Assembly: GCA_903887325.1 (NCBI GenBank) | Contig: CAISPG010000093.1 | Coordinates: 9,931 to 73,930 of the forward strand | Direction of reading: 5' to 3' | DNA length: 64,000 bases | Source: an uncultured Burkholderiales bacterium | GTDB lineage: Bacteria; Pseudomonadota; Gammaproteobacteria; Burkholderiales; Burkholderiaceae_C | In this document: positions 1 through 64,000 of the stretch, piece after piece | Layout: every line of letters begins with the position of its first letter | How positions within the stretch are numbered: position 1 is the stretch's first letter | Translations under genes and position numbers: made by a program | The notes under the pieces: generated by a model | Database searches by the model: none | What the model was told of the DNA's origin: nothing | What the model saw: the letters and a program-made list of their open reading frames with translations, nothing else

Positions 1-303
1 AACTGGTTACGCCATGTGCAGGATGTGCATTTGCGTCACCGCCAGCGACTCAACCATTTACCGCAAGTAGAGTTGGAAAACGTGTTGTGCGAGATGAATG
101 TGATTGAGCAAGTGGGCAACGTGGCTTTGTCTAATGTCTTGCAGGACGCCTGGACACGCGGTCAGAAAATCAGCGTACACGGCTGGATTTATGGTTTGAG
201 CGACGGTCTGGTCAAGGATTTACAGGTCACCATGAGCAATTCAGAAGAAGTCGTCGAAGTCTTTCGCAATGGCTTTAAGCGTTACCCGCGCGCAACTTCT
301 TGA
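1..303 (+). CDS. can: beta-class carbonic anhydrase, 3' part (starts before window)
   Basis: C-terminal motifs LCEMNVIEQVGNV and AWTRGQKISVHGWIYGLSDG are typical of Can/YadF; stop at 301-303. Confidence 0.85.
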   Translation, partial: NWLRHVQDVHLRHRQRLNHLPQVELENVLCEMNVIEQVGNVALSNVLQDAWTRGQKISVHGWIYGLSDGLVKDLQVTMSNSEEVVEVFRNGFKRYPRATS

Positions 304-315
304 GGTCAGCGCCCC

Positions 316-2133
316 ATGTTTCCGCAACGACTCGACTCCACTGTTGCTTATGGCATAGCTCAGGCCATGATGGATGGTTTCAACCGGCATTACCAGTTGT
401 TCCGCCAAGAGTCTGCCAAAGCCAAACAGCGGTTTGAAAAACAGGATTGGCATGGTCAGCAGCGTGCACAGCGTGAGCGCATAGAGTTTTACGATTTGCG
501 GGTCAAAGAATGTTCTGCTGTGCTTGAAAATGAATTTCAAGCCGCACAGCAACCGCCTGACATCTGGCAGCAAGTGAAATTACATTACATAGGATTGCTG
601 GTCGACCATTTTCAGCCAGAGCTGGCCGAAACTTTTTTCAATTCGGTGACCACCAAAATCCTGGACCGAAGTTATTTCCAGAATGAATTCATCTTTGTCC
701 GTCCAGCCGTCAGCACCGAGTACATAGAAAGCGATGAGCCTGATGCATTGCCGACTTACCAGGCCTGGTACCCGGGCAAGGACAATCTGGTGGACATCAT
801 TGTCCGCATCGTGGAGCATTTCAATCTGGCTTGTCCGTTTGCTGATCTTGAGCGAGATGCGGCAGATGTGTTGCGCAATGTACGAGCGCGGCTCGACCAA
901 TCAAAGTTACGGGCTAACTTTCAAATACAAGTGCTCAACAGCCTTTTTTTTCGGAACAAGGCTGCGTACATCGTCGGCAAGGTGATTAACGGCTTTGTTG
1001 AAATTCCTTTTGCCTTACCTGTCTTGCACAACGCACAAGGCCAGTTGGAGATTGATGCCGCCTTGTTTGGGGAAGATGATTTCCTGATGTTGTTCAGTTT
1101 TGCGCGGGCCTATTTTTTGGTCGACATGGACATTCCTTCTGCCTATGTGCAGTTTTTGCGCAGCCTCATGCCGCGCAAACCGCGCGCTGAAATTTACAAC
1201 GCATTGGGTTTGGCCAAGCAGGGCAAAACACTGTTTTACCGCGACCTGCTCTACCACCAGCGCCACAGCACAGACAAATTCCGCATCGCCGCCGGCATCA
1301 AGGGTATGGTGATGCTGGTGTTTGACCAGCCGTCATTTCCGTTTGTGTTCAAGGTCATCAAGGATTTTTACCCGCCGCAAAAAGACACGACGCGCGAACA
1401 AATCCAAGGTAAATACATGTTGGTTAAGCAACACGACAGGGTAGGACGAATGGCGGATACGCTGGAGTACAGCAATGTTGCATTTCCGCGCGAGCGTTTT
1501 GAAGACGAATTGATTGCTGAAATTCAAAAATTCGCACCCAGTCAAATCGAAATCAACGTCCGCCCCGATAACGGCAGACAGGAAGTGGTGATCAAACACG
1601 CCTACATTGAACGGCGCATGATTCCTTTGAATATTTACTTACAGGAATCGTTTGATGCTGGGCTTGACGAGCCGCATGCCAAAGCGCAAATGGAACGCGC
1701 CGTCATTGAATATGGCAATGCCATCAAGGATTTGGTGGCCGCCAATATTTTCCCGGGCGATATGCTGTGGAAAAACTTCGGCATCACGCGCCATGGCAAG
1801 GTGGTGTTTTACGATTACGACGAGATTGAATACATCACTGATTGCAATTTCCGCCGGGTACCGATGCCGCGTAACGAAGAAGACGAAATGTCCGGCGAAA
1901 TCTGGTACCACGTCGGCCCGCGCGATGTCTTCCCTGAAACCTTTGGCCCTTTTTTGCTGGGAAACCCGGCAGTTCGCGAAGTGTTCATGAAACACCATGC
2001 CGATTTGCTGGACGCCAGTTTCTGGCAAGGGCACAAAGAAAAAATCAGCCAAGGACACGTCCACGATGTGTTCCCGTATGAAGCAGACAAACGGTTTGTG
2101 GTTCAACGCGCTGCTTTGAACCAAGCCATGTGA
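316..2133 (+). CDS. aceK: bifunctional isocitrate dehydrogenase kinase/phosphatase
   Basis: 605 aa; [49 protein letters not shown] motifs. Confidence 0.97.
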
Positions 2134-2154
2134 GTTTTTTTTGAGGAGTTAGTT

Positions 2155-3336
2155 ATGTCAGATCCCATCGTCATCGTCAGTGCTGCCCGCACCCCCATGG
2201 GCAGTTTTCAAGGCGACTTTTCTTCTTTGTCTGCCCATGATTTGGGCGGTGTGGCGATTGCCGCAGCCGTGGCCCGCGCCGGTATTGCGCCGGATGCGAT
2301 CACCGAGGTCTTGTTTGGCAATTGTTTGATGGCCGGTCAGGGCCAGGCCCCGGCGCGTCAAGCGGCTTTCAAAGGCGGCTTGCCCAAAAGCGCAGGCGCA
2401 GTCACCTTGTCCAAGATGTGCGGCTCGGGCATGCGCGCAGCCATGTTCGCGCACGACATATTGAGCGCCGGCTCACAAGATGTGATGGTGGCTGGCGGCA
2501 TGGAAAGCATGACGAATGCACCGTATTTGATGTTGAAAGGCCGTGGCGGTTACCGCATGGGCCACGACAAAATTTATGACCACATGATGTTGGACGGCTT
2601 GGAAGATGCGTATGAAGCAGGACGCTCCATGGGCACCTTCGGCGAAGATTGCGCAGCCAAATACCAATTCACGCGCGAGGCACAAGACCATTTCGCCATG
2701 ACCAGCGTGCAACGCGCCAAAGATGCGACTGCCAACGGCGCGTTCAGCAAAGAAATCACGCCTGTCACAGTGAAAGACCGCAGCGGCGAGCGCGTGGTGT
2801 CGGTCGACGAAGGCCCTGGCAAAGTCAAGCTCGACAAAGTCACCAGCTTGAAACCGGCGTTCAAAAAAGACGGCACCATCACCGCGGCTTCCAGTTCATC
2901 TATCAACGATGGCGCGGCCGCGCTGGTGATGATGCGTGAGAGCACTGCCAAGAAACTCGGTTGCACGCCATTGGCACGCGTGGTCAGCCACGCCACATTC
3001 GCGCAAGAGCCCGAATGGTTCACGACAGCGCCGGTAGGTGCGACCCAGCAGGCTTTGGCCAAAGCCGGTTGGAAAGTCAGTGATGTGCAGTTGTGGGAAG
3101 TGAATGAAGCATTTGCTGTGGTGCCCATGGCATTGATGCATGAGCTCAACGTACCGCATGAGATCGTCAACGTCAACGGCGGCGCTTGCGCCTTAGGTCA
3201 TCCGATTGGCGCATCCGGTGCCCGCATCATCGTGACCTTGTTGCACGCATTGCAGGCACGGGGTCTGAAAAAAGGACTGGCCACCTTGTGCATTGGCGGC
3301 GGTGAAGGCACGGCCATGGCGCTTGAGTTGGTCTAG
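2155..3336 (+). CDS. acetyl-CoA C-acyltransferase (thiolase)
   Basis: KMCGSG catalytic Cys, EVNEAF, GHPIGASG, CIGGGEG motifs; GAGGAG RBS upstream. Confidence 0.95.
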   Translation: MSDPIVIVSAARTPMGSFQGDFSSLSAHDLGGVAIAAAVARAGIAPDAITEVLFGNCLMAGQGQAPARQAAFKGGLPKSAGAVTLSKMCGSGMRAAMFAHDILSAGSQDVMVAGGMESMTNAPYLMLKGRGGYRMGHDKIYDHMMLDGLEDAYEAGRSMGTFGEDCAAKYQFTREAQDHFAMTSVQRAKDATANGAFSKEITPVTVKDRSGERVVSVDEGPGKVKLDKVTSLKPAFKKDGTITAASSSSINDGAAALVMMRESTAKKLGCTPLARVVSHATFAQEPEWFTTAPVGATQQALAKAGWKVSDVQLWEVNEAFAVVPMALMHELNVPHEIVNVNGGACALGHPIGASGARIIVTLLHALQARGLKKGLATLCIGGGEGTAMALELV

Positions 3337-3348
3337 GAACCGAGCAGC

Positions 3349-4956
3349 ATGAGCGTTCTCACCTCCAAGTTGTCAACCCGATCCGCCGCATTCATAGCGA
3401 ATGCGCAGGCCATGCAAGCGGCGGTAGAAGATTTGCGCGTGCAAATGGCGCTGAGTGCGCAAGGCGGAGGTGAGGCGGCGCGTGCCAAACACGTGGCGCG
3501 CGGCAAGTTGCCGCCGCGCGAACGCGTGGCCTTGTTGCTGGACCCCGGCACGCCGTTTCTGGAGTTCAGTCCCTTGGCCGCACACGGCATGTACAACGGG
3601 GACGCACCGGGTGCAGGTGTGATCGCAGGCATTGGTCGCGTCAGCGGTGTGGATTGCGTGATTGTGTGCAACGATGCCACGGTCAAGGGCGGCACCTATT
3701 ACCCGATGACGGTGAAAAAACATTTGCGCGCCCAAGAAATTGCGCAGCAAAACCAGTTGCCCTGTATTTACCTGGTCGATTCAGGTGGCGCGAATTTGCC
3801 CAACCAGGACGATGTGTTTCCAGACAAAGAGCACTTTGGCCGCATTTTTTACAACCAAGCCAATATGAGTGCGCAAGGGATTGCGCAAATCGCGGTGGTC
3901 ATGGGCAGTTGCACCGCTGGTGGTGCCTATGTGCCAGCGATGAGCGATGAAACCATCATCGTGAAAAACCAAGGCACTATTTTTCTGGGCGGCCCGCCGC
4001 TGGTCAAAGCCGCCATCGGTGAAATTGTCAGCGCAGAAGATTTAGGCGGCGGCGATGTGCACACCCGTTTGTCAGGTGTGGCCGATCATCTGGCAGACAA
4101 CGATGCGCATGCCTTGGCCTTGGCGCGTGAGGCGGTGTCGCGCTTGAACCGACGCAAATCTTTTGCCACAGAAGTGATTCCTGCCCGCCCGCCGGTGTAC
4201 GACCCGCAAGAGATTTACGGCGTGATACCGGTAGACACGCGCAAGCCGTATGACGTGCGCGACATCATTGCCCGGGTGGTTGACGGCTCGGAGTTTCACG
4301 AGTTCAAGGCCCGCTTCGGCAGCACCTTGGTGTGCGGCTTTGCGCATATCGAAGGCATGCCAGTAGGTATCGTGGCCAACAATGGCGTGTTGTTTTCCGA
4401 ATCCGCACAAAAGGGCGCGCATTTCATTGAACTGTGTTGCCAACGCAAAATCCCGCTGGTGTTTTTGCAGAACATCACCGGCTTCATGGTCGGGCGCAAA
4501 TACGAAAACGAAGGCATTGCGCGTCACGGTGCCAAGATGGTCACCGCCGTGGCCACCGCGCAAGTGCCGAAATTCACCATCATCATCGGCGGCAGTTACG
4601 GCGCAGGCAATTACGGCATGTGCGGTCGCGCTTTCAATCCGCGCTTTTTGTGGATGTGGCCGAACGCGCGTATTTGCGTGATGGGCGGCGAGCAAGCCGC
4701 CAGCGTGCTGGCCACGGTGCGCCGCGACGGCATTGAAGCCAAAGGCGGCAGTTGGAGCGCCGAGGAAGAAGCCAAATTCAAACAACCCTTGCTGGATCAG
4801 TTCGCCCACCAGTCGCACCCGTATTACGCCAGTGCGCGTTTGTGGGACGACGGTGTGATCGACCCGGCCGATACCCGACAGGTGTTGGCCCTGGCCTTGT
4901 CCGCGTCTTTGAACGCACCGATTCCCGACACCCGTTTCGGTGTTTTCCGTATGTGA
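3349..4956 (+). CDS. liuB: 3-methylcrotonyl-CoA carboxylase beta (carboxyltransferase) subunit
   Basis: 535 aa; [36 protein letters not shown] motifs. Confidence 0.9.
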
Positions 4957-4975
4957 TTTTTTTGAGATAAACAAC

Positions 4976-6109
4976 ATGAACCATATTTACCATTTGCCCG
5001 AACACCAAACCCTGCGCGACCAGATGGCGCGTTTTCTGGAACGCGAAGTCGAGCCTTACGGACTCGAATGGGAGAAGGCGGGAAAGGTGCCGCGCGAGGT
5101 ATTGCGCAAAATGGGCGAGGCCGGTTTTTTCGGCTTGATGTACGACTGCGAATACGGCGGTGCTGAAGCGGATGCATTGACCAATCTGGTGTTTGCCGAA
5201 GCCTTGTCGCAATCCACTTACGCCGGTTTTATTGTCAGCGTGTTGGTGCATACCGACATGGCCAGCCCGCATTTGCACCACGCAGGCACGGCGGCGCAAA
5301 AAGCCAAATACATGCCGCGCATCATCGCGGGTGAAACCATCAGTGCCGTGGCCATGACCGAACCCGGCGCGGGCTCAGACTTGTCCGGTATGCGCAGCAC
5401 GGCCAAGCGCGACGGCGATGCCTGGGTGCTGAACGGCACCAAAATGTTCATCACCAACGGCGTGCATGCGGATGTGTATTTCGTCGCTGCCAAAACCGGC
5501 CCCGGCAAACACCAGATGTCCATGTTCATAGTGGAAAAAGGCACGCCGGGTTTCAGCGTTGGTCGTTCTTTGGACAAAACCGGTTGGTTGTGTTCCGACA
5601 CGGCTGAGCTGGTTTTGGACAACGTGCGTCTAGGCCCAGATGCTTTGCTGGGTGAGCAAGACAAAGGTTTTTATGCGCTGATGAAAAATTTGCAGACCGA
5701 GCGCATCGCCTTGGCCGCCATGGCGATTGGCCATTGCCAACGCGCGATTGAACTCACACTCGACTATGTGCGTCAGCGTCAGGCCTTTGGCAAAAGCCTG
5801 TGGGAGATGCAACACATCCGCCAGCGCATTGCCATGTTGGATGCCAAAACCCGCTCGGCGCGTCAGTTCATGTACCACTGCGCCTGGTCGGTCACGCAAG
5901 AGCATGACATCGTGCAAGAAGTCTCCATGCTCAAAGCACTGACCGGTGACTTGGTGAATGAAGTGGTCGGCGGATGTTTGCAATTCTGGGGCGGCATGGG
6001 CTATATGCGCGAAGCGCCTATCGAGCGCTTGTGGCGTGATGCTCGTGTGCTGGCTATTGGCGGCGGTGCCACCGAGGTCATGCTGGAAGAAGTGGCCAAG
6101 CGCTACTGA
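4976..6109 (+). CDS. acyl-CoA dehydrogenase family protein
   Basis: AMTEPGAGSD, NGTKMFITNG, RQAFGK, IGGGATEVM motifs; start moved to ATG 4976, after the liuB stop. Confidence 0.92.
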   Translation: MNHIYHLPEHQTLRDQMARFLEREVEPYGLEWEKAGKVPREVLRKMGEAGFFGLMYDCEYGGAEADALTNLVFAEALSQSTYAGFIVSVLVHTDMASPHLHHAGTAAQKAKYMPRIIAGETISAVAMTEPGAGSDLSGMRSTAKRDGDAWVLNGTKMFITNGVHADVYFVAAKTGPGKHQMSMFIVEKGTPGFSVGRSLDKTGWLCSDTAELVLDNVRLGPDALLGEQDKGFYALMKNLQTERIALAAMAIGHCQRAIELTLDYVRQRQAFGKSLWEMQHIRQRIAMLDAKTRSARQFMYHCAWSVTQEHDIVQEVSMLKALTGDLVNEVVGGCLQFWGGMGYMREAPIERLWRDARVLAIGGGATEVMLEEVAKRY

Positions 6110-6113
6110 TGCC

Positions 6114-8111
6114 ATGTTCCACACAATACTGATTGCCAACCGGGGCGAAATCGCCTGCCGTGTCGCCGCCACGGCTAAGCGCATGGGCGTGCGTACCGTC
6201 GCTGTGTATTCCGACGCAGACGCACAGGCGGCGCATGTGCAAGCTTGCGACGAAGCAGTGCATATAGGTGGCGCGTCTGTGCAAGACAGTTATTTGCAAT
6301 GGCAGCGCATACTGGACGCAGCATTGCAAACCGGTGCGCAAGCCGTGCACCCCGGCTATGGTTTCTTGAGCGAGAACGCTGACTTTGCGAATGCCTGTGC
6401 CAAAGCAGGCTTGGTGTTCATCGGGCCCGGGGTAGATGCCATTCAAGCCATGGGCCTCAAAGCGGCTTCCAAACAGTTGATGGAAAAAGCCGGTGTGCCC
6501 TTGGTGCCCGGTTACCACGGTGCCGATCAATCACCTGCCTTGCTGGAAAAAGAAGCCTTGCGCATCGGCTATCCGGTGTTGATCAAAGCCAGTGCCGGTG
6601 GCGGCGGCAAAGGCATGCGGATTGTTCGGCAAGCTTCCGAATTTTCTGAGGCGCTGGCTTCCTGTCAGCGTGAAGCGAAAAACAGTTTCAGCGATGACGC
6701 GGTGCTGATTGAAAAATACGTGCAGCGTCCGCGCCACATAGAAATACAAGTGTTCGGCGACAGCCACGGCAACATCATCCATTTGCATGAGCGCGATTGC
6801 TCGGTGCAACGCAGGCACCAGAAAGTGTTGGAAGAATCTCCCGCCCCGGGTCTGTCTGAAGACATGCGCCAGCGCATGGGTGCCGCCGCCGTCGCCGCTG
6901 CCAAAGCGGTGAACTATGTGGGCGCAGGCACGGTGGAGTTCATCGTCGAGCAGTCTGAACGCGGCATGGATTTTTTCTTCATGGAAATGAACACCCGCTT
7001 GCAGGTGGAGCACCCGGTGACAGAAGCGGTCACTGGTTTGGATTTGGTGGAATGGCAATTGCGTATTGCCAGCGGTGAGCCTCTGCCATTGACCCAGGCA
7101 CAAGTCACAGTCAACGGCCATGCGATCGAAGCACGCATTTGCGCCGAGACACCTGATAACGATTTCTTACCGGCCATTGGCCAGTTGCAAGTCATGCGTT
7201 CACCCCACGCCAGCCATTTCACGGTGTCACCAGTTCGGTTGGACAGCGGCGTGCGTGAAGGTGACAGCATCAGCCCGTATTACGACTCGATGATCGCCAA
7301 ACTCATCGTGCATGGCGACACGCGCGAGCAGGCCCTGGCCAGATTGGATCAGGCGCTGGCGCAACTGCATATCGTCGGCGTGCAAAACAATGTGGCCTTT
7401 GTGCGGCACGTGATTCGCACGCCATCTTTTTCGCAAGCGAATTTGGACACGGCATTGATTGAGCGTGAAAAAGCCCTGCTTTTCCACCAGCAAACTTTGT
7501 CAAATCAACATGCAGTGGCCAGTGCCGTGGCTGCGCTGTTGCGAACCGAAACCCCTGAGCACTCGGGCTGGACCGACCCTTGGTCAGCACACAGCAACTG
7601 GTTGATGCAAGGCGTGTCAAACCGTTCCTTTGAATTCACAGTGAACGGCTCGTCCATCAAAGTCGTGTTGATCAGCCACGTGCGCGGCGGCATGCGTTTA
7701 CGCATTACTGACGATGAAGCCGACTTCAGATGGCGCGATGTTGACGGGCAATTGCAAGTGACATGGGGCGAACAAAGCTGGCGTTGTCATGTGTATGCAA
7801 GCGGTCTAGAAAGTCATGTGTTTGCAGATGCCGGGTACAGCATTCTGACCTTAGTTGATCCCTTGGCGCATGCTCCCGAGGGAGCTGCCGCCGGCGGCAA
7901 TCTGGCCGCGCCTATGCCGGGCAAATTGCTTTCTTTTGCGGTCGCTGTCGGCGATAAGGTGGCGGCCGGTCAGGCGCTGGCCGTGATGGAAGCCATGAAA
8001 ATGGAACACACAGTCGCCGCACCCACTGACGGTACCGTGGCTGAATTGTTGTATGCGCCAGGGGACCAAGTGGCCGAAGGTGCGCCTTTGTTACGACTGT
8101 CGGTAGACTGA
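6114..8111 (+). CDS. liuD: 3-methylcrotonyl-CoA carboxylase alpha subunit (biotin carboxylase plus biotin carrier)
   Basis: ILIANRGEIA, HPGYGFLSEN, ERDCSVQRRHQK, EMNTRLQVEHPVTE and biotinylation motif EAMKM; start ATG 6114. Confidence 0.9.
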   Translation: MFHTILIANRGEIACRVAATAKRMGVRTVAVYSDADAQAAHVQACDEAVHIGGASVQDSYLQWQRILDAALQTGAQAVHPGYGFLSENADFANACAKAGLVFIGPGVDAIQAMGLKAASKQLMEKAGVPLVPGYHGADQSPALLEKEALRIGYPVLIKASAGGGGKGMRIVRQASEFSEALASCQREAKNSFSDDAVLIEKYVQRPRHIEIQVFGDSHGNIIHLHERDCSVQRRHQKVLEESPAPGLSEDMRQRMGAAAVAAAKAVNYVGAGTVEFIVEQSERGMDFFFMEMNTRLQVEHPVTEAVTGLDLVEWQLRIASGEPLPLTQAQVTVNGHAIEARICAETPDNDFLPAIGQLQVMRSPHASHFTVSPVRLDSGVREGDSISPYYDSMIAKLIVHGDTREQALARLDQALAQLHIVGVQNNVAFVRHVIRTPSFSQANLDTALIEREKALLFHQQTLSNQHAVASAVAALLRTETPEHSGWTDPWSAHSNWLMQGVSNRSFEFTVNGSSIKVVLISHVRGGMRLRITDDEADFRWRDVDGQLQVTWGEQSWRCHVYASGLESHVFADAGYSILTLVDPLAHAPEGAAAGGNLAAPMPGKLLSFAVAVGDKVAAGQALAVMEAMKMEHTVAAPTDGTVAELLYAPGDQVAEGAPLLRLSVD

Positions 8112-8112
8112 C

Positions 8113-8364
8113 ATGACAGTTCCGATCACGCCGTGGCAGAGTTTGCGCCAACGCTGGCAGCAAGTTGATCGCACTGCGCAGGGGCAGTCACTGGCGTCGC
8201 CTTGTATGTCGGTGTGCATCATGAAAACAGACGCTGATGAATGCCACGGATGTCTGCGCAGCTTGGATGAAATCGCGTACTGGGGAATGAGTTCTCCGCA
8301 ACAGCAGCGCGCCGTCTGGCAGCGACTGGGACAACGCATAGAGCAACACTTCAAAGAGGTCTGA
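8113..8364 (+). CDS. DUF1289-type small cysteine-cluster protein
   Basis: SPCMSVC...CHGCLRSLDEIAYW pattern. Confidence 0.8.
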   Translation: MTVPITPWQSLRQRWQQVDRTAQGQSLASPCMSVCIMKTDADECHGCLRSLDEIAYWGMSSPQQQRAVWQRLGQRIEQHFKEV

Positions 8365-8365
8365 G

Positions 8366-9007
8366 ATGAAGCAACTGACTTTTTATTTCGATATTCTCAG
8401 CCCTTATGCCTACTTGGCCTTCCATCAATTGCCGCAGGTATTGCAAGGCTTGAGCTATCAGGTGCGGTACCAGCCGGTGTTGTTTGGCGGGCTGTTGCAA
8501 CACCACGGGCAACTCGGGCCGGTAGAAGTTGTCGGCAAGCGCGCGTGGACTTACCGCCAGTCTTTGTGGCTGGGTCGGCACCTCGGTATAGATTTGCAAT
8601 TGCCTGCCGCCCATCCTTTCAATCCATTACCGCTGCTGCGTTTGGCCATAGCCACCGACGCACAAGGCTATCCGAACCGTTTTGTCTGCGACACCCTATT
8701 TAGATTTGTCTGGGCCAGCGGCAAGAATGTGTCTGACCCGGCGCATTTGGCAGAGTTAAGCGCATTGCTCAAGCCGGTGCGTTCGCCGGATGCCGAGGAT
8801 GTGAAAGCGCAATTGCGCAGCTTCACCGAGCAAGCGATTGCCCACGGCGTCTTCGGCGTGCCTGCGATTCAGGCTGATGACCAGATTTTCTGGGGCTTTG
8901 ATTCGCTGCCTATCTTGCGGCAATATCTTGAAGGCGATGCCTGGTTCAAGACCCCGGCTTGGACAGACGCGGCCAAACTGCCGGTAGGCATTGTGCGCAA
9001 GCGCTGA
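8366..9007 (+). CDS. 2-hydroxychromene-2-carboxylate isomerase / DsbA-family (kappa GST-like) protein
   Basis: FYFDILSPYAYLA N-terminus; GVFGVPAI..DDQIFWGFD C-terminus. Confidence 0.85.
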   Translation: MKQLTFYFDILSPYAYLAFHQLPQVLQGLSYQVRYQPVLFGGLLQHHGQLGPVEVVGKRAWTYRQSLWLGRHLGIDLQLPAAHPFNPLPLLRLAIATDAQGYPNRFVCDTLFRFVWASGKNVSDPAHLAELSALLKPVRSPDAEDVKAQLRSFTEQAIAHGVFGVPAIQADDQIFWGFDSLPILRQYLEGDAWFKTPAWTDAAKLPVGIVRKR

Positions 9008-9034
9008 ACAGTCCGCATTATGAAATGAAGCCCG

Positions 9035-9079
9035 AGGGTTAGCCCTAGTATTGTCAGCCCATGTTCAGTTTAGTGTCAG
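9035..9079 (+). promoter_or_regulatory. candidate transcription-factor sites upstream of the MFS gene
   Basis: imperfect palindrome AGGGTTAGCCCT (9035-9046) and three hexamers tgtcag/gttcag/tgtcag at 9052, 9063 and 9074 (exact 11-bp phasing). Confidence 0.45.
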
Positions 9080-9148
9080 TCGCTGGCAAGTACTGCCTAC
9101 CAAAATACTCATAGACCCCTATTCTGCGGGCAACCACAAGGAGACACC

Positions 9149-10912
9149 ATGGCCATAGTGCATGAAGACCGACCAATGTCGTCGGAAGAAAAGAAAGTTA
9201 TTTTTGCCTCATCACTGGGTACGGTGTTCGAGTGGTATGACTTTTATCTTTACGGCTCATTAGCGGCCATCATTGCCAAACAATTTTTCAGCGGTTTGGA
9301 TCAAGGCTCGGCGTTTATTTTCGCCTTGCTGGCCTTTGCAGCAGGCTTTATCGTGCGTCCTTTTGGCGCGATTTTCTTCGGCCGTCTGGGCGACATGATC
9401 GGTCGAAAATACACTTTCCTGGTCACCATTTTGATCATGGGTTTGTCGACCTTCATCGTCGGTGTGTTGCCCGGTTATGCCAGTATCGGCGTGGCAGCGC
9501 CCGTGATTTTGATTGCCTTGCGTTTGTTGCAAGGTTTGGCACTCGGCGGTGAATACGGCGGTGCCGCCACTTATGTAGCTGAGCATGCTCCCCACGGTAA
9601 ACGTGGTGCCTACACCTCATGGATTCAAACCACGGCCACGCTGGGTTTGTTCCTGTCGTTGTTAGTGATTCTGGGCACGCGTACTGCCATCGGCGAAGAA
9701 GCCTTTGAAACCTGGGGCTGGCGCATTCCTTTCCTGGTCTCCATCGCTTTGCTGGCCGTGTCGGTTTATATCCGTTTGTCTATGAACGAGTCGCCTGCTT
9801 TCACCAAAATGAAAGCCGAAGGCAAAACCTCCAAAGCTCCTTTGTCGGAGTCTTTCGGTCAGTGGAAAAACCTGAAGATCGTGATTCTGGCCCTGGTTGG
9901 TTTGACTGCCGGACAAGCCGTGGTCTGGTACACCGGCCAGTTCTATGCGCTGTTTTTCCTGACCCAGTCGCTTAAGGTTGACGGACCGACTGCCAACTTG
10001 TTTGTGGCGGCATCTCTCATCATCGGCACACCTTTCTTCATCGTCTTCGGCGCACTGTCTGACAAGATAGGCCGCAAGCCCATCATCATGCTGGGTTGTT
10101 TGCTGGCCGTGGTCAGCTACTTCTTTATGTTCGAACAGTTGACAAAGGCGGCTAACCCTGATTTGCACGCTGCACAGCAGGCCAACAAAGTGGTGGTGGT
10201 TGCCGATCCGGGCGAATGTTCATTCCAGTTCAACCCTACCGGCACGGTGAAATTCACTTCTTCATGCGATATCGCCAAACAAAAACTGGCCAGCAACTCG
10301 GTCAGCTATTCCAATGAAATCGCCCCGCCCGGCACCCCGGCCATCATCAAGGTCGGCGAAACCGTGATCTCTACGGTTGTCACGCCGGAAGATGTGGCTG
10401 CAGCCAAGCAAGCCGCCGAGAAAAAACTGGAAGACCTCAAGGCCGCCGATGTGGTCGATCCCAAGGCCGTGAAAAAGGCCGAAGACGGATTGAAAAACCT
10501 GTCGGATGAAAAGAAAAGCCGCGATGCTGTCATCACAGCCAACCTGACTGCGACCCTCAAGGCCGCAGGCTATCCTGCCAAGGCAGACCCGATGAAGGTC
10601 AACAAGCCCGTCGTGGTCTTGATTCTGACCTACCTGGTGATTCTGGTGACCATGGTTTATGGCCCGATCGCTGCCATGCTGGTCGAGATGTTCCCGACAC
10701 GTATCCGCTACACCTCCATGTCCTTGCCCTACCACATCGGTAACGGCTGGTTCGGCGGTTTGCTGCCGACCACAGCGTTTGCCATCGTGGCGCAAACCGG
10801 CAATATGTATAACGGTTTGTGGTATCCCATCATCATTGCAGGCGCGACCTTCATCATCGGTACCTTGTTCATCAAGGAAACCAAGGATGTGGACATTTAC
10901 GCTGACGATTGA
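9149..10912 (+). CDS. MFS transporter, metabolite:H+ symporter (MHS) family
   Basis: GTVFEWYDFYLY, VRPFGA..FG.LGD.IGRK, LQGLALGGEYGGA motifs; AGGAG RBS. Confidence 0.92.
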   Translation: MAIVHEDRPMSSEEKKVIFASSLGTVFEWYDFYLYGSLAAIIAKQFFSGLDQGSAFIFALLAFAAGFIVRPFGAIFFGRLGDMIGRKYTFLVTILIMGLSTFIVGVLPGYASIGVAAPVILIALRLLQGLALGGEYGGAATYVAEHAPHGKRGAYTSWIQTTATLGLFLSLLVILGTRTAIGEEAFETWGWRIPFLVSIALLAVSVYIRLSMNESPAFTKMKAEGKTSKAPLSESFGQWKNLKIVILALVGLTAGQAVVWYTGQFYALFFLTQSLKVDGPTANLFVAASLIIGTPFFIVFGALSDKIGRKPIIMLGCLLAVVSYFFMFEQLTKAANPDLHAAQQANKVVVVADPGECSFQFNPTGTVKFTSSCDIAKQKLASNSVSYSNEIAPPGTPAIIKVGETVISTVVTPEDVAAAKQAAEKKLEDLKAADVVDPKAVKKAEDGLKNLSDEKKSRDAVITANLTATLKAAGYPAKADPMKVNKPVVVLILTYLVILVTMVYGPIAAMLVEMFPTRIRYTSMSLPYHIGNGWFGGLLPTTAFAIVAQTGNMYNGLWYPIIIAGATFIIGTLFIKETKDVDIYADD

Positions 10913-10935
10913 TTTTCAAAGTCTGTGAATGACTG

Positions 10936-10963
10936 GCCCTCCCTCAGCGGAGGGCTTTTTTTT
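10936..10963 (+). terminator. Rho-independent terminator after the MFS gene
   Basis: gccctcc-ctcagc-ggagggc hairpin followed by 8 T. Confidence 0.85.
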
Positions 10964-10996
10964 ACCTACAATCGCCCACCTCTGAGGAGAGTCTTC

Positions 10997-11926
10997 ATCG
11001 ATATCCTGTTGCAACAAATCATCAACGGTCTGGTACTTGGCAGCATGTATGCGCTGGTTGCATTGGGTTACACCATGGTTTACGGCATCATCAATCTGAT
11101 CAACTTTGCCCACGGTGAAGTGCTGATGGTCGGTGCTTTGACCAGTTGGACGGTGATCGGCGTCTTACAGGAATATGCACCCGGTTTGCCCGGATGGCTG
11201 ATATTGTTGATATCACTTATTTGCGCCTGCGTGGTGGCTGCAGCTTTGAACTTTGCGATTGAAAAAATCGCTTACCGGCCTTTGCGCGGTGCGCCCAAAC
11301 TCGCGCCGCTGATCACGGCCATTGGCATGTCCATTTTGTTGCAGACATTGGCCATGGTGATTTGGAAGCCTAACTACAAATCCTTTCCAACCCTGTTGCC
11401 GAGTGATCCGATTCCCATCGGCGGCGCAGTGATCACACCGACTCAGATTTTGATTCTGGCGGTCACTGCGATGGCCTTGGCTGTGCTGATGTGGCTGGTC
11501 AACGGTACCCGCCTGGGCCGCGCCATGCGTGCGACGGCGGAGAACCCGCGCGTCGCTACGTTAATGGGCGTGAAGCCCGACATGGTGATTTCGGCTACCT
11601 TTGTCATCGGCGCTGTGTTGGCGGCATTGGCCGGTGTGATGTGGGCCTCCAATTACGGCACGGTGCAGCACGGCATGGGTTTTCTGCCAGGCCTCAAAGC
11701 GTTCACGGCAGCCGTTTTTGGTGGCATAGGCAACCTGGCCGGAGCCGTGGTCGGCGGCATTCTGCTCGGTCTGATCGAAGCGATTGCCTCGGGTTATATC
11801 GGCGACCTGACCGGCGGCGTGTTGGGCAGCCATTACGCGGATATTTTTGCATTCGTGGTGTTGATCATCGTGCTGACCTTGCGTCCTTCAGGGCTGTTGG
11901 GTGAGCGCGTGGCGGACAGGGCATGA
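10997..11926 (+). CDS. livH: branched-chain amino acid ABC transporter permease
   Basis: DILLQQIINGLVLGSMYALVALGYTMVYGII..INFAHGE; expected start position holds ATC (see findings). Confidence 0.9.
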   Translation: MDILLQQIINGLVLGSMYALVALGYTMVYGIINLINFAHGEVLMVGALTSWTVIGVLQEYAPGLPGWLILLISLICACVVAAALNFAIEKIAYRPLRGAPKLAPLITAIGMSILLQTLAMVIWKPNYKSFPTLLPSDPIPIGGAVITPTQILILAVTAMALAVLMWLVNGTRLGRAMRATAENPRVATLMGVKPDMVISATFVIGAVLAALAGVMWASNYGTVQHGMGFLPGLKAFTAAVFGGIGNLAGAVVGGILLGLIEAIASGYIGDLTGGVLGSHYADIFAFVVLIIVLTLRPSGLLGERVADRA

Positions 11927-11930
11927 CCGT

Positions 11931-13028
11931 ATGAAACACGCTCAGCCCACCGCTTACAAGCGCTACACGCTGTGGGCTATCGTCTTGCTGGTCTTGCCTT
12001 TGCTGTTGCAAACCATAGGCAACGGCTGGGTGCGTATCGCCGATATGGCTTTGCTTTACGTCTTGCTGGCGCTGGGCCTGAATATTGTGGTCGGTTACGC
12101 CGGTTTGCTGGACTTGGGCTTTGTGGCCTTTTTCGCCGTCGGCGCATACATGTTCGGACTGCTGGCCTCGCCGCATTTGACCGATACCTTCCCGGCCATT
12201 GCCGCCATGTTTCCTGGCGGATTGCACACGCCTTTGTGGGCAGTCATTCCTTTGGGCGCAGGTCTGGCCGGTTTGTTCGGCGTGTTGCTGGGTGCGCCCA
12301 CTTTGAAGTTGCGTGGCGACTATCTGGCGATAGTCACCTTGGGCTTTGGTGAAATCATCCGCGTCTTCATGAACAACCTGGACAACCCGGTGAACATCAC
12401 CAACGGGCCCAAAGGTCTGGGTCAAATTGACGCCATGACCGTCATGGGTCATCCGCTGTCGCGCAAACTGGATTTAGGCTTTATCGAGTTGCCCGGTGTC
12501 ACCCAGTATTACTACCTGTTTTTGTTGGTGGTGTTGGTCAGTGCACTCATTTGTTACCGCATGGAGCATTCGCGCATAGGACGCGCCTGGATGGCGATTC
12601 GCGAAGATGAAATCGCTGCTAAAGCCATGGGCCTAAATACGCGCGATCTCAAACTCATGGCCTTCGGCATGGGCGCGGCTTTCGGTGGTGTGGCCGGTGT
12701 GTTGTTTTCTTCGTTCCAAGGCTTTGTGTCACCCGAATCCTTCAGCTTGATGGAGTCGGTCATGATCGTTGCCATGGTGGTCTTGGGCGGTTTGGGTCAT
12801 TTGCCGGGCGTGATTTTGGGCGCGGTGCTGTTATCAGCGCTCCCCGAAGTGCTGCGCTATGTGGCCAGTCCCTTGCAAGAGTTGACAGGCGGCCGCTTAG
12901 ATGCTGCCATTCTTCGCCAACTGTTGATCGCATTGGCCATGATTCTCATCATGTTGTGGCGTCCGCGCGGTTTGTGGCCTGCACCCGAACACGGTAAGGC
13001 CTTGCCTGCGGATAAGAGGTCTGCATGA
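11931..13028 (+). CDS. livM: branched-chain amino acid ABC transporter permease
   Basis: LALGLNIVVGYAGLLDLG, LRGDYLAIVTLGFGEI, GRAWMAIREDEIAA motifs. Confidence 0.92.
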   Translation: MKHAQPTAYKRYTLWAIVLLVLPLLLQTIGNGWVRIADMALLYVLLALGLNIVVGYAGLLDLGFVAFFAVGAYMFGLLASPHLTDTFPAIAAMFPGGLHTPLWAVIPLGAGLAGLFGVLLGAPTLKLRGDYLAIVTLGFGEIIRVFMNNLDNPVNITNGPKGLGQIDAMTVMGHPLSRKLDLGFIELPGVTQYYYLFLLVVLVSALICYRMEHSRIGRAWMAIREDEIAAKAMGLNTRDLKLMAFGMGAAFGGVAGVLFSSFQGFVSPESFSLMESVMIVAMVVLGGLGHLPGVILGAVLLSALPEVLRYVASPLQELTGGRLDAAILRQLLIALAMILIMLWRPRGLWPAPEHGKALPADKRSA

Positions 13029-13795
13029 GTACGCCGGTGTTGAATGTGCAAGGCATTTCCAAGCGGTTCGGCGGCTTGCAGGCGCTCAGTGATGTCGGCA
13101 TGACGATTCAGCGCGGCCAAGTGTATGGTTTGATCGGCCCCAACGGCGCTGGCAAAACCACGTTCTTCAATGTGATCACCGGTTTGTATGCGCCTGATAC
13201 CGGCAGTTTTGAATTGGCCGGCAAGCCATACCAACCGACTGCGGTGCATGAAGTGGCCAAGGCGGGGATTGCCCGCACGTTTCAAAACATACGTTTGTTT
13301 GCCGAGATGACGGCGCTGGAAAACGTCATGGTCGGGCGGCATGTGCGTACCGGCTCCGGCCTGCTCGGGGCGATTTTTCGCAGCAAGGCTTTCATGGCTG
13401 AAGAAGCGGCGATTGAACAGCGCGCACACGAGTTGCTGGCTTATGTAGGCATCGCAGAACTGGCTGATTACAAAGCGCGCACTCTCAGTTACGGTGATCA
13501 GCGCCGTCTGGAAATTGCCCGCGCCCTGGCCACCGACCCCAAGTTGATTGCACTGGACGAACCGGCAGCCGGCATGAATGCCACCGAAAAAGTGCAGCTG
13601 CGTGAATTGATTGACCGCATACGCAAAGACGGGCGCACCATTTTGTTGATCGAGCACGATGTGAAGTTGGTCATGGGCTTGTGCGACGCAGTGACTGTGC
13701 TGGACTACGGCAAGCAAATCGCACAAGGCACACCGGCGCAGGTGCAAGTCGATCCCAAGGTCATCGAAGCCTATCTGGGCACGGGGGAGCACTGA
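13025..13795 (+). CDS. livG: branched-chain amino acid ABC transporter ATP-binding protein
   Basis: GPNGAGKTT Walker A, LSYGDQRRLEIARALA, LDEPAAG; ATGA overlap with livM. Confidence 0.93.
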   Translation: MSTPVLNVQGISKRFGGLQALSDVGMTIQRGQVYGLIGPNGAGKTTFFNVITGLYAPDTGSFELAGKPYQPTAVHEVAKAGIARTFQNIRLFAEMTALENVMVGRHVRTGSGLLGAIFRSKAFMAEEAAIEQRAHELLAYVGIAELADYKARTLSYGDQRRLEIARALATDPKLIALDEPAAGMNATEKVQLRELIDRIRKDGRTILLIEHDVKLVMGLCDAVTVLDYGKQIAQGTPAQVQVDPKVIEAYLGTGEH

Positions 13796-14508
13796 TGAAC
13801 ACATTGCTGCAAGTCACTGATTTGCGGGTCGCCTACGGCGGCATTCAAGCTGTCAAAGGTGTCAGCTTTCAGGTCAACGAAGGTGAACTGGTGTCTCTCA
13901 TCGGCTCCAACGGCGCCGGTAAAACCACCACCATGAAGGCCATCACCGGCTCTCTCATTCCTTCGGCGGGTCGAATTGAATACCTGGGCCGGGACATCCG
14001 TGGTCAAGGCAGCTGGGATTTGGTCAAACAAGGGCTGGTCATGGTGCCCGAGGGGCGCGGCGTGTTCACGCGCATGAGCATTCTGGAAAACCTTCAAATG
14101 GGCGCGTATGTGCGCAACGATGCCGCCGGGATTCAATCGGATATTGAGCGCGTTTTCACATTGTTTCCGCGCTTGAAAGAGCGGCGTGCGCAGCTGGCCG
14201 GTACCTTGTCCGGCGGCGAGCAGCAAATGCTGGCCATGGGCCGTGCCTTGCTGAGTCGCCCTAAGCTGTTGTTGCTGGATGAACCCTCTATGGGTTTGTC
14301 GCCCCTCATGGTCGACAAAATTTTTGAAGTGATTGCCGAGGTGGCCGCGCTGGGGGTGACCTTGCTGCTGGTCGAGCAAAACGCCAGCCGCGCCTTGAAA
14401 ATGGCGCAACGTGCCTACGTCATGGAATCCGGCGAAATCAGCATGCAGGGCGACGCCAAAGCCCTGCTGCATGACCCGAAAGTACGCGCCGCCTACCTCG
14501 GTGAATAA
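13795..14508 (+). CDS. livF: branched-chain amino acid ABC transporter ATP-binding protein
   Basis: [40 protein letters not shown]; TGATG overlap with livG. Confidence 0.93.
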
Positions 14509-14515
14509 TGGCGGT

Positions 14516-17500
14516 ATGAGCCAAGGTTTTATTCGCATACGCGGTGCCCGTCAGCACAATCTCAAAAACATAGACATAGACATCCGTACCAACGAGTTGA
14601 CGGTGTTCACCGGCCCCAGCGGTTCGGGCAAATCCAGCCTGGTGTTTGACACTTTGTACGCCGAAGGTCAGCGCCGTTATGTCGAAACCTTCAGCGCCTA
14701 CGCGCGTCAATTTCTGGACCGGATGGACCGCCCGGCGGTGGACAAGGTCGAGGGCGTGCCGCCAGCTATTGCGATTGACCAGACCAACCCGGTACGCAGT
14801 TCTCGCTCGACCGTCGGCACCATGACCGAGTTGAATGACCATTTGAAGTTGTTGTTTGCCCGCGCCGGTCAGTTGTTCGACAAGCAAACCGCCCAAGCGG
14901 TAGCGCACGACAGCGCCGACAGCATTTTCAAAAAACTGATGACCTTAAGCGACACAGATCCGCGCTGGGTGATCACATTCCCTGTCGAGTTGCCAGCCAA
15001 CACCAGTGCCGATGAATTGCAGGCATGGTTAAGTGCCAGCGGCTTCACCCGCATACACGCGCAACGCGAAGTGACTTATGTGGCTGATGCCGCGCCGGTC
15101 GCCGGTAAAAAAACCACTGCCGCGAAAAAAACTGCGGCTGCCAAGAAAACCGCCAAAGCCAAACCGGAGATAGACGGCAAACGCCAGGTGCTGGACGTGG
15201 TGGCAGACCGTTTTCGTTTGCAAAACGTCGAGCATGTGCGCGCCATGGAAGCGATTGAGCTGGCTTTGCAGCGCGGCAGCGGTCGCTTGACTGCTTACCG
15301 CATGCCTGCGGACGCAGAAGCAGACAGCACTGGTGAAGCCTTTCGCTTTTCCACCGGCTTGCATTGCCCGGACAGTGATTTGCGCTACAGCGAACCCGTG
15401 CCGTCCATGTTTTCATTCAATTCACCGGCAGGTGCCTGCCCGGTGTGCAAAGGCTTTGGCCGGGTCATCGGTGTCGACTATGGCTTGGTGATTCCTAATG
15501 ACAAACTGACTTTGCGCATGGGCGCCATCAAACCCATGCAAACACCTGCGTGGCAAGAGTGTCAGGACGATTTGATTCGGCACGCCGAAAGCGCAGGTAT
15601 TCCGCGCGACACCGCCTGGTACAAGCTGACCGACGAACAAAAAAATTGGGTAGTACACGGCTCGCCCAACTGGAACGGCAAGTGGAACCAGCAATGGTAT
15701 GGCGTGAAGCGTTTCTTTGAGTATTTGGAAACCAAGTCTTACAAAATGCACATCCGTGTGCTGCTCTCCAAGTACCGCTCTTACACCTTGTGCGGCGAAT
15801 GCAATGGCGCACGTTTGCAAACCGAAAGCCTGTTGTGGCGCATCGGCAGTTTGGCCGGCGCGGACCTGGCCATGCCAGCCGCGAAACGTTTTTTGCCCAC
15901 TGGTGTGAGCTGGTCACGCTCTCAGTTGGAGACATTGCCCGGCTTGTGTTTGCACGACATGATGTTGCTGCCCATCGATCGTTTGCGGCAGTTTTTTGAC
16001 CACATGGCCAGCGATGCTTCATTGACGGCGCACGCACAGGCAGAGCAACAAGCGCTGCATTTGCTGCTGGATGAAATCCGCACCCGCTTGAAATACTTGT
16101 GCGACGTTGGCATCGGCTATTTGAGTTTGGACAGGCAAAGCCGCACCTTGAGCGGCGGCGAGGTGCAGCGCATCAACCTGACCACGGCACTGGGCACGTC
16201 GCTGGTCAATACCTTGTTTGTGTTGGATGAACCCAGCATAGGTTTACACCCGCGTGACATGCACCGCATCACACAGGCCATGTTGCGCTTGCGTGATGCC
16301 GGTAACACGCTGGTGGTGGTGGAACACGACCCGGCGGTGATGCTGGCCGCGGACCGGATTGTCGACATGGGCCCGGGCCCGGGTGAGCGCGGCGGCCAGG
16401 TGGTGTTTGACGGTACGCCCTCTCAGTTGAAACATGCGGACACGCTGACCGGCGCATACCTGGGCGCGCGCAAGCAAGTCGGCGTGGGTTTGAAGCGCAT
16501 GGTCAGCGATGCCACGCCGCGCCTCATTCTCGAAGGTGCACGCGAACACAACTTGCACAACCTGAATATCGAGTTTCCGTTGCAACGCTGGGTCACGGTC
16601 ACCGGGGTCAGCGGGTCCGGCAAATCCACATTGATTCAAGACATACTCGCCCCGGCGTTGTTGCGTCATTTCGGTAAAAGCACCGAAGGCGCTGGCGCAC
16701 ACGACCGTTTGCTGGGTGCTGACCATTTGAGTGATGTGGTGTTTGTCGATCAATCTCCGATTGGCAAAACTGCGCGCTCCAACCCGGTGAGTTATGTCGG
16801 TGCTTGGGACGCGATTCGCGAAATCTTCGCCAACACCGCGATGTCGCGTCAACGCAGTTACACCGCGTCCAAATTCAGTTTCAACGGTGGCGATGGGCGT
16901 TGTCCGACCTGTGGCGGCTCCGGTTTTGAGCATGTGGAAATGCAGTTCTTGAGCGATGTGTATTTGCGCTGCCCGGATTGCGACGGCCAGCGTTACCGGC
17001 CTGAAATTCTTGAGGTCAAGATAGAACGCAAACACCCTGTCTCCGGTCAGATGCTGTATTTGAATGTGGCCGATGTGTTGAACCTGACCGTCAGTGAAGC
17101 GGCGCAATTGTTTGCCAATGACCGCGACGTGATACGCGCTTTACAACCCATCGTCGATGTCGGCCTGGAATATGTGCGTTTAGGGCAGCCGGTACCTACA
17201 CTCAGCGGCGGCGAAGCGCAGCGCTTGAAGCTGGCCGGTTTTCTGGCAGAAGCTGCGAAGACAGCGTCATCAAGCCGTCAACCGGCAGCCCGCAAAGGCG
17301 TGCTGTTTTTGTTTGACGAGCCGACCACGGGTTTGCATTTTGATGACATTGCCAAGCTGATGCGCGCTTTGCGCCGCTTGCTGGATGCCGGTCATTCGCT
17401 GATCGTCATCGAGCACAACCTGGACGTGATTCGTGCCAGCGACTGGTTGATTGACCTCGGCCCCGAAGGCGGCGAGGGCGGTGGTTTGCTGGTGGCAGAG

Positions 17501-20485
17501 GGTACGCCGGAGCAATTGCGGGATCATCCGAGCTCACACACCGGACAGGCCTTGCGTGCTTATGTGGAGGCCATGGGTTCGTTGTTGGTTGGCGCTGCGG
17601 ATGAGCTTGCTGATATGGCTTCGGGTCTGTTGAGTGATGCGCTTGATAACAGGCCGGACTCCTCATATGACAAGCCAACATCGTCGCCCGGCCTGTCGCC
17701 AAGCTTGCCCGCGCAAACAGCAAGCAGCGCACGACCAATCACAACAAATAAAGTATTGGAAGTGGCCGAGCCGTCGGCCAAGTACCTGGGCCAGGTGTTG
17801 AACAACAACATACGTATCGTCAACGCCAAAGAACACAATCTCAAAAATCTGAGCGTAGATATTCCACGCGGCCAGTTCAACGTGGTCACCGGTGTCAGCG
17901 GTTCCGGCAAATCCACGCTGGCGTTTGACATACTGTTCAACGAAGGCCAGCGGCGCTATTTGGAAAGCTTGAACGCCTATGCGCGAAGCATCGTGCAGCC
18001 TGCTGGTCGCCCGGAAGTGGATGCGGTTTACGGCATACCGCCGACGGTCGCGATTGAGCAACGTCTCTCGCGCGGGGGCCGCAAAAGCACAGTGGGCACC
18101 ACCACTGAGGTCTGGCATTTCTTGCGTTTGCTGTATGTGAAGCTGGGTACGCAACATTGCATACATGACGATGCAGCCTTGCAACCGCAAACCCCGGATC
18201 GCTTAGCAGCCTTGTTGATGAAGCAGTTTCGCGGTCAGCACATAGGCTTGCTCAGTCCCTTGGTGATGAACCGCAAAGGTGTGTATACCGAGTTGGCTGA
18301 TTGGGCGCGCCCGCGCGGCTTCACGCATTTGCGGGTGGATGGTCAGTTTTTGCCGACTACCGGTTTTCCGCGTTTGGACCGTTTCAAAGAACACACCATC
18401 GAATTGCCCGTGGCCAGTTTGACGGTAGAACCAGCCCGCGAAGCAGAGCTCAGGCAGGCTTTGATGACAGCGTTGGAACACGGCAAGGGCGTGCTGCATG
18501 TGCTGAGCGACCTCGATGGTTTGCACCAAGCCATGGAACAGGGCGAAGACACCACGCACATCGGTCGCTTGCAGGCTTTTTCGACACGTCGCGCCTGCCC
18601 GGTGTGCGACACCTCCTACGCCGAGCTTGACCCGCGCTTGTTCTCCTACAACAGCAAGCACGGTTGGTGTACTTCCTGTGTAGGAACCGGCACCGCATTG
18701 ACGCGCGAGCAGCGCGCAGCGCTGGACGATTCAGTGCAAGACCCGCAAGAACGCGGGCGTGAAAAAAGTTTTGCCGAACCTGAACTCGAAGACGTGGCAG
18801 ACCAAACATGTTCTTCATGCCACGGCACCCGCTTGAACCCAACCGCGCGTGCCGTCAAGTTTGCCGCTGTGTCCATCACCGAATTGGCGCGCATGAGCGT
18901 GGTGCGCATACGTGCCTGGGCCGATGGTTTGCAGTTGACAGGCCGTGAGGCGGAAATTGCACGCGACCTGTTGCCCGAAATCCAAAGCCGGTTGGAGTTT
19001 CTGGAAAGCGTTGGTTTAGGGTATTTGACTTTGGACCGGGGTGCACCCACGCTCAGCGGCGGCGAAGCGCAACGCATCCGCTTGGCCGCACAACTCGGCA
19101 GCCATTTGCAAGGCGTGTGCTATGTGTTGGATGAGCCCACCATAGGCTTGCATGCGCGTGATAACCGCATTTTGTTGGACGCATTGAAAATCCTCAGCGA
19201 CAAAGGCAATACGCTGGTGGTGGTGGAACACGACGAAGACACCATACGCCGCGCTGACCACATCATCGACATCGGGCCGAGTGCCGGTAAACGCGGCGGG
19301 CATTTGGTGGCGCAAGGCTCGGTGGCCGATTTGATGGCCGCACCCGATTCACAAACCGGGCGTTACTTAAAGCACGCCATGCGGCATCCCATGCAATTGC
19401 GCCGTCTGGTGACGCCGAAAAAAGACATGCTCAGAGTCGCCGGTGCTTTTTTGCATAACCTGAACAAGATCACGATTGACGTTCCCCTACAGCGACTGGT
19501 TGCCGTCACCGGCGTCAGCGGTTCGGGCAAATCGACGATTGCACGCGATGTGTTGTTGACCAATGTGCACGCGGTGGTAGCGCAGCGCTCCACCCAGGCC
19601 GGACGCAAAGCGAATGACGCAGGCAAACACCCGGCGTGGGTCGGATGCACTTCAATCAGCGGTTATGAAAGCGTCGACCGTGTGTTGGAAGTGGACCAAA
19701 CGCCCATCGGCAAAACACCGCGCAGTTGCCCGGCCACCTACATCGGCTTTTGGGACACGATACGCAAGTTGTTTGCAGATACCTTAGAGGCCAGAGCACG
19801 CGGCTACGGCCCCGGGCGCTTTAGCTTCAACACCGGTGAAGGCCGTTGTCCGGGCTGCGAAGGCCAAGGCATGCGCACCATTGAAATGAGTTTTCTGCCG
19901 GATGTGAAGGTCTTGTGCGAGGTGTGCAAAGGTGCGCGCTTCAACCCTGAAACGCTGGCGGTGCGCTGGCGCGGCAAAAGCATTGGCGACGTATTGCAAA
20001 TGGAAGTGGATGAAGCGGTGGAGTTTTTCGCTGCCATGACGCAAATCAGTCACCCTTTGCAATTGCTCAAGGACGTGGGTTTGGGCTACTTGACGCTGGG
20101 ACAACCGTCACCGACTTTGAGTGGTGGCGAAGCGCAGCGCATCAAACTGGTGACCGAGTTATCCAAGGTGCGGGACGACATCACCCGGCGCGGCCAGCAA
20201 GCGCCGCACACGTTGTACGTGCTGGATGAACCCACAGTGGGTTTGCACATGGCCGATGTGGATAAGTTAATCCGCGTGTTGCACCGCCTGGTGGATGGCG
20301 GCCACAGCGTGGTGGTGATCGAACATGATCTGGATGTGATCGCCGAAGCCGACTGGGTGATTGACCTGGGACCTGAGGGCGGCGACGGCGGCGGCCGCGT
20401 GGTGGCCGCTGGCACGCCCGAGGCGCTGGTGAAACTGGGCACACACACCGGTCATGCTTTGGAAGCGGTTTTGGCGCGTCAATGA
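14516..20485 (+). CDS. uvrA: long, internally duplicated excinuclease ABC subunit A (two UvrA units, four ABC ATPase domains)
   Basis: GARQHNLKN start; Walker A motifs near 14612, 16604, 17891 and 19511; four LSGGE signatures; several CxxC zinc motifs. Confidence 0.9.
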
Positions 20486-20535
20486 GGCAAGCGCGTTGTG
20501 CCGCAGCGGGCTGACTACAATCCCCGTTGCTGACT

Positions 20536-21774
20536 ATGAATATAAATACGCAACGCCAAATCGACGCTTGGGCCGGACCTCTCTTATGTGGCATGGTGTC
20601 GCTGTGGGACAAGTGCTTTGGCCACAAGCTGAACCGGTCTGAGCCAATCCAAAAAGTACTGGTCATCATGTTGTCCGAAATGGGCAGCATGGTGTTGGCC
20701 GGCCCCATGTTTGCCCAGATCCGCAAAAACCATCCGGGCGCTGAAATCCATATTCTGCAACTCAAGCGCAACCAATCCGTGGCTCGCTTGCTGGGATTGG
20801 TGCCTGAAACGCATTTGCACGGCATTGACGACAGCGGTTTGTTCAGTCTGTTAGGGGATTTAGGACGCGTGCTGTGGCGATTGCGCGGTTTGAAACTGGA
20901 TGCGGTGATTGATTGCGAACTGTTTTCACGCATCAGCGCTTTGCTGGCCTATGGTTGCGGTGCTCGCTTGCGCAGCGGCTTCACCCCTCATACACAGGAA
21001 GGTTTGTACCGCGGATCCTTTTTCAACGCAGCGATTCCCTACAACCCGTACCGGCATATCACCCTGCAATTCATGGCGCTGGTTTATGCCTTGTCCAGCG
21101 CTAGCGAGCCGCGCACCAAAGCCATGCCCTTGACCATCAAACCGCAGGACTCGGGTTTGCAGGTGCATTTCAGCGGCGGCGACATGGCCTCGTTCATCCG
21201 CGACTTGCGCCGTGACCATCCCGTGTTCATGCAGGCTGACAAGAGAATTTTGTTTTATGCCGGTGGTGGTCTGTTGCCCATTCGCGCCTGGCCGGCGGCG
21301 CATTACGCGACGCTGGCCAAAGCCTTGTGCGAGCGCGGATACGCTGTCGGCATCATCGGTTTGCCTGAAGACCAGGCGCTGGCGCAAACGATTCAAGCGG
21401 AATGCGGCCATGTCAACTGCCTGAACTTTGTCGGCTACACCAAAAATCTGGAAGCTTTGACACGCTTGTTTTTTCACAGTGATTTGCTGATCACCAATGA
21501 CGGCGGACCCGGCCATTTCGCCAGCCTGACGCCGGTTCGCACTTTGATGTTTTTCGGCCCCGAAACCAGTGCGTTGTACGGCCCCTTAACCCCGCGCGCG
21601 GTGGCTTTAGAAAGCCATGTCGCTTGCTCGCCTTGCGTGACTGCTTATAACCACCGCGCCACGCCATGCGATGGCGACAACCAATGTTTAAAGCAAATTC
21701 TGCCGGCACAGGTGCTTGAACTGGCTTTGACACAGCTTGAGTTGTGTGAACCCCGGGATGCCGCCTATGTCTGA
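20536..21774 (+). CDS. glycosyltransferase family 9 (heptosyltransferase-like) protein
   Basis: KVLVIMLSEMGSMVLA, PIRAWP..HY..LA, LITNDGGPGHFA, FFGP motifs. Confidence 0.82.
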   Translation: MNINTQRQIDAWAGPLLCGMVSLWDKCFGHKLNRSEPIQKVLVIMLSEMGSMVLAGPMFAQIRKNHPGAEIHILQLKRNQSVARLLGLVPETHLHGIDDSGLFSLLGDLGRVLWRLRGLKLDAVIDCELFSRISALLAYGCGARLRSGFTPHTQEGLYRGSFFNAAIPYNPYRHITLQFMALVYALSSASEPRTKAMPLTIKPQDSGLQVHFSGGDMASFIRDLRRDHPVFMQADKRILFYAGGGLLPIRAWPAAHYATLAKALCERGYAVGIIGLPEDQALAQTIQAECGHVNCLNFVGYTKNLEALTRLFFHSDLLITNDGGPGHFASLTPVRTLMFFGPETSALYGPLTPRAVALESHVACSPCVTAYNHRATPCDGDNQCLKQILPAQVLELALTQLELCEPRDAAYV

Positions 21775-22285
21775 CACGCGCTTGCCAGTTGAGCTGCCCG
21801 CGTGGCTGCGTCGTGCTGAACCGCTGTTGCAACGCATTTTTAAATGGCGCTACCTGCGATTCGCCACGGTCGGTGCATCCGGCACCGTGGTCAATATCGC
21901 TGTTTTGTTTGCCATGCAGGAATGGGTGTTGCCGCTGTTGATTGCTGACAAGTCCTGGCGTTTGTCGCTGGCGCTGGTCTTTGCTATTGCAGTGGCCACG
22001 GTCAATAACTTTGCCTGGAACAGCTTGTGGACTTGGGCTGACCGATTGCTTGATGAACCGGGTTCACGACTGGCCATGGACCGGTCCACCGGCAAACGTT
22101 TTGTGAAATACGCGCTGTCTTGCTGGCTGGGCATGTTGATTCAATACGGTCTGACCTTGTTTCTGTCGGCTTACATCTATTACCTGCTTGCCAATATCTT
22201 GTCCATTCTGCTGGCCAGCGTTAGCAATTACCTGACCAACGACTGGTGGACTTTCCGTCAAAAGCCGGTCACGCCCCGGGAATGA
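21767..22285 (+). CDS. GtrA-family flippase-like membrane protein
   Basis: RFATVGASGTVVN, NNFAWNSLWTW, SNYLTNDWWTF pattern; about 4 hydrophobic helices. Confidence 0.85.
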   Translation: MSDTRLPVELPAWLRRAEPLLQRIFKWRYLRFATVGASGTVVNIAVLFAMQEWVLPLLIADKSWRLSLALVFAIAVATVNNFAWNSLWTWADRLLDEPGSRLAMDRSTGKRFVKYALSCWLGMLIQYGLTLFLSAYIYYLLANILSILLASVSNYLTNDWWTFRQKPVTPRE

Positions 22286-24012
22286 AAACTCGGGCATCCC
22301 AGCATTTGCTGCCTTCCACCAGGATGCTGTGGTTGACGGTATTGCTGGTCGCTGTGCTTTATGCGTGGGGCATGGATAACTTGTACATGCCAAGTAACGG
22401 CGATGAAATGGTCTACAACCATATCGCCAGACTGACGGCAGCCAGTGGGCAGTGGCTGCCGCTGGTCTCTGATTTGAATGACACGCGCAACACCAAGCCG
22501 CCGCTGTTGTTCTGGCAAAGCATGGTGGTCACCGGCTGGGGCCAGCACTGGCAATTGTGGTTGTTGCGTTTGCCCAGCCTGATCTACCTGACACTGGTGA
22601 GCGTCGGCATGAGTTTGTTGTTGCATCGCTGGCTTGGAGAGTGGCGAACCGCAGCATGGGCGGTGCTGTGTCTGCTTTTGTCTTGGGGCACCTTGCGCTA
22701 CGGTAGACCGTACCTGACCACGGCGCCGGAAATGTTCTGGTTCAGCCTGGCGCCCGCTTATGTCTTGTGGCGTGCCGCAGAGGTCAGTCAACGTCACATC
22801 AGAAATACGCCGACCGAATGGTTGTGGTGGACCTTATTAGGCCTGCTTACAGGTCTTGGGCTCGCCTACAAATCGTTTGCCTTGGTCGTGCCAGTGGCAG
22901 CCGGCGTTTGCTTGCTGCGTTTGCTGATTGAACCGCACCGCTCCTGGCGGGCCGTGGCTGTGTGCACTGCACAAACCGCCTGGATGAGTATGTTGGCGCT
23001 GGGCCTGTTTGCGGTTTGGCTGCTGATAGATCCGCAACCGCAGGAAGTTTGGCGTGAGTTCGTGCAGCGTGAAAACGCCGGCAAGATGAATGACGGGCAA
23101 GCTTACTGGTCATATTTGTTCAGTTGGCGGGGCTCAGGTGATTACCTGAGCGCGCCTTTGCAAAACACCGGCTTGTTGTTCCCCGTGTTGCTCGCATTAC
23201 CGGGTCTGATTTGGCGGCAGCGCAGACTTGCCGAGCGCGCGACAAGTAAGCCGCTGAACGCAGCTTTGCTGGTGTGGATGCTGGTGTGGTGCGTGGTATT
23301 TCTATTGCCCAGCCAACGTTCTAGCCGTTATCTTTTGCCGCTGATGCCAGCGCTGGCCATGCTGATGGGCTTGTATATTCAGTCGGCTTCCAAAGCCATG
23401 TCGCTGGCAGTCGGTGTCTTGTCGCTGCTGATGTTGTCGGTGCTGGCATGGCTGGGCTGGCATGCCCGGCCGCTGGGTTTGCTGCCGGATTTCTGGGCTG
23501 TGTGGCTGGGCTTGTGCCTGCTTGCCGTACTGGCGCTTTGCTTCTTCATTTGTCTGTCTAAACACTCGCATGCCTACACTGGTTTGCTGTGCGCATTGCT
23601 GGCTTTCATGGGCTTGAATACCTTGCTGCACGGCTTGTACGGCGAACGCGTCGCGTTTCAGGGGCATACATTGGAACGACCTATGTCAGAGACTGTCTGG
23701 GTGCCCGAAGGCTTTAACGGTGAATTAGACCGCTTCCAGTTTTTACTGCCTGGCAACAACCGCTTTGTGCCTGATCAGGCCAAGGTGAATGCGTTCAGCG
23801 AAGGAACTGACACTAGCCCAAATACTTGGTTCATTGTGGCACGTACCCCCGGTGCGGCTGAACTGCCTTGCGAGATACAGCAGCGTTGTGAGCGCATCGC
23901 CATGCGCTGGGATATAGAGCAACGCTTGAAACCGGGTCAGGTGAATGCAGGCAATATTGCCAGGCCGGGCGAATGGTTGTGGCGTCAGGAATGGTTGCTG
24001 CGGCTGCGTTGA
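22282..24012 (+). CDS. ArnT/PMT-like lipid-carrier-dependent glycosyltransferase (GT-C fold)
   Basis: DE motif after TM1 (SNGDEMVY), KPPLLFW, LRLPS, polytopic hydrophobic pattern, late SRYLLPLMPALA; ATGA overlap with GtrA gene. Confidence 0.75.
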   Translation: MKTRASQHLLPSTRMLWLTVLLVAVLYAWGMDNLYMPSNGDEMVYNHIARLTAASGQWLPLVSDLNDTRNTKPPLLFWQSMVVTGWGQHWQLWLLRLPSLIYLTLVSVGMSLLLHRWLGEWRTAAWAVLCLLLSWGTLRYGRPYLTTAPEMFWFSLAPAYVLWRAAEVSQRHIRNTPTEWLWWTLLGLLTGLGLAYKSFALVVPVAAGVCLLRLLIEPHRSWRAVAVCTAQTAWMSMLALGLFAVWLLIDPQPQEVWREFVQRENAGKMNDGQAYWSYLFSWRGSGDYLSAPLQNTGLLFPVLLALPGLIWRQRRLAERATSKPLNAALLVWMLVWCVVFLLPSQRSSRYLLPLMPALAMLMGLYIQSASKAMSLAVGVLSLLMLSVLAWLGWHARPLGLLPDFWAVWLGLCLLAVLALCFFICLSKHSHAYTGLLCALLAFMGLNTLLHGLYGERVAFQGHTLERPMSETVWVPEGFNGELDRFQFLLPGNNRFVPDQAKVNAFSEGTDTSPNTWFIVARTPGAAELPCEIQQRCERIAMRWDIEQRLKPGQVNAGNIARPGEWLWRQEWLLRLR

Positions 24013-24659
24013 TGCCACCAAAGGCGCAGCAACTTAGCTTGGGCAAATAACCACAGCCAGGGATCCAGCCAGGCATTCCATGCATTGCCGTCGGGTGCCC
24101 GCGTGAAAACAAACAAGCCGGTGGCCAGCAGCCAGCAGCCAGCCGCTTGCACATGCCATTCGGCTGCGTCCAGCCAGTAAGCCAGAAACAGCCAGAGCAT
24201 GGCTAAGGCCCAGGCAAACCAGACGATGCCGGTGGAAAAACCCATGGGGTAGATATCCAACGCCAGCAAGCCGAAGTTATCCATCAAGAGCAACCACCCA
24301 ATAACAACAAGCATCAGCCACACCAAGGGGCTGACCGGAGCCGGCCGGGTGGTGTAGAAAAGCCTGGCCGGTGTGCTGCGCGTGTCGCGCCAAGCGGTCG
24401 ACAGACACAGACACAGGGTCAGCAGTCCGGGAGTTTGAAAAGCCAGACCCAGGCCTGACAAAAGACCGTCCCAGCACAACATCATCAGTGTCCAAAACGA
24501 AGTGCATACCAGCCAGCGCCAGCGCCGGTCTTGCACCGGCACAAAAGACACACTGGCCCAGCTCAACAGCGCCAGCCAGTTCGTCGCGTGAAACAACTGC
24601 TGTATAGCCAATGTCGGCAGAGGCGATGTGTTTGACAGCCAAGGCAACCAATCGTTCAT
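23985..24659 (-). CDS. hypothetical Trp-rich polytopic membrane protein
   Basis: 224-aa ORF with about 6 hydrophobic segments; ATGA overlap with the upstream BNR gene; NAWNAWLDPWLW C-terminal motif. Confidence 0.65.
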   Translation of the reverse strand: MNDWLPWLSNTSPLPTLAIQQLFHATNWLALLSWASVSFVPVQDRRWRWLVCTSFWTLMMLCWDGLLSGLGLAFQTPGLLTLCLCLSTAWRDTRSTPARLFYTTRPAPVSPLVWLMLVVIGWLLLMDNFGLLALDIYPMGFSTGIVWFAWALAMLWLFLAYWLDAAEWHVQAAGCWLLATGLFVFTRAPDGNAWNAWLDPWLWLFAQAKLLRLWWHQRSRSNHS

Positions 24660-25855
24660 GGCTGCCCCTGATGGCTAAGCTTTATGCGCCAGCGTTGCCA
24701 GGCAATGCCTTGGCGTAAAGAGGTGTAGCTCAGCCACAAACGGTCGTCGCTCCAGCTCATGGCCGGGTAGGAATATTCGCTACCATCGACGCCGTCTTCC
24801 AGAATCTGCGGCGCTGACCAGGTCTGCCCGTCCCGGCTCAGATGCATCAACAATTGGCTGCGGCCGCGTTCAGCAGGGTTGCGCAGCATGACAAAGCTGC
24901 CGTCAGGCAATCTCATGGTTGCTACCGCCGAGTCGTCGTTGCTCAGGGGCAAATCAGCTTGTCTTTGCCAGACCTTACCGCCGTCGCTGCTCGCGATAAC
25001 ACCAATCTGCCCGTCCTGGCTCTGGCTACGCAGCAAGGCCAGCCAACGGTCGCCGTCCAGCGCCAGCAAGGCTGGTTGCAATGCCTGGCTGATGCCAGTG
25101 AATTTACGCATGCCTTGAAACTCACCGTCAGCATTGAACCAGGCGAATACCGGGTACTTGGCACCCAATTCGAAATACAAGGGAAGCACCATGCCGCCAT
25201 CGGCCAGCGGCAACGGTGCGTGCCTGACCAGGTGGCTGAGATTCCACAGCCAGCTCAGTGGCAATTGACCGATTGCTTCCAGCGCGGGCTGCAACGGATC
25301 CAGCGGTGATTGGGGTTGTGACTGGCGCAAATGCAGCACGCGCGAGGCCGCCCAGCCGCCCAGCCCGGTACCGACCACAAACACATGCAAACGCTGTTGA
25401 CGGTCCAGCCAGGCGACCGGATTGCCGATGCGCATGATGCTTTTGCCCAAGGCCGCGCCCACCAGATGTCTGTCAACCACCCGGGCTGCCGGTGTCCATG
25501 CGTTTTGCGAGCGCGACCACAAAGACATGGCAATGCCGACATCAGGCGCGGCTTCTTTGCTGCCGGCAAACCAGAAGGCGGCCAAGGCGAATTCCGGGTC
25601 TTGCGGCAGGGCCAGCAGATTGCTGGCGTGGGCCGCAGGCGCATCCGGCGGTTGCGGTACCAAACCGCGTGCTTCGAATTCAAGTTGGATTGGCGCAGCG
25701 GTAGATGCAGCAAAGCCGTTCGCAGCTTCGGGCCAGGCGGCCGGGCGGTGAACCTCCATCGGTAGAGGGGTTAACAGCAAGCCAGTCGCCACCAGTACCC
25801 CCAAAACCAACCACAGCAGCGGCGCAAGCGATGCCGGCAACAGTGACTTGCGCAT
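24656..25855 (-). CDS. membrane-anchored BNR/Asp-box (sialidase-like) beta-propeller protein
   Basis: N-terminal hydrophobic anchor; HASNL, WFAGSKE, Asp-boxes SSDGGKVW and SRDGQTW, EYSYP motif. Confidence 0.78.
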   Translation of the reverse strand: MRKSLLPASLAPLLWLVLGVLVATGLLLTPLPMEVHRPAAWPEAANGFAASTAAPIQLEFEARGLVPQPPDAPAAHASNLLALPQDPEFALAAFWFAGSKEAAPDVGIAMSLWSRSQNAWTPAARVVDRHLVGAALGKSIMRIGNPVAWLDRQQRLHVFVVGTGLGGWAASRVLHLRQSQPQSPLDPLQPALEAIGQLPLSWLWNLSHLVRHAPLPLADGGMVLPLYFELGAKYPVFAWFNADGEFQGMRKFTGISQALQPALLALDGDRWLALLRSQSQDGQIGVIASSDGGKVWQRQADLPLSNDDSAVATMRLPDGSFVMLRNPAERGRSQLLMHLSRDGQTWSAPQILEDGVDGSEYSYPAMSWSDDRLWLSYTSLRQGIAWQRWRIKLSHQGQP

Positions 25856-25864
25856 GCGTATGCC

Positions 25865-27496
25865 TCAGCCTGCCGAACCCAGCGACAGGCCGGCGTGCTC
25901 GCGCAAGGGGTGGAAATGAATGTGTGGAAAGCGTTCTTGTGCCAGTCGTACATCGTAGGGAGAGGTGCACAAATACGCCAAGGTATTGGCCGCGTCCAAC
26001 GCCATGCGCTGCGGGTAGGCGTTGTTGAATTCGCGCAATTGAGCCGGGTTGTCGGCCGTGATCCAGCGCGCCCCGGTGTATTGGCAAGGTTCAAGCCTGA
26101 CATCGCAATCGTATTCAGCTTTGAGGCGGTGTTGCACCACTTCAAATTGCAATTGCCCGATGGCCCCCAGCAACATCGGCCCGCCCACCTCTGGTTTGAA
26201 CACCTGAATCGCACCTTCTTCACCAAGTTGTTCCAAACCGGTTTGCAGTTGCTTGGTGCGCAGCGGGTTTTTCAGCAGCACCGTCATGAACAGTTCGGGC
26301 GCAAAAAACGGCAGGCCGGTGAATTGCAGGTTGCTGCCGTCGGTGATGGTGTCGCCCAATTGCACGCCGCCGTGGGTGGTGAAACCAATGATGTCCCCGG
26401 CATAGGCTTCTTCCACGGCTTCGCGTCTTTGGCTGAGGAAAGTGACCACCGAGGTCGGGCGCAATTCCTTGGCACTGCGCTGTACCTTGAGCTTCATGCC
26501 GGGTGTGTATTTGCCTGAGGCCACGCGCACAAACGCGATGCGGTCGCGGTGGTTGGCGTCCATATTGGCTTGCACCTTAAACACCACGCCGGAGAAGCCG
26601 CTGTCTTCGGGCTGGACGGTTTTTTCCACCATCTGTTTGTTGACCAGCAGTGAACTTTTGCGCGATTGTGGAAAAGGTGCCAGATCCACCAAAGCGTCCA
26701 GCACTTCCATCACACCGAAATTGTTCACGCCTGAGCCAAAGAACACAGGCGTTTGTTTGCCGCTCAAAAATGCTTCGCGGTCAAAGCTGGGAGAAGCGCC
26801 TGTTGCCAGTTCCATGCTGTCCATGGCAGCGGCCCATTCCAAGCCGAAGCGTCCGGATAAATCGGCTTGTTCGGTCAGGGCCACTGTTTCAAAGTCTTGC
26901 GGCAAACGCTCGCTGCCGGACTCAAACACCGTCATCGCTTGCGTGCGTAAATTGATGATGCCGCCAAAGCTTTTGCCTTGACCTACAGGCCAGGTCATGG
27001 GCACGCATGGCATGCCGAGTTCGCGCTCGACTTCGTCCAAAATATCCAGTGGGTCGCGCACCTCGCGGTCCATTTTGTTGACAAAGGTGATGATGGGCGT
27101 GTCGCGCTGGCGGCAAACTTCAATCAAGCGGCGGGTTTGGGCTTCCACACCGTTGGCCGCATCAATCACCATCAAGGCCGAGTCCACGGCGGTCAGCACC
27201 CGGTAGGTGTCTTCCGAAAAGTCTTTGTGGCCGGGCGTGTCCAGCAAATTGATGACGTGGTTCCGGTACAGCATTTGCATCACCGACGATGCCACTGAAA
27301 TGCCGCGTTGCTTTTCAATTTCCATCCAGTCGCTGGTGGCGTGGCGCGAAGCCTTGCGGGCTTTGACCGACCCGGCGATTTGGATCGCGCCGGAAAACAG
27401 CAACAGCTTTTCAGTCAGCGTGGTTTTACCCGCGTCGGGGTGGGAAATGATGGCAAAAGTGCGGCGTCGGCGCACTTCCTCTAAGGCAGTGGTCAT
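25865..27496 (-). CDS. prfC: peptide chain release factor 3
   Basis: RRTFAIISHPDAGKTT, SDWMEIEKQRGIS, LDTPGHKDFSEDTYR, NKMD. Confidence 0.98.
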   Translation of the reverse strand: MTTALEEVRRRRTFAIISHPDAGKTTLTEKLLLFSGAIQIAGSVKARKASRHATSDWMEIEKQRGISVASSVMQMLYRNHVINLLDTPGHKDFSEDTYRVLTAVDSALMVIDAANGVEAQTRRLIEVCRQRDTPIITFVNKMDREVRDPLDILDEVERELGMPCVPMTWPVGQGKSFGGIINLRTQAMTVFESGSERLPQDFETVALTEQADLSGRFGLEWAAAMDSMELATGASPSFDREAFLSGKQTPVFFGSGVNNFGVMEVLDALVDLAPFPQSRKSSLLVNKQMVEKTVQPEDSGFSGVVFKVQANMDANHRDRIAFVRVASGKYTPGMKLKVQRSAKELRPTSVVTFLSQRREAVEEAYAGDIIGFTTHGGVQLGDTITDGSNLQFTGLPFFAPELFMTVLLKNPLRTKQLQTGLEQLGEEGAIQVFKPEVGGPMLLGAIGQLQFEVVQHRLKAEYDCDVRLEPCQYTGARWITADNPAQLREFNNAYPQRMALDAANTLAYLCTSPYDVRLAQERFPHIHFHPLREHAGLSLGSAG

Positions 27497-27545
27497 GGTG
27501 TTTACTGGGGATAAGCGGGGATCATAGCCGCACGACTGCGACGGC

Positions 27546-29342
27546 TCAGAGTTCGCCTTGCTGCTTGTCGACGGTATAGAAACGCACAGTGCGTATCAGT
27601 GTGTTGCGGTCAAACGGCTTGGCCAAGACCCGGTTGATACCGGCTTGCTGGCAGCGCTCGATAGCGTCTTGCGCCACATTCGCCGTCAGCGCGACCGCAG
27701 GCACATCGCAAAACGGCTTGGGCGCTTGCTGGCGGATGGTTTGCACCACTTGCGCGCCGTCTATGTCTGGCATGACCAGATCAATCAACACCAATTCATA
27801 TTCATTGGCTTGCATTTTCTCCAGCGCTTGCTGGCCGTTTGCCGCTTGTTCAATCTGGGCATTTGGAAAACTGCGCATCAAAGTGGCGGTCACGACCAGG
27901 CGGTTGACATCGTTGTCATCCACCACCAGCAAACGGATAGGGCTCAGGTCTTGGCTGGCGGTGACATTGAAGCTGGGCTGGGTGTTGGCCGGTGCGGCTG
28001 CCAGTGCCAGCGGCAAACGCAAAGTGAAGGTGGAGCCTTCACCAATTTGGCTTTGCAAACCCAATTCGCCTTGGTGGCTTTTCACCAGGCTTTGTGTGAT
28101 GGCCAGGCCCAAGCCGTTGCCGCGCATGGGTTCGCTCAAGCGCAAAGCGGCTTGAGCATTATGCACCTGAATAAACGGCTGGTAAATGCGTTGCTGTTGT
28201 TCCTCTGTCATGCCTATGCCGGTGTCTTGCACCTGAACCACCAGCCAGGTTTGTTCAGGAGAAGGCTGAGACAGGCTCACTTGCATATGCACAACACCGG
28301 CGGGCGTGAATTTGATGGCATTGCCCAGCAGATTGATGAGCATTTGCGACAAGCGGTTTTGGTCAATGCTGACCCAGGTGTTGACTTCGTCATTCAGTGT
28401 GATCCGGTAATCGAGTTGCATTTCCCGGGCCTGGTGCGCCAACGTGTGAAAGGTCTGGTGGATGACCTGGCGCAGATTGACCACCTGTGGATTCAAAGTC
28501 AGCTGGCCCAGCCTGATTTGGGAAAAGTCCAGCAGGTCATTGATCACAGTCAGCAAATGCGCAGCAGCGTGTTGTGCGCTTTCAATGTAGCCCGTGGAAT
28601 CTTGGGGGATCTGCTTGTTGTCATGCAGCAAACCCAGGTAGCCGATCACCGCGTTCAACGGCGTGCGCATGTCATGGCTGACCATGGCTAAAAACTTGTC
28701 TTTGTGCGAGTCGGCGATTTTCAAAGCATCGGTGGTTTTGGCCAGGCGTATGTTGATGCGGTTCAGGGTGTGCAAATTCTGGGCATTGGCCGAGTCATAC
28801 ACAAACACTAAAATCACTTGTGTGCACTCAATTACCATGAGGCATATCAAACTTTGCGCCAAGTAGCGCCAGTCTTGGTCGGCACGCATCGGCAAATAAC
28901 CATAGATCTGCGCAAAAAATAGGGTCAGCAAACAAATAAAGCTGAACAGCACCCAGAAAATGGCCCATTTGCGAGACATGGTGAAAACAGCCAGCAATGG
29001 CACCAAGCCCATGTACATCACGTAAATGGATGTCAAGCCATCACCGCAAGCCGCGTTAAACAAAATCAATGCAATCAATGTCAACTGGTAAACCGAATAC
29101 GCCCACAGCATCTTTAAGCCCAGCCACCAGCAATACAAATTCAGAGTGATGACAACTGATGCCCAAATGCAAGACCATCCGGCGATGGGGTTGGAGAGAA
29201 GAAACATCAGCCCGGCGATGGGCAATAAAAACACCACAGCAAACACCGAATTCATTAAGAAATAAAAATCAGGCGAACTGCGTAAATTCTTAGGCAGTTT
29301 TCTCAGCACCCAGAGGTAAAAAAGATAATTCCGGTCAATCAT
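27546..29342 (-). CDS. membrane-bound hybrid sensor histidine kinase (HisKA, HATPase, receiver)
   Basis: about 5-6 TM N-terminus; H-box SHDMRTPLNAVIG; NLLGNAIKFT; DTGIGM; GNGLGLAI; receiver VVDDNDVN, LIDLVMP, KPF; start ATG 29342. Confidence 0.92.
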   Translation of the reverse strand: MIDRNYLFYLWVLRKLPKNLRSSPDFYFLMNSVFAVVFLLPIAGLMFLLSNPIAGWSCIWASVVITLNLYCWWLGLKMLWAYSVYQLTLIALILFNAACGDGLTSIYVMYMGLVPLLAVFTMSRKWAIFWVLFSFICLLTLFFAQIYGYLPMRADQDWRYLAQSLICLMVIECTQVILVFVYDSANAQNLHTLNRINIRLAKTTDALKIADSHKDKFLAMVSHDMRTPLNAVIGYLGLLHDNKQIPQDSTGYIESAQHAAAHLLTVINDLLDFSQIRLGQLTLNPQVVNLRQVIHQTFHTLAHQAREMQLDYRITLNDEVNTWVSIDQNRLSQMLINLLGNAIKFTPAGVVHMQVSLSQPSPEQTWLVVQVQDTGIGMTEEQQQRIYQPFIQVHNAQAALRLSEPMRGNGLGLAITQSLVKSHQGELGLQSQIGEGSTFTLRLPLALAAAPANTQPSFNVTASQDLSPIRLLVVDDNDVNRLVVTATLMRSFPNAQIEQAANGQQALEKMQANEYELVLIDLVMPDIDGAQVVQTIRQQAPKPFCDVPAVALTANVAQDAIERCQQAGINRVLAKPFDRNTLIRTVRFYTVDKQQGEL

Positions 29343-29415
29343 GTGAGTGCGTATGCTGGCGGCGGGGTAATTCGGTGGAGTGTAGCCGCCATAGCCAATG
29401 AATTGAAATAGAATG

Positions 29416-29482
29416 CGGCACCGAGGAGCGCTGCAGCATCTGAACGATGTGAGGCTCGGAACCCTTTCCAACTGCGCTCACC
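29416..29482 (+). ncRNA. SAH riboswitch
   Basis: CCGAGGAGCGCTGC core; P1 ccgag(29421-25)/ctcgg(29455-59); P2 gcatc/gatgt; pseudoknot gagcgc(29426-31)/gcgctc(29474-79); lies upstream of ahcY, the canonical context. Confidence 0.88.
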
Positions 29483-29568
29483 CACTGATGATGTGAGGTG
29501 AGCACCTCGGTTCAAACTGTGTCTCTTTTCACGCGTCAGTGGCCCTGAACTTTTTTTGGAGCCTCTTG

Positions 29569-31002
29569 ATGAACGCATCTCTCAAACCCGCACAAACCAC
29601 TGATTTCCATGTCGCTGACATGAGCCTGGCCGATTGGGGCCGCAAAGAAATCAAAATCGCCGAAACCGAAATGCCCGGCTTGATGGCAATCCGCCAGGAA
29701 TTCGCCAAAGCGCAGCCTTTGAAAGGCGCGCGCATCACCGGTTCACTGCACATGACCATCCAAACCGCAGTGCTGGTTGAAACCCTGCAAGCACTGGGCG
29801 CGCAAGTGCGTTGGGCTTCTTGCAATATTTTCTCCACGCAAGACCACGCCGCCGCCGCATTGGTGGCCAACGGCACACCAGTGTTTGCCTACAAAGGTGA
29901 AACCCTGGATGACTACTGGGATTACACCCACCGCATTTTTGAATTCGCCGCCAAGGGCGCAGACGGCGAAGGCCCGAACATGATTCTGGACGACGGCGGC
30001 GATGCCACTTTGCTCATGCACTTGGGCAAACGTGCTGAAAAAGACGCGTCACTCCTGAACAACCCCGGCAGCGAAGAAGAAGTCTGTTTGTTCAATGCCA
30101 TCAAAGCCAAGCTCGCGATTGACAACACTTGGTACAGCCGCAAATCAGCCCACATCATCGGCGTGACCGAAGAAACCACCACCGGCGTGTTGCGCTTGAA
30201 CGAAATGGCCGCCAAAGGCACGCTGATGTTCCGCGCGATCAACGTGAACGACTCCGTCACCAAGAGCAAATTCGACAACCTGTACGGCTGCCGCGAATCT
30301 TTGGTGGACTCCATCAAGCGCGCCACCGACGTGATGATCGCCGGCAAGGTTGCGCTGGTGGCCGGTTACGGCGATGTGGGCAAAGGTTCTGCCCAAGCCC
30401 TGCGCGCCTTGAGCGCCCAAGTGTGGGTGACTGAAATCGACCCGATCAACGCACTGCAAGCAGCCATGGAAGGCTACAAAGTCGTGACCATGGAATACGC
30501 TGCTGACAAAGCTGACATTTTTGTGTCCGCCACCGGCAACAAAAACGTGATCCGTTACGAACACATGGCCGCCATGAAAGACGAAGCGATTGTGTGCAAC
30601 ATCGGCCACTTCGACAATGAAATCGATGTGTCTTCCCTGGAAAAACTCCAGTGGGACGAGATCAAGCCGCAAGTCGACCACATCATCTTCCCTGATGGCA
30701 AAAAAATCACTTTGCTGGCCAAAGGCCGCGTGGTCAATCTGGGTTGCGCCACCGGCCACCCCAGCTTTGTCATGTCTTCCAGCTTTGCCAACCAGACGAT
30801 TGCGCAAATCGAGTTGTTCACACGCCAAGACCATTACGAAAACGGCAAGGTCTATGTGTTGCCCAAGCACCTGGACGAAAAAGTCGCGCGTTTGCATTTG
30901 AAGAAAGTCGGTGCCATGCTGACCGAACTCACTGATGAACAAGCTTCTTACATAGGTGTCAGCAAGAGCGGCCCGTACAAAGCCGACACTTACCGCTATT
31001 GA
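29569..31002 (+). CDS. ahcY: adenosylhomocysteinase (SAH hydrolase)
   Basis: [63 protein letters not shown]. Confidence 0.98.
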
Positions 31003-31006
31003 TCAG

Positions 31007-31774
31007 ATGCGCGCCGACCAGTTGCTGGTCGAGCGCGGTTTGGCTGCCACGCGCTCGCAAGCCCAGCGTTTGATCGCCGCCGGTGTGCAATGGCGCATGC
31101 CTTTGCACACTTGGCAGCGTATTGACAAAAACGGTGTGCTGCTGCCGACAGATTGTGAATTGCAGTTGCTTGACGATGGCGAATCACGCTTTGTGTCACG
31201 CGGCGGTTTGAAGCTGGCTGGCGCATTGCAAGCCACGGGTGTTGTAGTGCAGGGTTTGTGTTGTCTGGACATCGGCCAGTCCACCGGCGGCTTCACCGAT
31301 TGCTTATTGCAGCACGGTGCTGCCAGTGTGGTGGGTGTGGATGTCGGCCATGCGCAATTGCATCCGTCGCTGCGGGATGACGCGCGCGTGGTGTGCATTG
31401 AAAAATTCAATGCGCGAAACTTGGATGCGGGAGATTCGGCATTGCGTTTGCACACACCTCAAGGCGGCTTCGATTTGTTGGTAGCCGATCTGAGCTTTAT
31501 TTCGCTCACCCTGGTCTTGCCGGTGTTACCGGCGTTGATGCAAGCCCGCGCCCATGCGCTGTTGCTGGTCAAGCCGCAGTTTGAATTGCAACCGGCAGAC
31601 ATAGGCAAGGGCGGACTGGTCAAAGACCCGGCCTCCTACGCCTTGGTTCAACAGCGTTTGCGAACCGCTTGCATTGACGCGGGGTTGGAGGTTTTGCATT
31701 GGTTAGACAGTCCGGTGACCGGCGGCGACGGCAACCGGGAATTTTTTATTCATGTCAGCAGGAAATTCGCATGA
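31007..31774 (+). CDS. tlyA: TlyA-family RNA methyltransferase (S4 plus SAM domain)
   Basis: MRADQLLVERGLA..RSQAQ; FVSRGGLKL; LDIGQSTGGFTDCLL; DLSFISL; LVKPQFE; GGDGNREF. Confidence 0.9.
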   Translation: MRADQLLVERGLAATRSQAQRLIAAGVQWRMPLHTWQRIDKNGVLLPTDCELQLLDDGESRFVSRGGLKLAGALQATGVVVQGLCCLDIGQSTGGFTDCLLQHGAASVVGVDVGHAQLHPSLRDDARVVCIEKFNARNLDAGDSALRLHTPQGGFDLLVADLSFISLTLVLPVLPALMQARAHALLLVKPQFELQPADIGKGGLVKDPASYALVQQRLRTACIDAGLEVLHWLDSPVTGGDGNREFFIHVSRKFA

Positions 31775-32613
31775 GCACTTCAAACTCTATTCCAATCAGT
31801 TTTGAATTCTTTCCACCCAAAACACCTGAGGGCGCAGCCAAATTGTTGAACGTGCGGCACGAGCTTTACGCACTGAAACCGCAGTTTTTCAGTGTCACTT
31901 ATGGCGCAGGCGGCTCCACCCAGGACGGCACCTTGCAGCAAGTGCAAAGTATTTTGCAGGACGGCTTTGATGCAGCCCCGCATTTCTCCTGCATAGGCAC
32001 CACACGCGATACTGTGCGCGAGCAATTGGCGGCTTTCAAAGCAGCAGGCATACGCCGCATGGTGGCCTTGCGCGGCGACTTGCCCAGCGGCCACGGCACC
32101 TTCGGAGAATTCCGCTACGCCAGCGAATTGGTGGAATGCATTCGGCAGGAGTCGGGTGAGCATTTCCATATCGAGGTTGGTTGTTACCCGGAAGTGCATC
32201 CGCAGGCCAAGACGCCGCAAGCCGATGTGCAGGCTTATGTGACCAAAGTCAAAGCGGGCGCGAATTCAGCCATCACCCAGTATTTTTTCAACAGCGATGC
32301 TTACTTTCGCTTTGTCGATGAGGCCTACAAACTGGGCGCGGACATTCCGGTGGTGGCCGGCATCATGCCCATCATCAGCTCTTCACAGTTGATGCGTTTT
32401 TCAGATGCATGCGGTGCAGAAATACCGCGCTGGATACGTTTGCGTTTGCAATCTTTCGGTGACGACACCGCGTCCATCAAGGCCTTCGGTTTGGAGGTGG
32501 TCAGCGATTTGTGCGAGCAATTGCGCAACGGCGGCGCCCCCGGATTGCATTTCTACACCATGAACCAGTCGACGGCAGTGACCGCAATTTGCCGCAACCT
32601 CGGTCTGGCTTAA
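31771..32613 (+). CDS. metF: 5,10-methylenetetrahydrofolate reductase
   Basis: SFEFFPPKT, SVTYGAGGST, ALRGD, CYPEVHP, ITQYFF, GLHFYTMN; ATGA overlap with tlyA. Confidence 0.96.
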   Translation: MSTSNSIPISFEFFPPKTPEGAAKLLNVRHELYALKPQFFSVTYGAGGSTQDGTLQQVQSILQDGFDAAPHFSCIGTTRDTVREQLAAFKAAGIRRMVALRGDLPSGHGTFGEFRYASELVECIRQESGEHFHIEVGCYPEVHPQAKTPQADVQAYVTKVKAGANSAITQYFFNSDAYFRFVDEAYKLGADIPVVAGIMPIISSSQLMRFSDACGAEIPRWIRLRLQSFGDDTASIKAFGLEVVSDLCEQLRNGGAPGLHFYTMNQSTAVTAICRNLGLA

Positions 32614-33506
32614 CCCCGGGTCAGACTGAACCCGGCCAGGTGATCCTGGCCCATCAGTTGCACCATTTGCGGCAATGCCTGTTGCAACTGCTCGTACAAA
32701 GTGAACGGCGGGTTGATGATCACCACGCCGCTGCCAACCAAGCCTACGGGCTTGGCCTTTTCCCCGGGTGGGGCGTCAATGCGTGCGCCGGTGCGTATGC
32801 GCAAAGTGGCATGTAACCAGGGTTTGTCGGCCTGGCGCGCCAAGTTGGTCAGATGCCGCGGCAGACTGTGCGCCTGCGGCCTGGGAATGATGGGATACCA
32901 GACCACGTAAGTGCCGGTGGAAAAACGTTTCATCCCGATCGAGACGGCCACCACCACGCGTTCGTAATCAAGTTTGATTTCATAACTCGGGTCAATAAAC
33001 ACCAGGCCGCGGCGGGTTGAGGGCGGCAAAAATTTGGGCAAGCCGTTGAAGCCGTCTTCGTGCATCACCATCACCTGGCGACCGGCACGCAATTCTTCCA
33101 CGCGGGTTTGTAAACCACGGATATCGGTGGGATGCATTTCGAACAGCTTGAGTTTGTCTTGTTCGCGCAACAAATGATGCGAAATCAGTGGCGAACCCGG
33201 GTAATTCAGCAAGCCGCCTTCGCGGTTGAAATGATCTAGCACCTTGCGGTAGTCGAGCAAGGCGTCGGCCATAGGCCCGGACAGCTTGGATTTGTTGCGC
33301 ATCAGCGCCAGCAAGCCCTCCTGGGCTTCCCCGCTCTGGTTGGCGTCGGCGCTGTCGAGGCGGTACATACCGGCGCCGGCATGGGTGTCTATGGCGGTGA
33401 AGCCGACTTCTTTGAGTGCTAAATGCTTCATCACAGCAACCAAGACGGTGTGTTTAAGCACATCTGCGTGGTTGCCTGCGTGGTAGGCGTGGCGGTAACT
33501 GAACAT
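32610..33506 (-). CDS. rlmJ: 23S rRNA m6A2030 methyltransferase
   Basis: YRHAYHAGNHADVLKH, DTHAGAG, YPGSP, IDPSYE, VINPPF. Confidence 0.94.
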   Translation of the reverse strand: MFSYRHAYHAGNHADVLKHTVLVAVMKHLALKEVGFTAIDTHAGAGMYRLDSADANQSGEAQEGLLALMRNKSKLSGPMADALLDYRKVLDHFNREGGLLNYPGSPLISHHLLREQDKLKLFEMHPTDIRGLQTRVEELRAGRQVMVMHEDGFNGLPKFLPPSTRRGLVFIDPSYEIKLDYERVVVAVSIGMKRFSTGTYVVWYPIIPRPQAHSLPRHLTNLARQADKPWLHATLRIRTGARIDAPPGEKAKPVGLVGSGVVIINPPFTLYEQLQQALPQMVQLMGQDHLAGFSLTRG

Positions 33507-33680
33507 CCCCCATGGTAACCCGCGCTAAGCTGCTTGCGTAAGCGGGCATGAATTGGCATAGAATGTCAGGCTTCGTAGCGAACAAGGTCCCGCGGCGAAG
33601 TTATCACCCCCACCTAAGAGGTTCTCAGCAGAAGAACACCGACCGTGGAAAAGGACCCCACAACCCACTCTAGGAAACAC

Positions 33681-34109
33681 ATGTCCACTTTCAGCGCAAA
33701 ACCCGCTGACGTGACGCATGAGTGGTTTGTGATTGACGCCACCGATAAGGTGCTCGGACGGATTGCCAGCGAAGCAGCCCTCCGTTTACGCGGCAAGCAC
33801 AAAGCCATTTATACGCCTCACGTCGATACCGGCGACTACATAGTCGTCATCAACTCGTCCAAAATTCGAGTCACAGGCAACAAAGCCTTGGACAAGATGT
33901 ACCACCGCCACTCCGGTTACCCCGGCGGTATTTCCAGCACCAATTTCAAAGACATGCAAGCCAAGCACCCCACTCGTGCGCTGGAAAAAGCTGTCAAAGG
34001 CATGCTGCCCAAAGGTCCTTTGGGTTTCGCCATGATCAAAAAGCTCAAGGTGTACGGCGGTGCCGAGCATCCCCATACCGCCCAACAGCCTAAAGTGCTG
34101 GACATCTAA
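33681..34109 (+). CDS. rplM: 50S ribosomal protein L13
   Basis: [46 protein letters not shown]. Confidence 0.98.
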
Positions 34110-34120
34110 GGAGCTATGAA

Positions 34121-34513
34121 ATGATTGGTGAATGGAACAATGGCACCGGTCGTCGCAAATCCAGCGTCGCCCGCGTGTTTCTGAAAAAAGGCTCCGGCAA
34201 GATCATGGTCAATGGCAAAGACATCGCTGAATATTTCGGCCGTCAAACCTCGATCATGATTGCCAAGCAACCTCTGTTTTTGACTCAGCATGCCGAATCT
34301 TTCGACATTCAGATCAATGTGCAGGGCGGCGGTGAATCCGGCCAGGCAGGCGCTGCCCGTCATGGCATCACCCGCGCTCTTATCGACTACGATGCGACCC
34401 TCAAACCCGCGCTGTCAGCAGCCGGTTTTGTCACCCGGGATGCACGTGAAGTCGAACGTAAAAAAGTCGGTTTGCACGGTGCCCGTCGCCGCAAGCAGTT
34501 CAGCAAACGCTGA
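34121..34513 (+). CDS. rpsI: 30S ribosomal protein S9
   Basis: [42 protein letters not shown]. Confidence 0.98.
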
Positions 34514-34542
34514 TCTACCGTCAGGCCTTGTGTCTGCAAAAT

Positions 34543-34575
34543 GCCGCCAGAGCCCCTGCTTTGGCGGTTTTTTTT
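34543..34575 (+). terminator. Rho-independent terminator of rplM-rpsI
   Basis: ccgccagagc-ccct-gctttggcgg stem (one G.U pair) plus 8 T. Confidence 0.85.
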
Positions 34576-34625
34576 CGATTTCACCCGTCAGCGGGATGGG
34601 TCGTTGCTATAACCTTGCCACAGGT

Positions 34626-34650
34626 ATTGTTGACTGAAATAGGTTACTAT
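34626..34650 (+). promoter_or_regulatory. IscR type-1-like operator upstream of erpA
   Basis: ATTGTTGACTGAAATAGGTTACTAT matches 21 of 25 positions of the E. coli type-1 consensus ATASYYGACTRWWWYAGTCRRSTAT; includes a TTGACT -35-like hexamer. Confidence 0.6.
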
Positions 34651-34684
34651 TACTTCTTAAAGAACATTTTCATTGGAGTGCGCC

Positions 34685-35050
34685 ATGAGTGCCTTAGCCG
34701 AAACCATACCTACCGCCATGCCTGAGCCTATCGTCTTTACCGACAGTGCTGCGGCCAAAGTGGCTGACCTGATCGCCGAAGAAGGCAACCCCGAGTTGAA
34801 ACTGCGCGTGTTTGTGCAAGGCGGCGGTTGCTCCGGTTTTCAATATGGTTTTACTTTTGATGAAATCACCAACGAAGACGACACCATCATGTCCAAACAC
34901 GGCGTCTCTTTGTTGATCGATGCCATGAGCTACCAGTATTTGCTCGGTGCCGAAATCGATTACAAAGAAGACTTGCAAGGCGCTCAGTTCGTCATCAAAA
35001 ACCCGAATGCCACCAGCACCTGCGGATGCGGGTCTTCATTCTCAGCTTGA
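34685..35050 (+). CDS. erpA: iron-sulfur cluster insertion protein ErpA
   Basis: [32 protein letters not shown]. Confidence 0.95.
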
Positions 35051-35065
35051 GTTTTACAGTTGAGC

Positions 35066-35095
35066 AACAAGCCGGGCTAGTCCCGGCTTGTTTTA
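35066..35095. terminator. probably bidirectional terminator between convergent erpA and anmK
   Basis: perfect 11-bp stem aacaagccggg-ctagt-cccggcttgtt followed by a T run. Confidence 0.8.
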
Positions 35096-36205
35096 TGCAG
35101 GATAAATCCCACCCAGCACCCTGGGCCCCGCCGCGCCGGTCACCGCAGGCAGATTACCCGGCAGGTTCAAGCAAGTCTGGCGCGCCAGCCAGGCGAATGC
35201 AGCCGCTTCGACTTGCAAGGGCGGCAAGCCATGTTCTTCGGTGCTTTGAACAGGAAGACCCGGCAAGCGCTGTTGCAGCATCTGCATCAGATATAGGTTG
35301 TAAGCGCCGCCGCCGCAGACCAGCAGTCGCGCGGCGTGCGGTGCATAGCGCAGCACATCCTCAGCGCATACCTGGGCCGTGAGTGCAGTCAAGCTGGCTT
35401 GCACGTCCACAGCGGTCAGCGGCGCGCAGCCGGCCAAAGCAGCGTTCAACCAGTCATCATGAAACAGATCGCGGCCTGTGCTTTTTGGCGGTGAGAATTT
35501 GAAAAACGGTTCGCGCATCAGGTATTCAAGCAAAGCCGGGTTGACTTGACCCTCAGCCGCCCAAGCGCCGCCCCGGTCAAAGGCCTGACCGGTATTCAGT
35601 TGACACCAATGGTCAAGCAGTACATTGCCAGGGCCGCAATCAAAGCCTGCAGCCTGTCCGTTATTCAGAATGCTGAGGTTGGACATGCCGCCGACATTGA
35701 GCACGGCCACTGTCTGTCCGTCAGCCCCGAACATATGTTGGTGAAACGCAGGCACCAGCGGTGCACCCTGGCCGCCGGCGGCAATATCGCGGCTACGGAA
35801 ATCCGCGACCACGCGGATACCGGTTCGCTCGGCGAGCAAAGAAGGGTTGTTGATTTGAAGCGTATAGCCTATGCCGTCGTGCAAGCCGGGCTGATGGCGC
35901 ACGGTTTGCCCGTGTGCGCCTATGGCCGAAATATCGTTGGGCAGGTAGCCGGTTTGATTCAGTAAATCCTGTACCGCATGGGCATACAACAAAGCGAGTT
36001 CGTTAGCAGCCAGGGCAGACACATGCAATTCATTGGCGCCGCTGCGGTTGAGTTCCAGCAAAGTGTGTCGTAAGGCCTTTGAAAAAGGCAGACTACTGTG
36101 GCCTAGGGTACGCAAGCCGGAGGTCGAAAAATCCGCCAGCACCGCGTCCACGCCATCAAGTGAGGTGCCTGACATCACGCCGATATAGAGCGTGCGCATG
36201 GTCAA
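35093..36205 (-). CDS. anmK: anhydro-N-acetylmuramic acid kinase
   Basis: GVMSGTSLDGVD, HGQTVRH, DFRSRD.AAGGQGAPLVP, GFDCGPGN, KSTGRDLF, EAAAFAWLA. Confidence 0.96.
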   Translation of the reverse strand: MTMRTLYIGVMSGTSLDGVDAVLADFSTSGLRTLGHSSLPFSKALRHTLLELNRSGANELHVSALAANELALLYAHAVQDLLNQTGYLPNDISAIGAHGQTVRHQPGLHDGIGYTLQINNPSLLAERTGIRVVADFRSRDIAAGGQGAPLVPAFHQHMFGADGQTVAVLNVGGMSNLSILNNGQAAGFDCGPGNVLLDHWCQLNTGQAFDRGGAWAAEGQVNPALLEYLMREPFFKFSPPKSTGRDLFHDDWLNAALAGCAPLTAVDVQASLTALTAQVCAEDVLRYAPHAARLLVCGGGAYNLYLMQMLQQRLPGLPVQSTEEHGLPPLQVEAAAFAWLARQTCLNLPGNLPAVTGAAGPRVLGGIYPA

Positions 36206-36210
36206 AATAA

Positions 36211-37587
36211 TCAGTGCGTGGTGTCGGCTGAGGCGACCGAAGCTGAGGCCAGTTGTCTAGAGACTTCAGCCGCCTGGCGGTTGAATTGATCACGCGCGAA
36301 TGCAGGAACCGGCACAGATTCGCTTTGACGGGCCAGCAATTGCGGGTCTTTGTGAACGCCGTTCACCCGGAATTCAAAATGCAAATGCGGGCCGGTGGCC
36401 CAGCCAGTTGCGCCAACCAAGCCGACCGTCTGGCCCTGAGAGACAGACTGGCCGCGACGAACCAGCATTTTGCTCAAGTGCGCATAAACCGTGGCGTGGC
36501 CGTTGTTGTGTTTGACCACCACCGCATTGCCGTAACCACCCATATTGCCTGCGCTCTCCACCACGCCCAAGCCGACGCTGCGCACCGGCGTGCCTTGACT
36601 CGCCGCGTAATCCACACCGAGGTGGGCGCGCCAGGTTTGAAAGATAGGGTGAAAACGCATGTTGAAGCCGCTGCTCACGCGTGAAAAAGCCAGCGGAGAC
36701 GCCAAGTAGGTGCGGCGCAGACTTTGGCCTTGCAGGTTGTAATAACCGCCTGGCTTGTTGCTGTTTTCCTGGAACCACATGGCCTGGTGCGTTTTGCCTT
36801 TGTTGACAAATTCAGCCGTCAGCACTTTGCCTGGTTTGAGCGATTCACCGTCGGCTTCCAGCGATTCGTAGGTGACGGTGAAGCGGTCGCCTTTGCGCAA
36901 AGCGCGGTGAAAATCTATGTCGCCTGAGAAAATTTCTGCAAGCTGAACTGCAATGCTGTCTGGAATGCGTGCATCGTCGGTGGCGGCGAACAAAGAGGTT
37001 TGAATCAAGCCGCCTGACAGACGAACCGAGGTTTTGAGTTCGCCGGTTTCGCGCCTTGCGCTCAGGCCTTGCTCGCCGCGTTCAATCACCAGGCATTGAA
37101 ACGTATCGTTTTTGTCGGTGGCCCAACGCGCTGTGAGTTTGAGCAAGTGGTTGTCGTCGTCAACTTCGGCGTTCAACTGGCGCGCGCTTTTGCCCAATAA
37201 AGCTTCGCGCACCAGCGTGTTGCCGCGCATGAAGTCAGCAGCCGTTTTATCGGATACGCCCAAGCGCGACAGCATGGCTTCTGCAGTGTCGGTAGAGCGC
37301 GAAGTGTCAGTGCGGTAAAGCCGCAGCCGGTCTTTGCCAAGGCTGCTGATCTGGCTGTCCAGCGTGATGTTGCTGACGTTTTCCACCAATTGCCTGATGG
37401 GTGCGCCAGAGTCGGATTGCCTGAACCCGGCAACTGCCAGAGCCCCGGCAGCGGTCAGCGCCAACACGACAGCCAGACGAACCACGCCATTGCTGCGGTA
37501 AACATCATCATCTTGGGGGGTGTCGGGGAAATCGTTGTCTTGCAAAATCAGCATCCGGTGACTCAGGCGCCAGACGGACTGCAGCAC
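36211..37587 (-). CDS. M23-family peptidoglycan DD-endopeptidase (MepM-like)
   Basis: HLGVDYAA, YAHLS, TGPHLHFE zinc motifs; N-terminal TM segment; start uncertain (37587 GTG or 37554 ATG). Confidence 0.9.
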   Translation of the reverse strand: MLQSVWRLSHRMLILQDNDFPDTPQDDDVYRSNGVVRLAVVLALTAAGALAVAGFRQSDSGAPIRQLVENVSNITLDSQISSLGKDRLRLYRTDTSRSTDTAEAMLSRLGVSDKTAADFMRGNTLVREALLGKSARQLNAEVDDDNHLLKLTARWATDKNDTFQCLVIERGEQGLSARRETGELKTSVRLSGGLIQTSLFAATDDARIPDSIAVQLAEIFSGDIDFHRALRKGDRFTVTYESLEADGESLKPGKVLTAEFVNKGKTHQAMWFQENSNKPGGYYNLQGQSLRRTYLASPLAFSRVSSGFNMRFHPIFQTWRAHLGVDYAASQGTPVRSVGLGVVESAGNMGGYGNAVVVKHNNGHATVYAHLSKMLVRRGQSVSQGQTVGLVGATGWATGPHLHFEFRVNGVHKDPQLLARQSESVPVPAFARDQFNRQAAEVSRQLASASVASADTTH

Positions 37588-37687
37588 CTTAGAATGAAGG
37601 AAATAGTTGTGCGCTTCACCTGGAGGTGCGGCCCAATGAAGTGCAGTATACAGGCCTGACTACCAGGCAACAAGCCCGAAATCACTT

Positions 37688-38923
37688 ATGAATCAAGCAT
37701 CTGAGAAACAAACCTCACTATCTGCAACGGTTGAGCAGGCGCTGGATGTCTCAATGCGTGGCTGTGAAGAATTGCTGCCCAGGGACGAGTGGGTGAAAAA
37801 ACTCCAGCGGCACGAGGCCAACGGGCAGCCTTTGCGCATCAAGCTTGGCCTGGACCCGACCGCGCCCGACATACACATCGGCCATACCGTGGTCTTGAAC
37901 AAAATGCGCCAGTTGCAGGATTTGGGCCATCAGGTGATTTTTCTGATCGGCGACTTCACCTCGTTGATCGGCGACCCGTCCGGGCGCAACAGCACACGCC
38001 CGGCTTTGACCCCTGAACAAATCAAGCACAACGCCGACACCTATTACAAGCAAGCCAGCATGGTGCTGGACCCTGAGCGCACCGAGATTCGCTACAACAG
38101 CGAATGGAGTGAGCCGCTGGGTGCCAGCGGCATGATTCAGCTCGCGTCGCGCTACACCGTGGCGCGCATGATGGAGCGGGACGATTTCCACAAACGCTTC
38201 CACGGCGGCCAATCCATCAGCGTGCACGAATTTTTATACCCGCTGATGCAGGGCTACGACAGCGTCGCTTTGAAAAGCGATCTCGAGCTTGGCGGCACGG
38301 ATCAAAAATTCAATTTGCTGATGGGGAGGCATTTGCAGCAGGAATACGGTCAGGAGCCGCAGTGCATTTTGACCATGCCGCTGCTCGAAGGCCTGGACGG
38401 CGTGGACAAAATGTCCAAGAGCAAGAACAACTACATCGGCATTACTGAAGATGCCAACACCATGTTTGCCAAAGTCATGTCCATCAGCGATGTGTTGATG
38501 TGGCGCTGGTTCACGCTTTTGAGCTTTCAAAGTTTGGAAGCGATTGCCAAGTTGAAGGCCGAGGTTGAAGCCGGGCGCAACCCGCGCGATGCCAAAGTCA
38601 TGCTGGCCAAGGAAATCACCGCGCGTTTCCATTCGGCAGCACTGGCCGACAGCGCGGAACAGGATTTCGTCAACCGCAGCAAAGGCGGTATTCCTGATGA
38701 CATACCCGACGTACCACTGACGGGAGCGCCCTTGGGCATCAATGCGCTGTTGAAGAACGCTGGCTTGGCCCCGTCGACCAGCGAAGCCGGGCGATTGGTC
38801 GAAGGCGGCGGCGTGCGCATAGACAGCAGCGTCGTGAGCGACAAAGGCTTGAAATTAGAAGCGGGCACGTATGTGGTTCAGGTGGGCAAACGCAAATTCG
38901 CCAGAGTACATCTGAGTGCTTGA
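37688..38923 (+). CDS. tyrS: tyrosine--tRNA ligase
   Basis: PDIHIGH (HIGH), [14 protein letters not shown]-terminal S4 domain QVGKRKF. Confidence 0.97.
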
Positions 38924-38953
38924 GGCCCTGACCACACAACCGGAATCCAACAC

Positions 38954-39889
38954 ATGAATGCATTGAACCGCTGGCTATTGAAGCTCTCGCCCACCACCTT
39001 GTTGTGGACCTCGGTGGTGGTGGCCATCATCACCATCGTCATGAAAACCCTGGCCTGGTACATCACCGATTCGGTCGGTTTGTTGTCTGACGCCATGGAG
39101 TCGTTTGTGAATTTGGCCAGCGCCATTTTTGCGTTGATCATGGTGACCGTGGCGCAGCAACCGGCGGATCAAGAACACCCTTACGGACACCACAAGGCCG
39201 AGTATTTTTCTTCGGGCTTTGAAGGCGTGTTGATCATGGGCGCGGCAGCCGCCATCATCTGGGCTTCGGTACACCGCGTATTTGATCCGCAGCCGGTGGT
39301 TGAACTCGGCTGGGGTTTGAGTTTGTCGGTGGCCAGTTCCGCGTTGAATGGTTTGCTGGCTTGGGTCATGTTCAAGGTGGCCAAACAACAGCGTTCTATT
39401 GCGCTTGAAGCCGATGCCAAACATCTGGTGACCGATGTGTGGACATCGGCCGGTGTGGTCATAGGCTTGTTGCTGGTGTTGTTCACCGGTTGGCTATGGC
39501 TGGACGCGGTGGTCGCCATGGGCGTGGCCTTGAATATTTTGAAAGAAGGTTTTGATTTGATCTGGCTTTCATCCCAAGGTTTGATGGATGAAGCCGTCGA
39601 GCCTGCGGTGCTGGCGCAAATTCAAGAAGTGCTTGACGGGTTTAAACACAAGCGCGGCGAAGTAGAGATCATTCGTTTTGACCACATCACCACACGCCAG
39701 GCAGGGCAACGCCGGTTTGTCGATATGCACATGCACATGCCAGCCAGTTGGTCACTGGGACGCGCGGCGGCTTTGCGCACCAGTGTGGAGCAAGCCTTGA
39801 TGAGCTCGGTGCCCGGGTTGCGTGCCAGCATTCAGTTATTACCGAACGATGTGGAAGCGCATTTTGATGATGTGCGGGATTTGAAATAA
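38954..39889 (+). CDS. cation diffusion facilitator (CDF) family transporter
   Basis: SVGLLSDAMES, HPYGHHKAEY, LEADAKHLVTDVWTS, WLDA motifs. Confidence 0.92.
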   Translation: MNALNRWLLKLSPTTLLWTSVVVAIITIVMKTLAWYITDSVGLLSDAMESFVNLASAIFALIMVTVAQQPADQEHPYGHHKAEYFSSGFEGVLIMGAAAAIIWASVHRVFDPQPVVELGWGLSLSVASSALNGLLAWVMFKVAKQQRSIALEADAKHLVTDVWTSAGVVIGLLLVLFTGWLWLDAVVAMGVALNILKEGFDLIWLSSQGLMDEAVEPAVLAQIQEVLDGFKHKRGEVEIIRFDHITTRQAGQRRFVDMHMHMPASWSLGRAAALRTSVEQALMSSVPGLRASIQLLPNDVEAHFDDVRDLK

Positions 39890-39944
39890 AACAAGGTTCG
39901 ACAGTGAAACCATTTCAGCTTTGACGCAGGCTGATAATCCCCGC

Positions 39945-41324
39945 ATGACCTCTTCCTTTCGCACGCGCTCTCTCTCTCCCGACACCCTCAACAACTTAGA
40001 CCAACTCGGCTACACCGAGATGACGCCGATTCAGGCGGCGAGTCTGCCATTGGCGCTGGCCGGTCAGGATGTGATTGCACAAGCCAGCACCGGCAGCGGC
40101 AAGACCGCGGCCTTTGGTTTGCCGCTGGTGGAAAAGCTCACCGCCAACTTTCACGCGGTGCAAGCGCTGGTCTTGTGCCCGACGCGCGAACTCGCCGATC
40201 AAGTCACCATAGAAATACGCAGACTGGCGCGCGCCACAGCCAACATCAAAGTGGTGACGCTGTGCGGCGGAGTGGCTTTGCGCGGTCAGGAGCAAAGCCT
40301 GCAACACGGCTCGCACGTGGTGGTAGGTACACCCGGGCGCATTCTGGATCATTTGACGCGCGGTAGTTTGCGACTGGATTCAGTCAAAACATTGGTGCTT
40401 GATGAAGCCGATCGCATGTTGGACATGGGTTTTTTCGATGACATGAAACAGCTCATTCAACAATGTCCCGCCAAGCGACAAACACTGTTGTTTTCTGCAA
40501 CTTATCCCGAAGGCATTGCCAAGTTGTCGGCGCAGTTCATGCGCGACCCGCAAACGGTGAAAGTGCAAACCGTGCACGCGGCAGACAAAATCAAACAACT
40601 GTTTTACGAAGTGCATGAAGACGAGCGCTTGCATGCAGTGTCATTGCTGCTCAACCATTTCCGGCCCGAGTCCACGCTGGCGTTTTGCAATACCAAGCAG
40701 CAATGCCGTGAGTTGTTGGCCGTGTTGCAGGCCCAAGGTTTTGATGCGCTGGCTTTGTATGGTGAACTTGAACAACGCGAACGCGATCAAGTGCTGGTGC
40801 AATTTGCCAACCGCAGTTGCTCGGTGCTGGTGGCAACCGATGTCGCTTCGCGCGGACTGGATATCAGTCAACTGAATGCAGTCATCAATGTGGATGTCAC
40901 GCCGGATGCGGAAATACATATTCACCGCATTGGTCGCACCGGCCGCGCTGATGCACAAGGTTTGGCGTTGACCTTGGCCAGTCTGGATGAAATGGGTGCG
41001 GTTGGACGCATAGAGTTGCTGCAAAACATGGAGTCACACTGGGTCAAGCTGGATACGCTGACCGCCACACCCGGCGGCAGGTTGATGGCACCTATGCGCA
41101 CCTTGCAAATCGTTGGCGGACGCAAAGAAAAAATCCGTCCCGGCGACGTGCTGGGCGCGTTGACGGGTGAAGCAGGGTTCAGTGCCGCGCAAATCGGCAA
41201 GATCAATGTGAATGAGTTTTCCACCTATGTGGCGGTGGACAGAGCGATTGCAGCAGAAGCAGTCGAGCGTTTGTCCAAAGGACGAATTAAAGGAAAAACC
41301 GTGCGTGTGCGTTTGATGGATTGA
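39945..41324 (+). CDS. dbpA: ATP-dependent RNA helicase DbpA
   Basis: Q motif MTPIQ, TGSGKT, PTRELADQV, DEAD, SAT, HRIGRTGRA, C-terminal GGRKEKIRPGDVLGALT RNA-binding domain. Confidence 0.95.
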   Translation: MTSSFRTRSLSPDTLNNLDQLGYTEMTPIQAASLPLALAGQDVIAQASTGSGKTAAFGLPLVEKLTANFHAVQALVLCPTRELADQVTIEIRRLARATANIKVVTLCGGVALRGQEQSLQHGSHVVVGTPGRILDHLTRGSLRLDSVKTLVLDEADRMLDMGFFDDMKQLIQQCPAKRQTLLFSATYPEGIAKLSAQFMRDPQTVKVQTVHAADKIKQLFYEVHEDERLHAVSLLLNHFRPESTLAFCNTKQQCRELLAVLQAQGFDALALYGELEQRERDQVLVQFANRSCSVLVATDVASRGLDISQLNAVINVDVTPDAEIHIHRIGRTGRADAQGLALTLASLDEMGAVGRIELLQNMESHWVKLDTLTATPGGRLMAPMRTLQIVGGRKEKIRPGDVLGALTGEAGFSAAQIGKINVNEFSTYVAVDRAIAAEAVERLSKGRIKGKTVRVRLMD

Positions 41325-41353
41325 TTTACATTACCGGGGTAATGTGATACCGT
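41325..41353 (+). promoter_or_regulatory. sigma70-type promoter with an operator palindrome for the TA operon
   Basis: TTTACA-N17-TACCGT with TG extension at 41345-46; inverted repeat acattacc-gg-ggtaatgt at 41328-41345. Confidence 0.6.
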
Positions 41354-41359
41354 ATACAT

Positions 41360-41626
41360 ATGAATTCCAAGCAATCCAAATTAACCACGCAATGCCAGGT
41401 TTCGGTGCCTGCCTCGGTTCGTCAGTTCCTCAGCTTAAGCCCCGGTGCCACCATGCTGTGGGTGCAGGAGGGTGAGCGCATGTGGGTTGAGCGGGCTGTC
41501 ACACACACAACCGTTGATATTCATCAAGCGCTGTTTGGCAACTCAGCACCCCCAAAGACCGCAGACACGCCAGACAGCAAACAAGCCATTCGCGCCATGA
41601 TGCAAAAGAAACATGCACGCCATTGA
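41360..41626 (+). CDS. AbrB/MazE/SpoVT-family antitoxin (VapB-like)
   Basis: SKLTTQCQVSVPASVRQFLSLSPGATMLW resembles the AbrB pattern (SKGQVTIP..vR..LgL.pG); overlaps the PIN gene. Confidence 0.8.
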   Translation: MNSKQSKLTTQCQVSVPASVRQFLSLSPGATMLWVQEGERMWVERAVTHTTVDIHQALFGNSAPPKTADTPDSKQAIRAMMQKKHARH

Positions 41627-41993
41627 CACCAATGTGCTGGTGCGTTTGTTGGTCAGAGACGATGCCAGGCAAGCAAAAACAGCAGACAACTACATCAGCA
41701 AAGGCGCATGGGTGTCGCATCTGGTCTTGGTAGAAACCGTCTGGGTGCTTGATGCCGTCTATCACCGAAGTCCTGCGCAACTGGCTGCGGCATTAGAGCT
41801 GCTATTGGTTCACGAAAGTTTGGTGTTGCAAGATGCCGATGTGGTGAAGGCGGCATTGACACATTTCAAAGCCAAGCCTGTTTTGGGTTTTTCAGATTGC
41901 ATGGTGCTGGAAATTGCACGCAAAGCAGGTCACACGCCCTTAGGCAGCTTTGATAAAGCCTTGGCTAAGGTCGGCGGCGTGCACAAGCTGTAA
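41613..41993 (+). CDS. vapC: PIN-domain toxin (VapC family)
   Basis: IDTNVLVR, LVETVWVL, FSDC, SFDK: all four PIN acidic positions present. Confidence 0.85.
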   Translation: MHAIDTNVLVRLLVRDDARQAKTADNYISKGAWVSHLVLVETVWVLDAVYHRSPAQLAAALELLLVHESLVLQDADVVKAALTHFKAKPVLGFSDCMVLEIARKAGHTPLGSFDKALAKVGGVHKL

Positions 41994-42004
41994 GTCGCAG
42001 GCTT

Positions 42005-42460
42005 TTATTCATAAGGATTGGCAATCCCCAGTCCTGCCAATAACTGCACTTCATAAGCTTCCATGGCTTTGGCATCTTTGAGCGATGTTTCATGGTCCCA
42101 GCCTTGGGCGTGCAATGCGCCATGCACCAGCATATGCGCGTAATGCGCTTTCAAAGATTTGCCGTGTGCTTTTGCTTCGCTGGCCACCACTGGCGCACAC
42201 AACACCAAGTCGGCCAACACCACAGGCGACTGTTGGTAATCAAAGGTCAGCACATTGGTGGCGTAATCTTTGTGCCGGTAACTGGCGTTCAAGGCGCGGC
42301 CTTCTTGTTCATTCACGATGCGCACTGTCAACTCAGCATCTGCTGCCAGCGCATGACGCAAACAACGCGCTACCCAATGGCGCGGTAATGCCGCACGGTG
42401 ACGCGCTGCATAAGCGATATCGCCGAACTGCAAAGACAAAGACAACTGTTTCAGCGCCAT
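42005..42460 (-). CDS. ybeY: rRNA maturation RNase YbeY
   Basis: LNASYRHKDYATNVLTF; HMLVHGALHAQGWDH zinc motif. Confidence 0.95.
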   Translation of the reverse strand: MALKQLSLSLQFGDIAYAARHRAALPRHWVARCLRHALAADAELTVRIVNEQEGRALNASYRHKDYATNVLTFDYQQSPVVLADLVLCAPVVASEAKAHGKSLKAHYAHMLVHGALHAQGWDHETSLKDAKAMEAYEVQLLAGLGIANPYE

Positions 42461-42463
42461 GGC

Positions 42464-43402
42464 TTAAACAGTTTTGCGTTGCTTGTCATAGGCGTCGACG
42501 ATGCGCGCAACAAGTGGATGGCGCACCACATCCTTGCTGGTGAAATGCGTGATGGCGATGCCATTCACTTGCCTTAAAACGTGTTCCGCTTCTATCAAAC
42601 CGCTGGGACTGCCTTTGGGTAAATCGATTTGACTCACATCACCGGTGACCACCGCTTTGGCACCAAAGCCGATGCGGGTGAGAAACATTTTCATTTGCTC
42701 GGGCGTGGTGTTTTGCGCTTCATCCAAAATGATGAATGCATTGTTCAAGGTGCGACCGCGCATGAACGCCAGTGGCGCAATTTCTAAAGCGCTGCGCTCA
42801 AACGCTTTTTGCACTTTGTCAAAACCCATGAGTTCATACAAAGCGTCGTACAGCGGACGCAAATACGGGTCGACTTTTTGGCCCAAATCACCCGGTAGAA
42901 AACCGAGTTTTTCACCGGCTTCAACCGCAGGGCGTGTGAGGATGATGCGCTGCACCGCGCTGCGCTCCAGCGCATCCACCGCGCTGGCCACAGCCAAATA
43001 GGTTTTGCCGGTGCCCGCCGGGCCAATGCCGAAGGTGATGTCGTGGCTGGCGATGTTCTCCAGATACAAAGCTTGTGTCGGGGTTCTCGCGCTCACATCA
43101 TTGCGCCGAGTGTTGAGCGTCTGTGCGTTGGATGGCATCTGCGAGTCCCCTGCCAGCATCAATTGCACGTGTTCTTTGGGAATAGGTTTAGCCGTGCGTT
43201 CGAACATGGCTTGCAACACTTCCAAAGCGCGGTTGGCATTGACCTTGAGGCCGTCTATCTTGAATTTTTCGTGGCTGTGAGAAATCTTGACCTGTAAGCC
43301 GGTTTCTATGGTACGCAAATGTTCATCCAACGCTCCGCATAAATTGCCCAAACGGGTGTTGCTGCTGGGACTGAATTGGTGGCGAATAATCAAAGTACCC
43401 AT
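42464..43402 (-). CDS. PhoH-family ATPase (PhoH-like/YbeZ)
   Basis: GPAGTGKTYLA, LTRPAVEAGEKLGFLPG, PLAFMRGRTL, LDEAQN, DVVRHPLV; adjacent to ybeY. Confidence 0.94.
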   Translation of the reverse strand: MGTLIIRHQFSPSSNTRLGNLCGALDEHLRTIETGLQVKISHSHEKFKIDGLKVNANRALEVLQAMFERTAKPIPKEHVQLMLAGDSQMPSNAQTLNTRRNDVSARTPTQALYLENIASHDITFGIGPAGTGKTYLAVASAVDALERSAVQRIILTRPAVEAGEKLGFLPGDLGQKVDPYLRPLYDALYELMGFDKVQKAFERSALEIAPLAFMRGRTLNNAFIILDEAQNTTPEQMKMFLTRIGFGAKAVVTGDVSQIDLPKGSPSGLIEAEHVLRQVNGIAITHFTSKDVVRHPLVARIVDAYDKQRKTV

Positions 43403-43587
43403 CCGCTAAGCGTGAACCCCGAGAGGGCGGGAAGGGGTTGTCGATGAACCATGGTGTAGGTGGACATAAAGAAATTCTGTCTTTAACTGCTAAGGAAACA
43501 AAGCATACTCTATGGCAAAAGCCCACTCTCAGAGACAATTCCAATCGCGCTGATAATCGACGCTGAACCTCACACATACAACAACAC

Positions 43588-44163
43588 ATGATAGGCAAAC
43601 TCAGCGGCACGCTCATTGAAAAAAATCCACCGCAGGTGGTGCTGGATTGCCACGGTGTGGGCTATGAAGTCGATGTGCCTATGAGCACGTTTTACAACCT
43701 GCCTGCGGTCGGCGACAAGCTGAGCTTGCTCACGCATTTTGTGGTGCGCGAAGATGCACAAATTCTGTATGGCTTTGCTACCGCTGAAGAGCGCGTAGCG
43801 TTTCGCCAGTTGATCAAGATTTCCGGCGTGGGCCCGCGCATGGCGCTGGGCGTGCTCAGTGGTTTGAGTGTCGCCGAACTGGCCCAAGCCATCACTTTGC
43901 AGGAAGCCGGGCGTTTGGTGAAAATTCCGGGCGTGGGCAAAAAAACCGCTGAACGTTTACTGCTTGAACTCAAAGGCAAGATGGGCAGCGACTTGGGCGT
44001 GAACGCCGCACCGCAGGCGCATTCGGCACAAAACGATATCTTGCAAGCGCTGATGAGCTTGGGTTACAGCGACAAGGAAGCCTCTGCCGCTTTGAAGCAA
44101 CTGCCCGCAGACATAGGCGTCAGCGACGGTATCAAGCAAGCCTTGAAGGCCTTGGCCAGATAA
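43588..44163 (+). CDS. ruvA: Holliday junction branch migration protein RuvA
   Basis: [46 protein letters not shown]. Confidence 0.97.
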
Positions 44164-44166
44164 ACC

Positions 44167-45249
44167 ATGAGCATACAAACCGACAGCTTTGGCAGCGACT
44201 TCACACCTGATAACCGGGTCGTATCAGCCGCACCTGTCAGCCCCAGAGAAGAGGCGATAGAGCGCGCTTTGCGTCCCAAGTTGTTGCAAGACTATGTGGG
44301 CCAGGCCAAGGTGCGCGAGCAACTCGAGATTTTCATTGGTGCCGCGCGTCAGCGCGATGAAGCACTCGACCATGTGTTGTTGTTCGGGCCGCCGGGATTG
44401 GGCAAGACTACGCTGAGTCACATCATTGCGCAAGAGCTCGGTGTGAATTTGCGCCAGACCAGCGGACCGGTGCTGGAAAAGCCGAAAGACTTGGCCGCGC
44501 TGCTGACCAATCTGGAAAAAAACGATGTGTTGTTCATCGATGAAATTCATCGCTTGTCGCCCGTGGTTGAAGAAATTTTGTACCCGGCGCTGGAGGACTA
44601 CCAGATCGACATCATGATCGGCGAAGGTCCGGCGGCACGCAGCATCAAACTCGATTTGCAGCCGTTCACGCTGGTCGGCGCCACCACGCGTGCCGGTATG
44701 TTGACCAACCCGTTGCGCGATCGTTTTGGTATTGTGGCGCGCCTGGAGTTTTATTCGCCTGAAGAACTGCTGCGCATCGTCATGCGCAGCGGTGGTTTGC
44801 TCAAAGCCCAATTGCATGAAGACGGCGCGTTTGAAATTGCACGCCGCTCGCGCGGCACACCGCGTATCGCCAACCGTTTATTGCGCCGGGTGCGTGACTA
44901 TGCAGAAGTGAAAACCGATGGTCGCATCAGCAAAACCGTGGCCGAAGCTGCACTGGCTATGCTGGATGTGGATGCACAAGGTTTTGATTTGATGGACCGC
45001 AAACTGCTCGAAGCAGTGATTCACCGTTTCGACGGTGGACCTGTTGGTTTAGACAATATTGCTGCCAGCATAGGCGAAGAACGCGACACCATCGAAGACG
45101 TGATCGAACCGTTTTTGATTCAGCAAGGATTTTTGCAACGCACGCCGCGCGGGCGCATTGCCACGCTGGCAGCGTACCGCCACCTCGGTGTGGCGGCTCC
45201 GGCGGCCACACAAAATGCATCCGGTTTATTCGGCATTGAAGCTGAATAA
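44167..45249 (+). CDS. ruvB: Holliday junction branch migration helicase RuvB
   Basis: [59 protein letters not shown]. Confidence 0.98.
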
Positions 45250-45253
45250 AAAA

Positions 45254-45895
45254 TCAGGTACTGCTTTCCTCGCGCGCGTCTGTGTCTAAATGACGCTCGT
45301 CCGCCCAGCCTACCAGTTGCAAACCTTGCGGTGTCCATAAGAGCCGGTTGATAGCGGTATTGCGCAAACCCCAACTGCGAGCTACTTGCAAGTCCTGACC
45401 GGTGGCGATGCGATAAATGATGTCCAGCACACCGCCATGAGTCACCAGCGCGATCTGCTGACCCAGGTGGCGTGCAGCGATGTCGTTCACCATGTGAAGC
45501 ACACGTGCGTGCAGCATCCACAAACTCTCTCCGCCATTGGCGGGTGTCCAGTGCGGGTCACGGTCATGCCAGCGCGTGGCGTCTGCGGGATGCGCTTGTT
45601 TGATTTCTTCCCAGGTCAAACCCTCGAAAGCACCATAGTGACGTTCGCGCAATGGCTGTATGCGGCTGACTTCCAGTGCGTGGTGTGAGGCTATGTGTTG
45701 GGCTGTGACAAAGGCACGACTCAGGTCGCTGGCATAAACGGCTTGTATCTGTTCATCCGCCAATGCCTTGGCTACTTGCTGTGCTTGCCACAAGCCCTGC
45801 GGATTCAGTTCAATGTCAATTTGTCCCTGGATACGGGTGGCTACGTTCCAGTCGGTTTCGCCATGACGTATAGCGAGTATGTGTGTGGTTTCCAT
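45254..45895 (-). CDS. histidine phosphatase family protein (GpmB-like)
   Basis: RHGETDWN, SDLSRA, LRERHYG, VTHGG motifs. Confidence 0.9.
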   Translation of the reverse strand: METTHILAIRHGETDWNVATRIQGQIDIELNPQGLWQAQQVAKALADEQIQAVYASDLSRAFVTAQHIASHHALEVSRIQPLRERHYGAFEGLTWEEIKQAHPADATRWHDRDPHWTPANGGESLWMLHARVLHMVNDIAARHLGQQIALVTHGGVLDIIYRIATGQDLQVARSWGLRNTAINRLLWTPQGLQLVGWADERHLDTDAREESST

Positions 45896-45975
45896 TTCAA
45901 GAGTGTATGCAATCCGGTTTGCACGCATGTGACAAAATCACAGAAATAGCATGACCGTTCTTTTTAAAAGGAAAT

Positions 45976-46638
45976 ATGTCAGACACTCTCTCTACGCATA
46001 ATGGCACTGACAAGCAATTGGTACGTCAGCGCTTATTGCAAAAAGGTCAGCAGACCAAGGCAGCCATCATCGATACCGCACTGGGCATGGCAACGCAAAT
46101 CGGTCTCGAGGGTTTGAGCATTGGTGCCGTGGCTGACGCCATGCAAATGAGCAAGTCAGGTGTGTTTGCGCATTTCGGCTCGCGTGAAGAATTGCAAATT
46201 TCGGTCATCCGTGAATACCATCAGCGGTTCGAGCATGAAATATTTTTTCCCGCCATGGATTTGCCGCGTGGTCTGCCGCGCTTAAAAGCTTTGTTCAACA
46301 ACTGGATGCAACGCACCAGCGCAGAAATAGATTCCGGCTGTTTGTACATCAGCGGCGCCGTGGAGTTTGATGACCGCCCCGGACCCGTGCGAGATGCCCT
46401 GGCGAGTTCCGTCAAGACCTGGTTGACCGCTTTGCACCGTGCGGTGCTGCAATCGCGTGATGAACAGCATTTGTCAAAAGACACAGACGCGACGCAAATG
46501 TCTTTTGAAATACACGGATTGATTTTGGCTTTGCATTACGAAGCGCGGTTTTTGAAGTCGGCCAAAAGCTTGCAACGCGCCAAACAAGGTTTTGAACATA
46601 TTCTGGAGCGTTACGGCGCTTCTTCATTGAAAACGTGA
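45976..46638 (+). CDS. TetR/AcrR-family transcriptional regulator
   Basis: GLEGLSIGAVADAMQMSKSGVFAHFGSREEL helix-turn-helix. Confidence 0.92.
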   Translation: MSDTLSTHNGTDKQLVRQRLLQKGQQTKAAIIDTALGMATQIGLEGLSIGAVADAMQMSKSGVFAHFGSREELQISVIREYHQRFEHEIFFPAMDLPRGLPRLKALFNNWMQRTSAEIDSGCLYISGAVEFDDRPGPVRDALASSVKTWLTALHRAVLQSRDEQHLSKDTDATQMSFEIHGLILALHYEARFLKSAKSLQRAKQGFEHILERYGASSLKT

Positions 46639-46666
46639 ACACGCTCAAACCAAGGAGGAATCCAAC

Positions 46667-47107
46667 ATGAAAAAAACCATCAGCATGCTGATTGCCTGTG
46701 TCAGCATCAGTGCCGGTGCACAGATGACGCCTGCCGGGCTCTGGCACACCATAGACGACGAAACCCAATTACCCAAAGGCGAGGTACGCATCACCGACAA
46801 CAATGGCGTGTTGTCAGGCGTGATCGTGCGTGCATTGAAAGAAGATCCTAAAGCCAAAACGGTTTGTGATTTGTGTAAGGATGACCGCAAAGGTCAAAAA
46901 ATCATAGGCATGGAAATATTGCGCAACCTGACGCGTGAAGGCAAGGACAGCGACTATCTGTGGGCCGGCAAGGGCACTATCCTGGACCCGGACAACGGCA
47001 AGGTGTACGAAGTGAAAATGGTGCCTGTCGAAGGCGGTAAGCGATTAAGAGTGCGCGGCTATATCGGTCCTTTTTATCGCACCCAGTTCTGGGAACGGGC
47101 TGAGTAA
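46667..47107 (+). CDS. DUF2147-type secreted protein
   Basis: signal peptide; GLWHTIDD, CDLCKDDRK, ILDPDNGKVY, LRVRGYIG, RTQFWER; AGGAGG RBS. Confidence 0.85.
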   Translation: MKKTISMLIACVSISAGAQMTPAGLWHTIDDETQLPKGEVRITDNNGVLSGVIVRALKEDPKAKTVCDLCKDDRKGQKIIGMEILRNLTREGKDSDYLWAGKGTILDPDNGKVYEVKMVPVEGGKRLRVRGYIGPFYRTQFWERAE

Positions 47108-47141
47108 CTCATCGGCTGAAAAAATTCAAACAGGAATATCA

Positions 47142-47900
47142 ATGACTGCCATTTTGCAAAGCAAGGAACACGGCGTTTTAACTCTGACCATCAACCGGGT
47201 GGACAAGAAAAACGCATTGACAGCTGATATGTATGCGGCATTGGCAGATGCTTTGTCGCTGGCAGCGGCTTCAGAAGAGGTGCGCGTGGTCTTGCTTCAA
47301 GGCCATGAAACCGTGTTCAGTGCCGGCAATGACATCGCGGATTTCTTACAGCAACCGCCGGCCAGCCCGGAGTCTGCGGTGTCGCGTTTTTTACGCGGCA
47401 TTGCCGTCTTTCCCAAACCTTTGCTGGCTTCGGTCTGCGGCCCTGCCGTGGGTGTTGGCACTACCATGCTGTTGCATTGCGATCTGGTCTATGCCGGAGA
47501 CAACGCTGCGTTTTCCATGCCGTTTGTCAACCTGGGTTTATGTCCTGAGGCCGGGTCCAGCCTGCTGGCGGTTCAGCTCATGGGTTACCAGCGCGCCGCT
47601 GAAGCCTTGCTGATGGGAGAGCCTTTCATGGTTGAGACGGCTTTGGAATTGGGACTGATCAGCCGTGTGTTGCCGCCTGCCGAGGTGAATGCTTATGCGC
47701 AGTCGCAGGCGCAAAAAATGGCGCGCAAACCGCTTAGCTCGCTGATGGAAACCAAGCGCTTGATGAAGTCCGCGCGCACACCTTCTGTGCTTTCGCAAAT
47801 GGATGAAGAAGCGGTGGTGTTCGGCCGTTTGTTGAAAGCACCGGCCGCTGTCGAAGCTTTCAGCGCTTTCATGGAAAAGCGCAAGCCGGTGTTCAATTGA
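47142..47900 (+). CDS. enoyl-CoA hydratase/isomerase family protein
   Basis: KKNALT, FSAGND, GPAVGVGTTMLLHCD, PFVNLGLCPEAGSS crotonase motifs. Confidence 0.92.
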   Translation: MTAILQSKEHGVLTLTINRVDKKNALTADMYAALADALSLAAASEEVRVVLLQGHETVFSAGNDIADFLQQPPASPESAVSRFLRGIAVFPKPLLASVCGPAVGVGTTMLLHCDLVYAGDNAAFSMPFVNLGLCPEAGSSLLAVQLMGYQRAAEALLMGEPFMVETALELGLISRVLPPAEVNAYAQSQAQKMARKPLSSLMETKRLMKSARTPSVLSQMDEEAVVFGRLLKAPAAVEAFSAFMEKRKPVFN

Positions 47901-47931
47901 AGTCTTATGAGCACGCTCCCTGAGAGCAGTG

Positions 47932-48360
47932 TCAGATCTGCTTGCGCGCAATCGGTCTGGGCTTGCCTTGGGCGTCAATCGCCACATAAGTCACATTCGC
48001 TTCTGTGACTTTCAGGTACACACCTTGCATACTGAAGCGCTCAGCAAACACTTCGACTTTGACAGTGATGGACGTATTGCCGATGCGAGTCACTGAGCTG
48101 AAAAAACTCAGTATGTCGCCGACCTTGACGGATTGCTTGAAAATAAATTCATTGACGGCCACGGTGGCTATGCGACCGTTGACATAGCGTGCGGGTAACA
48201 CCGCGCCGGCCAAGTCAACCTGGGCCATGACCCAGCCGCCGAAAATATCGCCGTTCTGGTTGCAGTCGGCCGGCATGGGAATGACTTTGAGCACCAGTTC
48301 GGCGTCCTGCGGCAAACCGGCTACCGTCTGGCGGGAATCTTTGGCTTGGGTCACAGGCAC
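47932..48360 (-). CDS. acyl-CoA thioesterase (hotdog fold, YciA-like)
   Basis: MPADCNQNGDIFGGWVMAQVDLAG, RIGNTSITVKVEV, VTYVAID. Confidence 0.9.
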   Translation of the reverse strand: MPVTQAKDSRQTVAGLPQDAELVLKVIPMPADCNQNGDIFGGWVMAQVDLAGAVLPARYVNGRIATVAVNEFIFKQSVKVGDILSFFSSVTRIGNTSITVKVEVFAERFSMQGVYLKVTEANVTYVAIDAQGKPRPIARKQI

Positions 48361-48394
48361 AATCCAGGTTGTTGTTTAACCTGTATTGTGCTTT

Positions 48395-50218
48395 ATGCGT
48401 CACCACGCTGCCTCCTCTCCTGCTTTGCCTGCCCACACCCCGCCCCGAGTCGCCGCTTCGGATTGGATAACCTTAAGAAAGCTGTTTCCCTACCTGTGGG
48501 AATACAAATGGCGGGTCATGGCGGCTTTGTCCTTCATGGTTGGCGCCAAGTTGGCCAATGTCGGTGTGCCGTTGTTGCTCAAGGAATTGATTGATGCCAT
48601 GACGCCGCAACCAACAGGTGCTCAAGTTGCGTTGGTGGTGCCGTTGGCCTTGCTGATAGGCTATGGTTTGTTGCGATTGTCAGTGTCTGGTTTTACTGAA
48701 TTGCGTGAACTGGTGTTTGCGGCGGCCACACAAGGCGCTGCGCGCAAAATTGCATTGCAAACTTTTGAGCATTTGCACAATTTGAGTTTGCGTTTTCACC
48801 TGGAACGCCAAACCGGCGGCATGAGCCGCGACATAGAGCGTGGCGTCAGAGGCATCGAGTCTTTGATCACGTATTCTCTCTACAGCATAGTGCCGACTTT
48901 GATAGAAGTGGTGCTGGTGCTCAGCATTCTGGGCGTGAAGTTTGACAAGTGGTATGCCATCATCACTTTGACAGCTTTGGCGCTATATATTTATTTCACT
49001 GTCACCGTCACCGAGTGGCGCACCCAGTTTCGCAAACAAGTCAATGAATTCGATTCCAGCGCTCACACGCGGGCGATTGACTCGCTGCTGAACTATGAAA
49101 CTGTCAAATACTTTGGCAATGAAGCCTTTGAAGCCTCACGCTACGACGAAAACCTGAACAAACTCCGCCGAGCTCGCATCAAAGCACAAAACTCTTTGAG
49201 TGCGCTCAACATCGGCCAGCAACTCATCATTGCGGTCGCCTTGGTTGCCATGTTGTGGCGCGCCACTGAAGGCGTGGTTCAAGGGCGCATGAGCCTGGGC
49301 GACCTGGTGATGATCAATGCTTTCATGATTCAGTTGTACATACCTTTGAATTTTCTGGGTGTGATTTACCGCGAGATCAAACAAAGCCTGACCGACTTGG
49401 AGCGCATGTTCATGCTGCTGGAAAAAAACCGCGAAGTGGCAGATACCGAGAATGCGCAAATACTTCAACTGAACAGGCCGCCTGAAGTGCGGTTTGAACA
49501 AGTGCATTTCGCCTACGAAGCTGACCGGCCTATCTTGCACGGCATCAGCCTGACCATTCCTGCGGGTAAAACAGTGGCGGTTGTCGGTCCATCCGGTTCC
49601 GGCAAATCCACGCTGGCGCGCTTGTTGTTTCGTTTTTACGATGTGCAGCAAGGCACCATACGGATTGACGGGCATGAAATACGGCAGTTAACCCAGGACA
49701 GCGTGCGCAAAGCCATAGGCATAGTGCCGCAGGACACCGTGTTATTCAACGACACGGTTTACTACAACATCGCCTATGGCAACACCCGGGCTTCGCGTGA
49801 GCAGGTGGAGGACGCCGCCAGATCGGCGCGTATCCATGACTTCATCGCCTCCACACCGTTGGGTTACGAAACCATGGTCGGCGAGCGCGGCTTGAAGTTG
49901 TCCGGCGGCGAAAAACAAAGGGTGGCGATTGCCCGCACTTTATTGAAAAACCCGGCGATTCTGATTTTTGATGAAGCGACATCGGCGCTGGACAGCAGCA
50001 ACGAGCGCGCCATACAGACCGAATTGCGCGAGGCGGCGCACAACAAAACCACGCTGGTGATTGCCCACCGTTTATCCACGGTGGTGGATGCGCATGAAAT
50101 TCTGGTGCTTGATGCCGGTCACATCATTGAACGCGGCACCCATGCGCAATTGCTGGCCGCCGACGGACGCTATGCGCAAATGTGGTCGCTGCAACAAAGC
50201 CAGGAAGAATCGGCTTAA
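48395..50218 (+). CDS. ABCB-type exporter, ATM1/HMT1-like (fused permease and ATPase)
   Basis: [63 protein letters not shown]. Confidence 0.92.
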   Translation: MRHHAASSPALPAHTPPRVAASDWITLRKLFPYLWEYKWRVMAALSFMVGAKLANVGVPLLLKELIDAMTPQPTGAQVALVVPLALLIGYGLLRLSVSGFTELRELVFAAATQGAARKIALQTFEHLHNLSLRFHLERQTGGMSRDIERGVRGIESLITYSLYSIVPTLIEVVLVLSILGVKFDKWYAIITLTALALYIYFTVTVTEWRTQFRKQVNEFDSSAHTRAIDSLLNYETVKYFGNEAFEASRYDENLNKLRRARIKAQNSLSALNIGQQLIIAVALVAMLWRATEGVVQGRMSLGDLVMINAFMIQLYIPLNFLGVIYREIKQSLTDLERMFMLLEKNREVADTENAQILQLNRPPEVRFEQVHFAYEADRPILHGISLTIPAGKTVAVVGPSGSGKSTLARLLFRFYDVQQGTIRIDGHEIRQLTQDSVRKAIGIVPQDTVLFNDTVYYNIAYGNTRASREQVEDAARSARIHDFIASTPLGYETMVGERGLKLSGGEKQRVAIARTLLKNPAILIFDEATSALDSSNERAIQTELREAAHNKTTLVIAHRLSTVVDAHEILVLDAGHIIERGTHAQLLAADGRYAQMWSLQQSQEESA

Positions 50219-52248
50219 GGCAAATCAGTGTCTTCCGGCGGTTCGTCTTTGTCGCGCGGTCCGATTTTGCCCAGCCGGGCTTTGAGTGACTGCGGTTCAC
50301 CGCTGATGAGCGCGGCATACATGGTGGTGTTGCTCATCACTTTTTTGACGTAGTCACGGGTTTCAGTGAACGGAATACATTCGGCCCAAATGGCACCTTC
50401 CAGTGTCGGGCCGTTGCGCCATTTGCGCGGCCGACTCGGACCGGCGTTGTAGGCTGCTGCTGCCATGGGCATGGAGCCCTGGAAACTGCTGAGCACCAGC
50501 TTCATATAGCCGGTGCCGATGGCGATATTGACGTCTCTTTGGTTCAATTGTTCGGTCTGGAAATTTTTCAAACCCAGTTTTTTAGCCGTCCATTTGGCGG
50601 TGCGCGGCATGACTTGCATCAGTCCGCTGGCGCCGACACTGGAGCGTGCGTCGGTGATGAAACGGCTTTCCTGGCGCATCAGGCCATAGACATAGGCGGC
50701 ATCCAAGTTAATGTCGCGCGTGCGAACCAGCACTTCATCATGAAAAGGCATGGGGTAGCGGTGATTGACATCAAACAGTTGGGTGCGCTCGCTGGTGTTG
50801 ATACAGCGATCCCAGATTTCGAGTTCGCAGGCCCATTGGGCAACCGCAAGTTTTTCGCGGTCAGTCATGCGTCCGCGCTTGCCCTGGGCATCGACCATGC
50901 CGGCGGTGTAGTTCCATTCGCGCACGCCGTCTTGGCGTAAGCCTATGTGAATCGCATGAATTGCGCGTTGTAAACCGGGCAGGGCTTTGACGGCTTCCAT
51001 TTCAGCCACTGTAGGCGCGGCAGGACGAGCAGGTAAAACAATTTTGCGGCCTAATTCTTCTTCAGCCAGTTGCTCATAAAAGCCCTGGTGACCAGCAATG
51101 CTTTGCAAGCCCATCAAGGCCTGCGGCATGGCAGTGGTCGATACCGGTTGGCGTGCGATCAGCGAACGGGCGCGCCAGTACACCCATGCCGGGTCTTTTT
51201 GTGCAAGCGGACTCATGGCTTCAATGGCTGCTTCGATCATGGACCAGTTCGGCTTGCCCGGCGCGCGCAGTGCTGCCCTGACCTTCCAGGCCAGTATGTC
51301 ATCTGGCAAACCATGGCCGCCACCGGCCAGCGCGAAATAGTCGAGTGCGTTGTTGTCAAACTCCATCGCCGCCTGGCGGGCGATGACGGCCCAAACCCAT
51401 TGCAGTTGTTCGGCATTCAATAGTTTGACGGCTTTGCTGTTGTGCATCTGTTTGATGGCTGCTTCGTGGTCATTGGCCGCGAGCTTGACCAGGGCCAGCG
51501 TGACCCATTCGTTCGATTCCTTGCCTAGCGAACTGGCGCGTTGCTGCAAAAAACGCGAGGGATTGGCCATTAACTCGTCAAGCTTGGCCATGCTTTGTGA
51601 AGACACCATGCGCAAAGCGTCGCGCGCCGGCGGTTTGCGATTGATTTCAACCATGCTGCGCGCCTTGCGCCAGGCATCTAGCGCATTGGCTTGTTTGGCT
51701 TGCAGCAATTTTTCAAAGGCGTAGGTACAGCCTTCATCGGCATTGCGTTGCGACAGCCAGGTGCGGCGGATTTGCTCTTCCTGCGTTTGCGTGTCGATGA
51801 ATTTTTTCTGGCTGCTGTGCAGCCAGTTGGCATAACACTCGACTTCCTTGTCGTCATGCATGCGGTAGAGCGCGTATTCACGCTCAAACTGCGACCATTC
51901 CTGGCGTTGTGCCAGTACCAGCAACCAGTCGTTGCGCAGGCGGTCTTCCTGGTAACTGCCGACGTATTTGTTTAAAAAGTCCTTGACTTCATTGTCATTG
52001 GCGTCGCCCAGTCTGACGCGCAATTCCCAGTAGGCGGCCCATGGCTCCAGGATATGGCCTTTGGCCTGCGGCAACAGGTGAGAGAGTTTTTTTCTGTCGT
52101 TATGGGTGAAAGCATTCGACATATCGACGATGACGGCATCATTTTTGTCTGACATATGAAGCGGGGCTGACAAACTGACTGCCGGGGCAGACACCGTCAG
52201 CATGCCCCAGCAGAAAATGGTGCTGAGGCGATTTAAAAAATAAGGCAT
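50215..52248 (-). CDS. slt: soluble lytic murein transglycosylase (Slt70-like)
   Basis: alpha-helical N-terminal region; SLT domain MRQESRF, GLMQVMP, AYNAGP, IPFTETRDYVK; start uncertain. Confidence 0.9.
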   Translation of the reverse strand: MPYFLNRLSTIFCWGMLTVSAPAVSLSAPLHMSDKNDAVIVDMSNAFTHNDRKKLSHLLPQAKGHILEPWAAYWELRVRLGDANDNEVKDFLNKYVGSYQEDRLRNDWLLVLAQRQEWSQFEREYALYRMHDDKEVECYANWLHSSQKKFIDTQTQEEQIRRTWLSQRNADEGCTYAFEKLLQAKQANALDAWRKARSMVEINRKPPARDALRMVSSQSMAKLDELMANPSRFLQQRASSLGKESNEWVTLALVKLAANDHEAAIKQMHNSKAVKLLNAEQLQWVWAVIARQAAMEFDNNALDYFALAGGGHGLPDDILAWKVRAALRAPGKPNWSMIEAAIEAMSPLAQKDPAWVYWRARSLIARQPVSTTAMPQALMGLQSIAGHQGFYEQLAEEELGRKIVLPARPAAPTVAEMEAVKALPGLQRAIHAIHIGLRQDGVREWNYTAGMVDAQGKRGRMTDREKLAVAQWACELEIWDRCINTSERTQLFDVNHRYPMPFHDEVLVRTRDINLDAAYVYGLMRQESRFITDARSSVGASGLMQVMPRTAKWTAKKLGLKNFQTEQLNQRDVNIAIGTGYMKLVLSSFQGSMPMAAAAYNAGPSRPRKWRNGPTLEGAIWAECIPFTETRDYVKKVMSNTTMYAALISGEPQSLKARLGKIGPRDKDEPPEDTDLP

Positions 52249-52288
52249 GACACAATCAAGGTACCTGACATAAGGTGAGTATTCTCCC

Positions 52289-52870
52289 ATGGACAAAAAA
52301 GCACTTCGCCAACAACTGATTCAGGAACGCTTAGACATGCCCGACCGCGCGGCCCGGGCCAACCTGTTGCAACAAGTCATGCGCATCTGGTTGTTTGATC
52401 GCAAGGACACGGTCATCGGTGCTTATTGGCCCATCAAGGGCGAATTCGACCCCTTGCCGGCCTTGCATCGCTGGAAGGAAGACGGCGAATTGCTGGATGA
52501 CCCGGTGCTGCGCCGCATCGGTCTGCCGGTGGTTAACAAAGTCACCAAGACCTTGTCCTTTCACGCCTGGTACCCCGGTTGCGACATGGAAGAGGACGCC
52601 TACAACATTCCTAAGCCCAAGGACACAGAAGTTGTGGTGCCTACGCTCTTGTTTGTGCCTTGTGTCGGTTATGGCACCGGCGGTTACCGCTTGGGTTACG
52701 GCGGCGGTTTTTACGACCGCACCTTGGCGCAATTGCAACCCCAGCCTTTCACCGTCGGACTCGGCTTTACCAACGGCTTTATTGAAGACATGGTGCCCGA
52801 GTCACACGATATGCCGCTGGACGCTTTATTGAATGAAAACGGCGTGGTCTGGCCCACCCATTTTTCTTGA
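52289..52870 (+). CDS. ygfA: 5-formyltetrahydrofolate cyclo-ligase
   Basis: YWPIKGEFD, YNIPKP, LFVPCVG, RLGYGGGFYDRTL, HDMPLD. Confidence 0.92.
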   Translation: MDKKALRQQLIQERLDMPDRAARANLLQQVMRIWLFDRKDTVIGAYWPIKGEFDPLPALHRWKEDGELLDDPVLRRIGLPVVNKVTKTLSFHAWYPGCDMEEDAYNIPKPKDTEVVVPTLLFVPCVGYGTGGYRLGYGGGFYDRTLAQLQPQPFTVGLGFTNGFIEDMVPESHDMPLDALLNENGVVWPTHFS

Positions 52871-52921
52871 TCGATGTAACTTGCTTATGATGGACGCATT
52901 CCCTGTATCTCAAGGTGTGCC

Positions 52922-53902
52922 ATGTCCAAAGCCTTTGCCAGCCAGAGCGATCTGAGCGATAAGAAAATCAGTTTCACCCGCCTGAGCGAGCATTGCTGGG
53001 CTTATACCGCTGAAGGCGACCCGAATTCGGGTGTGATCATCGGTGACAAATACATACTGGTGAGCGACGCCACCGCCACGCCGCTGATGGCGCAGGACTT
53101 GATTGCTCGTATCCGTGAGGTCAGCGACAAACCTATCAAGTACGTGTTGTTGACCCACTACCATGCGGTTCGTGTGTTGGGTGCGAGTGCTTATCTGGCC
53201 GAGGGCGCCACTGAAGTTATCGCCAGCAAGGGTACTTATGACTTGATTGTCGAGCGCGGCGCCGAGGACATGCAAAGCGAAATGGATCGCTTCCCGCGTT
53301 TGTTCAGAGGCGCTGACAGCGTGCCCGGATTGACCTGGCCGACCTTGGTGTTCGGCGACGGCAAACCCGGCAGACACGGCAGTATCCGTTTGGATCTTGG
53401 TGGCGTCAGTGTCGACATCTGGCACCCGGGCGCTGGCCATACACGCGGCGACACGATTGCCTGGGTGGAGGCCGAGAAGGTCTTGTTCAGCGGTGATTTG
53501 GTCGAGTACCAGGCCGGTGTGTACACCGGAGACGCGCATCTGGCCGAATGGCCGGCTACTTTGGAAGCTTTACGTGGCTTGCAAGCAGAAGCCATCGTGC
53601 CTGGTCGCGGCGAGGCCATGATAGGCAGCGCCAATGTCAACAAATCACTGGACTACACCAAACTGTGGGTGGAAACATTGTTTGCTTGCGGCAAACAGGC
53701 GGTGGCGCAACACTTGGATTTGAAAGCTGCCATGGCTTTGACGCGTCAGCACATGGACCCGGTGTTCGGCCAGGTGTTTATTTATGAACACTGCCTGCCT
53801 TTCGATGTCAGCCGTGCATATGACGAGGCCAAGGGCATTGTCAATCCGCGCATTTGGACGGCAGAACGTGACAAGGAAATGTGGGCTTCCCTGCAAAACT
53901 AA
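52922..53902 (+). CDS. metallo-beta-lactamase-fold hydrolase with a degenerate metal motif
   Basis: DPNSGVIIG, THYHAVR in place of HxHxDH, GHTRGD, LFSGDLVE, VPGRG. Confidence 0.8.
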   Translation: MSKAFASQSDLSDKKISFTRLSEHCWAYTAEGDPNSGVIIGDKYILVSDATATPLMAQDLIARIREVSDKPIKYVLLTHYHAVRVLGASAYLAEGATEVIASKGTYDLIVERGAEDMQSEMDRFPRLFRGADSVPGLTWPTLVFGDGKPGRHGSIRLDLGGVSVDIWHPGAGHTRGDTIAWVEAEKVLFSGDLVEYQAGVYTGDAHLAEWPATLEALRGLQAEAIVPGRGEAMIGSANVNKSLDYTKLWVETLFACGKQAVAQHLDLKAAMALTRQHMDPVFGQVFIYEHCLPFDVSRAYDEAKGIVNPRIWTAERDKEMWASLQN

Positions 53903-53905
53903 AGC

Positions 53906-54811
53906 TCAAGACGGTTTGTACCGCATCAACCTGCGCACATCGTCTTCATAGCCTTTGAGTACCTTGACGGCGCGCGCACGTTGCTCCGCTGTGGTGGTGT
54001 TGTGCAATTGCGCTGAGGCTTCGCAATTCGTGCGTTTGCGTTTTTTTAGATATGCCTCGTAGGCCGGATCCGGGGTATGCAAGACGCTTTGCAGCCAGTC
54101 GTGCACCATGGCGCGTGCCTCTTCCGGTGCGGGATGGTTTTGCACCATGCGTTCATGCATGGCCAGGTTGTACTGTTGGACGCGCAATCGTTCAGCGTAG
54201 CTGCGTTCACCCTCAAAGCCTGAGTTTTGCGCCAGTTGCCGCAACAGTTGTTGTTGTACTGGACTCAGCCTGCCGTAAAAACGCTCGGCATTGGACTGCC
54301 CTTTGTCGGTTTGCACCTCAAGTTGTGCTTGCTTTGACGAGTCGAGCTTCCATTCCTTTCGGTAATCTTTCAAGTCTTCTGTGTATTTTTTTCTGAGGAC
54401 TTGTAGTTGCTTAGGCGTCAGGCTGAGGCCTAGCCGGGCTGTCGGTTCTTCAAACTGCGTCAGCAAAGGTTCCAGACTGTCGGCGGCTTCGTCAATCAGC
54501 GCACAGACTTGATCGGCGCTGACATCGTTTGGCGCGAGTTGTTGCGCCTGGCTCAGCCATTTAGCAAACATAGGCATCTGTTCACGGCGGTGCCATTCCA
54601 GCACTTGTTGCAAATCGGCCAGGGCTTGCTTTTCTTGCGCTGCGTTCAAGTCCAGGTGAGGATTGAGCCACAAAAACATGAACAGATTCGGGGCGTTGTT
54701 GTAGCCGGAGACGACCAAGCTACAGCCTGAGAATGTCAGCAGCCAGGTGCAAGCCGACAGTTTTGCCGCAAGCGCAAGCCAGCGCAGGCGCTGATTGATA
54801 ATCGCAGGCAT
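53906..54811 (-). CDS. putative lipoprotein (DUF6279-like)
   Basis: lipobox FSGC followed by GYNNAP, WL..HLDL, WHRREQMP; start ATG 54811. Confidence 0.7.
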   Translation of the reverse strand: MPAIINQRLRWLALAAKLSACTWLLTFSGCSLVVSGYNNAPNLFMFLWLNPHLDLNAAQEKQALADLQQVLEWHRREQMPMFAKWLSQAQQLAPNDVSADQVCALIDEAADSLEPLLTQFEEPTARLGLSLTPKQLQVLRKKYTEDLKDYRKEWKLDSSKQAQLEVQTDKGQSNAERFYGRLSPVQQQLLRQLAQNSGFEGERSYAERLRVQQYNLAMHERMVQNHPAPEEARAMVHDWLQSVLHTPDPAYEAYLKKRKRTNCEASAQLHNTTTAEQRARAVKVLKGYEDDVRRLMRYKPS

Positions 54812-54827
54812 ACAGGGAAATAAATTC

Positions 54828-56213
54828 ATGTCAAACATTGATGTGGTGATCATGGCGGCGGGCAAAGGCACCCGCATGCAAAGCAGTATGCCTAAAGTGC
54901 TGCACCGTTTGGGTGGCAGGGCTTTGTTGCAGCATGTGATAGACACGGCGCAGCATATTCAGGCGCGGCGCGTGGTGGTGATTACCGGCCATGGTGCCGA
55001 GCAGGTGGAGTCCATGTTGGCAGCGCAAAGCGGCTTGCAGTCCGTGCGCCAAATGCCGCAACTCGGCACCGGACACGCCATGCAGCAAGCTGTTCCGGTG
55101 TTGGACGACGATGGCGTGACACTGGTCTTGTCCGGTGATGTGCCTTTGATTCAGGCGGATACTTTGCTGGCTTTGTTGACACTGTGCGACCACAGTCATC
55201 TGGCTTTGCTGACATTGCAAACACCAACGCCTGCCGGTTACGGCCGTATTTTGCGCAACCCGCAGCAACAGGTCACAGGTATTGTTGAAGAAAAAGACGC
55301 CAGCGATGAGCAGAAAAAAATACCTGAGATTTACAGCGGCATCATGGCGGTTCCTACGCGCTTGCTGCGCGCCTGGCTGGCGCGGCTGGACAACCGAAAT
55401 GCGCAGGGCGAGTTTTATTTGACCGATGTGGTGGGCTTCGCTGCGGCTGATGGCTGCGAGGTGAGGGCACATTGCATAACCCGGGCCTGGCAGGTCGAGG
55501 GTGTCAACACGCCTGTGCAATTGGCAGCGCTGGAGCGCACGTTCCAGCTGCTGCAAGCGCAGGCCTTGATGCGCCAGGGTGTACGGCTGGCCGACCCGGC
55601 GCGGCTGGATGTGCGTGGCGAGCTGGTCTGCGGCGCGGATGTAGAAATCGATGTGAACAATGTGTTTGAAGGCCGGGTCAGTCTGGGCGAAGGTGTACAT
55701 ATCGGGCCCAACTGCGTGATCATCAATGCCGAGATCGGTGCCGGTACCCGGGTGCTGGGCTTTACACATATCAACGGCGAGGACAAAGGAGTGCGCATAG
55801 GCAAGGGCGCACGCATCGGACCGTTTGCGCGGCTGCGTCCCGGCGCTGATCTGGGCGATGAAGTGCACATCGGAAATTTTGTTGAAGTGAAAAACAGCAG
55901 CCTGGCCAAAGGTGCCAAAGCCAATCACCTGGCCTACCTGGGAGACCTGAGCGTTGGCGAGCGGGTCAACTATGGTGCCGGTGTCATTTCGGCCAATTAC
56001 GACGGCGTCAATAAGCACCACACCAGCATTGAGGCGGATGTGCACATCGGCAGCAACAGCGTGCTGGTGTCACCGCTGACTGTGGGTGCGGGCGGCACCA
56101 TAGGCGCGGGTTCGGTGATCACCAAAGACACTGCACCGGGTGCGTTGACAGTGGCGCGCGGCAAGCAAATCAGCATTCCCGGCTGGCAGCGGCCGGTGAA
56201 AAAAAACAAATAA
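54828..56213 (+). CDS. glmU: bifunctional UDP-GlcNAc diphosphorylase / glucosamine-1-phosphate acetyltransferase
   Basis: MAAGKGTRM, QLGTGHA, GYGRILR, NAQGEFYLTD, hexapeptide repeats, GNFVEVKN, HLAYLGD, NYDG. Confidence 0.97.
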   Translation: MSNIDVVIMAAGKGTRMQSSMPKVLHRLGGRALLQHVIDTAQHIQARRVVVITGHGAEQVESMLAAQSGLQSVRQMPQLGTGHAMQQAVPVLDDDGVTLVLSGDVPLIQADTLLALLTLCDHSHLALLTLQTPTPAGYGRILRNPQQQVTGIVEEKDASDEQKKIPEIYSGIMAVPTRLLRAWLARLDNRNAQGEFYLTDVVGFAAADGCEVRAHCITRAWQVEGVNTPVQLAALERTFQLLQAQALMRQGVRLADPARLDVRGELVCGADVEIDVNNVFEGRVSLGEGVHIGPNCVIINAEIGAGTRVLGFTHINGEDKGVRIGKGARIGPFARLRPGADLGDEVHIGNFVEVKNSSLAKGAKANHLAYLGDLSVGERVNYGAGVISANYDGVNKHHTSIEADVHIGSNSVLVSPLTVGAGGTIGAGSVITKDTAPGALTVARGKQISIPGWQRPVKKNK

Positions 56214-56225
56214 AGGGCAGACACT

Positions 56226-58115
56226 ATGTGTGGCATCGTCGGCGCGGTTTCCAGTCGCAATATGGTTCCTGTATTGGTTCAAGGCCTGCAACGCCTTGAG
56301 TACCGTGGCTATGACTCCTGCGGCGTTGCGGTCAATGCCGATGTGCCGCAGCTTGGTCAAGCCGCCGGTTTGCAGCGTGCCCGCAGTACCTCGCGCGTAG
56401 CCGAACTGGTCGCGCAGGTGAACGATGCAGACGGCGGATTGCAGGGCAAAACAGGTATTGCGCATACGCGCTGGGCAACCCACGGCGCCCCAGCGGTGCA
56501 CAACGCCCACCCGCACTTCAGCAACGGTCCGGGTCAGTCTGTCAGCGATTCAGTGGCGCGTATCGCGCTGGTGCATAACGGCATCATCGAAAACTATGAA
56601 GAACTTCGTGCGCAGTTGCAGGCCAAGGGCTACGTGTTTGCCAGCCAGACCGATACCGAGGTGATGGTGCATTTGATTGATTCTTTGTACCAGGGCGATG
56701 TGTTGCAAGCGGTGACACAGGCTATTGCACAGTTGCATGGTGCGTTTGCCATTGCCGTGATTGCCAGAGACGAGCCTCAGCGTGTCATCGGCGCCAGAGC
56801 AGGCTCGCCGCTGATTTTGGGTGTAGGTCAAGGTGAAAATTTTCTGGCCAGCGATGCCATGGCACTGGCCGGCGTGACCGATCAAATTGTGTATCTTGCC
56901 GAAGGTGATGTGGTCGATTTGCAATTGAATTCGCACACGGTCTACGACGCAGCACAACAAGTGGTGTTGCGTGAAGTGCAAACGGTACAGGCGCACAGCG
57001 GCGCGGCCGAGTTAGGCCCTTTCAGGCACTACATGCAAAAGGAAATCTTCGAGCAGCCGCGCGCGATTGCCGATACGCTGGAAGGCATTGAAGGCATAGT
57101 GCCGCAACTGTTTGACCGCTCGGATCGCCAGGGCGAAGCTGCCGAGGTATTTGCAGCCACTGACTCGGTGCTGATACTGGCTTGCGGCACCAGTTATTAC
57201 AGCGCGTGTGTGGCCAAGTACTGGCTGGAATCGCTGGCGCAGATTCCGTGTCAGGTAGAGGTTGCCAGTGAATACCGTTACCGCGACAGCGTGCCCGACC
57301 CGCGCACGCTGGTGGTCACCATCAGCCAATCGGGTGAAACCGCCGATACGCTGGCCGCCTTGCGCCACGCGCAAAGCCTGGGCATGAGGCATACGCTCAC
57401 CATTTGCAATGTGGCCACCTCGGCCATGGTGCGCGAGTGCAAGCTGGCCTATATCACCCGCGCAGGCGTGGAAATCGGCGTGGCCTCGACCAAGGCCTTC
57501 ACGACGCAACTCGCAGGCCTGTTTTTGTTGACGCTGACCTTGGCGAAATCCAGGGGTCGCTTGAACGCCGAGACAGAAGCACAACACCTCAAAGCCATGC
57601 GGCATTTGCCGCTGGCTTTGCAAAGTGTGTTGGCCCTGGAGCCGCAAGTCATCGCCTGGGCCCAGGATTTTGCGAATAAGGAAAACGCCTTGTTTCTGGG
57701 GCGCGGCATGCATTACCCGATCGCCATGGAAGGCGCTTTAAAGCTCAAAGAGATCAGCTATATCCATGCGGAAGCCTACCCGGCCGGTGAGTTGAAACAC
57801 GGGCCGCTGGCGCTGGTTACCAGCGCCATGCCGGTGGTGACAGTCGCTCCCAACGACGCCTTGCTAGAAAAACTCAAAAGCAATTTGCAGGAAGTGCGCG
57901 CGCGCGGCGGCGTGTTGTATGTGTTGGCAGACGCCGACACTCGCATTCAGTCCGGCGAAGGCTTGCACGTGATACGCATGCCCGAGCATTACGGTGCTTT
58001 GTCGCCTTTGCTGCACGTCGTGCCTTTGCAATTGCTGGCCTATCACACAGCATGCGCGCGGGGCACTGATGTAGACAAACCGAGGAATCTGGCCAAAAGC
58101 GTGACAGTAGAGTAG
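56226..58115 (+). CDS. glmS: glutamine--fructose-6-phosphate aminotransferase
   Basis: [61 protein letters not shown]. Confidence 0.98.
58098..58115 (+). repeat. SVTVE-stop coding segment, copy 1 (glmS 3' end)
   Basis: AGC GTG ACA GTA GAG TAG. Confidence 0.7.
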
Positions 58116-58123
58116 TCACGCAA

Positions 58124-58438
58124 GTGAGTAATTTTGATGATATAAAAGAAGTCAAAATTACCCTAAAAATCACCTCAAAAGCCTTGTATTACATGGCTTA
58201 TTCAACGTACCAACAATGGTTGTTTGAGAAGGTTTGCTATCTACGAGATGTAGAAAAAATGACTTTTGATGCAATCGCTAAAAGAATCACATCTGAGGGC
58301 TTCAAATCAGCTAGGGGCTTCCAATTTATTGCTGAAAGTGCCTTTTCTACATACAAGAAGGGCAATGTACGAAAGCAACGTTTACGAGTGCAACAAGAAT
58401 GGTGTAAAGACTTTTGGACAAGAAATCACAGACCTTGA
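58124..58438 (+). CDS. small basic protein resembling a stand-alone serine-recombinase DNA-binding (recombinase) domain; 3' end probably fused at a deletion junction
   Basis: GTG start 9 bp after the glmS stop; MTFDAIAKRITSEGFKSARGFQF resembles the IA..Ln..G..t.rG..W pattern. Confidence 0.5.
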   Translation: MSNFDDIKEVKITLKITSKALYYMAYSTYQQWLFEKVCYLRDVEKMTFDAIAKRITSEGFKSARGFQFIAESAFSTYKKGNVRKQRLRVQQEWCKDFWTRNHRP

Positions 58439-58769
58439 TACAAAAAGTGAAGAAAAAAAGAAAGCGTACATTGAAGGCTTAGTGAAGCAGATAGATGTGC
58501 AATGGAATGAATCTGAACGAGAGCATGAATTGACTTTGACTTTCAATTTGCCAATAGTCAACGATGGAATTACTTGGCGCGAAATAGAGAACTATGAAGG
58601 TCATGGAAGGCGTGCAAGGCGATATGACATTTACGAAGGTTCAACAAAAACGATTCTGAAAGCAAAAAAAAAGGATGGGAGAGGATAATTAATGTACAAA
58701 ATAAGTATTCAAATAATCAAGAAATGTCCAAATACTCACTTGCATTACCTGTCCGTCACTGTTGAGTAA
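58400..58769 (+). pseudogene. C-terminal fragment of a probable large serine recombinase
   Basis: KKKAYIEGLVKQIDV...HELTLTFNLP resembles large-serine-recombinase C-termini; no catalytic N-terminus; one in-frame TAA (58686-88), then the frame continues to HYLSVTVE-stop. Confidence 0.5.
58752..58769 (+). repeat. SVTVE-stop coding segment, copy 2 (degenerate duplicate of the glmS end)
   Basis: TCC GTC ACT GTT GAG TAA; same peptide as copy 1 with synonymous codons. Confidence 0.65.
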
Positions 58770-58900
58770 CACCTCCTCTTAATGCATCGAACAAGCGCTT
58801 AGGTGTTCGCTTGCAACAGGATTCAACTGCCTTAATTACTGGCAACCAGTATCACTATAAATCGCTAGACTTGATTCCATTTAGATTCTGTTTCAAGTTT

Positions 58901-59776
58901 GTGTACAAATACGTTTCAATTATTTTTCTGAGTGTGCTTTGTGCGTGCGGCGGCGGTTCATCCGATAGTCCGCCGCTTGCGCCTGCACTGCTCTCGCTGA
59001 GCGCCAGTCAAACGGCTTACCAAGCTGCCAACCGTCAAATCACGTTGTCGGTCAAAGGCAATGATGTGTCGAGCGCTTACTGCTTCAAAACCGACGCTGC
59101 CAAACCTCTGGCTAGTGATGGCTGTTTTCAAAGTGACGCCAGCAAGACCATTGATTTGAATGGCAGTCAGGCGCTTTACTACGTGTGGGGCAAGAGCGCC
59201 ACCAATCAGGTCAGTGACGCCGCCTTGACCGGTCCGTGTTCGGCCGTTGCTTTTGCTGCATCAGCCAAAAGCAGTTTGCCCACGGTATGCATGATGACCG
59301 ATCAGGGCGATATGGTGATTGAACTTGAAAATGTCAAGGCGCCTGTGACTGTGACCAATTTTTTGAAGTATGTGAACGCAGGTTTTTACAGCGGCACGGT
59401 GTTTCACAGGCTGAGTTCCAACTTTGTGCAAGGTGGCGGCGAGCAGGTCATCAACGGAAAACTCTTCGAAAAAGCGACTTTGTATGAGTCCATTGTTCTT
59501 GAAAAACCAGGCACCACCAATGTACTCAACAACATTTACTCGATTGCCATGGCAAGAACCTCAGTTGAAAATTCGGCTACTTCCGGCTTCTTCATTAATC
59601 TGGACAATAACTCGGGTTTTAATGCTGACAACAATGCGTATGCAGCATTCGGCAGATTGATTTATGGCTTTTCAACCGCACAAGCTATTTCTAAATTCCC
59701 CGGGGTGACTTCCGGCGACGGTACGGTGACCCCGACTACTCCGCCGGTGATTCAATGGGTGATACAGCTGAAATAG
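58901..59776 (+). CDS. lipoprotein with an unknown N-terminal domain and a C-terminal cyclophilin-type peptidyl-prolyl isomerase domain
   Basis: probable GTG start; lipobox LCAC-GGG; APVTVTNFLKYV, GTVFHR, QGGG, AMART, SATSGFFIN, YAAFG. Confidence 0.8.
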   Translation: MYKYVSIIFLSVLCACGGGSSDSPPLAPALLSLSASQTAYQAANRQITLSVKGNDVSSAYCFKTDAAKPLASDGCFQSDASKTIDLNGSQALYYVWGKSATNQVSDAALTGPCSAVAFAASAKSSLPTVCMMTDQGDMVIELENVKAPVTVTNFLKYVNAGFYSGTVFHRLSSNFVQGGGEQVINGKLFEKATLYESIVLEKPGTTNVLNNIYSIAMARTSVENSATSGFFINLDNNSGFNADNNAYAAFGRLIYGFSTAQAISKFPGVTSGDGTVTPTTPPVIQWVIQLK

Positions 59777-59847
59777 GTTTGGGGTTCAGTAGACACTGTG
59801 AGCCTTTCATCAGTTAAAGTCATTTCCCTGTTTAACGGGGAAAACTG

Positions 59848-60411
59848 ATGACACAAGATTACACCAGCACACCGGATAACTTGCCCGTCCCGCAAGATGA
59901 CGGTGCGGCTGACCATTTGCTTGGCATGCGTTTGCCGACCTTGGCTTTGTCTTCCACGCTGGGCGGTCAGGTGGATGTATCAACGCTTGGCGGCTATGTG
60001 TTGATTTACTGTTACCCCATGACCGGGCAGCCGGGTGTACCCTTGCCGCCGGGCTGGGATCAGATTCCAGGCGCGCGCGGCTGCACCCCGCAGACCACGG
60101 CCTACCGCGACCATTACGCAGAGTTAGAGGAACTTGGCGTGCAAGTGTTCGGTCTGAGTACCCAGACCACAAATTACCAACTGGAAATGGCGCAACGCCT
60201 GCATTTGCCGTTTTCAGTGCTGAGTGATGAACACATGTTGTTTGCCCAAGCTTTGCGTTTGCCGACTTTTCATGCCTCCGGCATGCATTTGCTCAAACGG
60301 TTGACGCTGATTGCCGAAGACGGCGAAGTCTTGGCGGTGAAATACCCGATTTTTCCCAGCAACAGCGATGCTGTCTGGGCGTTAGAGTGGTTGCGCCAAC
60401 ACAAGGCCTAG
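59848..60411 (+). CDS. peroxiredoxin (AhpC/TSA/BCP-like redoxin)
   Basis: YCYPMTG...PGARGCTPQ, VFGLSTQ, LPFSVLSD, KRLTLI, YPIFP. Confidence 0.85.
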   Translation: MTQDYTSTPDNLPVPQDDGAADHLLGMRLPTLALSSTLGGQVDVSTLGGYVLIYCYPMTGQPGVPLPPGWDQIPGARGCTPQTTAYRDHYAELEELGVQVFGLSTQTTNYQLEMAQRLHLPFSVLSDEHMLFAQALRLPTFHASGMHLLKRLTLIAEDGEVLAVKYPIFPSNSDAVWALEWLRQHKA

Positions 60412-60511
60412 CAGTGAGACACTGGCAGCGCGCTTTGCAGACATTGTTTACATGGCTGCATCCGCTGGAAACCGGTAAGTCGAAAAACGCAGACGGATGA
60501 CAGATAAAAAT

Positions 60512-61324
60512 TCAGTCATTGATGGGCTGTATGTCAACAAGCCCCATCAAAACGGGCTTGACCAGTATTTGGTAGGTATCTGCATCGAACCCCCCGGTTG
60601 ATTTGCTCAAGGGCAGGTAAGACCGGTTGTCAGAGCACCAGGTTCCCAAGTAGGACCAATTTTCAATCCGGTGCTTTTGCGTCCATGAGCCTCTTTGTTC
60701 CAAAAGATCAACCGCACCTTTGAACGGCCAAGTATGAATTTGAAGTTGTTGCAAGGCCGCACGCAATCTGTCGTCATGCACTGCACGGGATTCTTGCCCG
60801 ACACAGGCACCGGCGCATTGTTTGGTTTGCCAGCCAAAGCACCCACGCGATGCTGTCTTTTCCAGTCCGAGCAATTGCATGCACAAACGATGTTGTGCGG
60901 CCAGCGAGTGAAGTTTTTGTTTCGCAGCATGCATGGATGAAAACAAGCCATACAAACCCGGCGTGATGCCGTGCTGTACGTGTCTGCCGTCGACCAGTGC
61001 CGGTCGCAAGCCTTCGGGCTCTTGAATGAGTTGCACACTGCACAGAGATTTCAATCGACGCAAGCGCTGGTTAAACAGCGGGCTTTGCGTTTTGATCAGA
61101 TGCGACTCCAAGAGCAGCGCGCCGATTTCACCGGCGGTCTCCATGCAAGTGATGTGTCGGGTTTGCGCCAGCATGCGTTCTTCATCCGGATTGCGCAGGT
61201 GTGACATGACGCGCGAGCGTATATCCACACTTTTGCCTATGTACAGCGGCAAGCTGCTGTCGCCATGAAAAATATACACGCCAGGTGCATGCGGTAACTG
61301 ACTGACGCATTCGGTTAAGGGCAT
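60512..61324 (-). CDS. cho: Cho-like GIY-YIG excinuclease (UvrC N-terminal homologue)
   Basis: LPHAPGVYIF...PLYIGKSVDIRSRV.SH, TAGEIGALLLES.LIK..PLFNQRLR; Cys cluster C..LLGLE..C...C.GAC.G.E. Confidence 0.78.
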   Translation of the reverse strand: MPLTECVSQLPHAPGVYIFHGDSSLPLYIGKSVDIRSRVMSHLRNPDEERMLAQTRHITCMETAGEIGALLLESHLIKTQSPLFNQRLRRLKSLCSVQLIQEPEGLRPALVDGRHVQHGITPGLYGLFSSMHAAKQKLHSLAAQHRLCMQLLGLEKTASRGCFGWQTKQCAGACVGQESRAVHDDRLRAALQQLQIHTWPFKGAVDLLEQRGSWTQKHRIENWSYLGTWCSDNRSYLPLSKSTGGFDADTYQILVKPVLMGLVDIQPIND

Positions 61325-61375
61325 GCAGGGGTTATATCGCTTTGCCAAACCGGCTGTCTATAATTTGGGCATTTG

Positions 61376-62473
61376 ATGAGCTACTTAAAACACATCCGCC
61401 ACGACCTGCAGGACATGCAGGCTTACACCGTGCAAGACGCTGTCGGCATGGTCAAGCTGGACGCGATGGAGAACCCGCATCGACTTTCCCCGGATTTGCA
61501 AGCGCAATTGGGCGCTCGCTTAGGCGCAGTGGCTGTGAACCGTTATCCCGGCAGCCGTATTGACGATTTGAAACAAGCCATTGCCATACACACCGGCATG
61601 CCCGAAGGCTACAGCCTGATGCTGGGTAACGGCTCAGACGAATTGATTTCATTGTTGTCATTGGCTTGCCAGACGCCCGGCGCAGTCGCACTGGCGCCTG
61701 AGCCCGGCTTTGTCATGTACGCCATGAGCGCCAAATTGCAAGGTCTGCGCTATGTGCCTGTCGCTTTGCGCGAGGACTTTGAATTAGACGAAGCGGCCAT
61801 GTCCGAGGCGATCGCCGCACACCAACCGGCCATTATGTATTTGGCGTATCCCAACAACCCAACCGCCAATTTGTGGGACTCGCAAGTCATGCGTCGCCTG
61901 ATTGCGCAGGTGTCGGCCTATGGTGGCTGGGTGGTGCTGGACGAGGCTTACCAGCCGTTTTCGTCTGAAACCTGGCTGGAAGAAATCAAGCGGGATCCTT
62001 CAGCAAACGCACAAGTGCTGTTGATGCGCACCCTCTCCAAATTTGGTCTGGCAGGCGTGCGCATAGGCTACATGTTGGCGCCCGACAAAGTGATTCAGCA
62101 GTTAGACAAAATCCGCCCGCCTTACAACATCAGTGTGTTGAACGCCGAATGCGCTTTGTTTGCGCTGGAACACGCAGACGTGTTTGAAAAGCAGGCCGCT
62201 GACGTCTGCCATGAACGCGAACGCATGCTGAAACAACTGGCTGCTTACCCCGGCGTAACCTTCTACCCCAGTCAGGCAAATATGTTTTTGCTGCGCTTGC
62301 AAGGCGACGACGAAGCGGCCACGCAGGTGTTCAATGCCTTGAAGGCCAGAAACATACTCGTGAAGAACGTTTCTAAAATGCACCCTGTATTGCACCATTG
62401 CCTGCGCATCACCGTAGGCACCTCGACAGAAAACGACCAGCTGCTAACTGCGCTGAAAGAGATACTGGCTTGA
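61376..62473 (+). CDS. hisC: histidinol-phosphate aminotransferase
   Basis: KLDAMENP, GNGSDELI, YPNNPTAN, LDEAY, RTLSKFGLAGVRIGY, LRITVGT. Confidence 0.95.
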   Translation: MSYLKHIRHDLQDMQAYTVQDAVGMVKLDAMENPHRLSPDLQAQLGARLGAVAVNRYPGSRIDDLKQAIAIHTGMPEGYSLMLGNGSDELISLLSLACQTPGAVALAPEPGFVMYAMSAKLQGLRYVPVALREDFELDEAAMSEAIAAHQPAIMYLAYPNNPTANLWDSQVMRRLIAQVSAYGGWVVLDEAYQPFSSETWLEEIKRDPSANAQVLLMRTLSKFGLAGVRIGYMLAPDKVIQQLDKIRPPYNISVLNAECALFALEHADVFEKQAADVCHERERMLKQLAAYPGVTFYPSQANMFLLRLQGDDEAATQVFNALKARNILVKNVSKMHPVLHHCLRITVGTSTENDQLLTALKEILA

Positions 62474-62500
62474 CAGCCGGGCTTCACACCAAAGACCACC

Positions 62501-63094
62501 ATGACTGAACGCATAGCCGAAGTACACCGCGACACCAAGGAAACCCAAATTCAAGTGCGGGTCAACCTCGACGGCACGGGCCAGTCCGACTTATCCACCG
62601 GCATCGGTTTTTTTGACCACATGCTGGACCAGATCGCGCGTCACGGCTTGATCGACCTCAGTATCAAAGCCACCGGCGATTTGCATATTGATGGACACCA
62701 CACGGTGGAAGACGTAGGCATTACTCTGGGCCAGGCGGTGGCGCAAGCCGTCGGTGACAAAAAAGGCATTCGCCGTTATGGCCATGCGTATGTGCCGCTG
62801 GACGAAGCGCTCAGCCGCGTGGTGGTGGATTTTTCGGGTCGCCCGGGGCTGGAAATGCACGTGCCTTTCAAGAGCGGCATGATCGGCCACTTCGATTCCC
62901 AACTGGCCTTTGAGTTTTTCCAGGGCTTTGTGAATCACGCTTTCGTCACTTTGCATATTGACAACCTGCGCGGCGAAAACGCCCACCACCAGGCTGAAAC
63001 CGTGTTCAAGGCTTTCGGACGGGCGCTGCGCGCGGCGACTGAACTCGACCCGCGCTCAGCCGGTGTGATCCCTTCTACCAAAGGCTCGCTCTAA
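62501..63094 (+). CDS. hisB: imidazoleglycerol-phosphate dehydratase
   Basis: [43 protein letters not shown]. Confidence 0.97.
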
Positions 63095-63105
63095 GCTCTA
63101 TCTAT

Positions 63106-63759
63106 ATGGCAAGCGTCGCGGTTATTGATTACGGCATGGGCAATTTGCGCTCGGTGGCGCAAGCCGTCATGGCGGCGGCCCAGGGCAGCGGCGTTGAAGT
63201 CATCATCACCGCCGACCCAGCCCAGGTGCGCCAAGCCGATCGCGTGGTGTTGCCGGGGCAGGGCGCCATGCGCGACTGCATGCGCGAATTGCACGACAGC
63301 GGCTTGCTGCCCGAAGTGCTGCACGCGGCGGCCCACAAACCCTTGTTTGGTGTGTGTGTCGGCATGCAAATGCTGCTGGATCACAGCGCCGAAGGGGCCG
63401 CCGGCGGCACGGATTGTCTGGGCCTGATTCCCGGCAACGTGGTGAAGTTCGAGCTCGCCGGGCAATTGCAGCCGGACGGCAGCCGCTACAAAGTCCCGCA
63501 AATGGGCTGGAACCGGGTGCACCAGACCCGGCCTCACCCGGTCTGGGCCGGCGTGCCGGACAACAGTTATTTCTATTTTGTGCACAGTTTTTACGCCAAG
63601 CCGTTAGATGTGCGCCACACCGCAGGGGTAAGCGATTACGGCCAGGGCTTTACCTCAGCGGTTTCAAGGGATAATATTTTCGCAACCCAGTTTCACCCTG
63701 AAAAAAGCGCTGACATGGGCCTGATGCTTTACCGCAATTTCCTTTCCTGGTCTCCCTGA
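63106..63759 (+). CDS. hisH: imidazole glycerol phosphate synthase glutaminase subunit
   Basis: [41 protein letters not shown]. Confidence 0.96.
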
Positions 63760-63795
63760 TCGACCTTAAGTTTCTGTCTCCCACCACCATCTCTT

Positions 63796-64000
63796 ATGTT
63801 GCTTATCCCCGCGATTGACCTGAAAGACGGTCATTGTGTCCGCCTGAAACAAGGCGACATGGAACAGTCCACCATCTTCAGCGAAGACCCCGCCGACATG
63901 GCCTTGCAATGGGTCAACAAAGGTGCCAGGCGCTTGCATTTGGTGGATTTGAACGGCGCGTTTGCCGGCAAGCCGCAAAATTACAGCGCGATACGCAGCA
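63796..64000 (+). CDS. hisA: ProFAR isomerase, 5' part (runs off window)
   Basis: read by hand: [22 protein letters not shown]...[14 protein letters not shown]. Confidence 0.93.

Follow-up and report, generated by a model that had tools for sequence, protein, structure and literature searches.

The block at positions 58104-58759 of the window (the whole stretch of DNA analysed here, 64,000 nucleotides) is, with high probability, the non-autonomous remnant that an internal deletion has left of an integrative island moved by a large serine recombinase (LSR). It lies at the 3′ end of glmS, the gene for glutamine-fructose-6-phosphate aminotransferase, and its parts follow one another in the order attL, ORF1, deletion junction, last 97 residues of the LSR and attR. 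The features of the region, with the comparison that defines each of them, are:

56226..58115, + strand: glmS, the target gene, 629 aa (Pfam SIS and GATase_6/7; open reading frame list)
58098..58134, + strand: attL (to the right of the AC, one mismatch to the attP of contig L028; to the left of the AC, a match to the empty site of genome G011)
58124..58438, + strand: ORF1, a small conserved element gene (18 homologues; 202 family representatives)
58384..58402, no strand: deletion junction (blastn against L023, L028, L029 and L019, and base-by-base comparison)
58395..58688, + strand: C-terminal 97 residues of the LSR and its stop codon (BLASTP to residues 465-561 of the intact enzyme P0019)
58730..58769, + strand: attR (left part, through the shared AC, identical to the attP of L028)
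58770..58831, no strand: 62-nt stretch between attR and the resumed homology to G011 (comparison with G011)

The original prediction started from a peptide-level repeat at the glmS 3′ end, and this repeat is real. The gene ends in AGC GTG ACA GTA GAG TAG (58098-58115), and 654 bp downstream, in the same frame, TCC GTC ACT GTT GAG TAA (58752-58769) encodes the same SVTVE-stop. No other copy exists in the six frames of the 64-kb window, and the base composition of the downstream kilobase gives a chance expectation for extra copies of about 4e-5 per 1 kb. The block between the two copies has a GC content of 36-39%, against 55-60% in the flanks, and an imperfect inverted repeat of 19 nt (58115-58133 / 58730-58748) is placed just inside both of them. 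As had been noticed, the copies differ at synonymous positions; serine is encoded by AGC in glmS and by TCC downstream, two codons that silent drift cannot interconvert, and the wobble differences are explained by an exchange between attP and attB.

The empty site that was expected in a relative is found in G011, the closest one. Here the AT-rich block is absent and the glmS stop is followed, after a gap of just 3 nt, by TTAATTACTGG, which in the window starts at 58832; the intervening 58770..58831 of the window would be either intergenic sequence particular to this host or the scar of an older event. At the left junction, attL is made up of a host half (AGC GTG A), the crossover AC (58104-58105) and an element half (CA GTA GAG TAG) that rebuilds the (T)VE-stop of glmS, with TCAC as spacer beyond the stop and then the P′ arm GCAAGTGAGTAATT(T), so that the last bases of glmS, from the crossover onward, are element-derived. 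At the right junction, attR opens with the P arm AAATACTCACTTGC; a spacer, ATTACCTG, leads to the element half TCC GTC, the crossover AC (58758-58759) comes next, and the displaced native glmS end, T GTT GAG TAA, closes the site. Joining the left part of attL to the right part of attR reconstitutes an attB, AGC GTG ACT GTT GAG TAA, in which 2 of the 18 bases differ from the empty site of G011, the reconstituted glmS end reading AAAAGCGTGACTGTTGAGTAA.

The attP form is present on seven metagenome contigs that represent about four distinct elements (L019-L022, which are one element, L028, L029 and L036). One of them, L020, is a circular permutation of L019, and the contigs could derive from tandem integrated copies instead of free circles. 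In all seven, inverted arms (…AAATTACTCACTTGC / GCAAGTGAGTAATTT…) surround a 30-nt spacer that holds one SVTVE-stop mimic, following the pattern CTCACTTGC-N30-GCAAGTGAG with the centre of the spacer on A|C, and the site of L019 takes up about 60 bp around 4035-4095; an exact search for this pattern in a viral contig collection gave no match. The attP of L028 equals the attR of the window up to TCCGTCAC and its attL from ACAGTAGA(G/A)TAGTCACGCAAGTGAG, with the AC alone in common, and the comparison of the attL and attR of L023 with the attP of L019 leads to the same AC. Only these two bases are common to attL, attR, attP and attB in two independent sets, window/L028/G011 and L023/L019. The mapping makes use of natural variation among related, non-identical elements (the window remnant and L028 share 89-93% identity) and points to the AC of the Thr codon, its first two bases, which are invariant, as the probable crossover. 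The exchange point thus falls inside the glmS coding sequence, with the last 10 nt of the gene, stop codon included, beyond it. A surrogate glmS 3′ end of about 116 nt borne by the element was considered and rejected, the att comparison limiting the element-borne part to 10 nt.

These comparisons bear out two proposals of the original prediction, namely that attP mimics the end of glmS and that integration restores the stop region of the gene, and they modify two others. The right half of the mimic (…C/N GTN GAG TAG) is all that the rebuilding of glmS requires, whereas the left half is variable and reads S-E-T-V-E in L030. The attP had also been placed within a recombinase gene ending in SVTVE, which does not hold: in the window clade the recombinase stop (…KKDGRG-stop) precedes the crossover, by 42 nt in L019 to 70 nt in the window. 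In relatives the recombinase frame and the mimic are out of frame with each other, as in L019, where the mimic occupies a different frame from the LSR, and in the window the frame ending in the second SVTVE-stop has just 26 codons once the recombinase stop at 58686-58688 is passed; that the two share a frame here is a coincidence. Invariably, the att site lies next to the LSR gene, and an arm overlaps the LSR stop codon only in more distant relatives, such as Orrella.

Intact elements adjoining glmS, whose existence had been anticipated, were found in L023, L030, L032, L034 and L035. The reference element, OZ248407.1 (L023), is integrated in a complete chromosome and is arranged as follows:

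616-2517: glmS
2520-2831: ORF1, after attL and before the cargo
10001-11686: LSR, 561 aa, after the cargo
11705-11739: attR, after the LSR

In L030, L032, L035 and L034, glmS is flanked by LSR homologues at 72, 62, 57 and 53% identity, respectively, and the repeat is present at both junctions. The target is thus glmS in five of five distinct integrated elements (L023, L030/L031, L032/L033, L034 and L035), in addition to the window. Among the cargo genes seen in the family are those for a NERD nuclease, for a restriction-modification pair, for toxin-antitoxin systems and for H-NS. The intact LSR P0019 (561 aa) shows the Pfam domains Resolvase (PF00239, 3.4e-21), Recombinase (PF07508, 1.5e-12) and Zn_ribbon_recom (PF13408, 4.2e-6), and the Y-x-R-V-S-T and D/R/R motifs are invariant in 11 homologues (Y11, R13, V14, S15, Q19, D84, R87 and R90). 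Close relatives of the enzyme (≥52% identity) are annotated just as 'recombinase family protein' or 'DNA invertase Pin-like', and the plasmid collection holds no close relative, all matches being below 60% identity and the ten best listed at 23-27%.

Against this background, the recombinase-like C-terminal fragment of the window proves genuine, since 58395-58685 is 72% identical to residues 465-561 of P0019 (E 2e-49, BLASTP) and both proteins end in …KKKDGRG-stop. These residues are all that is left; the catalytic, recombinase and zinc-ribbon domains are deleted. The loss of cargo and catalytic domain, also foreseen, is borne out by mapping the junction against L023, L028, L029 and L019: homology on the ORF1 side stops at 58378-58383 and on the recombinase side starts at about 58403-58407, and the sequence missing from the window copy amounts to about 8.6 kb of the reference element (2781-11404 of L023). 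As Pfam and PHROG searches with both window ORFs gave no matches, their identity was obtained only from the genomic context of homologues. The window copy is unable to move by itself and is an inert scar.

ORF1 is real and conserved, with 18 homologues of 101-126 aa at 77-91% identity, 202 family representatives and a pN/pS of 0.22-0.40, and it had been described beforehand as a small recombinase-domain-like frame. This description stands in part: Pfam Recombinase (PF07508) is matched by 16 of 60 representatives of the wider family (best E 8.8e-9), the window ORF1 and its closest homologue P0002 having no Pfam match, but the gene is a separate element gene and no piece of the recombinase. BLASTP detects no similarity between ORF1 and the element's own LSR, and a profile-profile match to the LSR alignment was discarded, being due solely to a C-terminal ORF1-like extension of P0205 and not to the recombinase domain. 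The family matches suggest a helical, Recombinase-domain-like fold and a gene related to that domain. The AlphaFold model shows four helices at low confidence (pLDDT 66), and neither Foldseek with this low-confidence model against the PDB nor a profile search of PDB sequences gave an informative match. In the window, ORF1 is native to about 58383 (codon ~87), and the final ~18 codons, a product of the deletion, read recombinase sequence out of frame, the native C-terminus being lost. The gene starts with a GTG within the P′ arm, 8 nt past the glmS stop, and no terminator was found between the two.

We regard ORF1 as a candidate accessory factor. A more specific and rather unlikely reading takes it for a detachable C-terminal DNA-binding module of the LSR, whose rewiring by integration would act as a built-in directionality switch. 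In the unintegrated form the ORF1 reading frame would run across attP; the ORF1 ATG overlaps the LSR stop in that form in the window clade, and in the distant relatives P0205 and P0213 ORF1 is fused in frame to the LSR, the frame continuing through attP. Integration would then sever ORF1 from the LSR and bring it to a position 8 nt past glmS, where read-through would transcribe it. If true, this would explain why attL and ORF1 are kept in collapsed remnants, whether they persist as cassettes mobilisable in trans or as domesticated genes.

All together, the data allow us to propose a mechanism. The unintegrated element would be ordered as LSR gene, attP, ORF1 and 5-9 kb of cargo, and the LSR, which its association with the att sites and the 2-bp exchange pattern suggest as the integrating enzyme, would recombine attP with the real glmS end (attB). 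The exchange would comprise 2 bp, the AC of the Thr codon in …S-V-T-V-E-stop. After integration, the element-borne N GTN GAG TAG would complete glmS, and the essential gene would stay intact because the element supplies its end, while the native N GTN GAG TAA would end up at the opposite boundary, preceded by the element-borne TCN GTN. Such an exchange between native and element-borne ends would leave two copies alike in peptide and unlike at wobble positions. In this lineage, a later loss of roughly 8 kb would have fused ORF1 codon ~87 to LSR codon ~460, at the expense of the cargo and of every domain for catalysis or DNA binding. The recombination chemistry itself is ordinary.

Several other origins have to be weighed. 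Most elements of the window clade also encode a tyrosine-recombinase catalytic domain of about 200 aa, an observation that counts against the assignment to the LSR. It is nevertheless very improbable that this cargo protein is the integrase. A protein of 199-202 aa with a Phage_integrase domain is encoded in L019, L020, L023, L030 and L032, and in L030 directly upstream of the LSR, but it has no DNA-binding arm domain and is missing from two of the glmS elements, L034 and L035, where a small resolvase is encoded in its place, whereas the LSR gene is always the neighbour of the att site. Moreover, tyrosine integrases require 6-8 bp of identical overlap, and attP and attB share no uninterrupted identity beyond a few bases, since all wobble positions differ between them. 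A decayed Tn7-like transposon at attTn7, for which only the location next to glmS speaks, is exceedingly improbable and is ruled out by the intact relatives. The junction lies within coding sequence and not ~25 bp downstream of the stop, the 5-bp duplication and the TGT…ACA ends are absent at the window element, the repeat being non-identical in DNA, and tns genes or transposase domains were found neither in the window block, in agreement with the original prediction, nor in the ten L023 proteins scanned (most of the cargo). The terminal inverted repeat was also considered as transposon ends with a diverged target duplication and rejected, the attP contigs showing a single core between the arms.

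The LSR-derived remnant might itself have a more complex history. One reading, which we consider unlikely, is a non-autonomous mini-element, excised and re-inserted by an intact LSR (with a directionality factor) encoded at another locus of the same cell or in another member of the community, much as a MITE relies on a full transposon. The arms and core halves are as conserved as in intact elements, with one mismatch to the attP of L028, and independent collapses in G003 (ORF1 codon ~40 fused to LSR …LPIVNDGITW) and L017 (attL and intact ORF1 only) have also kept attL and ORF1. Neither of these remnants has a recognisable attR, however, so that keeping both att sites is not general, and the native C-terminus of the window ORF1 is gone. 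A possible, although doubtful, alternative is that the collapsed element came ready-made from a related strain by homologous recombination, with the 3′ part of glmS and the downstream genes as arms. Such an entry is suggested by the unusual divergence from G011 of the last ~120 nt of glmS, where identity drops from 92-97% upstream to 77-80%, and by an identity that stays near 75% across the downstream cyclophilin gene. The divergent tract may equally reflect the history of G011 itself or a fast-evolving neighbour gene, and the reconstituted attB agrees with G011 in 16 of 18 positions, a closer match than that of either junction copy and one that fits integration into a native-like site. Arrival by homologous recombination would alter the history of the remnant, not its identity.

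The closest analogy for an LSR-moved island of this kind is found in the SCC/SCCmec elements of staphylococci, in which the LSRs CcrAB or CcrC integrate into the 3′ end of rlmH/orfX. By analogy with that established system, the glmS elements would likewise be islands that an LSR inserts into the final codons of a conserved housekeeping gene, with the element supplying the replaced codons and the displaced gene end marking the far junction, and decayed or composite remnants would be similarly common. The target there is rlmH and here glmS, a single LSR replaces the CcrA/CcrB pair, the hosts are Betaproteobacteria and ORF1 begins inside an att arm; the glmS element is SCC-like in its working but, given its target, no member of SCC. 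With the phage LSRs (SPbeta SprA/YokA, TP901-1, A118/LI, Bxb1 and phiC31) the enzyme has in common the domain order Resolvase, Recombinase and zinc ribbon with coiled coil, and the attP its imperfect inverted arms around a 2-bp crossover. Similarity to solved LSRs is weak, phmmer reaching E 1e-9 at best and mostly within the catalytic domain; the nearest structures by sequence are 3guv (1.3e-9), a resolvase-family catalytic domain, SPbeta YokA (1.9e-7) and the TP901-1 integrase (6.3e-7). Unlike prophages, the glmS elements show no phage genes among the genes seen. Tn7 inserts under the direction of TnsD at attTn7, ~25 bp past the glmS stop, with a 5-bp target duplication. Both Tn7 and the glmS elements use the highly conserved glmS 3′ end as a safe landing site, but the TnsABCD transposase machinery and the serine recombinase are unrelated enzyme classes, and the glmS element would recombine conservatively at a Thr codon inside the gene, leaving no target duplication.

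The end of glmS consists of nearly the same codons across bacteria, and this near-invariance has made Tn7 a standard tool for neutral single-copy insertion. The family described here appears to be a second system, mechanistically unrelated to Tn7, aimed at the same spot, and we found no description of a glmS-targeting LSR family in the full-text literature. It would need one protein and an attP of ~50 bp, with an attB formed by invariant codon positions of an essential gene that is repaired during integration. Since the att sites can be read to a 2-bp crossover and an intact 561-aa enzyme is at hand, the family lends itself to direct testing as a tool for one-component integration in Gram-negative bacteria. 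From a biological point of view, the LSR family makes the region downstream of glmS a hotspot for islands, and the window copy shows a route by which such islands decay.

As originally noted, the end of glmS is repeated downstream at the level of the peptide SVTVE-stop, at a spacing of exactly 654 bp. The two copies are the only SVTVE-stop strings in the six frames of the window, with a chance expectation of about 4e-5 for a further one in the downstream kilobase. Since the serine codons of the glmS copy (AGC) and the distal copy (TCC) are not interconvertible by silent steps, the copies have not diverged in place and their sources differ. The DNA between them has a GC content of 36-39%, against 55-60% in the surroundings. 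The features of this block are listed here, attL and attR being the glmS-proximal and glmS-distal junctions and LSR a large serine recombinase.

56226-58115: glmS, ending AGC GTG ACA GTA GAG TAG
58115-58133 and 58730-58748: 19-nt imperfect inverted repeat, just inside each SVTVE-stop copy
58124-58438: ORF1, a conserved small gene of the element
58378-58383: end of the left homology (attL and ORF1)
about 58403-58407: start of the right homology (LSR 3' end and attR)
58752-58769: second SVTVE-stop, TCC GTC ACT GTT GAG TAA, in the glmS frame

Among the 41 genomes searched (the source genome, 24 from its genus and 16 from its order), the nearest relative, G011, has a glmS end 90% identical to that of the window and provides the empty site. 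There, TTAATTACTGG, which corresponds to window position 58832, begins three bases past the glmS stop, so that 58116-58831 is an insertion relative to G011. The 62 nt between attR and the renewed G011 homology (58770-58831) show no similarity to the elements examined and are intergenic DNA specific to this host or, alternatively, an older scar. Pieces of related elements occur in three further genomes of this genus: in G003, glmS is immediately followed by the same left arm; at a contig end of G024 the right arm is followed by …HLRYLSVTVE-stop in a further set of synonymous codons (TCT GTC ACA GTG GAG TAG); and G020 has a short match.

Neither ORF of the block has a match in Pfam or PHROGs. 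On two contigs carrying an ORF1 homologue (L019 and L020), an intact 561-aa protein directly upstream of ORF1 contains Resolvase, Recombinase and zinc-ribbon domains and is thus an LSR. Window 58395-58685 matches its residues 465-561 with 72% identity (E 2e-49) and has the same end, …KKKDGRG-stop; the second ORF, rightly suspected of being a recombinase fragment, is therefore the C-terminal sixth of an LSR. The further idea that the recombinase itself ends in SVTVE, with attP (the site of the unintegrated element) inside its coding sequence, does not apply here, as the LSR stop precedes the crossover by 42 nt (L019) to 70 nt (window). That the LSR tail and SVTVE-stop share a frame in the window is coincidental, since the L019 mimic of the last glmS codons sits in another frame.

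In L019, the LSR stop is followed by CTCACTTGC-atcccatg-TCA GTT ACC GTG GAG TAG-atat-GCAAGTGAG and then by ORF1. This attP holds a single SVTVE-stop, the anticipated glmS mimic, between arms that occupy opposite ends of the window block, and the same arrangement is found on L020-L022, L028, L029 and L036. L019-L022 are one element from four samples, L020 being a circular permutation of L019, as expected of a circle or tandem array. The attP contig closest to the window, L028, is identical to window attR up to TCCGTCAC and matches window attL from ACAGTAGA(A/G)TAGTCACGCAAGTGAG onwards. An intact integrated element is present in L023 (complete chromosome OZ248407.1), with an LSR 100% identical to that of L019, and comparison of its attL and attR with the L019 attP again places the crossover at AC, the sole bases common to all att sites. 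AC also sits precisely midway along the 30-nt spacer that separates the arms; serine integrases characteristically exchange 2 bp at the midpoint of an imperfect palindrome. Rejoining the left half of window attL to the right half of attR gives AGC GTG ACT GTT GAG TAA, which differs from the G011 empty site at 2 of 18 bases, against 3 and 5 differences for the junction copies.

The glmS-proximal copy accordingly consists of host DNA up to the AC of the threonine codon and of element-borne sequence beyond, which has to encode (T)VE-stop for glmS to stay intact; the distal copy is element-borne mimic up to AC, followed by the displaced native glmS end. The element-borne left half encodes S-E instead of S-V in L030, which indicates that this half of the mimic is constrained as a DNA site rather than as a peptide. 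The window attL junction also makes a perfect 7-bp palindrome across the glmS stop (GCGTGAC-N9-GTCACGC, 58099-58121), probably incidental because it is absent from the L023 attL.

The LSR has cluster representatives numbering at least 120 at ≥52% identity, and the names that some of them bear are no more specific than 'recombinase family protein' or 'DNA invertase Pin-like'. Intact relatives beside glmS do exist: in addition to L023, 4 of the 4 long-contig homologues looked up belong to glmS-flanking elements that show the repeat at each junction.

L030: LSR homologue, 72% identity
L032: LSR homologue, 62% identity
L035: LSR homologue, 57% identity, Rhodocyclaceae
L034: LSR homologue, 53% identity, Orrella sp. 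NBD-18

The Orrella LSR gene and glmS converge, and the LSR stop codon falls inside the att arm; this is the antisense orientation foreseen as an alternative. The LSR there is at the glmS-proximal end of the element (2024-11712), whose cargo genes encode, among others, a Bpu10I-type restriction enzyme, a DNA methylase and also a small resolvase. In the window clade, the cargo conserves a ~200-aa protein made of a tyrosine-recombinase catalytic domain alone (L023 7393-8001; L030 9333-9932, directly upstream of the LSR; L032 7092-7694). Past attR, L030 carries accessory genes (DUF3644 and a PhdYeFM/PIN toxin-antitoxin pair; 12070-16150) before the core gene metK, which may be older cargo left at the same hotspot.

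The loss of cargo and catalytic domain in the window was mapped against L023, L028, L029 and L019. Relative to L023, ~8.6 kb is missing, comprising all cargo and LSR residues 1 to ~460, and ORF1 has lost its last ~14 native residues, with an out-of-frame run-on to 58438. Independent collapses are seen in L017, where nothing but attL and an intact ORF1 remains after glmS, and in G003 (L014, reverse strand 5270-4551), which has a fusion of ORF1 codon ~40 with LSR …LPIVNDGITW. In G003 a second ORF1 paralogue, 46% identical, comes after the fusion, and no recognisable attR was found on L014; the locus may represent what is left of two stacked elements.

A Tn7-like remnant at this site is excluded, as there are no tns genes and no duplication, and the junction lies inside the glmS gene. 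The cargo tyrosine recombinase is unlikely to be the integrase: it is not found in the glmS elements L034 and L035, and tyrosine integrases need uninterrupted identity between att sites, which these sites do not have. There are hints that homologous recombination brought in this region, perhaps together with the remnant. Identity to G011 (L002) is 77-80% over the final ~120 nt of glmS (57996-58115), against 92-97% for the preceding ~420 nt, and just ~75% across the downstream cyclophilin gene; this mosaic suggests a recombination tract spanning the insertion site, which bears on history only. The window copy is probably an inert scar, with a small likelihood that it can still be moved in trans.

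ORF1 is a conserved gene in its own right and no piece of the recombinase, with 18 close homologues (101-126 aa, none named), 202 family representatives by profile search, nearly all of 45-212 aa, and no direct similarity found to the element's own LSR. Its recombinase-like character, absent from the window ORF in Pfam, holds at the family level: 16 of 60 representatives scanned match Recombinase PF07508, with a best E of 8.8e-9 and alignments that usually cover profile positions ~12-51. The ORF1 structure model is too weak for classification. Once the element is integrated, ORF1 has a GTG start codon within the arm, 8 nt past the glmS stop, with no terminator found in between. The frame open across attP is that of ORF1, not of the LSR: each of the three attP variants that are sequenced far enough has an ATG that opens a 119-126-aa form (L019 4008-4100; L028 232-300; L029 5616-5700) that is impossible after integration. 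This ATG overlaps the last LSR codons in L019 and L029 and lies ~35 nt after the LSR stop in L028. The notion of a recombinase gene running through attP, which fails for the window clade, appears to apply to two distant relatives in the representative library, P0205 (726 aa) and P0213 (212 aa), in which the LSR C-terminus is fused in frame with an ORF1-type domain; in some relatives, integration would therefore split the gene.

We found no description of a glmS-targeting LSR in the full-text literature, no close LSR relative in the plasmid collection and no exact match to the attP pattern of the window clade in the viral contig collection. Chemically this is ordinary integration by an LSR, most closely paralleled by SCCmec at rlmH; the novelty lies in the glmS target and the ORF1 arrangement.
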